The notes under the pieces: generated by a model
Told to the model about the DNA's origin: nothing
The model's database searches: none
The model's input: the letters and a program-made list of their open reading frames with translations, nothing else
Source: Raja brachyura
Lineage: Eukaryota
DNA: 64,000 nucleotides
Reading direction: 5' to 3'
Assembly (NCBI GenBank): GCA_963514005.1
Contig: OY740803.1
Location: forward strand, 29,698,001 to 29,762,000
Shown: piece after piece, positions 1 to 64,000 of the stretch
Layout: the number at the start of each line of letters is the position of its first letter
How positions within the stretch are numbered: the first letter of the stretch is position 1
Translations under genes and position numbers: made by a program

Positions 1-234
1 AAGTTTTCAGCAAACATCCATACTTCCAACTCATTATTTATGGAGCAGCTAAGTGCATTTGGTGCAAAGACCTATTTGTGCAGTAATATCTGCAGATATG
101 ATGATAACCATCAGCATCTTTTGTTATTGCATTTTGCTAAATAAAACCAGGGCACGACATACAGTAAATGGTAGGATCCTTGAAAAGTGTTGTAGAATAG
201 AGAAACCTACGGTTACAGATACAGAGTACAATGA

Positions 235-875
235 AAGTGGTGAGGCAGGTTGATAGGGTGATAAAGAAGGTATGCCAGCCTCCATCAGTCAGGGCATTGA
301 GTACAAGAGTTGGGACATTGTGTTGCAACTATGCAAGTCATGGAGTATTGTAAACATTTTTGGTTGCTCAACTATAGGAAGGTTGTGATAGGCTGAAGAG
401 GGTTCAGACGAGATTCATGATGATGTTACCAGGATGGCAGGGTTCAATATATAAGGAGAAGCTGCATTGGCTGGGACTTTTTTGCCTGGAATAGATATGG
501 TTGAGGGTTGATGTTATAGAGATATAATATCATGAGAGGGGTAGATAAGGTGGATAGTACAGTCTTTTTACCACAAACTCTAAGAGGGCATAGATTTAAA
601 ATGACAGGGAAAGATTTATAGGGGGGAAACATTTTCATACCAAGGGTAGTGGGTATATGGAATGAGTTGCCAGTGCAAGGTGTAAAGGTGGGAATAAAAT
701 CGACTTTGACTTCGGTTATAAGTACATTTAAAAGACATTTGGACAGGTTCATGGAGAGACAAGGTATGTAGTGACATAGGCCAAATGTGAGCATATGGGA
801 CTAACTCAGAAAGACATCCTAGTCAACATGAACGGGTTGGCCTTAAGGGCCTGATTCCATACTGAATAATTCTTT
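235..875 (+). mobile_element. Decayed CR1 LINE 3' fragment
   Basis: CR1 3' motifs (gggcattgagtacaagagttgg, agagggcatagatttaa, gggtagtgggtatatggaatgagttgcc, aagggcctgattcc). Confidence 0.8.
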
Positions 876-3800
876 GAATATATGTAACTGCTGTAAATCT
901 TGGTCAACCAATTGTGAAGTTTTTTTTCATAAACTGCACAACTCACTGCCAAGGCTAATGATTGAGGCAGAAACTATTAATATGTTAGATGAGATAAATG
1001 GCATAAATAGATATGGGAACCAAGTAGCAAATAAGATGAGAACATTGCTCACATGGACAGCTAAAACCAAGGCTTGTTTATATGTTATGACTTTCAATAT
1101 ACTTTTAGTCTGAACATGCTTTGAAATAAAATTGCAGACAGAAGACATAATAATGTCCCCATCAACATTGTTTATGCTCAAATAAATCTCAATGAAAATA
1201 TCTATCAATAAAGTAGCATTTGTTTTAAAGATACATTTTTCTGAGTGTTTCAACCAAAACCACCAGTGAATTATTAATGATGCAGCAATATGACAGAAAG
1301 AATGATAACCTTTTACAATGATGTCGCCTTTCACTAATATAAATCCCTAGATGAAGGCGCAGAGCAGCCGAGTAAAAACGGATGCAGAACGTCAGGCTAC
1401 TTTCAAAATAAACTAAACAATCCAACATGCACGACATTCACATTGAACCCGAATAGATATCCATGAAAGTCTTGGAAATGTGGCTGTACTTTTCATGCTA
1501 ATCAGTAAACTAAAAACAGCAATCTAACAATGCACATAAAAGCTACCCAATTTTCTTTGAAGTTAAGTATAAAGACGTGCCTTTATTGAACGTTTGTTTG
1601 TTAGATTTCTCTGTTGCGCGTGCATTTAGAAAGGGAAAAAAAGCATGAATTGTGCTGTTTCTCCCCTCACCCTTGCCTATTAGTGGAACCACGGATTCTT
1701 AATGTCGCAAGTCCATTTCCATTATACTTAATCATGACTTTGTCATGTAATAAAGTGCTGACTGGTAAAGTAAATAAACATTATAATCCAGTTCATTCAT
1801 CCTGCACATCAGGAGGATATGGATAAACTTTAGACAGAGAAAACAACTGGAAATCCCAAGTGATAATGGCAGGTTTGTCAACACCTCAATATAGATCATT
1901 TTTACTTTCAGCTTTCCGTTATCTCCACTCTCTCTAGCTCCAACTCCTGGGCTCCATGCCAATCTTCTCTCCTATTCCACATCCTTTTTAATTGTTTCAT
2001 TTCTGTGAAGAGCTGTTTATGTTACTGCACTGGTAATTCAGGTTTAGGTCTTGTTTAGATTTAATGTTGTCACGTGTACTGAGGTTACAGTGAGAAAATT
2101 TGTTTGTATGCTATCAAATCAGATCATATAAGAAAATACATTAGGTACAGGAGTAGGCCATTCGGCCCTTCGAGCCAGTATAATTCACAGCATTGTAGTG
2201 CATCAATTCCATTGTCCTCAATGGGATGGAGGTAAATTGGACACTATCCTGGTTTATGGAAAGACTGTTCATAAGACTGATAACAGAGGAGAAGAAGCTG
2301 TTCCAGAGTCTGGTGGTGTCCACTTTCAAGCTTCACTACCTTCTGCTGAATGGGATCAGAGAGAAGAAGAAATGACAAGGGTAGTGGTACAGGTGTTTGA
2401 TTTCCGAGGTAGTGTGATGTGTAAATGTAGCTAACGATGGGAAGTCTGGTCTGTGTAATGGTCTGGGCTACATTTACAACTCTGCAATTTCTTGCAGTTT
2501 TGGGCAGAACTGTCCCCAAACCCCAGCCTTAATGGCCTCGGGTACCTCATTTCAAGGCTATTAGTGACAGTGTGTAGTTCCTCGAGTGCAAGCTTAACAT
2601 CAGCCTGAGTTAGGATGTAGACTGTTGTCATGATAACGACAGTGAATTTCCATGGCAGGTAACAGGGACAATACTTCACTGAGATATTCCAGTTCTGTGG
2701 AGCAGGAGCCAATAGTATATCTACTCTCAGCTGGGAAGGGGGGGAGTTGAAGTTTTAAAATGATAGCCTTTGTAACTATGAGGGGAAATGGGTCCTGGAA
2801 GACCAGAATGAGAAGCATCACCAAAATAGATCTAAAAATAAATGTTTCCAGTGGAGAGATTAATAATGATGATTCATATAATATTCATAATGAGCTGGAT
2901 ATTCAACCTGACCACCTTTTGTTAACATTGACACGTGACATTGTTCCCTGTTCAAATCTTTTTCCGGACTATTGCTGGAAGAAATGTATTCAATCATTTC
3001 TATTATCGGGCCTGATTTAATGGCTCTTTTCTTAAACACGTCCCAGCCTGGATCTTTCAGATCCATTCGGAATGCCCTCACAGAATCAATCCACATTCTC
3101 TCCAAGCCTGGAACCCTCTCCCAGCACTCTAGACTTCACTCCCAGATCTGCAGCCGCCTGATGGGACATCCCGTAAACCCATCCCATCCAGTTCATCAAA
3201 CATAATCCCCACTGAACCAGCAAATGACCTTCAGGCCAATTCCCCAGCCTCCATTAAAATACACCCCCTCGTGATGTCTGCGGTCTCAAGCCCAAACCTG
3301 CCTATTTCGCCTCATATGCTTCAAATGAAGTCTTACCCTTGTACAAGGTTTATCTATTAGCACTATGACAGCAACCCCCACCCCCTTGAATGCCGCTCTG
3401 ATCCCGTCCACTGGCTGTCAGGCCAGGAGATGCCAATCCTCAGCATCACTGGTAACAGCAGGGTCCAATTAGCTGACATTAGGTTGCCCACTTGAACCTC
3501 GTCAGCCTGCTCCTTATGAAACCCATGCATTCCAGCCAGAGGGGAGAAGGAAGAAGCAGGAAGCAGAAAATATAGAGGAAGAAATAGAAGATTGGAAGGG
3601 AGAGGAAGTGGGACATCTCCCTGTGAGCCGTGTTCCCTTGTGACAGGTTCAAGGAAGACTGACCAACTGGGATAAACCTGAGACCACCAGTGCTCCATGG
3701 GGCACTGCAGTTTCTTGCCTTTGTAAATAAAAGACATCATGCGAGTTCACCCTACTGCGAGTTTTGGTGTGGTCACTGCCGAACCCGACATTATCCCCAA

Positions 3801-3939
3801 TACCACTGTACCCAAAGCCATAAAGCCCTGGAGTCATGGAGAGATTTGGTACAAAAGCAAGCCCTCCATTTGTTGGAGTCCATTTCAACCATCAACTACT
3901 GATTTACACTGATCCTATATTTAACATAATTTTTGTTTA

Positions 3940-4188
3940 ATTTTCCTGTACTCTCATCAACTGCGTCCCAGATTCTACCAGTCACCTACACACTAGGAGC
4001 GATTTGCAGTGACCACTTCACTTACCAGTACACCAATTTGGGATGGGGGGTCAAATCACAGCGCCAGGAGGAAACCCACACAATCTCAGCAAGAACACAC
4101 AAACTCCACACGGACAGCACTCGACGTGAGGATTGAACCCCAGGCTCTGGTGCCATGAGTACTACTTACTTTTCCAACTGTGCCACCT
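3940..4188 (-). mobile_element. Older V-domain SINE remnant
   Basis: ggaggaaacccacacaatc...acaaactccacacggacagcac...gattgaacccagg; similar remnants at ~8520-8640, 11477-11780, 26930-27115 and 56880-57075. Confidence 0.7.
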
Positions 4189-5920
4189 TACATAGCCTAG
4201 GATGATGCTGGCCATGGTTTGACTAGTTAATGTCGCCTCCAAGGGCCAAAACATTTCTAGGTCAATGACTTTGTGAAACTGTTAGCAAAGTTGTAGGAAT
4301 AGTTATTTTCAGGGTGATAGCAGACAGCTGTGGTGGTGACGGTGAATCTATCATTTTGCATGTGTCAGCCAAAATCAGTGCAATATTTGTCAGCACAATG
4401 TCACAAACTGAGGACCAATTGGTGCATAAGAATATATTGCTTTTAAACCATTAATAGGCGTGTTTTTCTGCTAAACCAACAGTGCTAAGTAATGCCCATC
4501 TGTTTCAACTTGTTTTGTTTAAAGTCTAAATAACTTTCTGTTTGTCAAAGGTTGCACTATTGCTTACCTAGACCATATCAAAGAGCACTACTTTCCATTA
4601 GAAGAAAGCAATGTTCCATTTCCAAGCATGTAATCCCTCACCTTAATGAGTACACGCAACTAAAAATATCTAAGAACGCACATGAACTGTACAGACCCAC
4701 TTATTATTCATCAATGTTTCATCTTGCACTTCATCCATTGAAAGTAGCCAGAATTAGAAACTTGGTGTGCAGTTTTTGAAATTAAACAATCTTGTCTGGG
4801 ATTCTGCACATGTCCTACAATGTGGCAATGTGCAGAAGGGCCCGAGTTCATGTACTGAAGGTACACAAGGTGCCTATGGGTTGTAATCACCAGAATTTCA
4901 CAGGGTGATCCACTTGGAGTGGTTTGAATTAAGTAGACCACATTGCCAGAAAACAAAGGCCCAGTGAGGAATGGGAACTGGGTCCATCCAACTTCCGATT
5001 CCACTAAGGACAGGGCCCATTCTTGTTCCACGTGTCACTGAAACCTGGTACAACAATCGCTCCATGTGGTCACTGAGGTTGGATTCACCCTCGGTTTCTG
5101 TGCCAACATCACACTCTCTGCCTCTGACAACCATGTCAACAAATCCATTCTATAGCCGTTGGTGCTGGATTGATGGCACATCTATTGCCTTGTGCTTTGT
5201 AAGCAAACCAGAACATCTTAAAAGAGTTATTGCAGACACAGTTGGAATTCATTGCAACTTGCAATGAAACAGCTGGAAGTATCACGGGAGGAACATGAGA
5301 ACTGGTTCCCTTCCTCTTCCATTCTGGACGGCAGAGGAGGAAATCCCAACAGTCCAGTTCCTCGAAGGAAATGCAGAAGAATCTCATATGAACAACAAAC
5401 CGAAATCCGTTCCAACATTTCCATCATGCTGACTCCAGTATTGGCTGCAACATGACTCCATAAATGTGATTTAAATCATGTTGTATCCTGCTATGTACTG
5501 TACAAAAGAACTACTTCCTTATGCTAGGGTCTCCTTTTCTGTCTGTGACCAGCTGTTTCTTCGTTGCCTATATGCAGTGTAGCGTGACAGGTTTGGCATC
5601 AAGCATGCAGTACATGACAATTATTATCAGCCCTGCATGTCAGCAAGGTTTGGGCAGTTGTATGATAACATGCTTTGAGAGTCCAAAGTTTCAATATGCT
5701 GGAGAATCTCAATGGCTCAGGCGGCATCTGTGGAGGGAAATGGACTGACCCACTGAGTTGCTCCAGCATTTTGTTTTTTGCTAAGATCCCAGTCTCTTGT
5801 GTCTCCAAAGTTTCAATATGCATAATATACATTAAAGATCTTTGCCATGTTTAGCAATAGATTTTCCACTATACTGTAATTTAGCCCCACGTGCATAATC
5901 ACATTTTTTAATACTGTGAT

Positions 5921-6053
5921 CAGTCTGAAGAAGGGTCTCGACCCGAAATGTCACCCATTCTTTCCCTCCAGAGATGCTGCCTGTCCCGCTGAGTTACTCC
6001 AGCATTTTGTGTCTATCTTCGGTTTAAACCAGCATCTGCAGTTCCTTCCTACA
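5921..6053 (+). mobile_element. Penelope-like (pLTR-derived) short repeat with hammerhead core
   Basis: cagtCTGAAGAagggtctcgacccGAAAtGTCaccc...gagttactccagcattttgtgtctatc...gcatctgcagttccttcctaca; roughly 20 related copies in the window. Confidence 0.7.
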
Positions 6054-6584
6054 TATTATTCTATACCATTGATTATCTTATAACTTTGGAATTGGAGCTG
6101 TAAGTATGCTCGTTCCAGTAGTAGGGATTACTTGAAGTGCACAGAAAGCACCCCCGCATTTCTCGGCTAACAGGCCAAGTATTCACCTACACCCAAATCC
6201 ACATTCCCTCGCTGTCAGATACTCACTTCCTGTGTCATTAGAAGTGGCTACACATTCACTCCTCAACATCTATTTAATACCCGATGTACACTCACTCTTA
6301 AACTACTGGAACTAGTTGCAGAGTTGAATGGTCAAGTTATCTCCATTTATTAGGGAATGCTAGGGTGCTCTCTCTGCACCTCAAGTAATCTCCTCGGTTG
6401 GAGAGAGTATTCCGACAACTCCTCAGAGGCACGCAGCAAAAGCAATACTGCCTGCCTTCCAGCATGTCTGTGCTTCAATAGCCTACTGATTCTTGGACTG
6501 ACACACACACAAAGCTGTAAAGTCCCTTTTGCACTGAGCCAATCTGTAAGGATGGCTGTCAATGTATATTGCGGGATATAGTCC

Positions 6585-7220
6585 CGCTATAAAAATGGGT
6601 GGATAAATGGCAGATATAATCTAAGCCATCGGAATATAGACCAGCTTTAAAAATGGGTGGATAAATGGCAGATATAGTCTAGTCCGAGTAAGCGTGAAGT
6701 GCTGCAGTTTGGGAGGTCAAATGTAAGGGAAAGGTATACAATTAATGACATGACCCTTAACATCATTGATGTTCAGAGGGTCCAAGTTCATAACTCACTG
6801 AAAGTAGAGACAGAATGGTAAAAAAGGCGTATGGTATGCTTGTTTTCATAGATCAGGGCATGGATAGAAATATATAAATTATGGGAGACATAGATAGGGT
6901 AGACAGTCAGAACAATTTTCCCAGAATGGAAATATCAAACACTAGAGGGCATTGCTTGAAAGTTAGAGGGGCAAAGTTTAAGGGGTGGTGTGGTGCAATC
7001 TTTTTTACACCAAGGGTGGCGAGTGCCAGGAACACATTGCCAGGAGTGGAAATGGAGATAGATATGACAGTGGCATTTAAAAGACTTTTGGATAAGCAGA
7101 TGGATATGGAGGGATATGGATTATGTGCAGACAGATAACTGTTGGTCTTGGCATCATGTTCGGAGCTGACATTGTGGGCCAAACGGCCTGTTCCTGTGCT
7201 GTACTCTTCTATGTTCCATG
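6585..7220 (+). mobile_element. CR1 LINE 3' fragment with internal deletion and local duplication
   Basis: ORF 6881-7138 reads DRVD...NTRGHCLKVRG; aaaaatgggtggataaatggcagatata occurs twice (6591, 6649); CR1-type tail to ~7220. Confidence 0.85.
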
Positions 7221-8169
7221 ATCACTTCTGCACGATATCCAGAAGCACTAAAACAGCAATTGACAAAAGCTAAAGTGGTGGTTGCTTTGGATACGTGAAG
7301 TTTACCCAGTTTGAGTTTGCAGCAATATTCAAAGAGGCTTGAGTTCTAAAGATCTTCCAATCTTTGCCCGAATTATCCAATGACTCACAAGCAGGAATTA
7401 CCTGTTAAACATCTCTGCATTTTCGAGAAGGTTGGATGGAGAAGGATGGAGGAAGTCAACAGAAGAAATCATAATCATGATCATAATCATAATAATCATA
7501 GTAATACTTTATTAGCCAAGTACCCAGAGGACTATTTTCTCAGGAAAAGCAGCAGTGCCCATGGCTACGCAGCTCCATTAGCTCAGTCAATGGTACAAAT
7601 GCACAATTCAAAGGCCTGAAAATGCAACGGGTCTGCTCGTCTGACAGTGCGAACAGTACATGTTGAACCTGTAATTAGGTTTGAACAACTTTGTCGTCTA
7701 GCTGGCTATCCCGTATTGCCATTTACATCGCCACCTGTGTTTACGTTCAGTTAATAGCATTTCACGCCCGCGACTTACTCAGCAGGTGGGGTTTGATTCA
7801 GCTCAATAAGACCGGCAATAGAATTACAGGATAATTATCAGTAATTAGTAATATTCAACAGCACCTTTAAGAACACCAGGACCGAATCTGCCACTACCTA
7901 ATTATACTCCTCCTTACAGTGACACCTTAGTTTAATGTCACAAGCGGCATTAAACAAGGTTCTGTTATGTAACCCTCTACGCGTGCTAACCAGCGGAAAG
8001 ACAATACATGATCACAATCGAGCCATTTATACACAGTAAATGGCTCGATTGTAATCACGATTGTCTTTCCACTGACTGGCTAGCATGCAACTGAAGCTTT
8101 TCACTGTACCTCGGTACACGAGACAATAAACTAAACTGAACTGATGTTGGCACCCTGCCTGCCCACCAT

Positions 8170-8495
8170 AGGCTGACAATGTGGAGAGGATGTTTGAACT
8201 AGTGGGAGAGTCTAGGACTAGAGGTCATAGCCTCAGAATTAAAGAACATTCCTTCAGGAAGAAGATGAGGAGGAATTTATTTAGTCAGAGGGTGGTGAAT
8301 CTGTGGAATTCTTTGGCAAAGAAGGCTGTGGAGGCCAAGTCAACCGATATTTTTAAGGCAGAGATAGATAGATTCTAGATTAGTACAGGTTATGGGGATA
8401 AGGCAGGAGAATGGGGTTAAGAGGGAGAGATAGATCAGCCACGATTGAATGGCATGGAAACTTGATGGCCTAATTCTGCTCCTATCACATGAATT
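8170..8495 (+). mobile_element. CR1 LINE 3' fragment
   Basis: ORF 8181-8378 GESRTRGHSLRIK...FSQRVVNLWNSL, the C-terminus of CR1 ORF2. Confidence 0.88.
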
Positions 8496-9605
8496 TGTGC
8501 ACTTAATCTTCCACATTCACATCATCTCATTTGGGGTAATTGTCAGCGGCCAATTAACTTACCAGCCTGCACCTCTTTGTGATGTTGCAGGAAACATGAG
8601 CACCCAGAGGAAACCCATGCAGTCACTCTGAGATGAGTACCCACACCTGACAAAGAATCAGCCCACAAGACATGTGAGGCGCTAAATTGCCAGCCAAGTT
8701 ATTTTAGTTCAGTATATAATGTAAGATGTAAGGGATACTGACTCAATCTCTCCTAATCATTTCAATGAATATAATACTGAGAGGACAGCAGGTGGCGACT
8801 GCATAATTACAGATTTTTCACAGCCACTCAAAATCTACAATTTCACCAAATTATATCATCAAAAGTCAGGAAAATATAGGAAACTGGTGCTATATAAAAT
8901 GTGTAAATTTGTAAATAAAGATAAAATTGACGAAAATGCACAAGTAGGATCCGAGGAAGGAGAAGCGGCAAACGCTTCGGGTCAAATATTTTCCTCAGAA
9001 ACAGAAAATGATAGAGAAAAAAGTCCGGTCATAAAATCACCACTCAAGGATGTTTAATTGTCATACGTATTGGCAATGGAATGATGCCATTCTTACTTGT
9101 TTACTTACTTGATGCCATTCTTACATGGAAAGTGGTGTAGGCAGCATAAAAATGCCCGTTTTGCAAACAACAAATGAAATAAAAGTACAAGATAAAAGTG
9201 TGCTGCAGTAAGACACGTAGAGCAGGGCAGGGAAAAGGGGAGAAAACTGTAATCGGGGAACTATACATACAGCAGGATCCCGATTCCCATGTATGTTTCT
9301 CTTTCACGAATCCACCAGTAGAAAGGCCCACGGAATCTTGATCATTGAATGTATTTCACGACTGAGTTGGTAGAATATTAGGCTTTACGCGAGTCACAGG
9401 GTTACTGCAAATGTAAAACTGAGGTGCTAAATGGAATGGGCGTTGGCCCCTGGTTACGAACACCCAACTTGCATAGCGTTTGGGTGGCTGGCGGGCGGGA
9501 TGGATTTGCCGACTGTTGCGGGGTAATAGGCGACTGTTGTTGAAACCAGCAGGAATTTTGCCACAAGGCACCCAGGAAGAATACAAAAGAGTTCACACTT
9601 TTCGG

Positions 9606-9739
9606 TGTAGGAAGGAACTGCAGATGCTGGTTTACACAGAAGATAGACACAAAATGCTGGAGTAACTCAGCGGGGCAGGCAGCATCTCTGAGTGGAAGGA
9701 ATGGGTGACGTTTCGGGTCGAGACCCTTCTTCAGACTGA
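9606..9739 (-). mobile_element. Penelope-like short repeat with intact hammerhead core
   Basis: Minus strand tcagtCTGAAGAagggtctcgacccGAAACGTCaccc; possible TSD acactttt (9595 / 9740). Confidence 0.72.
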
Positions 9740-10088
9740 ACACTTTTATGATCACACTACACACATGATCATCTTATGGATGCTATCTCTCCCCTTCATG
9801 CCGTCCGGGCAAGTGTCCCATGCAAACCAGCCAATTGCATGTTAAACCTCGTTTGCAGCAACACATCTCTTAAATGATTATTATTGCTAGCCCAAAAATT
9901 GTTAAAATTAGCTTTATTATTAAGAATGGCAAAATAAAATTGAAACATTCTGCTTTTGAAGACCATCTCCTCCTTCTCCTATGGGACAATCCACGCCTGC
10001 AGACATCTTCTGTGAACTCTGTTCGCGACCCCAAATCTGACTTGTGAACAGCTCAGTTCTCGAAAAGGGGGAACAGGACCCACTCTTA

Positions 10089-10569
10089 AGGGCCTGTCCC
10101 ACCAGCATGCAACTCCATGCGATGAGCGCAACCTAACGTGGTCGCTTGAGCCGTCTGGCATCGCGGGGCCAGTCCCACTTCGATCACCGGAGCCGTGCGG
10201 AATTGTGCGGAGTCCGTCCCGACATCGCGCGGGGCTCCGAAAAACTGACTATGTTCAAAAATTCCGCGTGGCAACGGCTTGTCATCTCGCAGTCGCCTCG
10301 ATGCATTACGCACCGCCTCGACGTCGTGCCTCCGTGACCCTCTCTGTAGGTGCCTCCTTGACCCTCTCTGTGTGTGGCTCCATGGCCCTCTCTGTGTGTG
10401 CCTCTGTGCCCCTCTCTGTGTGTCCCTCTCTGTCCTGGCGAACTTACCTTCGCTCCAAGTTCGCCTCACTTTGCGCCGCGTTGCGCCACTCACCCGACCT
10501 CCACGCGGCCCCTGCTGCCAGTTTGGTCGTGCTTGCCGCATGCAGGTGCATGCTGGTGGGACGGGCCCT
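10089..10569. mobile_element. PIF/Harbinger-like MITE
   Basis: TIRs AGGGCCTGTCCCACCAGCATGCA ... TGCATGCTGGTGGGACGGGCCCT; flanks TTA/GTA (degenerate 3-bp TSD); CpG-rich interior with ~4 copies of a 24-bp unit at ~10335-10435. Confidence 0.85.
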
Positions 10570-12179
10570 GTACCCATTTTCATCACGCTCTTAGCTCTCC
10601 AATGCAGCAGAGAGCCGCAGATTGGGAGAACACAGTAGGGCTATCTGCCTGCCTCAGCCGCTTGGAATGACGCCTCCTGTTCTTAATCTTAAAGCCAATG
10701 TTATGTCCCTTTCAAAATGTCCCTGAGGATGCTAACAGACTGGTAATGCATCCCGCCAACTTGTGGCATTTGTTAAACCCTGCCTTAGGACACTCAAAGA
10801 CAGCTCAGCTTGTCTTGTCTTCCAACAAATGTGCGGCTTGAGACTATCCGTTTTGTGCTCAGCTTCTTTAGATTTCAGCAAATGATTTAACTACCATAGC
10901 AGCTGAATGTTTTTAATACAGATGATTCATTGGACATAGGAGCACTTGGATTGAGTCTCAATTGTTGAATCAATTCCTTTGTTCTCGCTGCACAATTGGA
11001 GTGTTTGCTCAGTGTACAGAATTCTATTTATGAAAAGTTGCCTTGTATTTCTTCCCAGTCTTTCAACAGTCTTTCAACTTTCGACTTAAAGGAATTTAGC
11101 CAAGAAACGGAACTGTTTAGCCCCGATTTCCATGTCTATGTCGCTTACAACAGCATTAACTTTGTTTTGGTCACACTTGTGATCATTTTCAGGTTGAAAT
11201 GAGCCCACGAGAAATTGGCTTGCGCACGTCTGTGCCCTAATCACATTAGCTCTTCTATGTAAATACATGTTTTCCCCATATACACATTTTGTAGAGCTGA
11301 AGATTTGTACAATCTGTAGATGCTGTAAAACATAAGCGAAAGCAAAATTGGTGGAAAGACACTGCAGATCAGGCAGCATCTGTGGACAGAGAAATAGAGT
11401 TAATGTGGCAGGGCAAAAGCCCTTTGTCAGTTCTGACCTCTGCAAGGTTTCCAACATTTTTGATTTCTGTTGCAATACGGTGGCATAACTAGTGCAGGTG
11501 CGCCCTCAAAGCACAGTGACCTGGATTCAAATCTTACCTAAGTGTGGAGTTTCCATGCTCCTCTTGTGACAAGATGGGTTTTCTTTGGATGTTTCGATAA
11601 CTTCCCAAATGCCAAAGTCATGTGAGTTGGTGGACCAATTGGCCCTGGTGTGAAGATGATGGTACAATCAAGGAGGTGAGGGGTGGGGTGTTGGTGTTGG
11701 GAATGTGGAAAAAATACAATGTAATATGTGAAGGACTAGGTGCTCAATGGCTGCCGTGGATTAAGTAGACCTTCTGTGACACAATGCATCTCTCTCACGA
11801 ACACTTCCATATCTTGTTAAGTGATTGTGGGAGTTCTCTCCTCTGTCCTGCAGCCTTTCCTCTCTGTGGCAGTTGCTTCGATGTCTGGCTGCCATGGGAA
11901 GGGTGCCTTTAAGGTATGACCTCAGATCAGTGAGGGCAAATTGCTAAAAAGCTGCATAACTGAGCCTGGAACTGTAGAAGATTACACCAGTTCTGTTCTA
12001 GCACATTTCTGATTGTAAACAATGGTTTCAAATCCCTCTTCATCCAATTTCACAATTTCTTCTGGCACAAAATGGTTTGCCAGTCTAATGCACCAAAGGG
12101 TGAAGTCCAAAATCAAGGCAAAGTGATCCACTTTACCACCTGCTCATGCTTTGATGGGTGTGACAGGTTTGCACTGTAA

Positions 12180-12384
12180 AGGGCCTGTCCCACTTGGGCA
12201 TCATGTGCGCGTCACGCAGATGGTGCACGAGGATTTTGTACATCCCAAATCCTGGGGCGCCGCGCACGATCGCACGCCACTGCCTACGCTACGTCACCAC
12301 ACACCATGCGTGCATCACGTGCGCATCACGACGTGCGTGTCGTGCGTCGTGACGCGCAAATGACGCCCAAGTGGGACAGACCCT
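12180..12384. mobile_element. PIF/Harbinger-like MITE (205 bp)
   Basis: TIRs AGGGCCTGTCCCACTTGGGC ... GCCCAAGTGGGACAGACCCT with perfect TAA TSD (12177-12179, 12385-12387). Confidence 0.9.
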
Positions 12385-14914
12385 TAAAGCATTAACAGGA
12401 AGAAGTCATCGTAAGCTCGGGGGCAAGAGTACAGTAGGGAAATGATACATTTTTAAATAAAAACCAAATGAGCTGGATCCTTTCATGAAATTGATCACTT
12501 TACTTACTATGTCAATGATAATTCTTTCAAAGGCTTAATATTTCCTTTTATTGAGCTGTTAACAGAGTGAAAATTGACATTCATTTTGTGTTCAAGTTCT
12601 GTGTCCGTTTGTTCTTGGTCCTTTCCAAACAAGTTGCAGAAATAATGGAAAGATTTGACTATTATGTCAGAAAAGAATCTAAAGAAGGGTCCTGACCAAA
12701 AATGTCACCCATCTTCTTTCTCCAGAGACGCTGCTTGACCCATTGAGTTAATCTAGTACTTTGTGTCTATCCAGTATATACTGTATCAGTATTTGCAGTT
12801 CCTTTTCTACACAACTTTATATGTGGTTCACTCAGGGCTCCTCAAAATGTTTACAGCTACTTATTGTTGAGAGTTGTCAGTTCTCTTAAGACGACTGAAA
12901 CATCGCAACCAAATTGATCACAAGACTGTTGAGACAACAATGAGATTTTGGGGTTAAATTTTATCCTCTTTTTCATTGTATCATATTGTACAGGACGGCT
13001 CATATCCTATTATGTAAAGATTAATCAAACCAAGTTACAGAAGTGGAACTGAATATGCATTACTCCAATATTCTGAGTTCTGTGTTTGTAACTGAGGATC
13101 TATTTCTTCCTGAGTGCATTTTTTTAGGTGTTGGCTCAGACAATGCATGAACTCTTGTACCTTTCCTCAAAAATGTTGCCATGGAATCTTTTATTTACAT
13201 CTTTAGAAAATATCATCTGGCATTCGTTTTCCCTTTAGCTTTTTGCTCTGTAGTTTAGAAAAACAATATATTTTATCAGTGAGAATATGTCACTGCTGTT
13301 CCCCAAATGTCATCCTTTCTCGCTGGATCAATGTTCTTGAGAATGACTCTCAGAAAATCAATTTAAGAAGCCCTCAACCAGTCAAGTCCCTGTATGTTTT
13401 GGTCTTATTTACATAATACCCCTATTCTACTTTCTTTCATTTGATCAGAAAGTTATAGTTTAAATCCCAGCCTCATTGTTGGATGCACAACCTTGGCCGA
13501 ATGCTACTACATGGAGTAGGAAGAGATAGTTCTACTTTTGGAGCTGAAGAGTTTTCAAAGAAGCAACAATATGAGGTTTATGTACCTGCTCGAGAAGACC
13601 AAGAGGAGTTTTAAAATATCCCTATAAAAAAGTACAGGTCTACTTAGCCAACTTTCTTTCCGTTGCTAATCAACGTCACAATTAATAAACAAACTGATCA
13701 TTTATTGCTGCAGTCATTAGAACTGATGGGTTTTCATACTGATGCTGTACTTCAAGGCAATTAAAAGCTTGTGTACACTTTGAAATATTTCTAAGCGATA
13801 TGTCAAGGTGATTATATAAATGTGAAAGTTACTCTCTTGTGTTAGACTTCCTTTTCCTAATGACAGGAAACTAAGACATGTTAACCTTTGGATAAACATT
13901 AAGCTGCTTCGTACCCTGTTCATCAAAATGTTAGCATCAGGAAAATACACTCCTCCAGCCTTACATTCTGGAAGAATTGTAGCAATGCCATAGGTAATGC
14001 CTGTCTTGACTCACATGACATCTTCTCAGGTTTCAAAGCCAATCTTTCCCCTGCAGCCTTGATTCAAATAGCATTAGGTTTCTTTAAATATCATCCATAA
14101 AATGTCTAAACTTCATTGGCTAATGATGCTGGAAAAACATTAATGTTTTCAGTTATGAAATGTGCTGAGCAGAAAATTGTTAAACCATTAACTCCTGCCA
14201 TTGCGGCTTGATAGTTTTCATATGTCTTGGACAACACAAATTCCTGTATATATGAAAGGAATTCACAATATTGAGCTATGTGCCAGGACTTGCAATGCTT
14301 TTTTTTAACAATTCATTCATGGGTCCAGTAACATTGTCCATTGTTATTCTCCCTCAAGTGGGTGAATGAAGCACTGTAATCCATGAGCTGACGGTATCCT
14401 GTTGCATAGCGAGTACCTCCATGTTGATTTAGCAACAATGAAGGAACAGTGACACATATCCAAGTCGCAATGATGGGAAATTTGAAGAAGAGTGAGGAAG
14501 CTGGATAAAACATTGAGCTGGTGTTAGGAGGCATTTTTTAATTTGGAGGCTACTGACCAGTGGTATGTCACAGGGAATGGGCTTGTTCCTCTGATATTTA
14601 TCACAGCGGACCCGGAAGGAGGAACCAGTCGGACAGGCGGATGCTGGACAAAGGTCCAGGGACACTTATCTCCCGCACCTTCAAGGTTTAAGGTTGGCTG
14701 CAGGAGGTGCCGAAGGGCCTGTTTCAATGCTGTGCAACTCTCTGATTCCATAACTTGGAGAAACCTGTTGGTGGTGATATCCCATGGATCTGCTGTACTG
14801 TGGTAAGCTATGAACTGCTTAGATGCTGTTGGAGAAGCTTGGCAAGTTGCTGCCAATCATCCTATGGAAAAGGCACATGGAAACCACAGAGGTTTATGGA
14901 AGGAGACACACAAC

Positions 14915-15290
14915 ATTCAACAGTACTGCACAGCAACAGGCCCTTTGACCTACAATATGAACATGTACTGCACAACAGCTCTGTGCCCGACATGATACTA
15001 AGATCAATTCTTATCTGCCTGCACATGATCCATATCCCTGCACTCTATGCATATCCATATGCGTATCTAAAAGTCTTTTAAATACCACTATTGTAACGAT
15101 CTCCACCACCAGTCTCAAGATTCACTATCCTCTGTGTAAATATACTTGTCCCATGCATCTCCTTTAAAGTTAGCCTCTCGCACCTTAAAGCTATACCCTC
15201 TAGTATTGGATATTTCCAACCTCGGAAAAAGTTTCTGACCGTCTACCCTTTCAATCCTTCTCATAATTTAATATATCTCTGTCAGGTCAC
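14915..15290 (-). mobile_element. CR1 LINE 3' fragment
   Basis: Reverse-complement CR1 3' motifs (caacaggccctt, caccttaaagctataccctctagt, ttctcataattt). Confidence 0.7.
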
Positions 15291-15503
15291 TTTCTGAATT
15301 TCTTACCTTATTAATTCTGGACTTATCATAACACATAACTGTGGTAAATTAAGCATATTTTGCACATTCACTTAATACTTTTACTTGATTTTATTACCCA
15401 AGACTTTCCTTCAATTGTCAGATCAGCTCAAGGGGGTAATTAAATCTACTGAGATTTCATCCAACTGCTTGAGTATTTCAATTTGACCCAGTAAGATGTA
15501 TTA

Positions 15504-17598
15504 TAGCAACATAGAAACATAGAAAATAGGTGCAGGAGGTGGCCATTCGGCCCTTCGAGCCAGTACCGCCATTCATTGTAATCAAGGCTGATCGTTCCCA
15601 AACAATAACCCGTGCCTGCCTTCTCCCCATATCCCTTGATTCCACTAGCTCCTAGAGCTCTATCTAACTCTCTCTTAAATCCATCCAGTGACTTGGCTTC
15701 CACTGCCCTCTGTGGCTGGAAATTCCACAAATTCACAACACTTTGGGTGAAAATGTTTTTTCTCACCTCAGTCTTAAATGGCCTCCCCTTTATTCTAAGA
15801 CTGTGGCCCCTGGTTCTGGACTCGCCCAACATTGGGAAAACAATTCCTGCATCTAGCTTGTCAAGTCCTTGTATAATTTTCTATGTTTCTATAAGATTCC
15901 CCCTCATCCTTCTAAACTCCAGTGTATACAAGCCTAGTCTTTTCAATCTTTCCTCATATGACAGTCCCGCCATCCCAGGGATCAATCTCGTGAACCTACC
16001 CTGCACTGCCTCAATCATAAGGATGTCCTTCCACAAATTAGGAGGCCAAAACTGTACACAATACCCCAGATGTGGTCTCACCAGAGCCCTATACAACTGC
16101 AGAAGAACCTCTTTACTCCTATACTGAAATCCTCTTGTTATGAAGGCCAACATTCCATTAGCTTTCTTCACTGCCTGCTGTACCTGCACGTCAACTTTCA
16201 GTGACTGGTGCACAAGGATGCCCAAGTCTCGCTGCACCTCCCCCTTATCTAATGGAACCCCATTGAGATAATAATCTGCCGCCTTGTTTTTGCCGCCAAA
16301 GTGGATAACCTCAGATTTATCTATATTATACTGCATCTGCCACGCATCTGCCCACTCACTCAACCTGTCCAGGTCACTCTGCAACCTCCTAACATCCTCT
16401 TCGCAGTTCACACAGTCACCCAGCTTTGTGCCATCCGCAAACCTGCTAGTGTTGCTCCTAATTACCTCTTCCAAATCTTTAATACACATGGTAAACAGTT
16501 GCGGCCCCAACACCGAGCCTTGCGGCACTCTACTCGCCACTGTCTGCCATTCTGAAAAGGACCCGTTCACTCCTACTCTTTGCTTCCTGTCTGCCAACCA
16601 ATTTTCTATCCATGTCAACACCCTACCCCCAATAACATGTGCTCTAATTTTAGTCACAAGTCTCTGGTGCGGGACCTTAACAAAGGCTTTCTGAAAGTCT
16701 AGATACACTACATCCACTGGCACCCCTTCATCCATTTTACTTATCACATCCTCAAAAATTCCAGAAGATTAGTCAAGCATGATTTCCCTTTCATAAATCC
16801 ATGTTGACATGAACTAATCATTTTACTGCTATCCAAATGCCCCAAAATTACCTCTTTAATAATTGACTCCAGCATCTTTCCCACCACCGAAGCCAGGCTA
16901 ACTGGTTTGTAATTCCCCATTTTCTCTCTTGCTCCTTTCTTGAAAAGTGGGATAACAATAACTATCCTCCAATCCACAGGCACTTATCCTGAATCTATTG
17001 AACGTTGGAAAATGATCACCAATGCGTCCACTATTTCTAGAGCCACCTCCCTGAGGACCCTGGGATGCAGACCATCAGGCCCAGTGGATTTATCATCCTT
17101 CCATCCCATTAGCCTACCCAATACTATTTCTCGCATAATGAAAATTTCTTTCCGTTCCTCTACCCCCTTAGATCCTCTGTCCTCCATCTAGGAGATTGTT
17201 TGTGTCTTCCTTTATGAAGGCGGATCCGAAGTACCTGTTCAACTCTTCTGCCATTTCCTTGTTACCCATAATAATTTCACCCATGTCTGCCTTCAAGGGA
17301 CCCATATTTGACTTTGCTACTCTTTTTCCCTTAACATATCTAAATAAGCTTTTACTGTCCTTCTTTATATTCCTGGCCAGCTTCCCCTCGTACTTCACCT
17401 TTTCAGCCCGTATTGCCCGTTTTGTTTCCTTCTGTTGTCCTATGAAAGTTTTGCCAATCCTCTGGCTTCCGGCTACTCTTTGCTAAGTTATACATCTTTT
17501 CTTTTCATTTTATTCTATCTCTAACTTCTCTTGTCAGCCATGGTTGCCTCTTACTCCTCTTAGAATCTTTCTTCCTTTTTGGAATGAAATGATCCTGC
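15504..17598 (-). mobile_element. 5'-truncated CR1-clade LINE (HER1-like) with disrupted reverse transcriptase
   Basis: ORFs 17168-17398, 16984-17187, 16744-16983, 15881-16747 and 15446-15832 are consecutive pieces of CR1 ORF2 (GPDGLHPRVL, QHGFMKGKSCLTNL, VYLDFQKAF, VPQGSVLGP, FADGTKL, TRGHSLRI) broken by stops and frameshifts; 3' end in (TTCTATGT)n-like tail near 15505. Confidence 0.95.
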
Positions 17599-18316
17599 TG
17601 GAACTGATTCCAGGCTGGTGTACAGATGTCCTTGATACATCAATATTTAAGCTCCTATTATTACTTTTGTACAGAACCAATTTCTGGGTATTTGAGCACT
17701 GACTGTCAGATCAACTCCTGGTCAGCCTATGAATAAGACAAGAGAGACTGATCCCCAGTGGGTGTCTGACATACAATAGCAGAGCAGATTCGAAGGGCTG
17801 CATGGCCTACTCTTGTCCACTTCTTTATGTCCTTATATAACCATTGGATGACTGCCAATTACTGTTTGGTGTATAGCATTGAAAAGCCACTGATTTCCTG
17901 TCAAGCATAAACACTGAATAAAACTGATTCCAGGCTGGTGTACAGATTCAAAGGAAGGCTAACATCTGGTTGCTATAGGAACAATTATTATCTTTGGGCA
18001 GTCATCAATGGCATGTTCAGTTAAACATGCACTCATCAGCCCAACCTACGACGAACCTTGACTTCTTTCAAGTATAAGTAGCATTTATTATAACTATATC
18101 ACCTTTCCTTTAATTGATAACAAACTGATTGAGAATGGGTAGTCCTTCACAGTATTTGTGATCCTTTGCCAATCAAGTAGTCAAATCATTCTATAAGCTC
18201 AATACTATAGGCATGTCACCGTGCAGTCATTTGCTGAGATTGGAGTACGGTAATCACCGTTGCTCCTGATTCCATTAACCATTGTTTCATCTCTCCTTAG
18301 CTCAACCTTACATGTG

Positions 18317-18613
18317 TTTACTTTAGATTTGACTTTAGCGATACAGCGTGGAAACAGGCCCTTCGGCCCACCGAGCCTGCGCCGACCAGAGATTACTTCA
18401 TACACTAGCACTATCCTACACACTGGGGACAATTTACAATTTACAGAAACCCATCAACCTACAAACCTGTAAATCTTAGGAGTGTGGGAGGAAACCAAAG
18501 AAAACCCATGCGGTCACAGGGAGTACTTGCAAACTCGATACAGACGGCATCCGTAGACAGGATCGAACCCAGGTCTCAGGCATCATCAGACAGCAACTCT
18601 GCCGCTGTGCCAT
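18317..18613 (-). mobile_element. tRNA-derived V-domain SINE (HE1-like)
   Basis: Reverse complement of the SINE at 35419; B box GGTTCGATCC on the minus strand; CR1-like 3' tail. Confidence 0.85.
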
Positions 18614-18630
18614 CCATGTCATGTTTAGAG

Positions 18631-18919
18631 TAGCACAGTGGCGCAGCTGGTAGAGCTGCTGCCTCACGGCACCAGAGATCTCGGGTGTGGAGTTTGTATG
18701 TTCTCCCTGTAACCACGTGGGTTTCCTTTGGGTGCTCCAGTTTCCTCCCACATCCCAAAGATGTGTGGGGTTGTTCGTTAATTGGGCTCTGTAAAATTAC
18801 CCTTTGTGTGTAGGGGGTGGATGCGAGAATGGGATTACATACAACTAGTATGAAAGAATGATTGCTGATTTGGCATGGACTTGGCCTCTTTCCACGCTGT
18901 GTCTCTCTAAACTCTAAAC
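18631..18919 (+). mobile_element. tRNA-derived V-domain SINE (HE1-like) with B-box deletion
   Basis: Head tggcgcagctggtagagc, V-domain gtggagtttgtatgttctccctgtaaccacgtgggttt, tail tttccacgctgtgtctctctaaac. Confidence 0.85.
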
Positions 18920-20299
18920 AGCACCCTAAAGGCGATATTAAAAGCTCCTTTACAACGAGAAAGTCTTACTCTGCAATATGTTGTTTCATGTGGCAAATCT
19001 TGTTTGTTATATTTTCCCTTAAAACCAGAATACTTCAAGGTAAATTAGTCAACCTCTTGAACGATACAATAAAATGACAGAGCCGGTCAAGGCAAATTAT
19101 TCACTGTATCGTTGCCTTTCTGACAAAAGTGACCGCAATCCATTGGTTGTAAAGTGCTTTGGGATGACATTCTAAGTGCTGTATAAAAACAAGTTGGTTC
19201 TTGAATAAGGCTTTAAATTCCAGGAGAAAGAAGTTAAAAAGGTAAAAAGTAAGGAGTTTGTTGGAGAATCAGGGATAAACATTTTTATCTGAAGAGGAAA
19301 GGAATTAGACATGATTCTGGCCAGAGAATGTGGTTACAGGATCAAAATTTATCAACGTGGAATCTCTTTGGCAATCTTCAATGCCGAAAAATGTGTTTGT
19401 TCTTATTTTAGCACGAAGGTTTTGCCCAACAGGGCGTTTGATTTGCATATGAAATCACGTAGAAACAGCTGCATTTGGAAATTAGAAAAATATTAGAAAA
19501 ATTAAACCAAATTGATTTTATCAAAAATTACAGTGGGCTAGAAACCGGCTTTTCGGCCCCTGGGCCTCAGTTTAAATCTACCTCAGATTTATGGGACGTA
19601 AATACCTGCTAACCATAAATATCCCTTTTCGGGGGCCGTGTTACCTAAATTTGGCTCCAACTATTAATGCTCCTCAGGCAATGATTATGTGCGGTAAATC
19701 AAGCCAAATGTCGTAGTCATGCAGTCTGGAGCTTTTGAGAGACTGGGGTTGCCTAGGCTGAATTTTGGTTTAATTTTTAATATGAACAATGGGTTCCTGA
19801 AATAGTTTGCAACAAGGGAAAACTCTACTAAACACAAAGATAATGCACTGAAACAGCTTGATGTTTAACTGAAGAAGAACAGTAAACTAAGACCAAATAG
19901 TGAACAATGATAACGCACCAAGAAACTTTTCATTACCTTTGCTCTGAACAAAAGTGAAGCTTTCTCTAGTCCCAGCTGATTGTTCAGATGCTCTTTGTTT
20001 TAATTGTTATTAATTTCCTCCACGTAGTGTACATGCAAATGCATCCATGCTCCGTTAGCCATGTGTGTACAATAAATCAATGCGGGAAAGTTGACCTTTG
20101 GATGAGTGATAGGCTGTTCTGGTGTTGCGAAATATTCTGTATGTCAGCCAAATGGGATTCAATTCCTGCACAAATGTGTATTGTGTTCCATCCAACTGGA
20201 ACATCCCTTATTACTTTCTTTGGGGGAAAACTCCACTCAAGCAGCTGTTTCTTTGTACCCTGCCCAAATAATTGCTTTGTTGTTGGAAAGCTTGGTTGA

Positions 20300-21665
20300 G
20301 ATTGGAAACCCAGAAGAGTGTTTATTTATCATATGTACCAATAACAGAACAATGAAAACCTTATTTGCTGCAGCTTAACAGTTCCAGAAATGCAATAAAA
20401 CGCTCATTTATAATAATCAAAATGACAATAAACTATTAACTGTAATACTAGGTAACCATAATAGTGTAAAAACTGAAAACCACAATGCAAATGAAGATGC
20501 AGTCCATCGAAGATCATAGTAGTCGAGGTCAATGTTGTGATGTGTTCAAGAGCCACACAGTTGCTAAGGATAGACACAAAAAGCTGGAGTAATTCAGCGG
20601 GTCAGACAACATCTCTGGAAAAAAGGAATAGGTGACGTTTTGAATCGAGACCCTTCCTCAGACTGTAGGAGCTGTTCTGGAACCAGCCAGTCACGGTTTC
20701 TCAGGTTTGTGTGCATGCTTCTTTTTTGTAGTAGCAAAACAAGAGCTTGGTCAGGGTGAAGTGGTTCTTTGATGATTTTGGCTGCCTATTTGAGGCAGCA
20801 CCTCCTATAGAATTATTTGATGATTTGAAGGTCAGTACCTATGATGGATCGGTCAGTGTCTACTACTCTCTGCAGTCTCCTTCATTCCTGGGTGTGGGTG
20901 TTGCTGAATCGGGCCATGCTGCAAACAGTCAGTAGGTTCTCCACCATACACCTGTGGAAGCTCCATAGAATATTTGTTGACATACTGAATCACCTCAATT
21001 TTCAATGAAAGTAGAGGTGTTGATGAGCTTTCTTTGGGATTGCATTGATGTGCTAGGCCCAGGGTATATCTTCAGAGATATGCATACCCAGATACTCGAA
21101 CCTGTTGACTGTTTCCACCACCGTCCCATCGATAAGTTACTTATCGTCCCACCGACAACTTCATGGATCCTTGGCTTTCCCCTCCTGTAGCCACCACTCA
21201 GCTCCTTAGTCTTGCTAACGTTAAGAGCAAAATTGTTGTTCAGGCACCATTCCATCATATTTGCAATCTCTACTCTGACTCATCTTCTACTTGTTATTCA
21301 CGCAGCAACAGAGGTGTTGTTGGCAAATTTAAATATGGTCTTGGAACTGTGACTGGCTATACAGTCATGTGTACAAATAAGGTAGGCCAGGGGACAGAGC
21401 ATAAAGGTGCTGGAGCCTGGAGGTGCTCCTGTGTTGATGGTTATCAAGGAAGTGTTGTTGCCTATTCGTACTGATTGTCATCTGTCAATGAGGAAATCAA
21501 CTTCAATTAATTACATAAGGATGAGCAAAGACTCAGTCTTTAAGTTTGATGATAAATTTGGAGGAGAAGATGGATTGAATGCCAAACTGTAGTTGAACAA
21601 CAGCAGGACCTATGTATTCCTATTGTCCCGGTGGTCCAGTGCAGAATGGAGAGCCAGCAAGATTG
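20300..21665 (-). mobile_element. Decayed Rex1/Babar-like LINE fragment (RT C-terminus and 3' end), interrupted by a Penelope-type repeat
   Basis: ORF 20995-21258 begins WCLNNNFALNVSKTKEL, the W-C-x-x-N-x-L-x-L-N-x-x-K-T-K-E motif typical of Rex/Babar RTs; related 3' ends recur at ~2050-2520, 47300-47740 and 61780-62225. Confidence 0.7.
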
Positions 21666-24600
21666 TTCTTTGTTAGAGCAAGAAAACATTTAACTCCACT
21701 CTAGCAGAAGAGTGCGGGTTTGGCTCTTTACACAGGCACATCAGCAGCATATCAAGGATTACGATTCGTGAGTTGTCACAGATCTGGAAAATCTCTTGCA
21801 AAACACTAAGTGCTGGAATAACTCCGTGTCAGGCAGCATCTGTGGAAGGAACGAATGATGACATTTCAAATTGGGACTCTTATTAATCCGAAGAAGGGTC
21901 TCAACATGAAATGTCACCTTTTCATTCCCTCCACAGATGCTGCCAAACCCACTCCAATACTTTATATTTTTGCTCAAATATGCATGTACTCTACATATAT
22001 TTCGCTTATATTCTGCAACTAGTTCCTTGTGTCTCCTCTGGAAAATCGCTATCAGTGTAAAGCTTGCATATTCTGATTTTACCAGCTGCCTTTATCTCTC
22101 GCGCAAAGTAGACCGTGTTCATTATTCTCAAAATGATTCATTTTGTTGCAGAAGTCAACATGACATAAAATGCTCTTGTCATTGATCCACCATCTCCAGT
22201 CTAATGTGGCAGTATTCATAGTCTAAACAAAAGAACCCAATACAGACCTTTGTGTTATTATTCAAAATTTGAAATATGATGGGTTTTAAAATCTCAAGAA
22301 CATATGAAAAGGAACAAACAAGACAATCGGTCCCTCAAGACTGCACAAACATTCAATGAGATCATGGCTAATCCAATATTGGCCTTCCACCACTTTCCCA
22401 TTCTCTCCCAATCCGACTCAATTAAATGTCTGTCAATCTCCAACGAAAATATTCCATGAATCTGCCCCCACACCTCTCTAGGGTAGTAAGATTGAGGTTC
22501 CCCTGTGACTTTCATCACTGTCTGAAACTGGGCCATCCCTATTTTAAAGGTAAGCCACCTAGTTTTAGATCCCCCCCCCCCCCCAATCATGGAAACCATT
22601 CTCTCAGCGTCCACCCTGTAGTTTCCCCCCACACCCTATATGTTCCCCTCCAACCTCTTGTTGGGCATGTAGTCTTTGTTGGGCAAACTCTTTTCATTTA
22701 TCAACCCTTCAATTCCATCTAATACTGCTTTTGAAGCCTTTATTGAATGAGTTTGAAAGCCAGGGTACTCAACAGACCATAAGTGTCAATTCAAAAGATA
22801 ATTTGTTATCATATTAAGCAGAACATCACCTCCTCTCCATTCATTTAAAAACGAACAAATCACTTTCAAGCTGGGCAAGGGGAAAGCCCTGTATTCAGCG
22901 CCACCTCTTATTAAATAACCTGGAAATTCATATGGATATGACTATCTTTGGGTCTACATTTCTGCCCAGTTTCAATCATGTATCCTGAACTCAACGTTAT
23001 GTCGTGCCTGGCTGTGCTGGCATCAATATCACCCCATCAGAATGTCGAACACACAAAGGTTACATAAACGTTATACAATTCATATTGCGGAATGGGCATT
23101 CTGAATCACTACCGAGGCCATTCTCACACAACATTTGTTTAATTGTAACCACATGTCAGCAGTTTTCAAAATGTTTAGTCCTGCTCACGGACTAAAAGCT
23201 GAAAGTTTATGAACAGAGTTTTTGTTCAGACTGCTACCAAATAATCAAGAACACTCTCTTGGCTTTTTAATGCTCAATAATGCAGTATGTTTGTGTTTGA
23301 CAATGTAATTTGGTTGAAGTCATTTTTAAAGAGTTATCTGTCCTGAAGGCTTTTGATCCTCCCTGCTTCTCATTTTAGATTTTAAAATGTTATGCCCAGC
23401 AATGGGGTAGCTTGGCACATCTTTTTAGATTCAAAAAATGATCTTAACCAGTGTTGATCATATTAGCCATCAATTCAAAGGTGAAATTGCAGCCTTTGTG
23501 AAGTTGGGCGAGATGCGTCATCCACACAAACTTATATAACATCAGTGGAACCACAGATATACTTGAAATGGCATTACATTGTTGTCACAGCATCTTTGAC
23601 CCCTCGTCAGAATAAGATTGGAGCTCTGTCATCAGGAGAATGATTATCTTAAAGAGAAGGTACTTGGCCACTGAGGTGGGAAACAAAGGGTCTGTTCTGA
23701 TTTGGAATGAAAGTAAGAAATGCAGATGCTGGAAATCGGAGACAAAATCAGAAAATGCAGGAAGAACTAGGTCGAAGAACCACATGGAGAACTAACATCT
23801 GGTCAAGGGCCTTCAATCTTAAATGTTAACTCTGTTTCTCATTCCACTGATGCTGGCTGACTTGCTAAGTGTTTGTAGAATCTTCTGGTCATATTTCCAT
23901 TCTGACTTTCCTATTTTGATCAGAAATCTGTGGACACTTATCTCGTGGTCACACTGTTTCATGTTCCTTCTTTTCTTGCAGCTTTTTGTTTGATATGTTC
24001 TTGCCTTGGTGAACATCAGTTTCCATGGAGTGGGGCTACTTGGGAGTTTAATGATATTGAGTCTACACCTTGTAGAGTCCTAAGCTTAAGTCAAGATGTG
24101 AAGCACTATCAGTTGTAAATATCTCTAGTACTCTCCTCTGAGGAGAGAATACTGCATCAACCTATATTTCAAAGACTGGTTTACTTTGTTATCTTAGTCT
24201 CTTTTCCGAATGTGTTTAGCTGTCATTAATCACTATTTTGAACGGTGGGTCGTCCCATCCCCCTCAACCAAGGAGGAGATACTTCCAGCTTATGAAGCAG
24301 CTAATGTAAAGTTATACTTTTAAAGCAAGCACGTTTAATTCCGAAATATTTCTACAGAGGTTATAATTTACAAAGGATTTCCAAACCACAGGTACAATGT
24401 TTACAATAATGGGAAATTGCAATGAGATATAAACGAACAACGCGAGGACAGAGGCTGTTTCTTTTCTGACTGCCTGTACTATATCCTAACATTTATACTC
24501 TTTTTCTACCAGTTGACATTATCTGTATGTGATGATTACATTGACCAGGCCAACTGGAAGGCTTGACTTCATCAAGTCAATGTGGGACTTATTTTTTGTT

Positions 24601-25004
24601 TACTAACATCCATACCTTGATAAGTATGGTACTTTTGATCAGTTTGTGGGTCAGAAGGGTCACAATCTTAAGACCAGCATTATCAATATTGTTCCATTGA
24701 TATTGTCAAGATGTTGGGCAAAGTGTACTAGGTTTATCTTAATCTGGCTTTTGCATCTATGAGGTCGGCAATAAACCTTTTGGACCAGGATAGTGAATAT
24801 CCTTCACAGGAGCTACAAGAGTGGACCACAATCAGTCCTCAGATATCCTACCTCAGATATCCTACCTCTACAAGAGTGTCAATCAGTCCTCAGATATCCT
24901 ACCTTTCTGTCCCCATAGAATCTTTCATTTCCATACAACCTGTTAGGCAGCATGTCTGTGAAGAACCTGGAGAGAGTCTTTTAACATGAAGGTGTGATTG
25001 TACT

Positions 25005-25460
25005 GGCGAGAGTTCAGAGGAGAATCTGCAGGCTGCCACTTGAAATGGAGAGCATTAGTTATGGAGAGAGACTGGACAGGTTGGGCTTGTATGCCCTAGA
25101 ATGAAGGAGGCTGAGGAGTGATCTCATAGAAATATATAAGATTGTAAGAGGCATTGATAAGATAGAAAGTCAAAATACTTTCCCCAGTGTATGGAGGAAC
25201 AGGAGGGCATAGATTTAAGATGAGAAGAAGGAGTTTTAAAGGGGATCTGAGGGGTAAGTTTTTTGAGACAGTGGTTGATATCTGAGTGCTTCCAGAGGTT
25301 GGAGTGGAAATCGAATATAAATGATTACGTTTACGAGGCATTTAGACTGGCACTTAAATAGGTACGGGAGAAAGGGATTGGTTTAGATGGCATTAAGGTT
25401 GGCATGGATGTGGTGGTACATGGGGGCCATTTTGGTATAGGACCACTGTGACTCTATAAC
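25005..25460 (+). mobile_element. CR1 LINE 3' fragment
   Basis: ggctgaggagtgatctcatagaaatatataagatt and gagggcatagatttaagatgag match the other CR1 3' copies. Confidence 0.8.
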
Positions 25461-26204
25461 TTCTGGTAAAGTTTCCTGGGCACGGCTCAGCAAAGACATG
25501 GCAGAGGTTGAGGGGTGGGAGGGATCCTGGCCCAGTTTTAGCGAGGTGGAATTATTTACTTTCTCATTTTATATCTGAATTTTCTCTTTCAATCTCATTG
25601 CCAAATTCTATTTAGCCACTTGAAAGTGTATTTATTCTTTACTAAAGAACCATCCAACCTTCCATCTAAGATATAATCATTTTCTTTTCATGGAAATCTG
25701 TTCCATATATTTGCGATTAGAGATGGAGAAAAGTAATCTTCAGATAGTCTCTGGTGCCTGTCGAACCTTAATATTTATAAAGAAATAAAAGTATTTCTTC
25801 ACCTTCTTACTGCCAGGAACTGTATATGATTTGTAGTCAGCGAGAGTTATTTATAGGCAAAGCATCTAGCTTTTAACATACACATGCTGATGTGATTTCT
25901 GTCTATGATTTTGTGGTAATATTTGTGAAGGTGAAGGTATTCTAGTTCTGAAAGAAATGCAGTATGCAAGATGTTAATTTGTTTTGTTTCTTTTTGGTCT
26001 GTAAAGCATCTAAACACCAAGAAACCACTGCCCTCTAAGAGTTTCCAAAGCAAGCAACTGAAATAAGCCTATAGTTGCAGGATTGCTGTTTACATTATTT
26101 TCTGTACACATAATCTTTCGACGAGGCTTGATCTTGTTAATGTGGAGACATATTTACAAAAATTAATACGGCAAATGCTGGAAATACAAAATGACACATT
26201 GACA

Positions 26205-26450
26205 AATTTGAGGGTTGATATTATAGAGGTGTATAAAATCATGAGAGGAACAGATAGGAGGAATGCATCGTTTTTTCTTCCCAATGTAGGGTAATAAAGA
26301 ACATAGTTTTAAATTGAGAAGGGAAAGATTTGGTAGGAATGTGAGGGGCAACATTTTCACCCAAAGGGTGGTGGGTATATTGAGCAAGCTGTCAGAAGAA
26401 TTGGTTGAGGCGGGTAACATTTAAAACACATTTGGACAGGTTCATTAATA
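26205..26450 (+). mobile_element. CR1 LINE 3' fragment
   Basis: tatagaggtgtataaaatcatgagagg, ttttcacccaaagggtggtgggtatat. Confidence 0.75.
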
Positions 26451-26475
26451 GGTTAATACATGTGATTCAAAGGAT

Positions 26476-26676
26476 GTGTAGGAAGAAACTGCAGATGCTG
26501 ATTTAAATCAAAGGTAGACACAAAACTCAGCGGGTCAGGCAGCATCTCTGGAGAGAAGGAATGGGTGACGTTTCGGGTCGAGTCTGAAGAAGGGTCTTGA
26601 CCCAAAACGTCACCCCTTCCTTCTCTCCAGAGATGCTGCTTGACCCGCTGAGTTACTCCAGCATTTTGTGTCTACC
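26476..26676. mobile_element. Fold-back (inverted) pair of the Penelope-like repeat
   Basis: Minus copy joined directly to a plus copy; 15-bp TSD tgtgattcaaa(g/a)gat at 26461 and 26677. Confidence 0.8.
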
Positions 26677-29600
26677 TGTGATTCAAAAGATCTTGATGTT
26701 TATTGCTACTAGTTTTTCTTCATGTGCTAAAGTAAGTATCTGCTCTTCTCAATCTAAGGGAGTTCCTTAGCTTTGAGAATGAGCGGTTTCTATTCCAGTT
26801 CTCATTGCATCATATAGCATGGGAACAGGCCCTTCAAGCCAACTGAATCAAGATCAAGTCTAGAGTTGCTGCCTGTCCCGCTGAGTTACTCCAGCATTTT
26901 GTGCCCAACCATCAAGAAACCATTTTATTGTTCGCACATTCTCATCAACTCTCCCCAGACTCTATCGCTCACCTACACACCAGGTGCAATTTGCAGCAGC
27001 CAATTAACCTATCATGAGAGAGGAAGCAGGAGCACCCGGAGGCAACTCAGACAGCACCCAATGTCAGGATTGGATCTGGGTCACTGAGGTTGTGAGGCAG
27101 TGGCTCCACCAGCTGGATGGGATAGACAGCCGCAAGGGTAGCAGTGGTCAGAATACCAATGTCGTCATCCTGAGAGTGGGGGACTGATTCATCCTCTGTG
27201 GAACTGCTGTCATTGTTCATTAGTCAGACTAGTGACCTGTTGGTGGACAGACTGCTGCAGGGGTTGTGGTCACCACGAACCCCAGTGGCCGGAGCTCACC
27301 ACTGCTTCCACCAAAGACATGTCTTGGGTAGTTGACTGCCTCTGCTGCTACATAAACAGGGAGCACAGCTGACAAAATTTTGAACTTAAGGTTATCTTCT
27401 TGGTAGATTACCCAAATTTGGGGTCACATTACTGAACTACAGAGCCCAGAACGTCACAATCAAGGAATCATTTGAAGGACTTTACTCTTTATTTTATAGA
27501 ATGGATCTTTGAAAGAGTCCTTGCTTTATATTGACTTTGGAGTGAATTACCATCCAATAATTGGCATTTTCTGAGTCGAGGATATCGAAGGACCTGTCCT
27601 CTTAATGACTTAAATGAGCAGAAAGCAAAAACTTCAAATCACCAGCTTGTCTTGAGGGATTTCTATGAACTCTGTTTGACTTTTGCTGTTTGTACACCTC
27701 AACCAGACAACACCGTAGATTCCTATGAACATATGTGAAAGGCTGGCAATGTCTGGGTGCAGTAATCTGTCCGTCTGTGTTTGCGCATGGGTGTGTGCTA
27801 TGCATGTGTATTGGAGGGGTGATGCAGCATCCCTAATGTTGAATAGTAAGTGGCAGGGTTTAGCTATCTATAAATGTGAGTGTGAGGCGTTGTCTGTGGG
27901 TTGGAGTGTGTGAGATGGGGGTATTATTGGTTTAGTATTGTCATGTGCACTGGGATACAGTGATATATTTTGTTTTGTGCTTTACTCAGGCAACCCGTTC
28001 CGTACATGAGTACATCAGATAGTGAAAAAGAGAAAAAATAGTGTATACTAGGATATAATGTTACCATCAGTCTGAAATTATTATGGGAAGAAACTGCAGA
28101 TGCTGGCTTACACCGAAGATAGACACAAAATGCTGGAGTAACTCAGCGGGACAGGCAGCATCTCTGGAGAGAAGGAACTCAGGAAACTGAGTTGCTCCAG
28201 CATTTTGTGTCTGAAACTATTGTACATTTGTTCAAGTTCTCACCTAGATAATATGTGAAGTTACAATTCCTCTTTCAAACTGAAAACGGAAAGCACCGGA
28301 AGCACTCTGCAGATCAGGCAGCATCTGTGGAAAGAGAAATAAAGTTGATCTTTCAGATTTCAGGCCAAAGGGCCAAATGAATTTCGGTCACTCCTGCACA
28401 TAGAGATGACCTCTTGTCAGCAAATTGCATCCTTTAAATGTACAGGTTGTGCTGAGGTTGGGGCACTCTCCCTAACCGCTCCTCTCACACCGTCCCTTCA
28501 GCCATTGCACGTGGCTTCTACAGAAGGGCTGGTGTTGCCAGCTGAGTAAAATTGATTGGAATTGACAGCTGCTTATGAGGAAATGCTCTGCTACAAAAAT
28601 ACAGCTGCACTGATGTGTCAGGGTTGCAATAGAGTACGATCCAAATGCTCCATCATAAATCAGCGGTAAACTGTGCAACAATGCTTTATCTCCAAGGAGG
28701 TTGTGAATCTCTAGGTTTTGCTTTTTAATTGAATTACTGTCAACCACAGCAACATTGAATTCTCCTTGGGGGCAGTCTGCCCAGTAAATTGTTGCTGGGG
28801 TCCTGATGCTCCTGGGTGTTTGCCATCTCTTCATCAGCCTGAACCTCAAGCAAGAGAGGCTTAACCTTCGTAGGTGTTAAAGCAGAGAAATAGACCATTT
28901 GGCTCATGTAGTACATGCTAACTCCCAGCAAAGCAATCCATCAGTTCGCTGTCACCTACAACTTCTTCAAGAATCTTATGAGAATAATACAGCAGACTGA
29001 TTAGATGGGGTTTTTTTTGCATCCGTCCCATTTCCCTTCCTGTAACACTGTCACCTACAGCATTTTGTTTGTTCTTTTTTTGTGCCATTTACACCTGACG
29101 GAATTCACAGTGGCCAGTTAATATTTGAGATGTGGGAGGAAACTGGGATACCCTGAGGTCACAGAGAGAATGCACAAACTCTGCAAGAAAAGCAGCACAT
29201 GTCACCGTGCTATCCTTTATTAGATTAATCTTCTCACCTGTCCAATGATGGAAAGGTCCCATCAAGAGTGGGCACAAGCACCTGACCCGTGACCATTTGC
29301 CAGGCGAGAGGGAAACTGATCTTATCACAATCATCACAGCAATCATACTCTCGAGAAAAATTTCCACTGAACTGTCCTGGGAACTGTCCTTCTATTGCTC
29401 CTCATTGCTAAAGATCATCTCAGTGGCGTATGAAGAGCAAAACCATTCAAGGAGCACACACGTCTGTTTTTCAATATTTGATTGGTTGACTGTTGAACCC
29501 AAAAGATCTCTCCCCAGTTTGTTAACAAATCCACGAAAGCAAAGCAATTTTTGTTTTGGTTGAATGAACCCTAACCACGATAATAGGCAATGACAAGTCA

Positions 29601-30182
29601 GTGTGAGCTTTCCCACTGGCTTTACATTCCATTTCCACAAGAAAATGAGGGTTTGTTTAATTTAGCTTGTCCCCCAATGGCTGATGGTCCCTCAGCATTA
29701 ACTCCATATAATTGTGACCTCAGGTAAGACGATGGCTGATTGATAAAAATAATATGCCGTAATACATTCCACATATAGACTGTTTTCCTCGATGTAAAAA
29801 CTTCACGAGAATGATGCTGCGGACTGACTATGTTCTGTTTTCATATTTGTACTATATAAAAATCATATATTTGTATTCTTAATTCTGGTCTAGATTAAAG
29901 GATGTGTGAATCCAGGTGGAGAAGTTTGCCTTCATGGAGTGATACCAAACTGATTTGATTTTCAGTCTTATCATTGTGATGTTATTCTGCTGGGAGGAAC
30001 AGAGACTATGATTGTGTAGTGAGTCATTCTAACACTGTAGTGTCATCTTCATGAGTTACCTTTAACTTTGACCCGAGCATTTGATTGAATATTTATGGAC
30101 ACAAAAAACCAACAGCAAAACCCACTGTGTGATTAATGGTACAAAAGCAAGATAGGCTTGTGATTAAACAAGGCCTCTGGAA

Positions 30183-30281
30183 CAGTCTGAAGAAGGGTCT
30201 CGTCCCGAAACGTCACCTATTCCTACTCTCCAGAGATGCTGCCTGTCCCGCTGAGTTACTCCAGCATTTTGTGTCTACCTC
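30183..30281 (+). mobile_element. Penelope-like short repeat with hammerhead core
   Basis: cagtCTGAAGAagggtctcgtcccGAAACGTCacc followed by the family body. Confidence 0.7.
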
Positions 30282-32388
30282 CGGTGCAGAGGATGGCATC
30301 CTCACTCCAGTTAGTAAAATCCAGGCCAGGTCCAATGGAGTACTGAGGAAGTGCTACACTGTCATTCAGAAGCTGTACAGTACTGTCAGTTCTGAGACCT
30401 GAGTGCTGCACTGCCACATAGACAATTCTAAAGGAGTGCTGCACTCTCAGATGGGCATTTCAGAGGGAGGGCACTGTCAGGGGTGCAGTGCTGAAATACT
30501 GCTCACTGTCAGATATATAGGAAGTGCTGCATTGTTGGAGATGCAAATTTGAGCAAGAACTGCATTGCTATAAGTGCAGACCAGTTCAATGGTGCTTTAT
30601 TGTCACTGACCAAAAAGCAGCATTTATTGCCCATCCCTAATTTCACTTGAGAAGGAGCTAGTTAGTTACCTTCTTGAATCACTGCAGCCTGTCTGGTGAA
30701 TGTTCTCCCACAGGGCGGTGGGGATGAGAGTTCCAATGTTTTCACCCAATGATGGTGAAAGTACAGTTATATTTCTGAGCATTGCGTTGTGTGTATACCT
30801 TGGAGGGGAACCTGCAGGTGGTGGTGTTGCCATACACCCATTGCCCTTGTACTGCCTGATAGTAGAAGTCATGAGTTTGGGAGGTGCTACTTGAATGGCA
30901 TAATGCAACCAAATGCAATGTAGGCACAAGCAACTGCAGATGCTGGAGCAAGACACAAAGTGTTGGAGGAACTTAGCGAGTCCAACTTAGCTGTGGAGGG
31001 AATGGACAGATGATGTTTCGGGTCGGGCCTAAAGAAAGGTCCCAATCTGAAACATCGCCTGTCATTCCCTCCACATGTGCTGCCCGACCCGCTGAGTTCC
31101 TCCAACACTTTGTGTAAATGCAGTGTATTTTGAAAAAACAATTACTCCAGCCAAAGTTAAAAACAATGCAGCCAGAAAAGTACACTTGGCAGCAATTTGT
31201 TCTGTCAAACAGAAGTCCTTTTTCCCCTTTGCTTCAAATAGACAGTCGTGCTGCTTAAGCCAAACATTCCAGTGTTCTACTTGTTCTGTCGTGTGTCCTC
31301 ATTTGACCCTTCCCCCCCCCCCCCCCCCCAGCCAGCCATCCATCAGATGCATCATTATGTAAGAAGAAAATACATTATGTAGTGGATCCCCTGTAACTAC
31401 TCGCCACGAATCAGAGCATTCACTGCTGCATTATAAAATGAGAGTTATGTCATTGGGGCATATCATTACGGGCCATTGATTTACTGTAGTTGAATAAATC
31501 AAATAGCATTTGATGAAAGCTAGTCTGCTTTGAGTAGTAAATTCCATAAGTATCTCATTCTGTGAGTGCAATACATTTTTACCTATTCTTTAGCAAATTA
31601 TTTATATTTATTTTTTCTCTCGTTGCTCTTTTCAACTTCAAGAATACTTAGCCAATTGAATGCCAGGTAAACTCAAAGACATGGAAATGAGAGAGAAGTG
31701 GTTTTAGAATTGAAGTGATTTAGAATTGAGTAAAGCTCAGAGGACAAATTTCTGGAGTAATTCATCAAGCCGGACAGCATCTCTGAATGTTTTAGATCAG
31801 GACCCTTCTTCAGACTGGACTCAGACGCAGTCTGAAGAAAGGACCCAACCCTAAATGTCATCTATCCATGTACTCCAGAGATGCTGCTTATTGTGCCGAG
31901 TTACTCCAGCACATTGTGTTCAATGCAAGATGAAAGCATCCGCAATTCCCAGTGTCTCGATGGTAAAGCTCAATTGATTTGTAGATATGAAATATTGGGA
32001 GATTCCCAGCATGTGACGGCAATGGGATTCCAAAACTTTTTCGGAATTCTTTAATTAGGTTTCTTTAGGCTTCTTTAAAAATATTTGCAAATAGTTACTT
32101 CAGCAGTTAATTCTTTTTCTCCCTCTCACATCCACTCAGTCTTGATCCTCTCTTTTTATCTTCTCACAAATAAATATTCACCAATTAGAATATTTGCATT
32201 TTTTTTAATTACCAACAGCACAAAAGTGACATCAATCAGATTTTTTCTATTTGAGAAACCTTCTAAATTCAACCCAACTTGCTTCTTTTGCAAGGTTAAA
32301 GAAAAGTGCAATTAAAGTCAGGAAAGACATTCATTTTTCTATCTCTCTTGATGTTTTTTCTAAAATAAAAATAACTCTTACTTAAACA

Positions 32389-33551
32389 TCTATATTACTA
32401 AAAGTTTGATCTTGACCACTTCCTGTTGTTCTGCAGATTGATTTTAGAAAAAACGCTGCCACTTACGGCTGTGATTTTTGGCCATCTCACTCAGAGCCCC
32501 CCTCCGTTGTGCAGGACAAGAGGATTTTTTCCATCAATTAAAAATAAAAGAGTTATTAGTGTTTTTAAAATGTTGAGATTCTCTCTTCTGAAGGCCACGT
32601 CCCTTCCGGAGGGACTATAAAACCCAGAAGTGTTGAGTGCCTCAGTCAGTCTCTACAAGATGGGGGGAGCGAAAGGGTCATGTGTCTCAGTCTGATCTGT
32701 GAATAACACGGAACACATGTCTACTAAACTGTGAGTGTGACCTTGAGTGCCCTTAATGTGATTTGAAAATGAAAATGTGGTTGGTTTGAAGTGAAGCACT
32801 GCAAATGGCTGTTGGTGATGGTTGGTTTGAAGTGAAGCACTGCAAATGGCTGTTGGTGGTGGAAATTTGGTAGCCTTGCACCCTGCTTGAAGTGGCATGA
32901 AATTGCACTTGAATTTGGTAGCCTTGTACCCTGCTTGAAGTGGCATGAAATTGCACTTGAGTTTGGTGGCCTTGCACCCTGTTTGAAGTGGTAGGAAACT
33001 GCACTTGAATTTGGTGGCCTTGCACCCTGCTTGAAGTGGTATGAAACTGCACTTGAACTTGGTGGCCTTGCACCCTGCTTGAAGTGGTATGAAAATGCAC
33101 TTGAGTTTTGTGGACTTGCACCCTGCTTGAAGTGGTATGAAACCGCACTTGAATTTGGTGGCCTTGTACCCTGCTTGAAGTGGTGTGGAACTGCACTTGA
33201 ATTGGGTGGCCTTGCACCCTGCTTGAAATAGTATGAAACTGCATTTGAATTTGGTGGCCTTGCACCCTGCTTGAAATGGAATTTCAAGGAATAGACGTGA
33301 GTCAACTGCCAGCCCACCAGCCGCGCGTGCGCTGCCAGCACATCAAGCTTAAGTGACTGAGCTGCCACCCTCCATTTGGCCCACATTGTCCATACTAACC
33401 CTCTGGAAACCAGTCCCTTCAGCCCACAACACCCATATCAGCGCTCCAGAAAGCCCCCTCCCCCCACTGGCCACCAATATTGGAATTGGTGGAGAGGTGG
33501 AATATTGCGTTGGGGGACCAGCCCTCCCGTGTGAACATGGACTTAGTCTAG
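32389..33551 (+). mobile_element. Non-autonomous Helitron
   Basis: Starts A|TCTATATTACTAAAAG and ends CTAG|T (insertion between A and T, no TSD); 8-bp hairpin CCACCAAT/ATTGGTGG at ~33471-33492; internal minisatellite. Confidence 0.72.
32864..33285. repeat. 48-bp minisatellite, ~9 copies, preceded by a 41-bp duplication (32778-32860)
   Basis: Unit tttggtggccttgcaccctgcttgaagtggtatgaaactgcacttgaa; ccctg recurs at 32881, 32929, 32977 ... 33265. Confidence 0.95.
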
Positions 33552-34799
33552 TTTAATTCTAAACCTAGTTCTATTTATCATTCCCTTTGTATTCAAAACA
33601 AGCTCAAAACCATAAAAGTCTGAATGTGTTACAATTAATTTCCACTGTACGCTGTTCAAAAAATAATTGTTATCCCAATTACTACACAGCCCATATCTGT
33701 AGCCAAAGGACCACATGCAACCTGACCTTTGGCCCTTGTAGCACCGACAATACAATATTATGGGCATTAGTGTTCTTTGAACTCTGTTACCTTATTTGTA
33801 TTTATTGAACATGGGGGGTTTAGAAGTGGCTGTTTTGAGCATCATTGCCTCAGGATAACCAAAATTAAACCAGCAATATTATTTAGTGTTGCACTGGAAG
33901 TGTAAGTTAATTAACAGAAAGATACAAAATATATATTTTATTTCTTAGGCTGCATGATACAAACAGTATGGTCTGTTAAGGTAAAGACCTTGTAATTCCT
34001 GGTCTGGATCGGTTAAGTTACAAATCCTTAATGAACATGTTTCAAACTGATTCCCCAGTTCTCCTCGCAGTTTATTTTAAACAGAGTCCACATAACATCT
34101 AGGTTTTCTGCATTTGCTGATAAGTTAAAAAAAAACAGAAATATTTGCAATAGATCTTAATGAACTGTGTGCATCATTGAACACATAATTCTGAATTCTG
34201 CCTTTTCAAGTATGTATTCAATTCCTTTTTAGAAATTATTTTAAAATCTACTTTCATTACCCTTTAAGGCAGTGCATCTCAGATTATAACAACTGTTGTG
34301 TATTTTTACTAGAAATAGCATCATCTCCCCCTGGGTCTTTTGGCAATTATTGTAAATCTGTGTCCTCTGGTCTTCAACCCACCCACCAGTGGAAACAATT
34401 TTGTCCTATCTGCTCTCTCCAAGCCCTAGAGAATTTGTAATGCCTCTATTAAATCTACTAGATTTATTATTTAACACTATCTCCTAATATCTCCTACCCC
34501 CAGTTGTGTTAAGATGGGACTGCAAGAACTAAGGTACTAATAATAAAATGTTGTCCTTACGTCATATGTTATGATGTTTTCAAATATTGTTAAATCCAAT
34601 AGGAAAGGTGGGTGTGGAGTGAATTTTTCATCCTTTGGATGCTGAGGAAGCAGAACAGATTGCCGACCCATTTTCCTTGCAGTTTTTAATATAACTGTTG
34701 ATACAGAGTTCAATAATGAGAGCAGCTGGATTTATTCAACAATGTCTTTGACTATTTCCTACCTCTGGAATTGCAAGAAAGAATGTCCTAACATGTATA

Positions 34800-36050
34800 T
34801 CGTCAAGCCCTCATACAATTTTGGATGTTTCCATAAGATAACATAGCCAATACCAATTTGTTCACCTTTCCTCATAAGAAATTCCTCAATACTTCGGATC
34901 AATTTTCTCAGAAATGCCTCCAATAATAACATATATTTCATTAAATTTTGGGGTCTAAACTATTCACAGCATGCTGGATATGGTCTCACCAGTGCCCTGC
35001 TTTAATTATTCAAACCCTTTGCCATAAACCCCAGCATTCCATTAGCCTTCCCATTACCTGCTGTAACAGTTCTCTTGTTTTCTGGATTCATGTTCAAAGA
35101 TGCCAAATGCCCTTGCACTGTTGTTTTCCCAAGCCTTTTCCCATTTAAATACTAATAGATTTTTATCCTGCTTCCTCTCAGAGTGAACAGTGTCATATTT
35201 ACTCTTATAGACTCAATTTGCCAACATTTTGCTCACTCACTTAATGTATCAATATCTCTCTGTAAACTGTTTGTATCCTCTTCACAGTTTGCCTTGCAGC
35301 CTACTTTTGTATCTTCCCTATACTGCCTACGAACATTAGCTCCTGCCTCCAATCCAGTATTGTAAACAGCTGCTGTGCCAACAATTATTTTCTTGGTACC
35401 TCATTAATTAGTTTTCAAGGCAGCACGGTAGCACAATGGTAGAGTTGCTGCCTTACAGCACCTGAAACCCGGGTTCGATCCTGACTACGGGTGCTGTCTG
35501 TATGGAGTATGTACGTTCTTCCCGTGACCTGCCTGTGTTTTCTCTGTGCGCTTCGGTTTCCTCGCACATTCCTAAGACGTACAGGTTTGTAGATCAATTG
35601 GCTTCGGTAAAATTATAAATTGTCCATAATGTGTGTAGGATAATGTTAGTGTGTGCGATCGCAGGTCAGCACAGAATCGGTGGGCCGAACGGTCTGTTTC
35701 CGCACTGTATCTCCAAACTGAACTAAACAGATAATGGGCTCTCACCTTTGACAAGTTCTGCAAAGATGTGATGAACAGGGTGGATGCAAAGTAACTAGTA
35801 AATGTAGTGTATTTGGATTTTCAAAAGGCATTCAATCAAGTGCCACGAAAGAGGTTATTGAGCACGTTAAGAATTCATGGCATGAATAAGGGCAATATAT
35901 CAGCAGTGATTAATAGTAAACAATGTGGGGACCAAAGGACCATTTATCCATTGGCAAGCTGTAAGTAGTACCACAGGCATCAGTGCTGGGCCTCAATTAT
36001 TTACAATCTATGTTAATGACTTGGCTGTACGGACTGAGTATATTGTGGCC
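34800..36050. mobile_element. Old CR1 RT remnants (minus-strand piece ~34800-35400, plus-strand piece ~35745-36050) with a SINE between them
   Basis: The plus piece reads VVYLDFQKAF and GPQLFTIYVNDL; the minus piece resembles the reverse complement of the 15.5-17.6 kb CR1. Confidence 0.7.
35419..35727 (+). mobile_element. Full-length tRNA-derived V-domain SINE (HE1-like)
   Basis: A box TAGCACAATGG (35429), B box GGTTCGATCC (35472), V-domain, CR1-like tail gggccgaacggtctgtttccgcactgtatctccaaactgaactaaa. Confidence 0.9.
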
Positions 36051-38259
36051 AGATGCAGTGCTAGTTTCAGCAACCTGGACTTATTATTGATGGGTAAAGC
36101 AGATGATGCTTATATATTTGCAAGTTTTTAATACCTTGGATACAGTCTATATGCATTTTGCACAGCCCCTCTATGAACGTAATGGTTTCCTTTGGGTGCT
36201 CCAGTTTCTTTCAATATCTCAAAGGTGTGCTGGAAGGTTAGTTACCTCCTGTAAATCGTCACCAGGTCATAGGAGAATTGGGGGAAGTTGATGTGCATGT
36301 GAGAGAGAACAAATTGGAGGGAAATAAGAAAGATGAGATCAGGAGGAGGCCTTTTGATCCCTCAACCCTCGTATCCCATTCAGTTAGAACAAACATTTTG
36401 ATTCCATTTACTCAGCCTGCTCAATACCATTAACCAACCCTATGTTAGACTAAACCTTTACAAATTACCACGAGTTTATCAGGGATGCCAAGGGACAGCA
36501 GAATGTACAGATGGGTTTCACCAGGATGTGTCTCAGTAGCCTGCAAACATACTCGGAAACAGTCTTTCCATCAGATTGTCACTTTTCCCCCTCCACACCA
36601 TGCATTGTGTGAGAAGAAAGCTTTCTGGGGGAAATCATCACCTTTAAATCCTACACTGCACCACCACCACCTCTCCCCTTAACCAAGCTTTGAATACCTC
36701 TTCTGAACTACAGGAGCTGCATGTCCTGATGTTTCACTTGCAAGTATCACTCAGGAAACGTTTTGAAAACAAATCGTTTCATGGATGAATTAATTTCCTT
36801 TTCAGGAACTTCCTGCAACTTATTTTACATCCAATTCTCATAACTTTCCACTTGACCTAAAAGTAGAAATTGCTGGGAACATTACACGTGTCGGACAAAG
36901 TTGGTGGAAAGGGAACCAGTTAATGTGTCCGGGTCCAGGATCCTTCTCAGCACTGATCTCTATCCACAGATGTAATTAGGTACATGCCCAGAGCTGGGAG
37001 AAAGTCAGATACTCTGATGTGGATAAACATGGTCATAGTGAAATGCTTCAAATATACCTCAGATCCACATCAAACATGGCAACTGGGAGCACAGTGGTTG
37101 TGAGGAAACATTTTGATTGAAGATTGCCATCTTTGTATTCCATAATAAGGGACAGGTTATACCCGGTGGGACAGAAGAACCCGGCGTGAAGGACAGCATG
37201 GGATGCTGCGTAACTTTGTCGGTACCCTTTATGTGCTGACTCTGCATACCTAGGGTCAGCAAAGCAAAGAATATCACTGTGTTTTGTCACATGTGACAAT
37301 AAAGCATCATTCATTCAGTTTGTGGTCAAGGTCACACAAGCTCCACAGTGCAGCAGAAAGCTTTGGGAGCAACAGATGTTCATTTGAGCAAACAGTGTCT
37401 GGCCACTATGGGTTTTATGATATTACCTTAAATAAGTGAAAGAGAAGATAAACTACAGGATATGACAGTGTTCCTGAAATCTGGCTATGTTTTAAAGAAC
37501 TCCAAAAGAAAATAAACCAATAGCTTGCTATTCACACATTTCTCTCAAAAAGCAAATATTATGGGCTCCCTTAAGTTAAGAAGCTGGGCACATTTCCTCC
37601 CTGCCATCCTCAATTATCCCCATTCTTTTTCACACACAATTCTTTCATAGAAGCTAATTCATCAGCCTAAGCTTACCAAGTGGTCTCCTGCTTTTAAGTT
37701 TGAGAGCCTTGAGGGATTTCTCCAGAATGAAAAGTACGGTCGATAAATAGTGTGTTATGAAAGCATAATGGGGGTGTCTCTTAGCTTCCCTTTGAAAATT
37801 AATTCGGCCATAAAATATGTCCTCTTCCAAATTGCTGCCTAATGCAAAATGAACAGGGCAGTAAAAATGTGCATTGAAGCTCTTAGTGTTTAACTGCAAG
37901 TCTCTGGTGAGCTTTGATTAACAGTTAAAGTAAATCAGAAATGACAACCTACAACTACCCCACTGGCTTGAATCTGCACTGTACCACAGACTCTGCAGAC
38001 ACCATTTGGTTTGGCAGTAAACCACACAGATGAGTTGGTTGTGGGTTTATCACGTCATCTGTGCTGAACTAGCTGAACTTAGCAAAGGTAATAGTCTAGG
38101 AACAAAATGGGCAGCTCCTTGTAAATGGGCAAGGTGATTTTACAGGCATTAATGATCCTTTGGTGTTGGAAAATGTGGTTTGGCCTACATCGAGGATAAG
38201 AAGTAATCTTAGTGTAGAGTTGATGATCACACTGGAATGCCACCCAACTAAGCTTCATT

Positions 38260-38992
38260 AAACAGTATACAGTTAATGGCAAGACCCTTAACAGAATGAA
38301 TACCTGGAGGGATCTTGGAGACAAATTCACAGCTCACTGAAGGTGGCAGCACAAGTAGATAGTGTGGTAAGGAAGGTGTATGGGATGCTTGCCTTCATTG
38401 CTAAGGGCATTGAATATACAAGTCAGAACATCATTTTGAAACTCAATAGGACTTTGGTTAGGGTGCATTTGGAGTATTGCATGCAGTTCTGTTCGCCCCA
38501 TTACAGGAAATATGTAGATTCTTTGGAGAATATGCAGAGGAGGTTTACCAGAATGCTACATCAGAGATGTTAGATAGACTTGGATTGTTTTCTCTGGAGC
38601 GTCGGAAGTTGAGGGAAGACTTGATAGAAGTATATACAATTTTGAGAGACATAGATAGGAAAGACAGTCAGAACCTTTTTCCCAGAGTGGAAATATTCAA
38701 CATTAGAGGGCATAGTCACACGATGAGAGGGGGAAAGGTTTAATGGAGATGTACGGGGCATGTTGTTTTTACACAGAGAGTGGTGGGGGCCTGCAACGCA
38801 TTGCCAAGGGTGGTGGTGGAGGCAGATACAATAGTAACATCAAAGAGACTTTTAGATAGAGGCATAGAAATGTATGGAATAGAGGGATATGGATCATGTA
38901 CAGGCAGATGGGATCAGTTTAACTTGGCATTGCACAAACATTGTGGGCCAAAGGGTTCATTCATTGCTGTGCTGTACTGGTCCATGTTCTAT
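38260..38992 (+). mobile_element. CR1 LINE 3' fragment
   Basis: ORFs 38343-38573 (YGMLAFI...LVRVHLEYCMQFCSPH) and 38477-38743 (LGLFSLERRKLREDLIEVY...RGH). Confidence 0.9.
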
Positions 38993-39061
38993 GAACAGCA
39001 TACTTCCACCATTTTATCTATAATGCTACAAGAGCTGCAAAGAGCTCCACTGAAACACTCA

Positions 39062-39379
39062 TGGCCCGGTCCCACTGTACGAGTTCATTCAAATGCTCTC
39101 CCGAGTTTAAAAAAAATCAAACTCCTGGTAAGCATGTGAAATGAACGTAGCGGGTACGTCGGAGCTCGGGGACATCACTTAGCGGCTCGTAACACTAACG
39201 GCAGGTACTCGGGAAACGCGGTAAGCTGGGGAAGACTCATGAAGATTTTTCAACATGTTGAAAAATGTCCACGAGAGCCCCGAGTACCGGCAAGCGGCCA
39301 TTACCGTAAATCTCCGAGTTCGAATCAGGGCAAACTTGGGATAACTCTTTGAATTAACTTGTACAGTGGGACAAGGCTG
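39062..39379. mobile_element. PIF/Harbinger-like MITE, largely palindromic
   Basis: TIRs GTCCCACTGTACGAGTTCATTCAA ... TTGAATTAACTTGTACAGTGGGAC; central palindrome atttttcaacatgttgaaaaat. Confidence 0.8.
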
Positions 39380-41436
39380 TTAGGAAGACCTTCACCAATA
39401 TTTACTCTCAGCGGATTTCATCCAAAGAGAGTGAATGATCTTCTTCTATTCGATACCATGAAGGAGTCAGGAGCAGATCAACACATGCATGAGAGTATCA
39501 CTACCTGCAAGGTCCCTGTTGAATCTTTACACCCTCATCTTAAAATCTGCCTTTTAGTTTTCGACTCTTCCACCCTGAGGAAGTGTCTGTGGCTATTCAT
39601 CTTATATATGCATTATTTTCAATACTTCCTTTATGCCACCTCTCAGTCTCCTACACTCCAGGAGAAAAAAAGACGCAGTCTATTTATCCTTTCCTTACAG
39701 CTCGATCCTTTCAGATCCAGCAACGTCCCTGTAAATCCTTTTTGCACCCTTTCCAGTTTGCGCCAGGTATATGTGGCAACATCATGGATAGGCAAACCAA
39801 GCATACCCAGTCTCTGAAACAGCCATCGCTGGTCAGTATGTCCATGTTCAGGAAGCTTCCTATTTCTTCCTAATGAAGCTGACTTAGTTTTAGGCTTCCG
39901 TGCATTAATTTGATATTTTGGTGTTTCCTCCTTTTACAAACCTCAACAATGTGATTTGGGGTTTCCAAGCTGTTTGTCTTTTGGCCTATATTGTGCATTT
40001 ACGTATTTCTGGAAGAAGTGGAGGTACAAGGAGGGATCAGAATAAACCAGAATACCCCCTACAACGTCCCCCTTTCCTTAAGTACTTTGGTTGGTGTCCT
40101 TTCCATTTGCAGAGGTCCTAGAAATGATTATTAATCATTGACATGCAGACTCAGATATGATTGCCAATCACAAGATGATTGTTTTGCTTGCAGAAAGTGC
40201 TTTTTCACAAATAACATAACACCATCTATAAGATGCAGAAAGACGTGTCACATCAGTATAGAAACCAAGCATGTGATGAGTTGAAGAAAGACTCCGCTTC
40301 GTTAGGCTCCCACCTAACCAAAAAGAAAAACAAATGCAACAAAAATATGCTAAAAGCACATCATTAAATACTCATCCTCCTCAGCTGCCATTATGAAACA
40401 AGAGTATTTTGAAAGTAAATTAAAACCAAGAGACTTGTATGTGTAAATCACAGTGTGGGATGTTCTGTAAAAGTAACAATTTGGAAATAACGCAAATTAA
40501 TGGAAATGCTTCCACAGGAAAGCTTTATTGCGTCAAGAGATGCTTGATATTAAATTTGGATTATATAGTTCAACTGTTTCAGCAGAGCTATTTTCATGTC
40601 ATTTTGATTTGGAGTAAGGTTTCTTAACATTTTAAAACATGTTTGAAATGTCATTATGTTTACAATTGCCTTGGGATTACATCCCATAGCTGTTATTGCT
40701 GTTTTATTGTGCAGCATCTATGTGCAAAACAAAATGTTTTGCTTAAATATTGCGATTGTGAGTCAATTTAAAATCCATTCAACAAAAAAATAAATAGTTT
40801 TATTCTGGTCACTGACATTTCATTAAATTACTGTATTAAATCTCTCCTTCCAGTCATATAATATGTATGGCCAAAATTTAGGGACACAAACATATATTCA
40901 ACTATGCACATTTGCTCGCTCGCTCGCTCGCTCACATATATTTTCATGCAAAAACACATATCTCCACAAACTTGCCTAAGAATCACATACTCAGAAACAG
41001 ATGTAAATAAACACATACGCAAAATGGTATGTGTGAGTTAAACAAGGAAGTTAATGAATACACTTCTATTCTCCTTCAAAAGGCAACAGCTTTTGTCAGC
41101 TCTTCAAATGGATTGATTCTCAGTCAAAGGGACCATGTGAAAAGCCCTTGAGACTCATGAACCCAATCTGAATTCCACATATGCAAGTGACACTTCCCTT
41201 TAACTTCTGAAGGTTTTAGGCTGAGAACTTGGATTTCACCCACTTTCCATGTGTGAAGTGGATACTGTTATGCTGTAGTCCATAAAAAGTGTTTGTTTAA
41301 TTAGCTAAGTTTGAACATCCTTGCTTTAAAAACTTGCAAATATATAAGCATCATCTGCTTTACCCATCAATAAATATGGTCCTGTCCCCATTGCATGATC
41401 AGAGGAAGATTATTAATTGTATCAATGCTGGTCTTG

Positions 41437-42071
41437 TATAGGAGAGAACTGCAGATGCTGGTTTAAACCGAAGATAGACACAAAATGCTGGAGTAACTCA
41501 GCGGAACAGGCAGCATCTCTGGAGAGAAGGAAGGGGTGACGTTTCAGGTCTTGAAACAGTTGGAGCAACAGTTGCCCAATTATTAATCTTTTAGTTACTC
41601 AAAGTCTAACAAATGACAGCTTGTGTCTTTGAGCTGAAAAATCTCCATCCTTAATAACAGGAAATAGATAAAGGAAATCACTTTGACAGATTAGCTGATA
41701 AATAAATGCATAGCAGTTGCAATCAAATCCTTACAATTGCCAGAGAGCCTTCTGTTCCTGTGATTGCTACTGATGGAAACAGATATAAAAGTGATTATGT
41801 ATCCCCCTGATATCTTCACAGTCTGCCACAAAGAGAAATCTAATCTGTACAAACTGGTGAGTTGAACTGTATCCAGAACAGTATTGGCAGCAGAAACCAC
41901 TGTCACTTCAGTGTTGCATTGGATTTGTCAAAGCTCAGGTGTGATAAGATTAGAGTAAAGGAAGAAAGGAATTAGAACTGAAGAAGGATCTTGACCCGAA
42001 ACTTCATCCATTCCTTCTCTCCAGAGATGCTGCCTGTCCCGCTGAGGTACTCCAGCATTTTGTGTCTATCG
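41437..42071 (+). mobile_element. Composite Penelope-like insertion carrying ~400 bp of transduced genomic DNA
   Basis: Inverted repeat copy (41437-41552), unique segment (41560-41975), direct copy (41976-42070); 15-bp TSD tcaatgct(g/a)gtcttg at 41422 and 42072. Confidence 0.8.
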
Positions 42072-44301
42072 TCAATGCTAGTCTTGACCTTTCACCTTGA
42101 GGGACTGCTGCATCAAGTAGAAAACCAATTCACCAGTCTCACTGACCTGGAGTTTACTTCCTCCAATCAACCCGAGTGTGAGCAAAGATTGAAGGGAATT
42201 ATTTCAGCCCAATTGAATTTGATTAGAACTTCTTTTCTGTCAACCCATAACTTTTTTGTCTCCTCCTCAAACTCACATCCGTCAGAGTGACTGAAATATC
42301 CCTGGGATTGAATCACATGATGTCCCACCATATTCCTTACTATATAGTCAGTGCCACTAAACCAGAGGATGGGTGGGAAATATAACAGGAGGCTCGTTGA
42401 CAATAAACGAAACTGAACTGATTTGATATTGCCTGCCTTTGCCACTCACCACCATTAATTGAGGATGTGGCTCGAAAAGCATTGAAAGCATTAATAATGC
42501 ATTATTCTGCTGCTGACATCCTGATACTGATCATCAGAAATAGAAGCAGCAGCAGGACATTCCACACCTGGTGATTGTTTCACCATTCGGTAAAATAATG
42601 GCTGATTTTTTACCTCAGCTACTTTCCTGAACTAACCCTAAATCCTGTGTTTTCCTTGATAAATAAAAAAACTATCAATCTCTGTCATGAATAATCTCTG
42701 CAACTGAGCCTCCACAGCTCCAATTCACTCTGTTTTAAGATTTTCTTCTTGTCTCTGTCCCTTATTTTGAGGCCATAGGTTCTGGATACGCCATGCAAAG
42801 AAAAAATCAACTCCGTGTCAAGCCCTGTACTAATTCTGTATGTATTAATGAGATACACTCTTCATTGTTGGGTTTTTCTAAACTCGGGCCCACAGGCCCA
42901 AGCATCTCAATTTTTCCTCATACAATAAACCTACCAATTATGGAATTAATCTGGTGAACTTTTTCTACAGTATCTCTTTTGCAAGCATATCCTTATGATT
43001 AAAGCCCATTACCAGGGTAGGGGTGGTGAGATGCACTCTACGTCTTCTTCTGCAACATCTGGCAATTTCTTGCAAAAGAAGCACCTAGAAATTAAAAAGT
43101 TTGGTTGTAAGCTAAATTAATTATGTGTACGGAATAGGTGAGAATTAGTAGAAGGACCATTTGGGTATGAGTGAACCCTTTGTCCCAATCTGAGGAACAC
43201 AGTATAATCAGCAGCACTTTATTTCTTTCTACCTTGAAGCAGGAGCATGGTGGGTTCCTGTCTCAGTGGTTTTCACACTATAGTTAATGATTTTGGTTAG
43301 CATGGAATTTAGTTTCTCTTTACCTTCCTGCCAATTGCAAGGAAACATTGCAACAGCCAGTAGAAACTTGGTCAGAGCTTTGTGCACTCTCTGGGAAATT
43401 ACTTTTGTCAAGACTGTAATCAGGAGCCACCAAGGTGAATTTACATCTCTTCCTAGTCCCCTTTTGAGTAGGCTTTCCTAGGGCTACATCATGGAGATTG
43501 CTGAAGCTTACCTTTAAATCAGTTGTTTCTCTCCCAACAGAAATTGAGTTGAACTTGTTTCAATGTCATACATAAAGATATCAAGCTTTTAGTATGGTGA
43601 GAATTTATAGAGGGAAAACTGAGGATTGCACTCATTCTCCTGTTTGGGTTTTGGTTAGTGAATGGGATTGAAATGAGAGTGAGATTTGTTCACTGACATT
43701 TTGGAGTAATTCTTAGTTTTAGTGTTAGGATTTATTTCAGTTAGTTTAGTTGACTTTAGTTTATTATTGTCACGCGTACTGAGGCACAATGAAAAGCTTG
43801 TGTTTGCATGCTATCCAGTCAAGGAAATTACTTTACATTAATGCAATCAATCTATCCGCAGTGAACAGATTCATTTGCAGGGTGTGGAGACCTCAGGAAA
43901 TATAGTTATGTTTTGTCCAAACGCCCCAATTACTCCTGAACAACTGAGGTAGGAAAGAGTCAGTTGCACTAGTGGGTATGGTGTCACAGATAGCCAGACT
44001 GGGTAAACATGACTTAAGCAAACCAGGTTTGTGTTTTATAATACAATCCTGTAGTTTCATGATCACCATTACACACACAATTGATTTATTTCATTTAGAT
44101 TTATTTTATTAATTGAATTTAAATTTCCCAACTGCCATGGTGGGATTCAAACTCTTGACTCAAGATCAGTGGTCTAGAATTCTGGCTGCTGATTAATAAC
44201 TTAATAACTTTTATGAAAGTTTAATATTTATCATTGAGCATTAAATTCATTTTATTTATCAACCAGTTCTCCACTACATTACTGGTGGTTATTTAATATT
44301 A

Positions 44302-44607
44302 TTAGTTTAGTTTAGATCCAGCACGGAAACAGGCCCTTCAGCTCACTGAGTCCGCACCGAGCAGCGATCCCCGAACGTTAACACTATTCTACACACACAC
44401 AAGGAACAATTTTACATTATCCCAAGCGCATTGACCTAGAAACCTGTACGTCTTTGGAGTGTGTGAGGAAACCAAAGATCGTGGAGAAAACCCACACAAT
44501 TACAGGGAGAACGTACAAACTCCGTAGAGACAGCACCTATAGTCGGGATCGAACCCGGGTATCCGACGCTATAAGCGCTGTAAGGCAGCAACTCTACCGC
44601 TGAGCCA
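44302..44607 (-). mobile_element. HE1-like SINE
   Basis: Reverse complement of the same family, with B box and (AAACT)n tail. Confidence 0.9.
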
Positions 44608-46970
44608 TTCTACATATCAAGCACTAGATTCATTTAGCTGGACTATTCATCTAACTCCTGTCTAGCCGAAGTTATTATATAAACTGTACACATCAATTAA
44701 TTCTGGACATCTACCTATAAACCATCCGAACTCCTTGATTAAATTCCATCTGGCTTTATGTTTGCCAAATAATATGAGGCCTTTGGTCTTGAAATGTTTT
44801 GTCAGGCAGTAGTTTCTGATGAGGCAGAGCATGTAAAATTGTCACGCAGGGATACATCAATTGACCTATGAATCCTGTCAGGTGGTCACAGTTTTGGGGG
44901 CATCATAAAGCAAGGTTTTCCCTTCTCCAAGCACAGGTAATTTCAAGGAAGAAACAAAAAAAATCTTGCTTGCAGCAGTACCACAGATATGCAGACTAAC
45001 ACAAATGCCCAAAAAAGGGGAAACAGGGTCATTATGAAGAACATAAAGCTGTAAACTTGCTTCTACAACTCTTCACTACATGTGGCTCCCTTTCAACTCC
45101 AGAATAAGTGGTAATCCCCTCCATATTTTCAGAGCCAGAAGGATTGACAAATATGACATCATCATATCTTAAAACTTATTTTAAGAGAAAATATGATCTG
45201 TACAGGAAATGTAATTATTATTGTTTTATATTTCCTACTAAGGCAATGCAGATATAGATGTAACAATCATTCATGAAGGGCCTTTGGTTTATTTTAGCCA
45301 CATAACTTGAATATCGCAGATTATGTGGGGAGAGTGTTGAGAATGGGGACAAGTACAAGGGATATATTTCCCCTGGGTTAAATGCATGTCAAGTCTGCTG
45401 TTTTGGACAACAGAAGATTGCATCAGCTTCAAAATGGCATCAAGAGAAAGTGGCTTTCAAAAAAATCAATGCAAGGAACGGATAATGTGAAGGATCACAG
45501 ATTTTTATTGAGGTTGACAGGTACTATGTTTTATTTCTTCCTTTCAGGGAAATTTGTGAAAAGCAGAGAGCCAATTAATTCCCTGGTAAATCCCTGTTCA
45601 GACAAGTATGAGCTCAAAGACTGGATTGCACAAGTTTGACGTGGGATTAGTGATGTCTTTGGTCATTCTTCACCGCAAGGTCATCATTAAAGTTACAAAC
45701 AGAAAGAACCATTGAGCCCATTGAAACTCACTACTCAATATACATATGTGTCTCTGCATCTGGCTATTTATCATATGTTACTATAATGATGGCATCTTCA
45801 CTTCCTTGTGAATGGTTTATTACAGATAATTCTCACCCATTGAGAGAATCGTTTTATGTTACAAATATTTCCTTGAAAATATATCAGCCTTGGTTTTACA
45901 ATCCTGCCTTAAATGGGAATGCTTTGAAACAACTTTGATAATTCCATTGTTCTATATTTGATATAATTTAATGACTTCAACTCCCACCATTCTTATTACT
46001 ACACTGTAGAATTTGGCTCCTACAATTATTCCTTCTTGTCATTGTTAGATTTTCTTTGTTCAGTTTTCACTGTTATTTCTTTTTTAGCTATTATTGATGC
46101 CTATTGCTCTAGCCCAGACCTTGGAATGATTCCCAATGTCAACTGTTAATGGTATTTGGCCAATGGCTTCTATTAAATGAGATAAATCATCATTACATTA
46201 AATAAAGGTTTACCAAGTCTGCTTACTTCCATTTGGAAGTTCAGTAGTGTCCAATAACTTACAGTGAAAACTAATGCTCCATAAATTCCAAACCTAGTTT
46301 GCTTCAGAATCCTGGGATGCATGTCATCTGGCTCAGGTGATTTGTGACCATCTTCACATCCACAGTATTAAGTTCTTCTGTTGTTAATCATACAGGGTTT
46401 TGTGACATAAAATGACTTGTTTGAAATAACATGGAGAGTGATTAATGGTGTGTCTGTTGTGTCCGCGCCAAGCTGGGGACGATTTCAAGTTGAGTCAGAG
46501 TTTAGTAGTTACAATGGAATGGGAAGGGTAAAGAGCTATCAAGTGTTTACTGGAATATGGTAACAGTGAGATTTAGAGCCCAGGTACATCTCCTAACACC
46601 GTGTAAACACCATTTCTCTGAAATACAACACACTCCTATGAGCCCATAATTAATACCGACATGGACAGAAATCGCCTGTAACAAACTTATACAGACAGAG
46701 AGTTGCAATCCAAAAACAATACAAGTAGATAAAATGCTATCTATTTTAAAAATAGGTCAATTCGTAGTTTGTTTTGGCATTCTTTGGCTTGTGGACATTA
46801 CTTGCAAAGCCAGCATTTGCTGCCTGTCCCCAGGTCATGACTAATTAATGGCCATCTTCCAGCTTGAACAACAGCAGACCTGCTATTGTTATTGGTTTAT
46901 TATTGCCACGAGTACCAAGAAACTGAGAAAAACGTTGTTCAGTGCAATCCAGTCAAATCATGCTGTGCAG

Positions 46971-47294
46971 GGCTGCACAGTGGCGCAGCAGTAGATTTGT
47001 TGCCTTGCAGCACTTGCAGTGCCAGAGGTCCGGGTTCGATCCCGATTAAGGGTGCGGTCTGGTACGGAGTTTGTACGTTCTCCCCATGACCACGTGGGTT
47101 TTCTCTGAGATATTCGGTTTCATCACACACTCCCACAAAGACGTACAGGAATGTAGGTAAATTGGCTTAGTAAATGTAAAAATTATCCCTAGTGTGTGTA
47201 GGATATTGTCAATATGCGGGGATCGCTGGTCGGCTCGGACCCGACAGACCAAAGGACCTGTTTCCGCACTGTATCACTAAACTAAACTAAACTA
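46971..47294 (+). mobile_element. HE1-like SINE nested in a Rex-like 3' tail
   Basis: Head tggcgcagcagtaga, B box ggttcgatcc, V-domain, (actaa)n tail. Confidence 0.9.
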
Positions 47295-47620
47295 ATCAGG
47301 TCATACACAAGTATAATAGGTAGTACAAAGAGAAAAATGCCAGAGTGCAGAATACAATGTTACAGTGTTAGATCATTACTACATTACCAAAAAATAACAA
47401 GGCCATAAAGAGGTAGCTTGAGAGATTGGTACCATACTCTTAGCTTATGAGAGGTCCATCAGTGGTCTGATAACAGCGGGGAAAAAGCAGTTCCTGAATC
47501 TGGTTGCACGCTCTTTTTACCTTACAAGAGAGGGGAGAAGAGGGAATGACTGGATTGTGAATGATCTTCAATTACTTTTGGTGCTTTTCCAAGGCAACGT
47601 GAAGTGTAGATGGGGTCGAT

Positions 47621-47645
47621 GGGGGGGGGGGGGGGGGGGGGGGGG
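47621..47645. repeat. Poly-G tract (25 nt) in a Rex-like fragment
   Basis: Uninterrupted G run; further C runs at ~22571-22584 and ~31312-31329. Confidence 0.9.
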
Positions 47646-48644
47646 TGGTGGCTGGTTAGTGCGATGGAGTGGTTACAAGTTTTGGTGGACTTGGGCAGAG
47701 CTGTCGCCAAACCAAGTTATAATCCATCCCAACAGTTCAGGATCTCAGGGCAGTGCTGTGGTAGAAGTGTGATGGCATTTTTACCTACTGCATTGGCTGA
47801 TTTCTGCTATCATGCAACCTGAGAAGATATAATGTAAGACAGTATTTAGGTTGACAGGAAGAGATCTAGAAGATATCCTTCCCCAAAAGACCTTGGTGAG
47901 TCATTGTGGTGTAATGACAATCAGGCAACGTTAATGGTAATATTCAACGGATGCCAGTTTAGATTTATTAAACTCAGTTTATAAGTTTTTCATGGTGTGA
48001 AGATGACTCATGACCTCTGCATTCGGGTCATGTTACTCCCCTGTACCGGTCTTCCTATGAATGTCTGGGTCTGGACGTCTAAGCAGCTGGAGTAAGTGGC
48101 ACATGGATAAATTTGACCAAACCAAGTGGAATTGTGCAATGCCTGTTTACACTTGAATAACTGTACCATCTGCAAAAAACAAAATTCTGCAGATTCTGAA
48201 AGTCTGAAATAACAACAAAATATTATGGAAACATTCAATAGGTTAAGCAGCATCTGTGGAAAGAGAAACAGCTAATGTTTTCAGTCCAAGACAAAATGTT
48301 TCAAGACCTGACATTTTAACTCAGTTTCCCTCTGCACAGATGCCACCTGACCTGCTGAATATTTCCAGCATTTTCTAATCATGTTCATAATTGACTTTAA
48401 TGGTACAAAATGTTTGTCAGTGTGAAACTGCCGGCTGATCTGATACAGAATCAGTGTAACAAGAGGGCAGTGAAGCCCATGTAATTATAACCCACTTTGA
48501 ATTTATAAAGACAGGAAAATAAAGGGCAGAATCGGAATTTAATGACACAGCAATCAGAAATGTAAGCTCAAATAACTCAGCAAATTACACTGAGTGAGAC
48601 TGGACTTGGTCTACAAACTACTTTAGAGAATCTACGCGGCTGAG

Positions 48645-49205
48645 TATAGTCATAGAGTCACAGAGTGATACAGTGTGGAAACAGGCCCTTCAGCCCACAC
48701 CAGCCAACATGTCCCAGCTACACTAGTCCCATCTGCCTGCGCTTGGTTCATATCCTTCAAAACCTGTCCTATCCATGGACCTGCCTAACTGTTTCTTAAA
48801 CGTTGGTTATTCCCAGCTTCAACTACCTGCTCTGGCATCTTGTTCCATACACCCACCACCCTTTGTGTGAAAAAGGTACCCCTCAGATTCCCCTTTTCTG
48901 GGCAAGCGACTCTGTCCATCTACCCGATCTATTCCTCTCATGATTTTATACACCTCTATAAGATCACCCCTCATCCTCCTGACCTCCCAACTTCTATACT
49001 TAATACTCTGACTGATGAAGGCTATTGTGCCAAAAGATTTTTTGACCACCTTATCTATCTGCAACTCGACCTTCAAGGAACCATGCACCTGTATCTCCTA
49101 GAGCCCTCTGCTCTAAAACACAACCCAGAGGCCTACCATTCACTGTGTAAGTCCTGCCCTTGTTAGACGTCCCAAAATGCATCACCTCACACTTATCTGT
49201 ATACA
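48645..49205 (-). mobile_element. CR1 LINE 3' fragment with internal deletions
   Basis: ORF 48819-49088 (DKVVKKSFG...RMRGDLIEVYKIMRGIDRVD); tail repeat catagagt near 48650. Confidence 0.85.
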
Positions 49206-49530
49206 GTAGCTGAAATTGTGCAAACTAGTCTTGAAGAGACCATCATGGTGGTGACTGCATTAAACTCGGAGCTGATCACTTTCACAGGGAAGGAACCCGA
49301 ATGTGGAAGATGCTGAAAATTAGGTCCCATCATGTCACAGAGGGAAATGTCTGCTCCATATAACAGAATTTTTAGCTGTAGGTCATTTCATTACATGCAT
49401 GCTTCCGGATCAGAAAAATTCCATTCAAAGCCAACCAGCTGAAGCTAGGCTGAAAGCCTGGTGTTATCCTGAGGGAATGCTGCAGGTCGAGATGCCTTCA
49501 TTCTGACAAAGAGTAGGGCAGTTTATTCCC

Positions 49531-49622
49531 GGTGTCTGCGTGTTTTTGCCTGTGTGTCTGTGTGTCTGCGTGTGTCTGTCTGCGTGTGTCCGTGTGTGTC
49601 TGTTTGTGTCTGTCTGTGTGTG
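49531..49622. repeat. Imperfect (GT)/(GTCT) microsatellite
   Basis: Directly visible tgtgtctg repeats; poly-C run nearby at ~49785-49820. Confidence 0.9.
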
Positions 49623-50159
49623 GGGGGGAGGTGAAGAGGGGATGGGGGGGAGAAAGCTGGGAGAGGTTCCAAAGCCTGGAAGCTAATAGGCGGAAAGCGG
49701 TTTTTGATAGCCAGATGATTAGACAAAAGGTCAGATTTGAAGCCTCACATCTTCTATCTTTTCATCTCTGTTCTCCCATATAGCTCCCCCCACCCCCCCC
49801 CCCCCCCCCCCCACCCCCCCAATCAGTCTGACGAAGTGTCCAAACCCAATACGTCACCTATCCATGTTCTCCAGAGATGCTGTCTGACCCGCTGAGTTAC
49901 TCTGTCACTTCTATGACTAATTTTGTAAATTAGCTGTAAATCTGCAGTTCCTTATTTCCATTTTATTCCTGGTGTCCCGTTCAGTGTTTATCCCTCAACC
50001 AACACAGATAAATAGCTTTTTTTTTCCCTTGTGTTTGTGGGATTAGCCTTATGCAAATCGGCCACCATGTTTACCACCAGGTTGGCCATACTTCAAACTG
50101 ACCACTAATTAAGTCCTCTGGGACATCCTGAAGTTAGGAAACGGATGATATAAATCTAA

Positions 50160-50669
50160 GATGGACACAAAATGCTGGAGTACCTCAGCGGGACAGGCAG
50201 CATCTCTGGAGAGAAGGAATGGGTGACGTTTCGGGTCGAGACCCTTCTTCAGATCGAATTCCTTTCTCCCTTTACAATCTTATCACACCTGAGCTTTGAC
50301 AAAGCCAATGCAACACTGAAGTGACTGTGGTTTCTGCTGCCAATACTGTTCTGGGTACAGTTCAACTCACCAGTTTGTACAGATTAGCTTTCTCTTTGTG
50401 GCAAACTGTGATGATATCATGAGTAATCATAATCATTTTTATATCTGCTCCTGTCAGTAGCAGTCACGGGAACAGAAGGCTCTCTGGCAATTGTAAGGAT
50501 TTGATTGCAACTGCTATGAATTTATTTATCAGCTAATCTATCAAAAGGATTTCCTTTATCTATTTCCTGCTATTAAGGATAGAGATTTTTCAGCTCAAAG
50601 ACACAAGCTGTAATTCATTAGACTTTGAAAGTAACTAAAAGATTAATAATTGGACAACCGTTAATCCAA
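50160..50669 (-). repeat. Inverted copy (probable donor) of 41560-42070
   Basis: The reverse complement aligns continuously with 41560-42070, with long identical blocks such as acagttcaactcaccagtttgtacagattag, and shares the gagtacctcagc variant of the repeat. Confidence 0.92.
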
Positions 50670-50901
50670 AGCTGGACTTTTTGTAAGCCATTGGCTAGTG
50701 CTCCAATATCCTTTTCCTGCAGAACATTCAGGGGAATATTTAACATGCCTCTCCTGCTAGCCAGGAACCCTAAACTCTGGGAGTAAAGGAAGGTACAATT
50801 ATGTTTAAAATATATTTTGACAGATACATGGGTAGAAAAAGTTTAGAGGGATATGGGCGAAATGCAGGACTAACTTGGACAGACCTGGATGATTGCTCTA
50901 A

Positions 50902-50997
50902 GGGTGGCATGGTGGCACAGGATAGAGTCGCAGCCTTACAGCGCTTGCAGCGCCGGAGACCCGGGTTCGATCCCGACTACGGGTGCTGTCTGTACTT
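50902..50997 (+). mobile_element. 3'-truncated HE1-like SINE head
   Basis: ggtggcacaggatagagt...cccgggttcgatcccgactacgggtgctgtctgtac, then an abrupt end. Confidence 0.8.
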
Positions 50998-52689
50998 AGT
51001 TTGCATCAAGTAGCCTTTGGGATACGGATTAGCCTAAAAAAGCCTCACTGTTCCTGAAAGAGTTTTACTACATCCCAGAAGCATTTCTGGATATTATTAC
51101 GAAAAGACCTCTTTGGAACAACTGATTCCTCACATTAAATGGGGACAGTGTGTACATGACGCAGGTTCTGCCCACTTATAGCCACACACCAGTAATCAGA
51201 GAGCCAGTTTCGGCTCCTCCAGCACCTCTTCTCACCCTCCTTTTTTTGCATTACTGTACGATCCTAACCTTTTAATACACTCCATTTATTCCTTCATTGC
51301 ACCTTATAGTTTGAGTGCCACTGCCCTGTGGGCATTGTGGTGCTCATTTGTACATGTTCACAGTGAGCAATGTTGAACAGAAGCCATTATTTAGTTCACA
51401 CATTCCTTGGTGTGCAGTTCTGAATTGGCTATGGATTGCAAAAGCCAGGTCAGAGCAAAAAGTTGAGGAAAATCATAAAACGTTTATCTTGACTGAGCGG
51501 TATTGTAAACTTAGGCTGGTACTGCCATCATTTAAAAATAACTCTGGATAGTAAGGATAAAATCAGCTGTGGTGTCCACTTGGAAGTCAGGCCACATATG
51601 AATGACACAATTAGACAAGCTTAACTGGTTCTTTGCTCTCACAATTATATTCACAGAATAAAATCAAGACGTATGGGGAGACAGTGGGAAAGTAGGTTGG
51701 GACCAGAATTGATCAGCCATCATCTTACTGAGTTGCTGCACTAGCCTGTAACTGCTCCTGTTTCTTCTATTCTTCGTATCACCACTCACCACTGTGAACT
51801 TGTGGTGGATGACACTGGATTCCATTGTGAAAATGCCTCCAAAATATATGACTCACAGCATCTGGAACACAGTCAGCTGGTGCGTGGGAGCACAATTCCA
51901 GGAGCATTAGACCCTAACTTGGACAATTTCTTTATCATCATCAGGCCAGAATTATTTTCTGCTGACAATGTGTACAGTGCATCCATTGTCTGGGTTCATG
52001 TTGAACAGGGAGACCCAGTGCCATAGAGTAAAAAAGCACGGATACAGGCCATTTAGCCCACTAGGTTCATACCAATCCATATCAATCCCATTTTTCACCT
52101 CTTCGCAAATAGCCTTCAAGCCTAGGCATTTTAGGTGTTCATCTACATAGTTCCTAAACTCTGAAAATTCTGCTTCCTCCACTCTCTGGCAGCACTTTCC
52201 AGATACTCACAACTGTGTGAGGACGATCGGCCTCAAATCCACTCTAAATCTCTTACACTTTACAGTGAATCTCTGCCCTCTAATTTTATTGGCCTTTTAT
52301 ATGGGAGACATAATAATTGCACCAAAAGGATGCATCATATAAAATTATAAAGGAAAGTTCTCTTTGTGTGGTTATGTTAAGATTGTTGTTTTCTTTGTTG
52401 AAGCTCTAATTCATAGGCTTGAATGTGCAGGTTCTCAACAAAAAACAACAGAGGACTTTGCTGATCTACTTTAACTTGATCGTTCTGGGTTTCAATCAGA
52501 TTCATCCCCAGTCCAAATGATGGCACAGTTTCAGATAGAGGTGTTACACAGGCAGTCCCATCAGATCATTGCCACTGGGTTCAGCCCATCAGTGAATCAT
52601 TTCCCTCACCCTATATTTGTGCATCGCATGTCCTCCATTTGCTGCAGTTTCAATGTATGATAACTTACTATCGTGAAGGTATCTGGATG

Positions 52690-52712
52690 TTTCCTTAACT
52701 CCCCTCTTTTAC
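52690..52712 (+). promoter_or_regulatory. U12-type (minor spliceosome) branch point and AC 3' splice site
   Basis: TTTCCTTAAC (52690-52699) matches the U12 branch consensus and lies ~13 nt before AC (52711-52712), directly ahead of the exon; there is no AG at the junction. AT-AC introns are known in voltage-gated Ca/Na channel genes. Confidence 0.93.
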
Positions 52713-52824
52713 ATGGTTTGAACGGATGAGTATGTTGGTCATCTTGCTGAACTGTGTCACCCTTGGAATGTTCCAGCCCTGCCAGGACAGCACCTGCGAG
52801 TTAGAACGTTGCAAAATTCTGAAG
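52713..52824 (+). CDS. Internal coding exon of a T-type (Cav3) voltage-gated calcium channel alpha-1 subunit, domain I S1 and S1-S2 loop (CACNA1G/H/I family; paralog unresolved)
   Basis: 112-bp exon; after 1 nt it reads [37 protein letters not shown], matching the Cav3 IS1 motif [23 protein letters not shown]. Preceded by U12 branch point TTCCTTAAC and an AC acceptor; followed by donor GTAAGC at 52825. Ends in phase 0, compatible with the next exon. Confidence 0.96.
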
Positions 52825-55800
52825 GTAAGCTCTTGTCTTTTTGTCTTCAATACCAATGCTCAATAGTGGAAGAGATGAGGCCGGTGGGTTACAATTACCT
52901 CGGGAGATTGAATTCAAATCCAGCCCACATTCATGGACTTAAACCTTCCCCAATATTGATACCCTGCTACGTGCAGATTAACAATTCCTTTATTTCTTCC
53001 TCCCACCCCAAAATAAAATGAGATTGGCTGCTCAGTTCAATTCAGCAGATCTAGTTTCTGACCTGAAGGAGTCAATGGATCAGAGTTTCAGTCAAGACAA
53101 TTGCAGCGCTGCTAACATCCTAAAAGCTTAAGACAACTGTACTTGTTTCACGTCAACAGCATGTGTTGGCTACACGTGAAAAGCAGTGTTCTATTTACAT
53201 CTTCAGTTCTGGGAGCAGAAAATAAGAATCAGATTGGCAGTAAAAGTGTATTTTGTTCATTTCCATACCTCTTCTGTTCCACTGAAGCAATCTAGCACTC
53301 TAATTATAAGTTTTGTCACCGTGCAACTGAACTTCCTTAATTCTGGAGGATGGTAGGCACTGTGGAGGTGCGTGGGCTGCTTTTAATAGTTATGCAGCCT
53401 GAAGAGCCAAACTGACATGGGCTGATTGTTCAATGTTGCCTGTTAACACTGATGAATTTATGAAATTTAAAAACAATACATTGTGGATACTGGCACACTG
53501 AAATTAAAACAAAACGTGCGAGAAACATCCCACATTTGTAGTGAGAGAAAAACAGTGACCATTTCAAATCGGTTAACTTTTGTCAGAATTGGAAGCTTTT
53601 AAGAGGCTTTTGAGAAAGTACTGAGCCAAGGCACAGGAAGTTAGGGAAAGAATAAACATGTGGTTGTTAAGGTGGGGAGCAGCTGTGATTAAATACAAAA
53701 AAAACAACCATGGCGCAAAACAAAACGATTAAAATTGTTTCTAATGAACTCCCATTGAAAACAAGTTGACCATCTCTGTCATTTTAATTAATCGCCATTA
53801 ATGCATGGGGAGCATTGGAGGGAGAACATGTGGTTGGGTTTGGATATTGAAGAAAACTTTTTATTTTAAAGCAATAAAATATGGGCATTGATGCTGCAAA
53901 CGTTCAGAGGGGTATGTTGCAGACCAAAAATAATTTTGACATCAATTGGAAGAGCTCTTTCGAAAGCCTTGTTAAATAGCCATGATGTGTTTGAAAGCAA
54001 TTATGTTTTCATTTTGTACACATTAACATTCAGATTGTCTGTTAGTGTTGTACATTAATAGAACAAGATCAGATCTTCAGTAGATATATCTCCTCATATA
54101 TATTAAAGCTAATGGATTACTAGGCAGTAACACAGAAATTTAATGGATAATATAATGGCACACCCAGTCAATATGCAGGATATTTCCGCCAATTTCCCAC
54201 TTGCTTTGTTACATACCTGAGAGTAAGAGCAAGTGTTCAATACGGAACATAGCCAATGAGGAAGATAAATTAGTAATTCAGAAAGAACAAAGAAGACAAC
54301 CAGGTTTACTTTCATTTAGTGCCAGATTCTGGGATAAAGGTAAACAAGTGGATCGTAAGTTTAAAATGTAGTTGATTTATAGGTTTCTGGAAGGGAATGG
54401 TTTAGGCTAAGGGACTTTCTGCTGAATTTTCATTTTGAAATAAAAAGGATGCTCATTAAGAAGAGGTGGCTATCAGTTGGGAAGAGAGTAAATTTCACCA
54501 GAACATTAATCATAGGAAGACATATGAAAAGAACATTACTGTCAACTCACAAATCTCTCATGTGTACAATAATGTGTTATCCCATGTGTACAATAATTGG
54601 TCCCTAGATTTACCTTCTTCCATAAACGACCCAGTGCAGCCCAGAATGGTTAAAAATGAACCATCTGGTGCAATCTTCCCAAGCTGGAGTCGCGATGGTT
54701 GGTGGCCACAGGCTGGATTAAGCCAAAACTGTGGCCTGCTCAGTAGAGGGCATGCGTCAGAGTCTAATATGTGGTTTGGGCTGCTGGAAACACAATATAG
54801 ATAAATGAATGTTTTGAGCGGGGAGGGGAATTGGAAGGATCTTGACAATGATTAATGGATGGCTTAGGTTGGAGAGGTGGAGATCTAAGGGAATCTGGCA
54901 CTGGTGGGCTGGACAGTAGTCGGTGATGAAGATTTACTAGGATCTCGGCACCAGAGGATGGATTGAGGAAGGTATGTAGATTGGAGTGAGGCTAGTATTT
55001 GTGGATTGATGGATGATTTTCAGGAAAGGGCTGATGTTCAGAGTGGAGGTGGCTGAATTAAAGCCTAGGATTGAGGGGCTAATGGTAATGTGACTGCGGA
55101 ATAGGATCTGGAGATTAGTGGATTGAGCTGGAATCAATGCAATGCTGAGAAGAATAATTTGAAAAATGCAAGGCAAGCAACTGTCCCAATCCTGTACCTC
55201 ATCCGGAAGACAAGGATGTTGCAGATTACCTAACGATAACACCTCCCAACTTAAAAATTTCTTGCATTACTCCAAAGTCTATTGTCTCGGGAATGTCATC
55301 ATCCATGCATCTCCAAAATAGAAATAGTATCAGGGAACAATCAACACATTTTCTGATGGTGTTTTTACATTTCATGTCGAGATAACTCTCTTTTCAATTG
55401 AATAATGGTGAAAAAAAAAGTTACACAATTGAATTTCTTGAGTGTACATCTTGTCAAAGGAATCATAAAATCATACAAAGGTTACAACACTTGATAGAGC
55501 AACATGGCTTTATTCCCCTTTATTCCACAACTGGACATTACAGCTCTTCAAGTACACATTTTGTACTGTGTAAAAAGGGTTACATTCAGGCTGTGTAACC
55601 CTCCAAGCCCCAATCTCCCCTGAGTAAAAACCTTTTCCTCAACTACCCTCTAATACTTTCATTAATTGTTTATGTCCCTGGCCAATGGTTCAGACCTCTG
55701 TAAGATAAATGACTTCTCCAAATTCAGGTTCCATCTGCCCCTCCGCTCTCCCTTTTCCTTTTTTTATTTATCAGCTTTCAGTTCTGGTAACTTTGTGTCC

Positions 55801-56041
55801 ACACATCACCCTCCAGCAACTGTCTCCATCTTTACCATTCCTTCCCCTTCACCCCACATACCCACCTGGTTCCATCTACCTTGTCCACTTCCATCTATTA
55901 CCCATCATCCCCCTCCCTACTGGTTTCAACTGCCCATTATCCTTCTCCCCTCCTCCACGCACTTATCACTTCCCAGCCCCTGTCTCAATCCTCTACCTCT
56001 CCCCCTTATACTGGTTCTCATTCCTCATTACACCCAGTGTG

Positions 56042-56352
56042 GTTTAGTTTAGAGATACAGCATGGAAACAGGCCCTTCGGCCCACTGAGTCTGCACCGAC
56101 CAGCGATCCCCACACACTAACACTATCCTACACACACTAGGAACACTTCACACTTATATCAAACCAATTTATCTACATTCCTGTACGTCTTTGGAGTGTG
56201 GGAAGTAACTGAAGATCTCGGATAAAGCCCATGCAGGTCAAGGGGAGAACGGACAAACTCCCTACAGATGGCATCCATAGTCAGGACCGAACCAGGGTCT
56301 CTGGTGCTGCAAGCGCTGTAAGGCAGCAATGCTATCGCTGCACCACAGTGCC
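56042..56352 (-). mobile_element. HE1-like SINE
   Basis: Reverse complement of the same family; an older related SINE follows on + (~56410-56700). Confidence 0.88.
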
Positions 56353-57889
56353 ATCCGTTGATGTAGGGTCTTGACCCAAACATCAACAATACATTTGAGG
56401 ATCTGTGGGCAGCACTATCCGTGCTACTGTCTTCCAGCTCCAAGGACCCAGGTTCACCTGCAAGAGCTGTCAGTGAAACTTGCACATTTTCCCTGTGACC
56501 ATGTGTGTTTATCAGGTACTCTGGTTTCTCCCAGCATCTCAAGGACATGCTTATGGATTAATTGGCTACTGTAAATTGCCTCAAGCCCAGGAGGGTGGCA
56601 AGAGAATCAAGGAGTGTGGGGTAGTTGATGGACATAGATATAATAAATTACAGGGAAATAAGTGGGGAGTATGTCAAACCTAGTGACCTGAATGGCCTCC
56701 TATACATATGAAAGAGAGAATATATTATTCCCAAACTTTTCTGCATCCTTTTAACATCCTCCCAATGTTGTATCATAATTTGCATTAAATGGAGTCAGTC
56801 AGCAAAGAAACAGTTTATTGAGCCCACCTTAACCATCAAGCACACATTAACACCACTCTACATTAAACCCATGTCAATCCCCCACATTCCCATCAAGTTC
56901 CACCAGACTACTCACCTACACACTAGGGGCGATTAACAATGGTCAATTAACTTGTTAACCAGCACTACTTTGGGGCATGATAGGAAGCCGAAGCAGTTGC
57001 GAGAAACCACATGGACATAGCAAGAATGTGTAACTTCCACATAGGCAGGTCAGGATCAAACCTGGATCACTGGGGTTGTCAAAATTCAAGAGAGTCAAGA
57101 TTGCTTAATTGTCACCGGGAACAGAACACTAGAAGTTGTGAGGCAGCACCTTTGTTAATCTCCCCAAACATTTATAATTTCCCCAACTAATTTTTCTCTG
57201 GATTAAGTTCAATGTGCACTTTCAGCTTGCCTATCATCTTTCTACTTTGTATTTGGCTATTTCATTCTAAAAATAAGATGGCAGGACTTTCATTTATTAA
57301 ATCACAGAAGAATCTGAATGTTATTATTCACCAGTTAAATTGCATTTGATAGAGATCAAACCTTAATACATTTCTTGACTTTTCTTAAGAACTGAAAATA
57401 CAAGATTTTGTCATTGATATTAAATCAAGGTAAAATATTCTGTATCCAATTGTTAATCAATACGACAAAAACATTTAAATATTATTTGTTAAGTTAAAAA
57501 AACATTATTGGGAGAATTGCGCAAAGTCAGAATCACTTAAGTCAGATCTTGTCAGAAGGACACAAAGTGCTGGAGTAACTCAGCAGATCAGACAGCATCT
57601 CTGGAGAACTTGGACAGGCGACATTTCGGGTTGAGACCTTTTCCATCACTTGAATTTATTAAGAACCTCTGTGACCCTTGCTCATACGGATCATGTGCTA
57701 ATTGTTGGATTGTTTAATATTACTTTTCTGGCTGCGAACAACCAGCATTCAGTGCAAATTTAACATATTTGTTGTATTCATTTTATCCTTGCTTTGAACT
57801 TCAAGTAGGCTTTTCTCCCTTAGAAAACTACGTTCCCTCCTATTTCCTTGATTTTCTGAATAAGGCGAGTCAAATAAAACCTTCCCCAC

Positions 57890-58690
57890 ATATCTACGTG
57901 TCTATCGAAAAACCAGTATTGTATCTGCCTCAACCACCATCCCTGGCAGAGCTTTCCAGGCACCCACCACCTTCCATGTAAAAAAGCATACCCCACACAT
58001 CTCCTTTAAACTTTTCCCCTTAAAGCTATGCCCTCTAATATTTGATGTTGCAATCCTGAGAGAAAGGTTCTGATGCCCCAGAGAAAACAATCCAAGCCTG
58101 TCCAACCTCTCCTTGTAGATAATACCCTCTAATCTAGGCATCAATCTGGTAAAGCTACTCTGCACCATTCCCAAAGCTCTCAATTCCTTCCTCTATTGGG
58201 GTGACCAGAACTGCACACAACACTCTAAATGTAGCCTAACCAAAGTCTTATAACGCTAAATCATGAACTCCTAACTCTTATACTGAATGCCTCGACCAAT
58301 GAGAACAAGCCTATTATAAGTCTTTCTTCCAGCAGAATTAGGCCATTCAGCCCATGATGATTGCTCTGCCGTTCGATCATGGCAGCTCTATTTTTCCCTC
58401 TCAACCATGTTCTCCTGCCTTCTCTCCATAACCTTTGACACCCTTACTAATTAAGAAGCTATCCATCTCCCCTTTAAAAATATCCATGACTTGGCCTCTG
58501 CCGTCTGTGACAATGAGTTCCACAGATTCACCACTCTATGGCTAAAGAAATTCCTCCTCATCTCCATTCCGAAGGTACGTTCTTTTATTCTGAGGCTGTG
58601 CCCTCTGATCCTAGACTCTCGCACTACTGAATACATCCTCTCCACATCCATTTTATCTAGGCCTTTCATTATTCATTAGGTTTCAATAGG
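57890..58690 (-). mobile_element. Two adjacent CR1 LINE 3' fragments
   Basis: ORFs 57902-58183 (YKERLDRLGLFSL...RGHSFKG) and 58451-58669 (ESRIRGHSLRIK...RVVNLWNSL). Confidence 0.85.
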
Positions 58691-60096
58691 CCCATCAGCT
58701 ACTTATGCCTGTGCTGCAATTCAATATGATCCTGGCCGAACTACCCCAGGACTCTATTCCTTTCTGTTCCAGTCACCAATAGGCAGGAGAATAACGTTGA
58801 GCGAGAAAAATAGAGCAGCCATGATCGAATGGCAGAACAAACTTGATGGGCCGAAAGGCCTAATTCTATCTCCTGAACTTTCAAATCTCCTGATTGGGGC
58901 AACTGATTTCCATTCCTGGAGGGTTCAACACATGTGCTTCCACCCCCAAACAACTCCCTCAAATAAACAGCTGCCCTTTGCCCCATACTGGATATTTTTA
59001 TAACTAATATACACAAGTGCTCAAAGAAAATAAAGCAGACACACAAGTCAGAAGAAGGTTTCTGACCCAAAACGTCACCTATCCATCTTCTCCAGGGACG
59101 CTGCCTGACCTGTTCTGTTACACTAGCATTTTGTGTCTTTCTTTGGTGAACCAGCATCTGTAGTTCCTTGTTTCCACATAACTATATTTAATTGCCGCTG
59201 TGATTGCCCCCACAGTATGTTTCCCACAGCAGGATCAGAGAGGCTAAGCAGTCATCCAGAAAGCCCGAGGGCAATCATAGAGTGTTGGCATCCCTGAATG
59301 CAGTTTGTCACAAACTTAATTTCATTCAAGAGATCTTTTCCTTCTCAATCTCCTGAGTACAAAAAGCAGATTTGAGATTTTTTTTTAATGGAAGGCTGAC
59401 ATCCGTGACAGCCATTGGAAGATTAAGCTTCAGCAGATTATTCCACTTTTCCAGGTGTTTACCGTATGATGCATTACTATATTAGAGTGGAGAGATTTTT
59501 GAATTGAATTTAGAGCCATTGCTATTTTTTAATTCTCCACGCTTCTGTCTGTCAACCACCACACTGCAGAAAATGTTGAGAGATGAAGACCATTCCTATT
59601 AAATCTTTTTTTTTCTGATTAGATTTAGCACAGGTTGATCTGCATTGTTGTGAGTGATTCCTGTAGGCATCAGGTTTTGCCTGAACTGCAATTTGAAGCA
59701 GTTTGTTATTCCGTTTGGGTATGATGAGCAAATTTCAGCTGTTCAAATTGGACAGCCAGTGAGTAACTAAAGATTGTAAAGACTGGCACAGTGTGAGTGC
59801 CTCGTCAGTAGATATCACTCGGAAGATCTAATTGGCTTTGAAATCCTAACGACTGCCAAATACATCGCAGATTGTAATTTTGACTTGTTTCAATTAGACC
59901 CATTGATTGTCCAATCCCTTACCCAAATTTGCACCTTGTCCAATGTTCCTATCCACTATTTCCTTCACAAAATATATCTTACCAAACTGGCATTCCACTT
60001 GAGTGGCACTCTGCCCAACTTTACATACCTGTTTATACCACCCAAACAGTCTCTCTTCCAGGAAGCCCCAAGGTTGAGTATTTAATGAAAATGGCA

Positions 60097-60290
60097 AATC
60101 ACAATCACAATAACAATAATACTTTATTAGCCAAGTATGTTTTGCAACATACGAGGAATTTCATTTGCCAAGTCAGTCATACAAATAAAAAGCAACGGAA
60201 CACACAAAACACATTTTAACATAAACATCCATCACATTGACTCCTCCACATTCCTCACTGTGATCGAAGGCGAATAAAAGTTCAATCTCA
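60097..60290 (-). mobile_element. Retroelement 3' tail with ATT/GTT-rich end
   Basis: cacaataacaataatactttattagccaagta; the same junction motif aatactttattagccaagta occurs at ~7470-7522. Confidence 0.55.
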
Positions 60291-60967
60291 AAAAGTTCAA
60301 ACCAGCTGCATTTAGTAGACTTTGGTGGACGGGGGTATTAAGGATTATGTAGCCAAATTGATTAAATGGGGGCAGAAGAAACTACGGATGCTGGAATCTT
60401 GAGCAAAAAAATATCAGTCTCAAGAAAGATCCCAATCTAAAACATTAGTCTAACTGTTCCCTCCACAGATGTTACCCAACCTGCTGAGATCCTACTGCAT
60501 TTTGCTTTTTGAACAAATAGAGAAAAGGTATAAATCAAAAATAAACCAGTTGATTGGTGGAATGGTCTAAGTGTGCAGAATGGCCAATTCATGTTCTTAT
60601 GTTTTAACACTCAGACATTGCAACTTTTTGATGCAATGAAGAATATAAATCGCAGCTTGTGACAGGCAGCTTTCTAACTAATCAAAAATTGTCTGCATCT
60701 TTAAAGTTTAATTCAGGACTCGCAGTGAAGGAGATGAATTAATTGAGGAAGAGTCTGATTCAAGGCTGAATAGATGACAGTGGTGCCATTACCATTACAG
60801 CATAAATACCTCTGCAATGCGTGGGGTTTTTTGGTTGCCCTCTGACAGGCTGTGAGATCCTATCCCGTGAATATCAGATCTCTCATAGTAGTTGGCAGAA
60901 GCATCCTGAAGCTCCTGCTTAAGCTTCACTCAAGCATGACATACTGACTGGTAATTCTGTCTTTTAG

Positions 60968-61101
60968 GGATTTGATGATTTCATCTTTGCATTCTTTGCT
61001 GTGGAGATGATTGCCAAGATGATTGCGCTGGGTATCTTTGGACCAAAATGTTACCTCGGTGACACTTGGAACCGTCTCGATTTTTTCATTGTTGTTGCTG
61101 G
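60968..61101 (+). CDS. Next coding exon of the same Cav3 channel, domain I S2-S3
   Basis: 134-bp exon after acceptor tctgtcttttAG; reads [44 protein letters not shown](G), with the diagnostic [15 protein letters not shown] motif; donor GTAAGT at 61102; in frame with 52713-52824. Confidence 0.97.
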
Positions 61102-61779
61102 GTAAGTTCTCAGTTATTTTTCTGTCCTGTGCCATTTGTTAATTTAGTGCACTCGAGAATTGTTTAGATAATGGAGGCGCTGTGAAGATTATTGCAGTAC
61201 AGAGTCATGGAATCGTAGAATCATACTGCATGCAAACAGATTTGGCCCAACTCATTCACGCTGAGCACTGGGCATTCTTCCATGTCTAGAAATATTCAGT
61301 TGTATATTATGGAAACAGGCCATTTGGCCCAACTCATCAGAGAGTCACGCAGCACAGAAACACACCCTTTGTCCACCATTTCCATACTGACCATCAAGTA
61401 ACCATTTAAACTCATCCCTTTACCAGCACTTGGTCAGTGGCTTTTCATATCTTGGCAATTCAAGTTCTTGCCTAAATACTTGTTAAATTCTGAGATTACC
61501 TGCCTCCACCATTACTCAGGCATTGCATTCCTGATTTCCATTGCACTCTGGGGAGAAAATAAATCCTCCTCGGATTCCCTGTAAATCTTTTGACTTAACA
61601 TTCTATCGTCAACCTATATCCTTTAATTTCAAAACTCTCTACTATGGAGAAAGGCTTTCTAGCACCTATGTCTTCCCCTCATATTTTGGTACACCTCTAT
61701 CAGATCCCTCCTTAGCTTCCTTTGTTTCAAGAAAAACAAACACAGACTATTCAATACCTCCTCATATCTGAACCTTTCA

Positions 61780-62225
61780 GAGTTATGGATGTAGCCCAGT
61801 CCAACACACAGACCAGCCTCCCCTTCATCAACTCCATGTATACTTCACCCTGCTTAAGAAAAGTCAACATAATCAAGGATCATCTTACCCTGGTTATTCC
61901 TTCATCCTCCCTCTCCTGTTCAGGCAGAAGATACAAAACAAAAGCTTGTAGATTCAGAAAGAGCTTCTGCCTCGCTGTTAACAGACGACTAAACAGTCCT
62001 CCCATAAGCTAGTACTGACCTTCCAATCTACCTTATTGTGGATCTTGATCTCCGTAAATGTAACACTATAATGTTATAACATTATATTCAGCACTCTGAT
62101 ATATATTTTTTCCTTTGCACTACCTGTTGCGCAAGAATTGGTTGTATTCATGTATAGGATGATTTGACTGGATAAAATCCACAATGAAAGCTTTTCACTA
62201 TATCTCGGTTTACGTGACAATAATA
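61780..62225 (+). mobile_element. Rex/Babar-like LINE 3' fragment
   Basis: cagagttatggatgtagcccagtcc, ccctcccttcatcaactccat, 3' end aaagcttttcactatatctcggtttacgtgacaata (a similar tail occurs at ~8095-8130 and ~37270-37305). Confidence 0.65.
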
Positions 62226-62746
62226 CTACAATACCAAAATACATTCCAACCCAGGCATGAGGGTTGTAAATCTTCTCTGCATCATCTCCAGTGCAATCAC
62301 CTCCTTCCGATAGTGTGGTCGTCAAAACTCCAACTGTGAAAAGATAATTTTATATAAGAAGCAAGCAACTCCAAATGGTGCTTTATGCAAAAAGAGGCAT
62401 ATTGTGCTTGAGTAACTCAATTGGTTCCTTCAAAAGGTCTCTCTGAAGAAGGGTCCCGATGCAAAAGTTCACCTATACATGTTCTCCAGTGGTGTTGTCT
62501 GACTCGCTGAGTTACTCCAGCACTTTGCCTCCAGAACTTTGTGCAAGGAGTGAAGATTCTCCACAGCTACCTGCTCAATTCCAACTCTAACCTCCCATAA
62601 GCACCCCCTCCAGTCCTGCTTGACTGGCTCATTCTGCTGTATGTAATCAAAGTAGTGTGACTTGTTCCTGGAAGAGCCAAGTAGACATTTCTTCACTCAG
62701 AGGGTGATGAACCTGGAATTCTTGACATCAGTGGGTTACTGAGGCT

Positions 62747-62888
62747 TCTTCTTCTTCTTGCGTATGGCGTGCACAGCCTAAAGTTGCAGGATAACTTGTT
62801 CTATTTGATCTTACTTGATTGTGCACGCCAGGTTGATTGCATTCGTCGAAACAGGGCGGACCATGTGAAGGTTGCAATCTCCCACCCC
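62747..62888 (-). mobile_element. 142-bp non-autonomous retroelement (ribozyme-headed SINE/SIDE-like) with (AAG)n tail
   Basis: Flanked by 12-bp TSD gtt(a/g)ctgaggct (62735-62746 / 62889-62900); (AAG)n 3' tail; internal 11-bp stem TGGCGTGCACA/TGTGCACGCCA (62765-62775 / 62820-62830); inserted into a CR1 remnant. Confidence 0.8.
62835..62888 (-). ncRNA. Predicted minimal HDV-like self-cleaving ribozyme (54 nt)
   Basis: Minus strand GGGGTGG-GA-GATTGCA-ACC-TTCACAT-GGT-CCGCCCT-GT-TTCGA-C-GAA-TGCAATC. P1 GGGGUGG/CCGCCCU with G1-U wobble, P2 GAUUGCA/UGCAAUC, P3 ACC/GGU, 7-nt L3, J4/2 C-GAA (catalytic C equivalent at 62845), P4 almost absent. Fold assigned manually; activity untested. Confidence 0.78.
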
Positions 62889-64000
62889 GTTGCTGAGGCT
62901 CAAGCATTGCTAAATTCTGGGAACTAAACGAGGTCTCAACACCCCCCTCCCATTTCACCCAGCTGTTCTGTGGTCTTTGCAGCTTGCTATGCCTGCTTTG
63001 ATTTGTCACCTCCCAACTCCACACATCTCCTTGTGGGTTTCTCCAATCACCATGACCACTCGCCCTATTGTCATTCTAATCCTCTCTTGAAGAATATTCC
63101 GTGATCAAGCCTGTTTTTACTCCTTGATCTCATTCCATTCCACCTGCCAAAAATGCAGCTCTTGAATAATTTCCACCCTCCCACAAAACAAAATTAAAGA
63201 ATGTAGCCTGACATTACATTGTTAAAAGTCTTTATTGTTGTCGACATTTGTGATATCTTGGACACAGTATAAAGCACCTGGTTTTACGTCATTCACCTCC
63301 GTATATTTCTACTCACTCAGGGGCTGCCTTTGAGTTTGCAGATTAATTGCAGTTGAAATGCATGTCAGCAAAGATTTAATAGATTGCAGGAATAAGATAA
63401 AAAACATTTAAATGGTGTTAATCTTATGTTAAATGCACAACCCATTTTTAGTTGGCAATGCATTGGAGGCTGGAATTTTTTTCATATAGAAGGAATGCTT
63501 TTATGCGGTCTGTTTTAGTTTTCATACAGGTCCTACATCAATATCAGGTCTAAACAATGGAACTCCCTATTAAACTACACTGTGGGAGTGAAATCATCAG
63601 ATGAACTGCAGCAGTCCTCCTTGTACATGATGTCCTTATGCACTGAGGTTACCAGGCTTGTACCGGCGATTTCAATAGTGTTCAAGAGACCTTATGGAAT
63701 TTGTTTTGCATGCTTGAGGCTCACAACAATGCAAGCATCATATCAAAGCAAAAGCTTGAATTCAGAGTTGACACCAACTTTGTATTACTTAAAATAAAAC
63801 ATGCTTGCCTGGACTGACGTCAGAGTGCCTGTGGTATCAAGCTTCTCACAGGTAGATTCTATACAAGTTGCTTTCTTGGCGCTCACTCCAAACCACAATC
63901 TTTTCCTCAACCCCTCACAGCCAGTCTTCAGGGATGCTGTTCATAAATCTGACCACCATCCTGCCACAAAGGACCCAGCAACAATCCCTGTGGTACACCA

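Follow-up and report, generated by a model that had tools for sequence, protein, structure and literature searches.

The inverted duplication and the insertion at 41.4 kb

The window, meaning the whole 64-kb stretch of DNA analysed here, contains an inverted duplication in which 41560-42071 on the plus strand is an inverted copy of 50159-50669. The two copies are 91.4% identical (44 of 513 alignment columns differ), slightly above the 85-90% estimated in the original prediction. About 95 bp of the duplication belong to a ~100-130-bp repeat, present in about 25 copies per 64 kb. The other ~415 bp have one partner only in the window (blastn depth 1), and nhmmer with this segment returned just the two known copies below E 0.9, in agreement with the earlier expectation of two copies as far as these 64 kb are concerned. 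Searches of protein databases as a proxy for copy number gave two hits, one (P0122) resting chiefly on the repeat part and the other, with a bacterial Cna B protein, due to chance; because one query that included the high-copy repeat's own frame was still blank, blank searches of this kind are uninformative on copy number.

Differences between the copies are spread diffusely (24 transitions, 16 transversions), and at two sites (41610-11 and 41774-75) CA in one copy stands against TG in the other, as expected where a single ancestral CpG has decayed independently in the two copies. Both features argue against misassembly and, together with the 8.6% divergence and the target site duplication (TSD) described below, leave an assembly artefact or chance with a negligible share of the probability. 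Polarised transitions within the segment number 10 in each lineage, divergence per lineage is ~4.3%, and the mutation spectrum is symmetric between the copies, which gives no copying direction. With the rate of ~1e-3 per site per My given for SINEs of the elephant shark (PMC5499810), such a divergence would correspond to an age of very roughly 40 My.

The likely host of both loci is a plus-strand T-type calcium-channel (Cav3) gene, probably of a cartilaginous fish; they would lie in one of its introns, and two of its exons are recognisable (Table 1). The upstream one is preceded by a U12-type branch point (52691) and an AC acceptor, as read from the sequence. The intron is probably intron 1, although a motif scan of the window did not find the first Cav3 exon. 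With the host gene on the plus strand, any RNA template for the capture would be antisense to the host pre-mRNA, in line with the antisense transcript of the original prediction.

Table 1. Features of the two loci, the host gene and other local duplications (window positions)
Feature	Position	Strand	Basis
Left TSD copy, 15 bp	41422..41436	+	14/15 identical to 42072-42086
Inverted arm, 5'-truncated, long ~35-nt tail, hammerhead-core repeat	41437..41550	-	positions 16-127 of 130-nt reference copy
Inner junction, 6-bp foldback hairpin, truncated head of left arm	41541..41557	.	read from sequence
Captured segment, AT-rich, non-coding, ~415 bp	41560..41977	+	copy of 50254-50669; 381/420 columns identical
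Direct arm, hammerhead core, short 3' end, private variant shared with donor	41978..42071	+	reference positions 1-96
Right TSD copy, 15 bp	42072..42086	+	14/15 match to left copy
Probable donor repeat, solo, intact minimal hammerhead core	50151..50253	-	reference positions 1-102; core motif intact
Probable native 5' flank of donor repeat, source of captured segment	50254..50669	-	alignment
Cav3 coding exon	52713..52824	+	Pfam Ion_trans E 0.0049; PDB Cav3.1/3.2/3.3 E 2e-18 to 1e-14
Next Cav3 exon	60968..61101	+	95% identity, full coverage, Callorhinchus milii and Chiloscyllium plagiosum proteins; also Crotalus tigris
Local two-copy match, inverted, 48/48 bp	36084-36131 / 41326-41373		beside CR1-like LINE fragment
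Local two-copy match, direct, 26/26 bp	17602-17627 / 17922-17947		beside CR1-like LINE fragment

The structure at 41.4 kb is confirmed: an inverted arm, the captured segment and a direct repeat are all bounded by a TSD, so that cargo and element lie within one TSD, as in RNA-mediated 5' transduction. The extra inverted repeat and the 15-bp TSD had both been foreseen, and none of 20,000 random placements scored as high as this TSD. The arms can be told apart by the 'tacctcagc' variant (G at alignment column 91), which is exclusive to the direct arm and the 50.2-kb repeat (two of 18 aligned repeat copies); the original prediction had noted it as shared by the two. The inverted arm carries T at this column and, counted over core and tail, departs from the young consensus five times; the direct arm differs from that consensus at 5/93 positions, one of them common to the donor. 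Because the donor's private variant is absent from the inverted arm, this arm appears to derive from a different template than the other. Left-arm divergence (~5%), the TSD (one mismatch in 15) and the ~4.3% per lineage give no sign of two ages. At the inner junction, homology to the donor begins within ~10 bp of the foldback hairpin (41557-41567; boundary uncertain), and the hairpin may have arisen by snap-back synthesis. In RNA, the two arms would pair with each other (73 pairs).

Between the two loci, ~8.6 kb apart, 50.2 kb is the likelier source and 41.4 kb the target. The 50.2-kb repeat starts at the family's usual 5' boundary, and its flank is absent from the 14 other intact-headed copies (6-16 of 40 positions match). 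At the 3' end, the 41-kb copy stops at the short site (96) and the donor extends to 102, with nine more tail-like nucleotides (50151-50159), seven of which match, a level equalled by 0.14% of the 9-mers in the window. The best TSD-like match round 50160-50669 is 8/9 (50158-66 / 50669-77), which 12.8% of random placements reach (p 0.13, not significant). Private changes in the repeat part number four in the 41-kb copy and one in the donor, at 50163, within this 8/9 direct repeat. Continuity of an older repeat across 50669, looked for as proof of the donor, was not found in the window. The proposal that the 50.2-kb repeat interrupts an old SINE-like tail was likewise not confirmed, Rfam and ARAGORN being blank there and a second copy absent from the window; the older sequence may resemble a Deu-domain SINE.

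As to its content, the cargo is non-coding intronic DNA with no sign of function, and it contains no intron. A reading as coding DNA or as a remnant of a Penelope-like element (PLE) ORF was rejected, since Pfam gave only sub-threshold matches over all 12 frames, the best being Herpes_UL31 (E 0.008, 15.6 bits against a cut-off of 25). For the segment, Rfam, ARAGORN and Pfam on the frames were negative as to a tRNA head, an RNA family and an ORF; the seven sub-threshold Rfam matches (six miRNA-type hairpins or low-complexity, one scaRNA) all lie away from both copies.

A repeat family of Penelope-type anatomy

The repeat forms seven head-to-head pairs in the window, the arrangement being that of an inverted 5'-truncated copy at the 5' end. 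TSD-like repeats surround five of the seven (scores 16, 13, 12, 10 and 9; none at the 21.8- and 31.8-kb pairs), to be compared with a null of n=2985, in which 67 reached at least 9 and two at least 12. Head-to-head arms are thus the normal insertion product of the family. In four of the seven pairs, a long tail on the inverted arm is combined with a short end on the direct arm, and in three pairs other than the 41-kb one the left arm is likewise truncated, at reference positions 13-21. The 3' ends are bimodal, ~35 nt apart: among 24 copies aligned to the long reference, eight end at 123-130, 15 at 85-102 and one at 57. Head-to-head arms and two 3'-end sites are PLE hallmarks, and together they support a Penelope-type anatomy, as originally proposed. 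Indeed, PLE insertions have been reported with an inverted 5'-truncated copy at the 5' end, an optional 30-40-bp tail at one end only, two internal start sites for reverse transcription, with which the bimodal ends agree, and dispensable hammerhead (HHR) cleavage (Craig et al., 2021, PMC8557442; Frangieh et al., 2024, PMC11167929). In contrast to the elements of these papers, the repeat here has no linked ORF, and flank capture is not described in the portions of the two papers available. A PLE ORF (telomerase-like RT plus GIY-YIG endonuclease) was not found in the window (Pfam on 367 ORFs; motif scan).

The donor and the 9.7- and 30.2-kb copies retain an intact minimal hammerhead motif by the PMC4209133 descriptor (core, extra base after A9, G10.1-C11.1, palindromic CG, UH site). 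This minimal type I core, with its palindromic 15.2-16.2 pair, resembles those of PLE pLTRs and retrozymes, which likewise occur mostly as dispersed single motifs (Cervera and de la Pena, 2014, PMC4209133; 10.64898/2026.07.22.740005). Helix I is 1-2 bp in the family and <=1 bp in the donor, 81% of helix cells are paired, a covariation score equalled by 101 of 500 shuffles is not significant, fold z-scores are near 0, and Rfam found no hammerhead match in the window. Non-LTR retrozymes consist of head-to-tail tandem units, each with a type I hammerhead, whereas the copies here are solo or head-to-head and the 18 TRF rows for the window include no tandem array of the repeat; the absence of such units means that this is not an active retrozyme by the definition in 10.64898/2026.07.22.740005.

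Possible templates of the captured segment

The original prediction of flank transduction holds in that there is an insertion at 41.4 kb, marked by its TSD, with 50.2 kb as the likelier source; its RNA template is less secure, since DNA copying, a route absent from that prediction, gives the same product. We put at about even the chance that one target end was primed on ordinary repeat RNA and the other on uncleaved read-through RNA from 50.2 kb. In a single integration event, a Penelope-like RT-endonuclease supplied in trans would have cut the 41.4-kb target on both strands 15 nt apart, a spacing preserved as the TSD. The top-strand end would have primed reverse transcription at the distal start site of ordinary repeat RNA, and synthesis that stopped in hammerhead stem II would give the inverted long-tailed arm seen here. 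For the bottom-strand end, the template would have been a second RNA, a minus-strand transcript that Pol II had continued through the 50.2-kb solo copy, with priming at the proximal, internal start site; five T4+ runs on the minus strand rule against Pol III. On this RNA, synthesis would have continued beyond the usual 5' end of the repeat into ~415 nt of the host flank, presumably because a lone minimal hammerhead does not cut, and the two cDNA ends would have been joined via the short foldback seen at the junction. Indeed, a PLE enzyme cut and extended both strands and was modelled as a dimer, and its main substrate was uncleaved HHR RNA (PMC11167929); for single minimal HHRs no cleavage was seen (PMC4209133). 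That the arms differ at the private variant argues for two templates, and the equal ageing of both lineages (10 vs 10) fits a single copying event. Freely diffusing RNA should insert anywhere in the genome, however, so that the short distance needs an extra assumption; a template still tethered at its own locus might be the easiest account. Furthermore, the antisense transcript and its promoter are hypothetical, the donor is the nearest of seven young copies, as a DNA-homology mechanism predicts, and an independent insertion of the 50-kb segment would be in keeping with the 8/9 repeat near its two ends. Also counted against the two-RNA reading are the four versus one private changes, the lack of a linked PLE ORF and the non-significant helix covariation.

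The main rival, possible but clearly less probable, keeps the same donor and the PLE-made TSD and replaces the read-through RNA with DNA-templated local copying. During integration, or later on breakage of the palindromic arm pair, a repeat-bearing 3' end would have invaded the 50.2-kb copy and extended ~415 nt into its flank in an SDSA-like manner, taking up the donor variant before the product was end-joined to the left arm. This accounts for locality more easily and makes an antisense transcript unnecessary: the probable donor is the nearest young copy, at 8.4 kb (the next is at 11.5 kb), the left arm is truncated where those of plain pairs are, and the window holds two further two-copy local matches, which adjoin CR1-like LINE fragments. 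An SDSA-like route has been proposed for L1 templated insertions (10.1101/2024.08.27.596794), but these usually measured <250 bp and came from within 15 bp of the insertion site. Moreover, the homology on offer would have been just ~95 bp, a conversion tract would have to cover almost the whole arm to include the variant, ~23 nt away from the 3' end, and the divergences do not point to two ages.

It is rather improbable that segment and repeat instead form a ~510-bp non-autonomous element, descended from a master that captured a flank elsewhere earlier, with both loci as independent insertions. Identities among young copies span the observed 91%, the common boundary would follow from a fixed 5' end, the TSD of such an element at 50.2 kb could be the 8/9 repeat, and Chondrichthyan retrozyme consensuses average 363 bp (10.64898/2026.07.22.740005). 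Yet none of the 14 other intact-headed copies carries part of the segment, even though most PLE copies are truncated at the 5' end. Two insertions as close as 8.6 kb would require a very high copy number, the segment lacks tRNA head, RNA family and ORF, and it shows no relationship to the sequence upstream of the 49.8-kb copy, inside that copy's probable TSD. Very unlikely is the reverse direction, in which the 41-kb insert came from a third locus and plus-strand pre-mRNA containing it then templated the 50.2-kb insertion. The 41-kb direct copy is sense to the pre-mRNA, which would be an abundant local template, pairing of the two 41-kb arms could bound a cDNA, and the single private base of the 50-kb copy falls within the 8/9 repeat on either side of it. 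However, that repeat is non-significant, two rare captures close in time plus a stop within ~10 bp of the first junction are required, and the nine extra tail-like bases would be there by chance, a point that weakens if they are target microhomology.

Relation to known captures

Host-DNA capture by PLEs is already published for a rotifer, and the new part here is a traced local donor. In Adineta vaga, unrelated, non-coding or host sequences lie between solo Penelope pLTRs with TSDs, and Pen1 has spacers of host DNA (Arkhipova et al., 2013, PMC3846280). The two cases agree in that pLTR-like repeats enclose sequence foreign to the element, an inverted pLTR stands on the 5' side, one TSD surrounds the entire insertion, and an element ORF is missing, with mobilisation in trans. 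In the rotifer, the NRPS cargo has a direct pLTR on either side and an inverted pLTR in addition, and the empty allele is on record; here a vertebrate ~100-130-bp repeat has a single direct arm, the flank 5' of a solo copy forms the cargo and the probable donor is 8.6 kb away, a local donor not being described for those events in the available part of PMC3846280. Schistosoma has opposite-strand hammerhead pairs 100-700 bp apart (PMC4209133; 10.64898/2026.07.22.740005). As in L1/SVA 5' transduction, upstream sequence would have been brought by read-through into an intronic element; as in twin priming, ends primed on different RNAs would yield opposite orientations; and as in L1 templated insertions, nearby genomic DNA is copied into the insertion, at a distance of kilobases here rather than bases (PMC13174262; 10.1101/2024.08.27.596794). 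Unlike L1/SVA, poly(A) is absent, start sites are internal and the arms overlap in sequence.

The suggestion of a general route for shuffling host sequence was unsupported in the window. Only the 41.4-kb pair, one of seven, has a long spacer with a traceable source, and nine of ten solo copies lack a convincing distant TSD that could betray further transductions. The tenth, an older copy at 49.8 kb, reached a distant-TSD score of 12 (5 of 300 null scans as high, ~0.16 over ten tests); the source of the sequence it encloses was not found in the window, and its likeness to the captured segment was matched by 66 and 302 of 500 shuffles.

Little is settled about how PLEs transpose, in particular about the template RNA, the formation of inverted arms and the reason introns are kept. 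Arms of separable origin at 41.4 kb argue for two templates per insertion, not foldback of one. A broader idea, which we regard as speculative and on balance unlikely, is that PLE RT in cartilaginous fishes loads on nascent chromatin-tethered RNA at solo repeats, primes internally and inserts within kilobases. If so, each of the very many ~100-bp solo copies, whichever strand it is on, would offer a means of duplicating the DNA upstream of it locally and in inverted form. Intron retention by PLEs would follow from the same reliance on unprocessed nuclear RNA, and the distribution of donor-to-target distances would be a genomic test. A single locus that moves non-coding intronic DNA, by a capture already in print, is of moderate interest alone; at the copy density of this family, even rare flank capture could give many events genome-wide, which could suffice to tell RNA from DNA templating by the distances and strands of the donors.

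An inverted duplication anchored in a Penelope-type repeat

Comparison of the window with itself yielded a single long two-copy match, in which 41.5–42.1 kb is an inverted copy of 50.2–50.7 kb, with 44 of 513 alignment columns differing (91.4% identity). The match consists of a ~415-bp segment, for which neither blastn nor nhmmer found a third copy in the window, and a final ~95 bp that belong to a hammerhead-core, Penelope-type (PLE) repeat with 25 listed copies in the window. Only these two, among 18 aligned copies, carry a T-to-G variant within the repeat. An inverted repeat arm stands before the copy at 41.4 kb, and a TSD identical at 14 of 15 positions, a score equalled in 0 of 20,000 random placements, encloses arm and copy together. 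The original prediction of an inverted copy with a unique ~400-bp segment, a shared repeat variant, a 5′ inverted repeat and a 15-bp TSD is thus borne out. Misassembly, which it had named as a possible refutation, is unlikely, since the differences are scattered along the whole duplicated copy and the copies show CA versus TG at two sites, so that both have aged separately. Six of the 44 differences are packed into 16 bp, which suggests a single complex change instead of separate point mutations.

In its 5′ part the repeat contains a minimal hammerhead core, which agrees with the descriptor of Penelope terminal repeat (pLTR) motifs (excerpt of PMC4209133); covariation of the hammerhead helices in the repeat alignment was equalled by 101 of 500 shuffles, and Rfam gave no hammerhead match in the window. 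The repeat forms seven head-to-head pairs, five of them with TSD-like repeats (scores 9–16; of 2985 random pairs, 67 reach 9 and two reach 12). Its 3′ ends are bimodal (eight long, 15 short and one outlier among 24 copies), and in four of seven pairs the long tail is on the inverted truncated arm and the short end on the direct arm. PLEs similarly have an inverted truncated copy and an optional 30–40-bp tail at one end only (excerpt of PMC8557442), a tail whose origin was traced to RT starting at two internal sites; the PLE enzyme cut and extended both DNA strands, with uncleaved HHR RNA as its main substrate (excerpt of PMC11167929). Insertions of the repeat look like PLE insertions in arm pairs and tails, and to this extent the Penelope/hammerhead assignment stands; no linked PLE ORF was found in the window, so that membership rests on anatomy. 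A tandem retrozyme was rejected for this window, which holds no tandem array of the repeat. Since head-to-head pairs are the usual product, the 41.4-kb insert is an ordinary pair whose arms are set apart by an additional 415 bp. Of the six further pairs, four have TSD-like repeats reaching a few bases into the ends of the repeat, and in the 26.5-kb pair two variants are common to both arms, unlike in the 41.4-kb pair.

Probable donor and origin of the captured segment

The TSD around the insert marks the segment as foreign at 41.4 kb. Furthermore, the 50.2-kb repeat includes 6–9 nt more of the family tail than the 41-kb copy does, with 7 of 9 extra bases matching (as good in 0.14% of window 9-mers), although target microhomology could have supplied these bases instead. 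Polarised transitions (10 versus 10 in the segment, 4 versus 0 in the repeat) give no direction but are consistent with a single copying event. Together, TSD and longer tail make 50.2 kb, the predicted native site, the likely donor; against this stands an 8/9 direct repeat whose copies lie close to either end of the 50-kb segment, a match that is non-significant (equalled by 12.8% of random placements). Copying from 41.4 to 50.2 kb is very improbable. The sequence at 49.4–50.16 kb presumably resembles a Deu-domain SINE.

In none of its 12 frames does the segment give a credible coding match, and it has neither a tRNA head nor an Rfam family. The 40 nt upstream of the donor match those of 14 other intact-headed copies (the 42.0-kb copy left out) at only 6–16 positions, with a flank common to none, and sequence upstream of an older, probably TSD-bounded copy at 49.8 kb is unrelated to the segment. 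The donor repeat begins at the usual 5′ boundary of the family. Together, these features point to host flank rather than part of the element, and a longer subfamily, in which segment and repeat form one element, appears improbable. Protein-database proxies for segment copy number were blank, as for the repeat itself, or returned mainly repeat matches. The older copy and 285 bp upstream, comprising a GT microsatellite and a G-rich then C-rich tract, weakly inverted (10/500 shuffles), are bounded by a 14/15 direct repeat (chance ~0.16 after ten tests) and are probably one insertion into old SINE-like sequence.

Templates of the insertion

The left arm is without the donor variant and has a tail absent from the donor, so each arm was copied from a template of its own. 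Our best reading, which we hold at about even chances, is that each cut end primed its own RNA, one being a read-through from 50.2 kb. A 15-nt staggered cut at 41.4 kb would provide the ends; the first would copy ordinary repeat RNA, and the second a minus-strand read-through RNA across 50.2 kb. This RNA would stay uncleaved, because a lone minimal hammerhead with helix I of ≤1 bp should not cut, and RT would continue past the repeat into the flank. A 6-bp foldback where arm and segment meet marks the join, at which the two cDNA ends would have come together. This reading is weak in that it requires a template that is antisense to the host gene and a Pol II product (it has five T4+ runs), and an insertion 8.6 kb from the home locus. 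Bolder still, and unlikely, would be a reading in which PLEs as a rule insert locally, from nascent RNA that is still tethered.

The demands for an antisense Pol II template and for its insertion so near home disappear if copying was DNA-templated, with a repeat-bearing end invading the 50.2-kb copy, the nearest of seven young copies, and extending into its flank. A similar route has been proposed for L1 templated insertions (excerpt of 10.1101/2024.08.27.596794), and two short two-copy matches adjoining LINE fragments suggest that templated copying occurs locally in this region. The homology is short, however, and a conversion tract would be needed over most of the arm; we regard this route as a tentative alternative. 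Of the predicted reverse transcription of an antisense RNA ~8 kb away, the distance holds and any RNA template would be antisense to the host pre-mRNA; DNA copying rivals the RNA template. In the longer of the two matches, 48 bp separate the end of one copy from the TSD to its right, and the other follows a LINE fragment that we take to be CR1-like; its perfect identity suggests a younger insertion, templated locally. The shorter, at the 5′ end of a minus-strand LINE (15.4–17.6 kb), is possibly a templated junction insert.

[quoted passage not shown] L1 is known to give rise to 5′ transductions and to twin-primed chimeras (excerpt of PMC13174262), and a further preprint contributes nothing specific (excerpt of 10.1101/2024.12.14.628481). 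The present case is real and well marked; new are two arms of demonstrably separate origin and, probably, capture of DNA from the 5′ side of a solo ~100-bp copy, with the donor 8.6 kb away. Our literature search, thin for subscription papers and repeat databases, found no published flank capture by this repeat in cartilaginous fishes and no published local donor for any PLE capture. The proposed general route for shuffling host sequence is not upheld by one traced event among seven pairs and 10 solo copies; with the repeat this dense, even infrequent capture could still yield many events.

Host gene and other elements

A Pfam scan covered 367 ORFs defined stop to stop: two added ones and 365 of the 378 non-repeat ORFs with at least 48 aa, the other 13 being LINE-overlapping or microsatellite ORFs. 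Besides LINE RT and weak chance matches, it gave a single lead, at 52.7 kb, which matches solved T-type calcium channels (Cav3; E 2e-18). Over this and the next exon, proteins of Callorhinchus milii and Chiloscyllium plagiosum are the best two of 120 listed, by 1–2 residues, which makes a cartilaginous fish the likely source. A motif scan found no Cav3 exon in the window upstream of 52713, so both duplicated copies most likely sit in the first intron, >52 kb long. Relative to the pre-mRNA of this plus-strand gene, the 50.2-kb repeat is antisense and the 41.5–42.1-kb copy sense. The splice signals before the exon imply an AT-AC intron of >52 kb; this gene family is known to have AT-AC introns. 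Elsewhere, three of four short elements with inverted ends have similar termini and are MITE-like, and 10.0–10.5 kb is CpG-rich.

Positions of features in the window
Feature	Position	Strand	Remark
TSD	41422-41436 / 42072-42086
Left inverted arm	41437-41550
Foldback	41541-41557
Duplicated stretch	41560-42071 / 50669-50159	+ / -
Difference cluster	41800-41815 / 50412-50427
Older repeat copy	49822-49960		within 49522-49976
Further head-to-head pairs	5682-5819, 21803-21944, 26457-26691, 28070-28221, 30911-31127, 31744-31919
48/48-bp match	36084-36131 / 41326-41373		inverted, 5.2 kb apart
26/26-bp match	17602-17627 / 17922-17947		direct, 320 bp apart
U12-type branch point, AC acceptor	52691-52712
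Cav3 coding exon	52713-52824	+	preceded by U12-type branch point and AC acceptor
Next Cav3 exon	60968-61101	+	protein match
MITE-like elements	10089-10569, 12179-12385, 39069-39372		inverted ends
Short element	7991-8074		inverted ends
Decayed LINE	15446-17482	-	295-aa RT frame (Pfam RVT_1, E 6e-17)
Minisatellite	32864-33279		48-bp unit, 8.7 copies, 90% matches; open frames on minus strand

What the first reader, a model, noticed from the sequence alone, without database searches (positions are those of the whole stretch)
62735..62900. 142-bp retroelement whose 5' end is exactly a minimal HDV-like ribozyme
Seen: on the minus strand the first 54 nt fit every element of the HDV double pseudoknot: 7-bp P1 with G1-U wobble, 7-bp P2, 3-bp P3, UUCACAU L3, and J4/2 CGAAUG as in genomic HDV, with P4 reduced to a few nt. 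G1 (62888) abuts a 12-bp TSD. After the ribozyme come an 11-bp stem and an (AAG)n tail; there are no Pol III A/B boxes. Known: HDV-like ribozymes define the 5' ends of R2, RTE and L1Tc/ingi retrotransposons and of R2-derived SIDEs. Inference: a promoter-less SINE family that is cut out of host read-through transcripts by self-cleavage and mobilised by a partner LINE via its 3' stem and tail. I do not know of such a family described in cartilaginous fish. This copy has A at the L3 position that is normally G (CAT rather than CGT, probably CpG decay), so it may be less active. It is antisense to the channel gene, so it would not cut that pre-mRNA.
Basis: partly seen in the sequence, partly recalled or inferred. 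Interest (0 to 1): 0.88.

Follow-up and report, generated by a model that had tools for sequence, protein, structure and literature searches.

The report
Self-cutting mini retrotransposon, ten thousand copies
A 142-base jumping element with over ten thousand copies in this genome is a cut-down version of a 3-kb retrotransposon and begins exactly at a compact RNA fold that likely cuts it free from host transcripts; sister retrotransposons here begin with close look-alikes of the mammalian CPEB3 ribozyme, a likely clue to where that ribozyme came from.

Summary
Observation confirmed. The element (62747-62888, minus, 12-bp TSD) belongs to a family with 11,697 exact 3'-anchor matches; 59 of 84 sampled non-LINE copies start exactly at G1. 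I found the partner: a 3.1-kb single-ORF LINE (APE + RT + CCHC, no RNase H; Vingi-like). The element is its internal-deletion derivative: nt 1-81 from the 5' UTR, the last ~45 nt from the last codons, 3' UTR and (AAG)n tail. Two sister LINE families start with the same fold, with compensatory changes at 10 of 18 pairs. So this is a SIDE-type bipartite element, a known kind (R2 SIDE, NARTc/RIME). New are the Vingi-like parent, the nearly P4-less ribozyme and the scale: 1,320 perfect copies of one intact haplotype. This copy's G25A probably cripples it. Cleavage and lack of a promoter are untested. By-product: Rfam's mammalian CPEB3 ribozyme model hits 32 places above cut-off; 10 of 20 examined lie beside sister-LINE ORF. 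The scan earlier noted a different ribozyme-headed short retroelement in another genome (e1-7813318).

The parts
62747..62888 (-). 142-bp non-autonomous bipartite retroelement (internal-deletion derivative of a Vingi-like LINE)
62835..62888 (-). HDV-like ribozyme fold, nt 1-54; predicted cleavage just 5' of G1 (62888)
   Evidence: descriptor hit, 0 in 19.2 Mb background; family 5' end
62882..62888 (-). P1 5' strand (G1-G7); partner 62853-62859
   Evidence: each P1 pair kept in 60-68 of 72 copies
62873..62879 (-). P2 5' strand; partner 62835-62841
   Evidence: each pair kept in 68-71 of 72 copies
62860..62872 (-). P3 (3 bp) with L3 62863-62869; G25A change of this copy at 62864
62846..62852 (-). 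G37/U38 (single-pair P1.1 with C22, as in CPEB3) and 5-nt P4 remnant
   Evidence: CPEB3 numbering in PMC4836649
62842..62845 (-). J4/2; predicted catalytic C44 at 62845; the next base is free (T 44, G 15, A 10 of 72)
62808..62888 (-). part derived from the LINE 5' UTR (nt 1-81), ending before the LINE's probable ATG (about nt 107)
   Evidence: alignment to LINE copies L177, L163, L178, L160
62795..62807 (-). 13-nt linker, apparently a short duplication of 5'-UTR sequence at the deletion junction
   Evidence: inspection (inference)
62747..62794 (-). part derived from the LINE's last codons, stop (62778-62780), 3' UTR and (AAG)4 tail (62747-62759)
   Evidence: 41 of 42 identical to LINE copy L110 from nt 100
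62820..62830 (-). 5' arm of the 11-bp stem (from the LINE 5' UTR); 3' arm 62765-62775 (from the LINE 3' UTR)
62889..62900 (-). 5' target-site duplication
62735..62746 (-). 3' target-site duplication (11/12 identical)
60968..61101 (+). host exon of a T-type calcium channel gene upstream of the intron that holds the element

Best explanation
This is a copy of a short, non-coding internal-deletion derivative of a 3.1-kb Vingi-like LINE, keeping only the LINE's first 81 bases, which fold into a predicted HDV-like self-cleaving ribozyme, and its last ~45 bases with the (AAG)n tail. Shown: the bipartite origin, copy number, 5' ends at G1, TSDs, and the fold's covariation across sister LINEs. Inferred: a copy caught in a host Pol II read-through transcript folds the double pseudoknot and cuts before G1, giving a defined, structured 5' end without needing its own start site; the LINE protein binds the shared 3' UTR/tail and inserts the RNA by target-primed reverse transcription, giving ~12-bp TSDs. 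Because the RNA is only ~140 nt, most copies are full length and can seed further rounds, which would explain why the derivative outnumbers its parent about 20 to 1. The window copy carries G25A and lies antisense in a calcium-channel intron, so it is likely a nearly inert passenger.
For: Family size: 11,697 exact matches to a 20-nt 3' anchor; 2,234 to a 35-nt core pattern; 1,320 perfect copies of one intact 54-nt haplotype. 5' ends in a 3'-anchored sample: 59 of 84 at nt 1, 9 at nt 2-3, 7 at 5-10, 9 truncated further; TSD ends within 1 base of G1 in 45 of 63 copies with a TSD call, modal length 12; 341-356 contigs per DNA run run on into unrelated flanks at 62888 in two organisms. Parent LINE: 188 3' ends, 5' ends with the same ribozyme, one near-complete 3.1-kb copy L192, APE and RT domains, 120 listed homologues without RNase H, C-terminal CCHC in 67 of 69 full-length homologues. 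Ages match: LINE copies 85-92% alike, short copies 4.8-6.4% from their group majority. Selection on the fold: variants shared by at least 10% of copies fall at J1/2 (8), P4 loop (41), the base after the catalytic C (45) and a U-G to U-A change (32); 1 of 46 constrained versus 15 of 57 other positions (Fisher p 7e-4, or 0.011 without CpG-type sites; subfamilies are related, so indicative only). Sister families B and C start with complete folds, compensatory at 10 of 18 pairs including P1.1 (C-G to U-A), none broken (relaxed background 1 in 7.7 Mb); TSDs end at G1 in L344, L356, L359 (inspection). The base before G1 is G in only 9 of 59, so no sign of a cap-derived extra G (that expectation is recalled).
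Against: No cleavage assay and no RNA data. A +1 internal promoter would also give sharp 5' ends and conserve nt 1-54; L1Tc's first 77 nt are both promoter and ribozyme (PMC4035085 passages). No two-sided compensatory change within the short family itself; covariation comes from sister LINEs picked out by a descriptor. P4 is only 5 nt. The nested minimum-energy fold of the full 142 nt keeps P2 but not P1 (the program cannot score pseudoknots). The clade name rests on architecture, length and recalled motifs, not on a tree with named Vingi, Ingi and RTE references. All LINE copies seen are broken (longest open frames 150-309 aa in 18 fetched). The sample comes from the first 25 Mb of one contig.
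Confidence: 0.75

Rival explanations
1. Same bipartite element, but transcribed from an internal promoter in nt 1-81 (as Pr77 of L1Tc/NARTc), with the ribozyme only trimming or protecting the 5' end.
For: Precedent in the sister Ingi/L1Tc clade (PMC4035085; PMC3383444 listing). Kojima 2018 holds bipartite LINEs to be very likely Pol II transcripts with 5' regions responsible for transcription. All subfamilies keep nt 55-81 beyond the ribozyme.
Against: Sister families keep the fold while changing most of the sequence, which points to RNA-level selection; no excess G before G1. Neither excludes a promoter.
Confidence: 0.17
2. The ribozyme is an inherited relic in the short family: G1 is the 5' end only because the founder RNA ended there, and copies were made from a few source loci whose own flanking start sites lie at G1.
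For: Only two or three major subfamilies are seen; no two-sided compensation inside the family.
Against: Subfamily variants avoid all constrained positions while accumulating downstream; a relic gives no way to remove upstream host sequence, yet flanks at 62888 are unrelated (agreement 0.34-0.36).
Confidence: 0.06
3. A Pol III SINE whose head folds like an HDV ribozyme by chance.
For: A TTCGA word resembling a B-box core sits at nt 39-43.
Against: No A or B box consensus; the head is the LINE's own 5' UTR; descriptor background 0 in 19.2 Mb.
Confidence: 0.02

Closest known systems
R2 SIDEs (Eickbush and Eickbush 2012, PMC3414825; abstract read)
   Same: 5' HDV-like ribozyme joined to the parent's 3' end by internal deletion; ribozyme defines the 5' end; mobilised in trans
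   Different: R2 SIDEs are rare, rDNA-specific and use an RLE parent; this family is dispersed, about 10^4 copies, APE parent, 54-nt ribozyme against about 184 nt for R2 (PMC6765202)
NARTc, RIME and SIDERs of the L1Tc/Ingi clade (PMC4035085; passages read)
   Same: short derivatives of an Ingi-related LINE with an HDV-like ribozyme at +1; several shown to cleave in vitro
   Different: trypanosomatids; 77-nt hallmark that is also a promoter; parent has RNase H (Ingi, per PMC13708176); here a vertebrate and a nearly P4-less fold
Vingi LINEs and their non-autonomous derivatives (Vingi-1_EE, Vingi-2_Gav; via PMC5786205 and PMC13708176 passages)
   Same: single ORF, APE + RT, no RNase H, about 3.1 kb (Vingi-2_Gav 3128 bp), many internal-deletion derivatives
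   Different: [quoted passage not shown]
Mammalian CPEB3 ribozyme (Rfam RF00622; PMC4836649, PMC8233481 passages)
   Same: U20, U21, C22, A23, G25, U26, G37, U38 at the same positions; single-pair P1.1; sister LINE 5' ends score up to 65.8 bits on its model
   Different: this family's P1, P2, P3 sequences differ and P4 is nearly gone; it does not score on the model; CPEB3 is single-copy and host-conserved
Minimal (P4-less) HDV-like and theta ribozymes (PMC10879173; passages read)
   Same: core double pseudoknot with P4 lost or nearly lost; such RNAs cleave in vitro
   Different: reported about 99% in phages, tRNA-linked; their eukaryote search covered human, mouse and protists only; ours keeps a 5-nt P4 remnant and heads a retroelement

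Membership tests
HDV-like ribozyme | nested double pseudoknot P1 (7 bp, G1 wobble or pair), P2, P3 (3 bp), L3 (7 nt), P1.1 | tested here: met
   covariation in sister families
HDV-like ribozyme | catalytic C in J4/2 followed by N-R-A | tested here: met
   C44 in 67 of 72, A47 in 71 of 72; C-N-R-A in families B, C
HDV-like ribozyme | U20-G25 reverse wobble in L3 | tested here: met
   met for the family (G25 in 64 of 72); not met in the window copy (A25)
HDV-like ribozyme | P4 helix | tested here: inconclusive
   only 5 nt (at most one pair closing a loop); P4-less variants are known active (PMC10879173)
HDV-like ribozyme | Mg2+-dependent self-cleavage 5' of G1, lost in C-to-U mutant | not testable with these tools
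   needs an in vitro assay
SIDE / bipartite non-autonomous LINE | 5' end and 3' end of one autonomous LINE, ORF deleted | tested here: met
   nt 1-81 and nt 100-142 align to the LINE ends
SIDE / bipartite non-autonomous LINE | independent spread by TPRT (many copies, same junction, TSDs, tail) | tested here: met
Vingi clade (parent LINE) | single ORF with APE and RT, no RNase H, about 3 kb | tested here: met
   definition from PMC13708176
Vingi clade (parent LINE) | RT phylogeny sister to Ingi, apart from RTE | tested here: inconclusive
   tree groups families A-D, F, H with the homologues against a CR1-like outgroup, but holds no named Vingi, Ingi or RTE reference; C-terminal CCHC and W-x-D-x-stop end fit Vingi as recalled
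Pol III SINE (tRNA, 7SL, 5S head) | A and B boxes, small-RNA-derived head | tested here: not met
   no consensus box, no Rfam head; head is LINE 5' UTR
CPEB3 ribozyme family RF00622 | score above 35 bits on the model | tested here: not met
   window element and L177, L178, L201 do not score; sister families do

The most novel reading that the evidence does not exclude
Vingi-like LINEs as a clade begin with CPEB3-type HDV-like ribozymes; one lineage shrank the ribozyme to 54 nt and spawned a family that has seeded a vertebrate genome with thousands of intact self-cleaving RNAs, and the mammalian CPEB3 ribozyme is the domesticated 5' end of such a LINE, whose non-mammalian relatives (the outgroup said to be missing in PMC8233481) lie in this genome.
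Probability: 0.6. Interest if true: 0.82.

Novelty: new variant of a known kind. Interest (0 to 1): 0.64.

Why it matters
It extends ribozyme-defined 5' ends to Vingi-like LINEs and their short derivatives in a vertebrate, at a scale (at least 1,320 identical intact copies; about 2,600 by extrapolation) that makes a clean natural test possible: intact copies should be depleted on the sense strand of introns if they cut in vivo. The 54-nt fold is a natural near-minimal HDV-like ribozyme outside phages. Vingi elements are being engineered as gene writers (PMC13708176), and this family marks the cis-sequences that sufficed for efficient trans-mobilisation. The sister families give direct sequence relatives of the mammalian CPEB3 ribozyme at LINE 5' ends, which names a source for it and supplies outgroups.

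Tried and rejected
Rfam at the site and on five loci: no ribozyme hit. A first search for the partner LINE by excluding SINE letters just upstream of the tail found only decayed, truncated or MITE-interrupted copies in 30 of 55 hits viewed; the LINE shares those bases. RNA evidence: no RNA holder listed. DNA contigs showed no empty site; pieces cross both junctions in organism B. The 5'-3' stem as a clade-wide signal: not seen by inspection in the 3' UTRs of families B and C, so it is left as possibly incidental (its core is a 6-nt palindrome). Large short-element families from B and C: not found (14 and 25 core matches). Intron strand bias: not testable without annotation. Ruminski 2011 (PMC3308841) and Kojima 2011 (PMC3002237) were not held, so either may already report Vingi ribozymes; Repbase, Dfam and patents could not be searched. 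Paper searches listed no paper on this family, on a Vingi ribozyme, or on a LINE source of CPEB3; I saw only the top 20-40 rows of the larger result sets. PMC7761336 states the general idea that conserved vertebrate ribozymes were domesticated from transposons. The Vingi-2_Gav comparison is by eye only; bioRxiv supplements were not opened.

Full report
1. Observation. On the minus strand from 62888 the first 54 nt give P1 (1-7/30-36), a 2-nt J1/2, P2 (10-16/48-54), P3 (17-19/27-29), L3 (20-26), G37-U38, a 5-nt P4 remnant and J4/2 with C44. My HDV descriptor found this one site in the window, none in 19.2 Mb of resampled sequence and none in 20,000 shuffles of the 54-mer. The TSD is 12 bp with one mismatch. 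There is no Pol III box consensus and no Rfam hit. The host is a T-type calcium channel gene on the plus strand, with the next exon about 26 kb past the window, so the copy is intronic and antisense.

2. The family. A DNA search gave 3,342 candidates; the 40 scored matched at 95-100%. Exact pattern counts: 2,234 for a 35-nt core that fits only some subfamilies, 11,697 for a 20-nt 3' anchor, 1,320 for one fully intact 54-nt haplotype; reversed-pattern controls were 0. For an unbiased view of 5' ends I took 89 of the first 100 anchor hits (first 25 Mb of contig C1; 11 hits in one tandem array left out). Four were LINE 3' ends and one a duplicate. Of the other 84, 59 begin at nt 1, 9 at nt 2-3, 7 at nt 5-10 and 9 are truncated further. 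A TSD was called in 63 of 84 and ends within one base of G1 in 45; the modal length is 12. In four DNA runs from two organisms, 341-356 contigs per run continue into unrelated sequence at 62888. In 72 copies reaching the head (4 LINE ends, 1 duplicate, 3 rearranged and 9 truncated copies dropped) each of the 18 core pairs holds in 60-71 copies, C44 in 67, G25 in 64; 20 are fully intact, about 2,600 genome-wide if the sample is typical (extrapolation).

3. The parent. The 3' part of the element reads like a decayed ORF end. A pattern for a W-x4-D-x3-stop end (recalled for Vingi) plus the 3' UTR gave 188 hits, 5'-truncated copies of a LINE ending in a CCHC-like finger and the same UTR and tail. 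Walking upstream reached 5' ends carrying the same ribozyme, with U5-A32 instead of U5-G32 and U after the catalytic C; 19 of 30 loci kept part of the head and 4 started at nt 1. L192 is a near-complete 3.1-kb copy. Fragments match APE and RT, not RNase H; the 120 listed homologues are mostly about 1,000 aa with the same domains and no RNase H, 67 of 69 full-length ones with a C-terminal CCHC. This fits Vingi as described in PMC13708176 (passages) and the 3,128-bp Vingi-2_Gav (PMC5786205); a tree with named references was not possible. Element nt 1-81 align to the LINE 5' UTR and nt 100-142 to its 3' end (41 of 42 to L110). The probable ATG (about nt 107) is lost. The 11-bp stem pairs a 5'-UTR arm with a 3'-UTR arm and is 8 bp in most copies. 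LINE ends are 4 of 89 anchor hits, so the derivative outnumbers its parent about 20 to 1. Divergences match (LINE pairs 85-92%; short groups 4.8% and 6.4% from their majority).

4. Is the fold under selection? Variants shared by at least 10% of copies occur at four head positions: J1/2, the P4 loop, the base after C44, and a pair-keeping U-G to U-A change. That is 1 of 46 constrained positions against 15 of 57 elsewhere (indicative only, as subfamilies are related). No two-sided compensation occurs within the family. A search with a distant homologue exposed sister families. B and C begin with complete folds, the same 2-nt J1/2, long P4s, and compensatory changes at 10 of 18 pairs across A, B and C (3 in P1, 5 in P2, 1 in P3, and P1.1), with no broken pair in the four B and C copies that passed the descriptor (background 1 in 7.7 Mb). 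Their copies also start at or just inside G1. A further family (L369) shows a two-pair P1.1 by inspection. Structure is kept while sequence changes, which is RNA-level evidence.

5. Mechanism. Most likely (0.75): read-through transcript, self-cleavage before G1, recognition of the shared 3' UTR and (AAG)n tail by the LINE protein, TPRT with ~12-bp TSDs. Origin, ends, TSDs and covariation are shown; cleavage, source of transcription and trans-mobilisation are inferred from R2 SIDEs (PMC3414825, abstract), NARTc/SIDER (PMC4035085, passages) and the review PMC6765202 (passages). The main rival is an internal promoter with an accessory ribozyme (0.17). The window copy has G25A; the equivalent U23/A28 antigenomic HDV mutant has a 528-fold lower k2 (PMC3386971 Table 1), and the copy is antisense, so an effect on the channel gene is unlikely.

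6. CPEB3 link. Kojima 2018's supplement prints the 5' end of Vingi-2_Gav without calling it a ribozyme; by eye it matches the Rfam CPEB3 consensus printed at 38 of 40 positions before the P4 loop and at all positions printed after it. Searching this genome with RF00622 gave 41 matches among 59 scored candidates, 32 above the cut-off, best 65.8 bits; 0 of 14 control genomes rang. Of the top 20 loci, 3 have the LINE's N-terminus in sense just downstream and 7 have LINE ORF directly upstream in inverted orientation, the 5'-inversion pattern also seen in 9 of 18 family-A copies; one more hit is about 1 kb away and unclear, and 9 have none (two of these, L376 and L377, share the downstream sequence of the sense group). 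Their 3' ends carry AAG-type tails. L378 is 54 of 67 identical to the Rfam consensus by my count. [quoted passage not shown] Homology is likely; direction (LINE to host intron) is inferred from the single mammalian copy against several mobile families.

7. Novelty. Ribozyme-headed internal-deletion retroelements are known, and Vingi is known to make bipartite derivatives (PMC5786205: first part, passages and supplement passages read). Kojima 2018 does not list Vingi among ribozyme-bearing clades, and my ten searches listed no paper on this family, a Vingi ribozyme or a named LINE source of CPEB3; Ruminski 2011 and Kojima 2011 were not held, and Repbase, Dfam and patents were out of reach. The scan's notes hold no look-alike sequence and one different ribozyme-headed element elsewhere. 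Verdict: a real feature, a new variant of a known kind, interest 0.64, lifted by the scale, the near-minimal fold and the CPEB3 lead.

Noticed in passing
L375-L394 (e.g. L375:1501-1575 minus, L378:1501-1578 plus, L379): At least three sister LINE families begin with ribozymes scoring above the Rfam cut-off for the mammalian CPEB3 ribozyme (up to 65.8 bits); 10 of 20 loci lie directly beside Vingi-like ORF.
   Followed up: partly
L295, L308 (family B); L296, L303 (family C); L312/L368 (D); L369: Further Vingi-like families with their own HDV-like 5' folds; 14 and 25 core matches for B and C, no large short derivative found.
   Followed up: partly
L203, L077, L062; L064, L073; L195; L344: Other, apparently independent internal-deletion derivatives with different junctions (one family C derivative), so the deletion happened several times.
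   Followed up: no
L038, L068, L075, L076, L080, L089, L182, L327: A MITE-like DNA element with 13-bp terminal inverted repeats has inserted repeatedly at the same T/A-rich 4-mer near the element's stop codon.
   Followed up: no
L185-L188, L191, L193, L194, L197, L198: 9 of 18 LINE copies fetched by their 5' end have the 3' part inverted (twin-priming-like 5' inversions).
   Followed up: no
L289: A full short element with TSD sits inside the endonuclease region of its own parent LINE.
   Followed up: no
L182:2352-2933: A ferritin-like coding stretch (Pfam 1e-35) interrupts a LINE copy; possibly a processed pseudogene.
   Followed up: no
G000:C1:14.56-14.95 Mb: A tandem segmental array carries one copy of the element per unit (about 14 anchor hits).
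   Followed up: no
window 52699-52863 and 60968-61101 (+); L372:5870, L373:3520: Successive exons of a T-type voltage-gated calcium channel gene.
   Followed up: yes
window 62747-62888: Contigs of organism B cross both junctions of this insertion, so it appears shared with that organism, where the family is equally abundant.
   Followed up: partly
sample: The base before G1 is T or C in 44 of 59 full-length copies and A in only 6; target-site preference or cleavage-site preference, unexplained.
   Followed up: no
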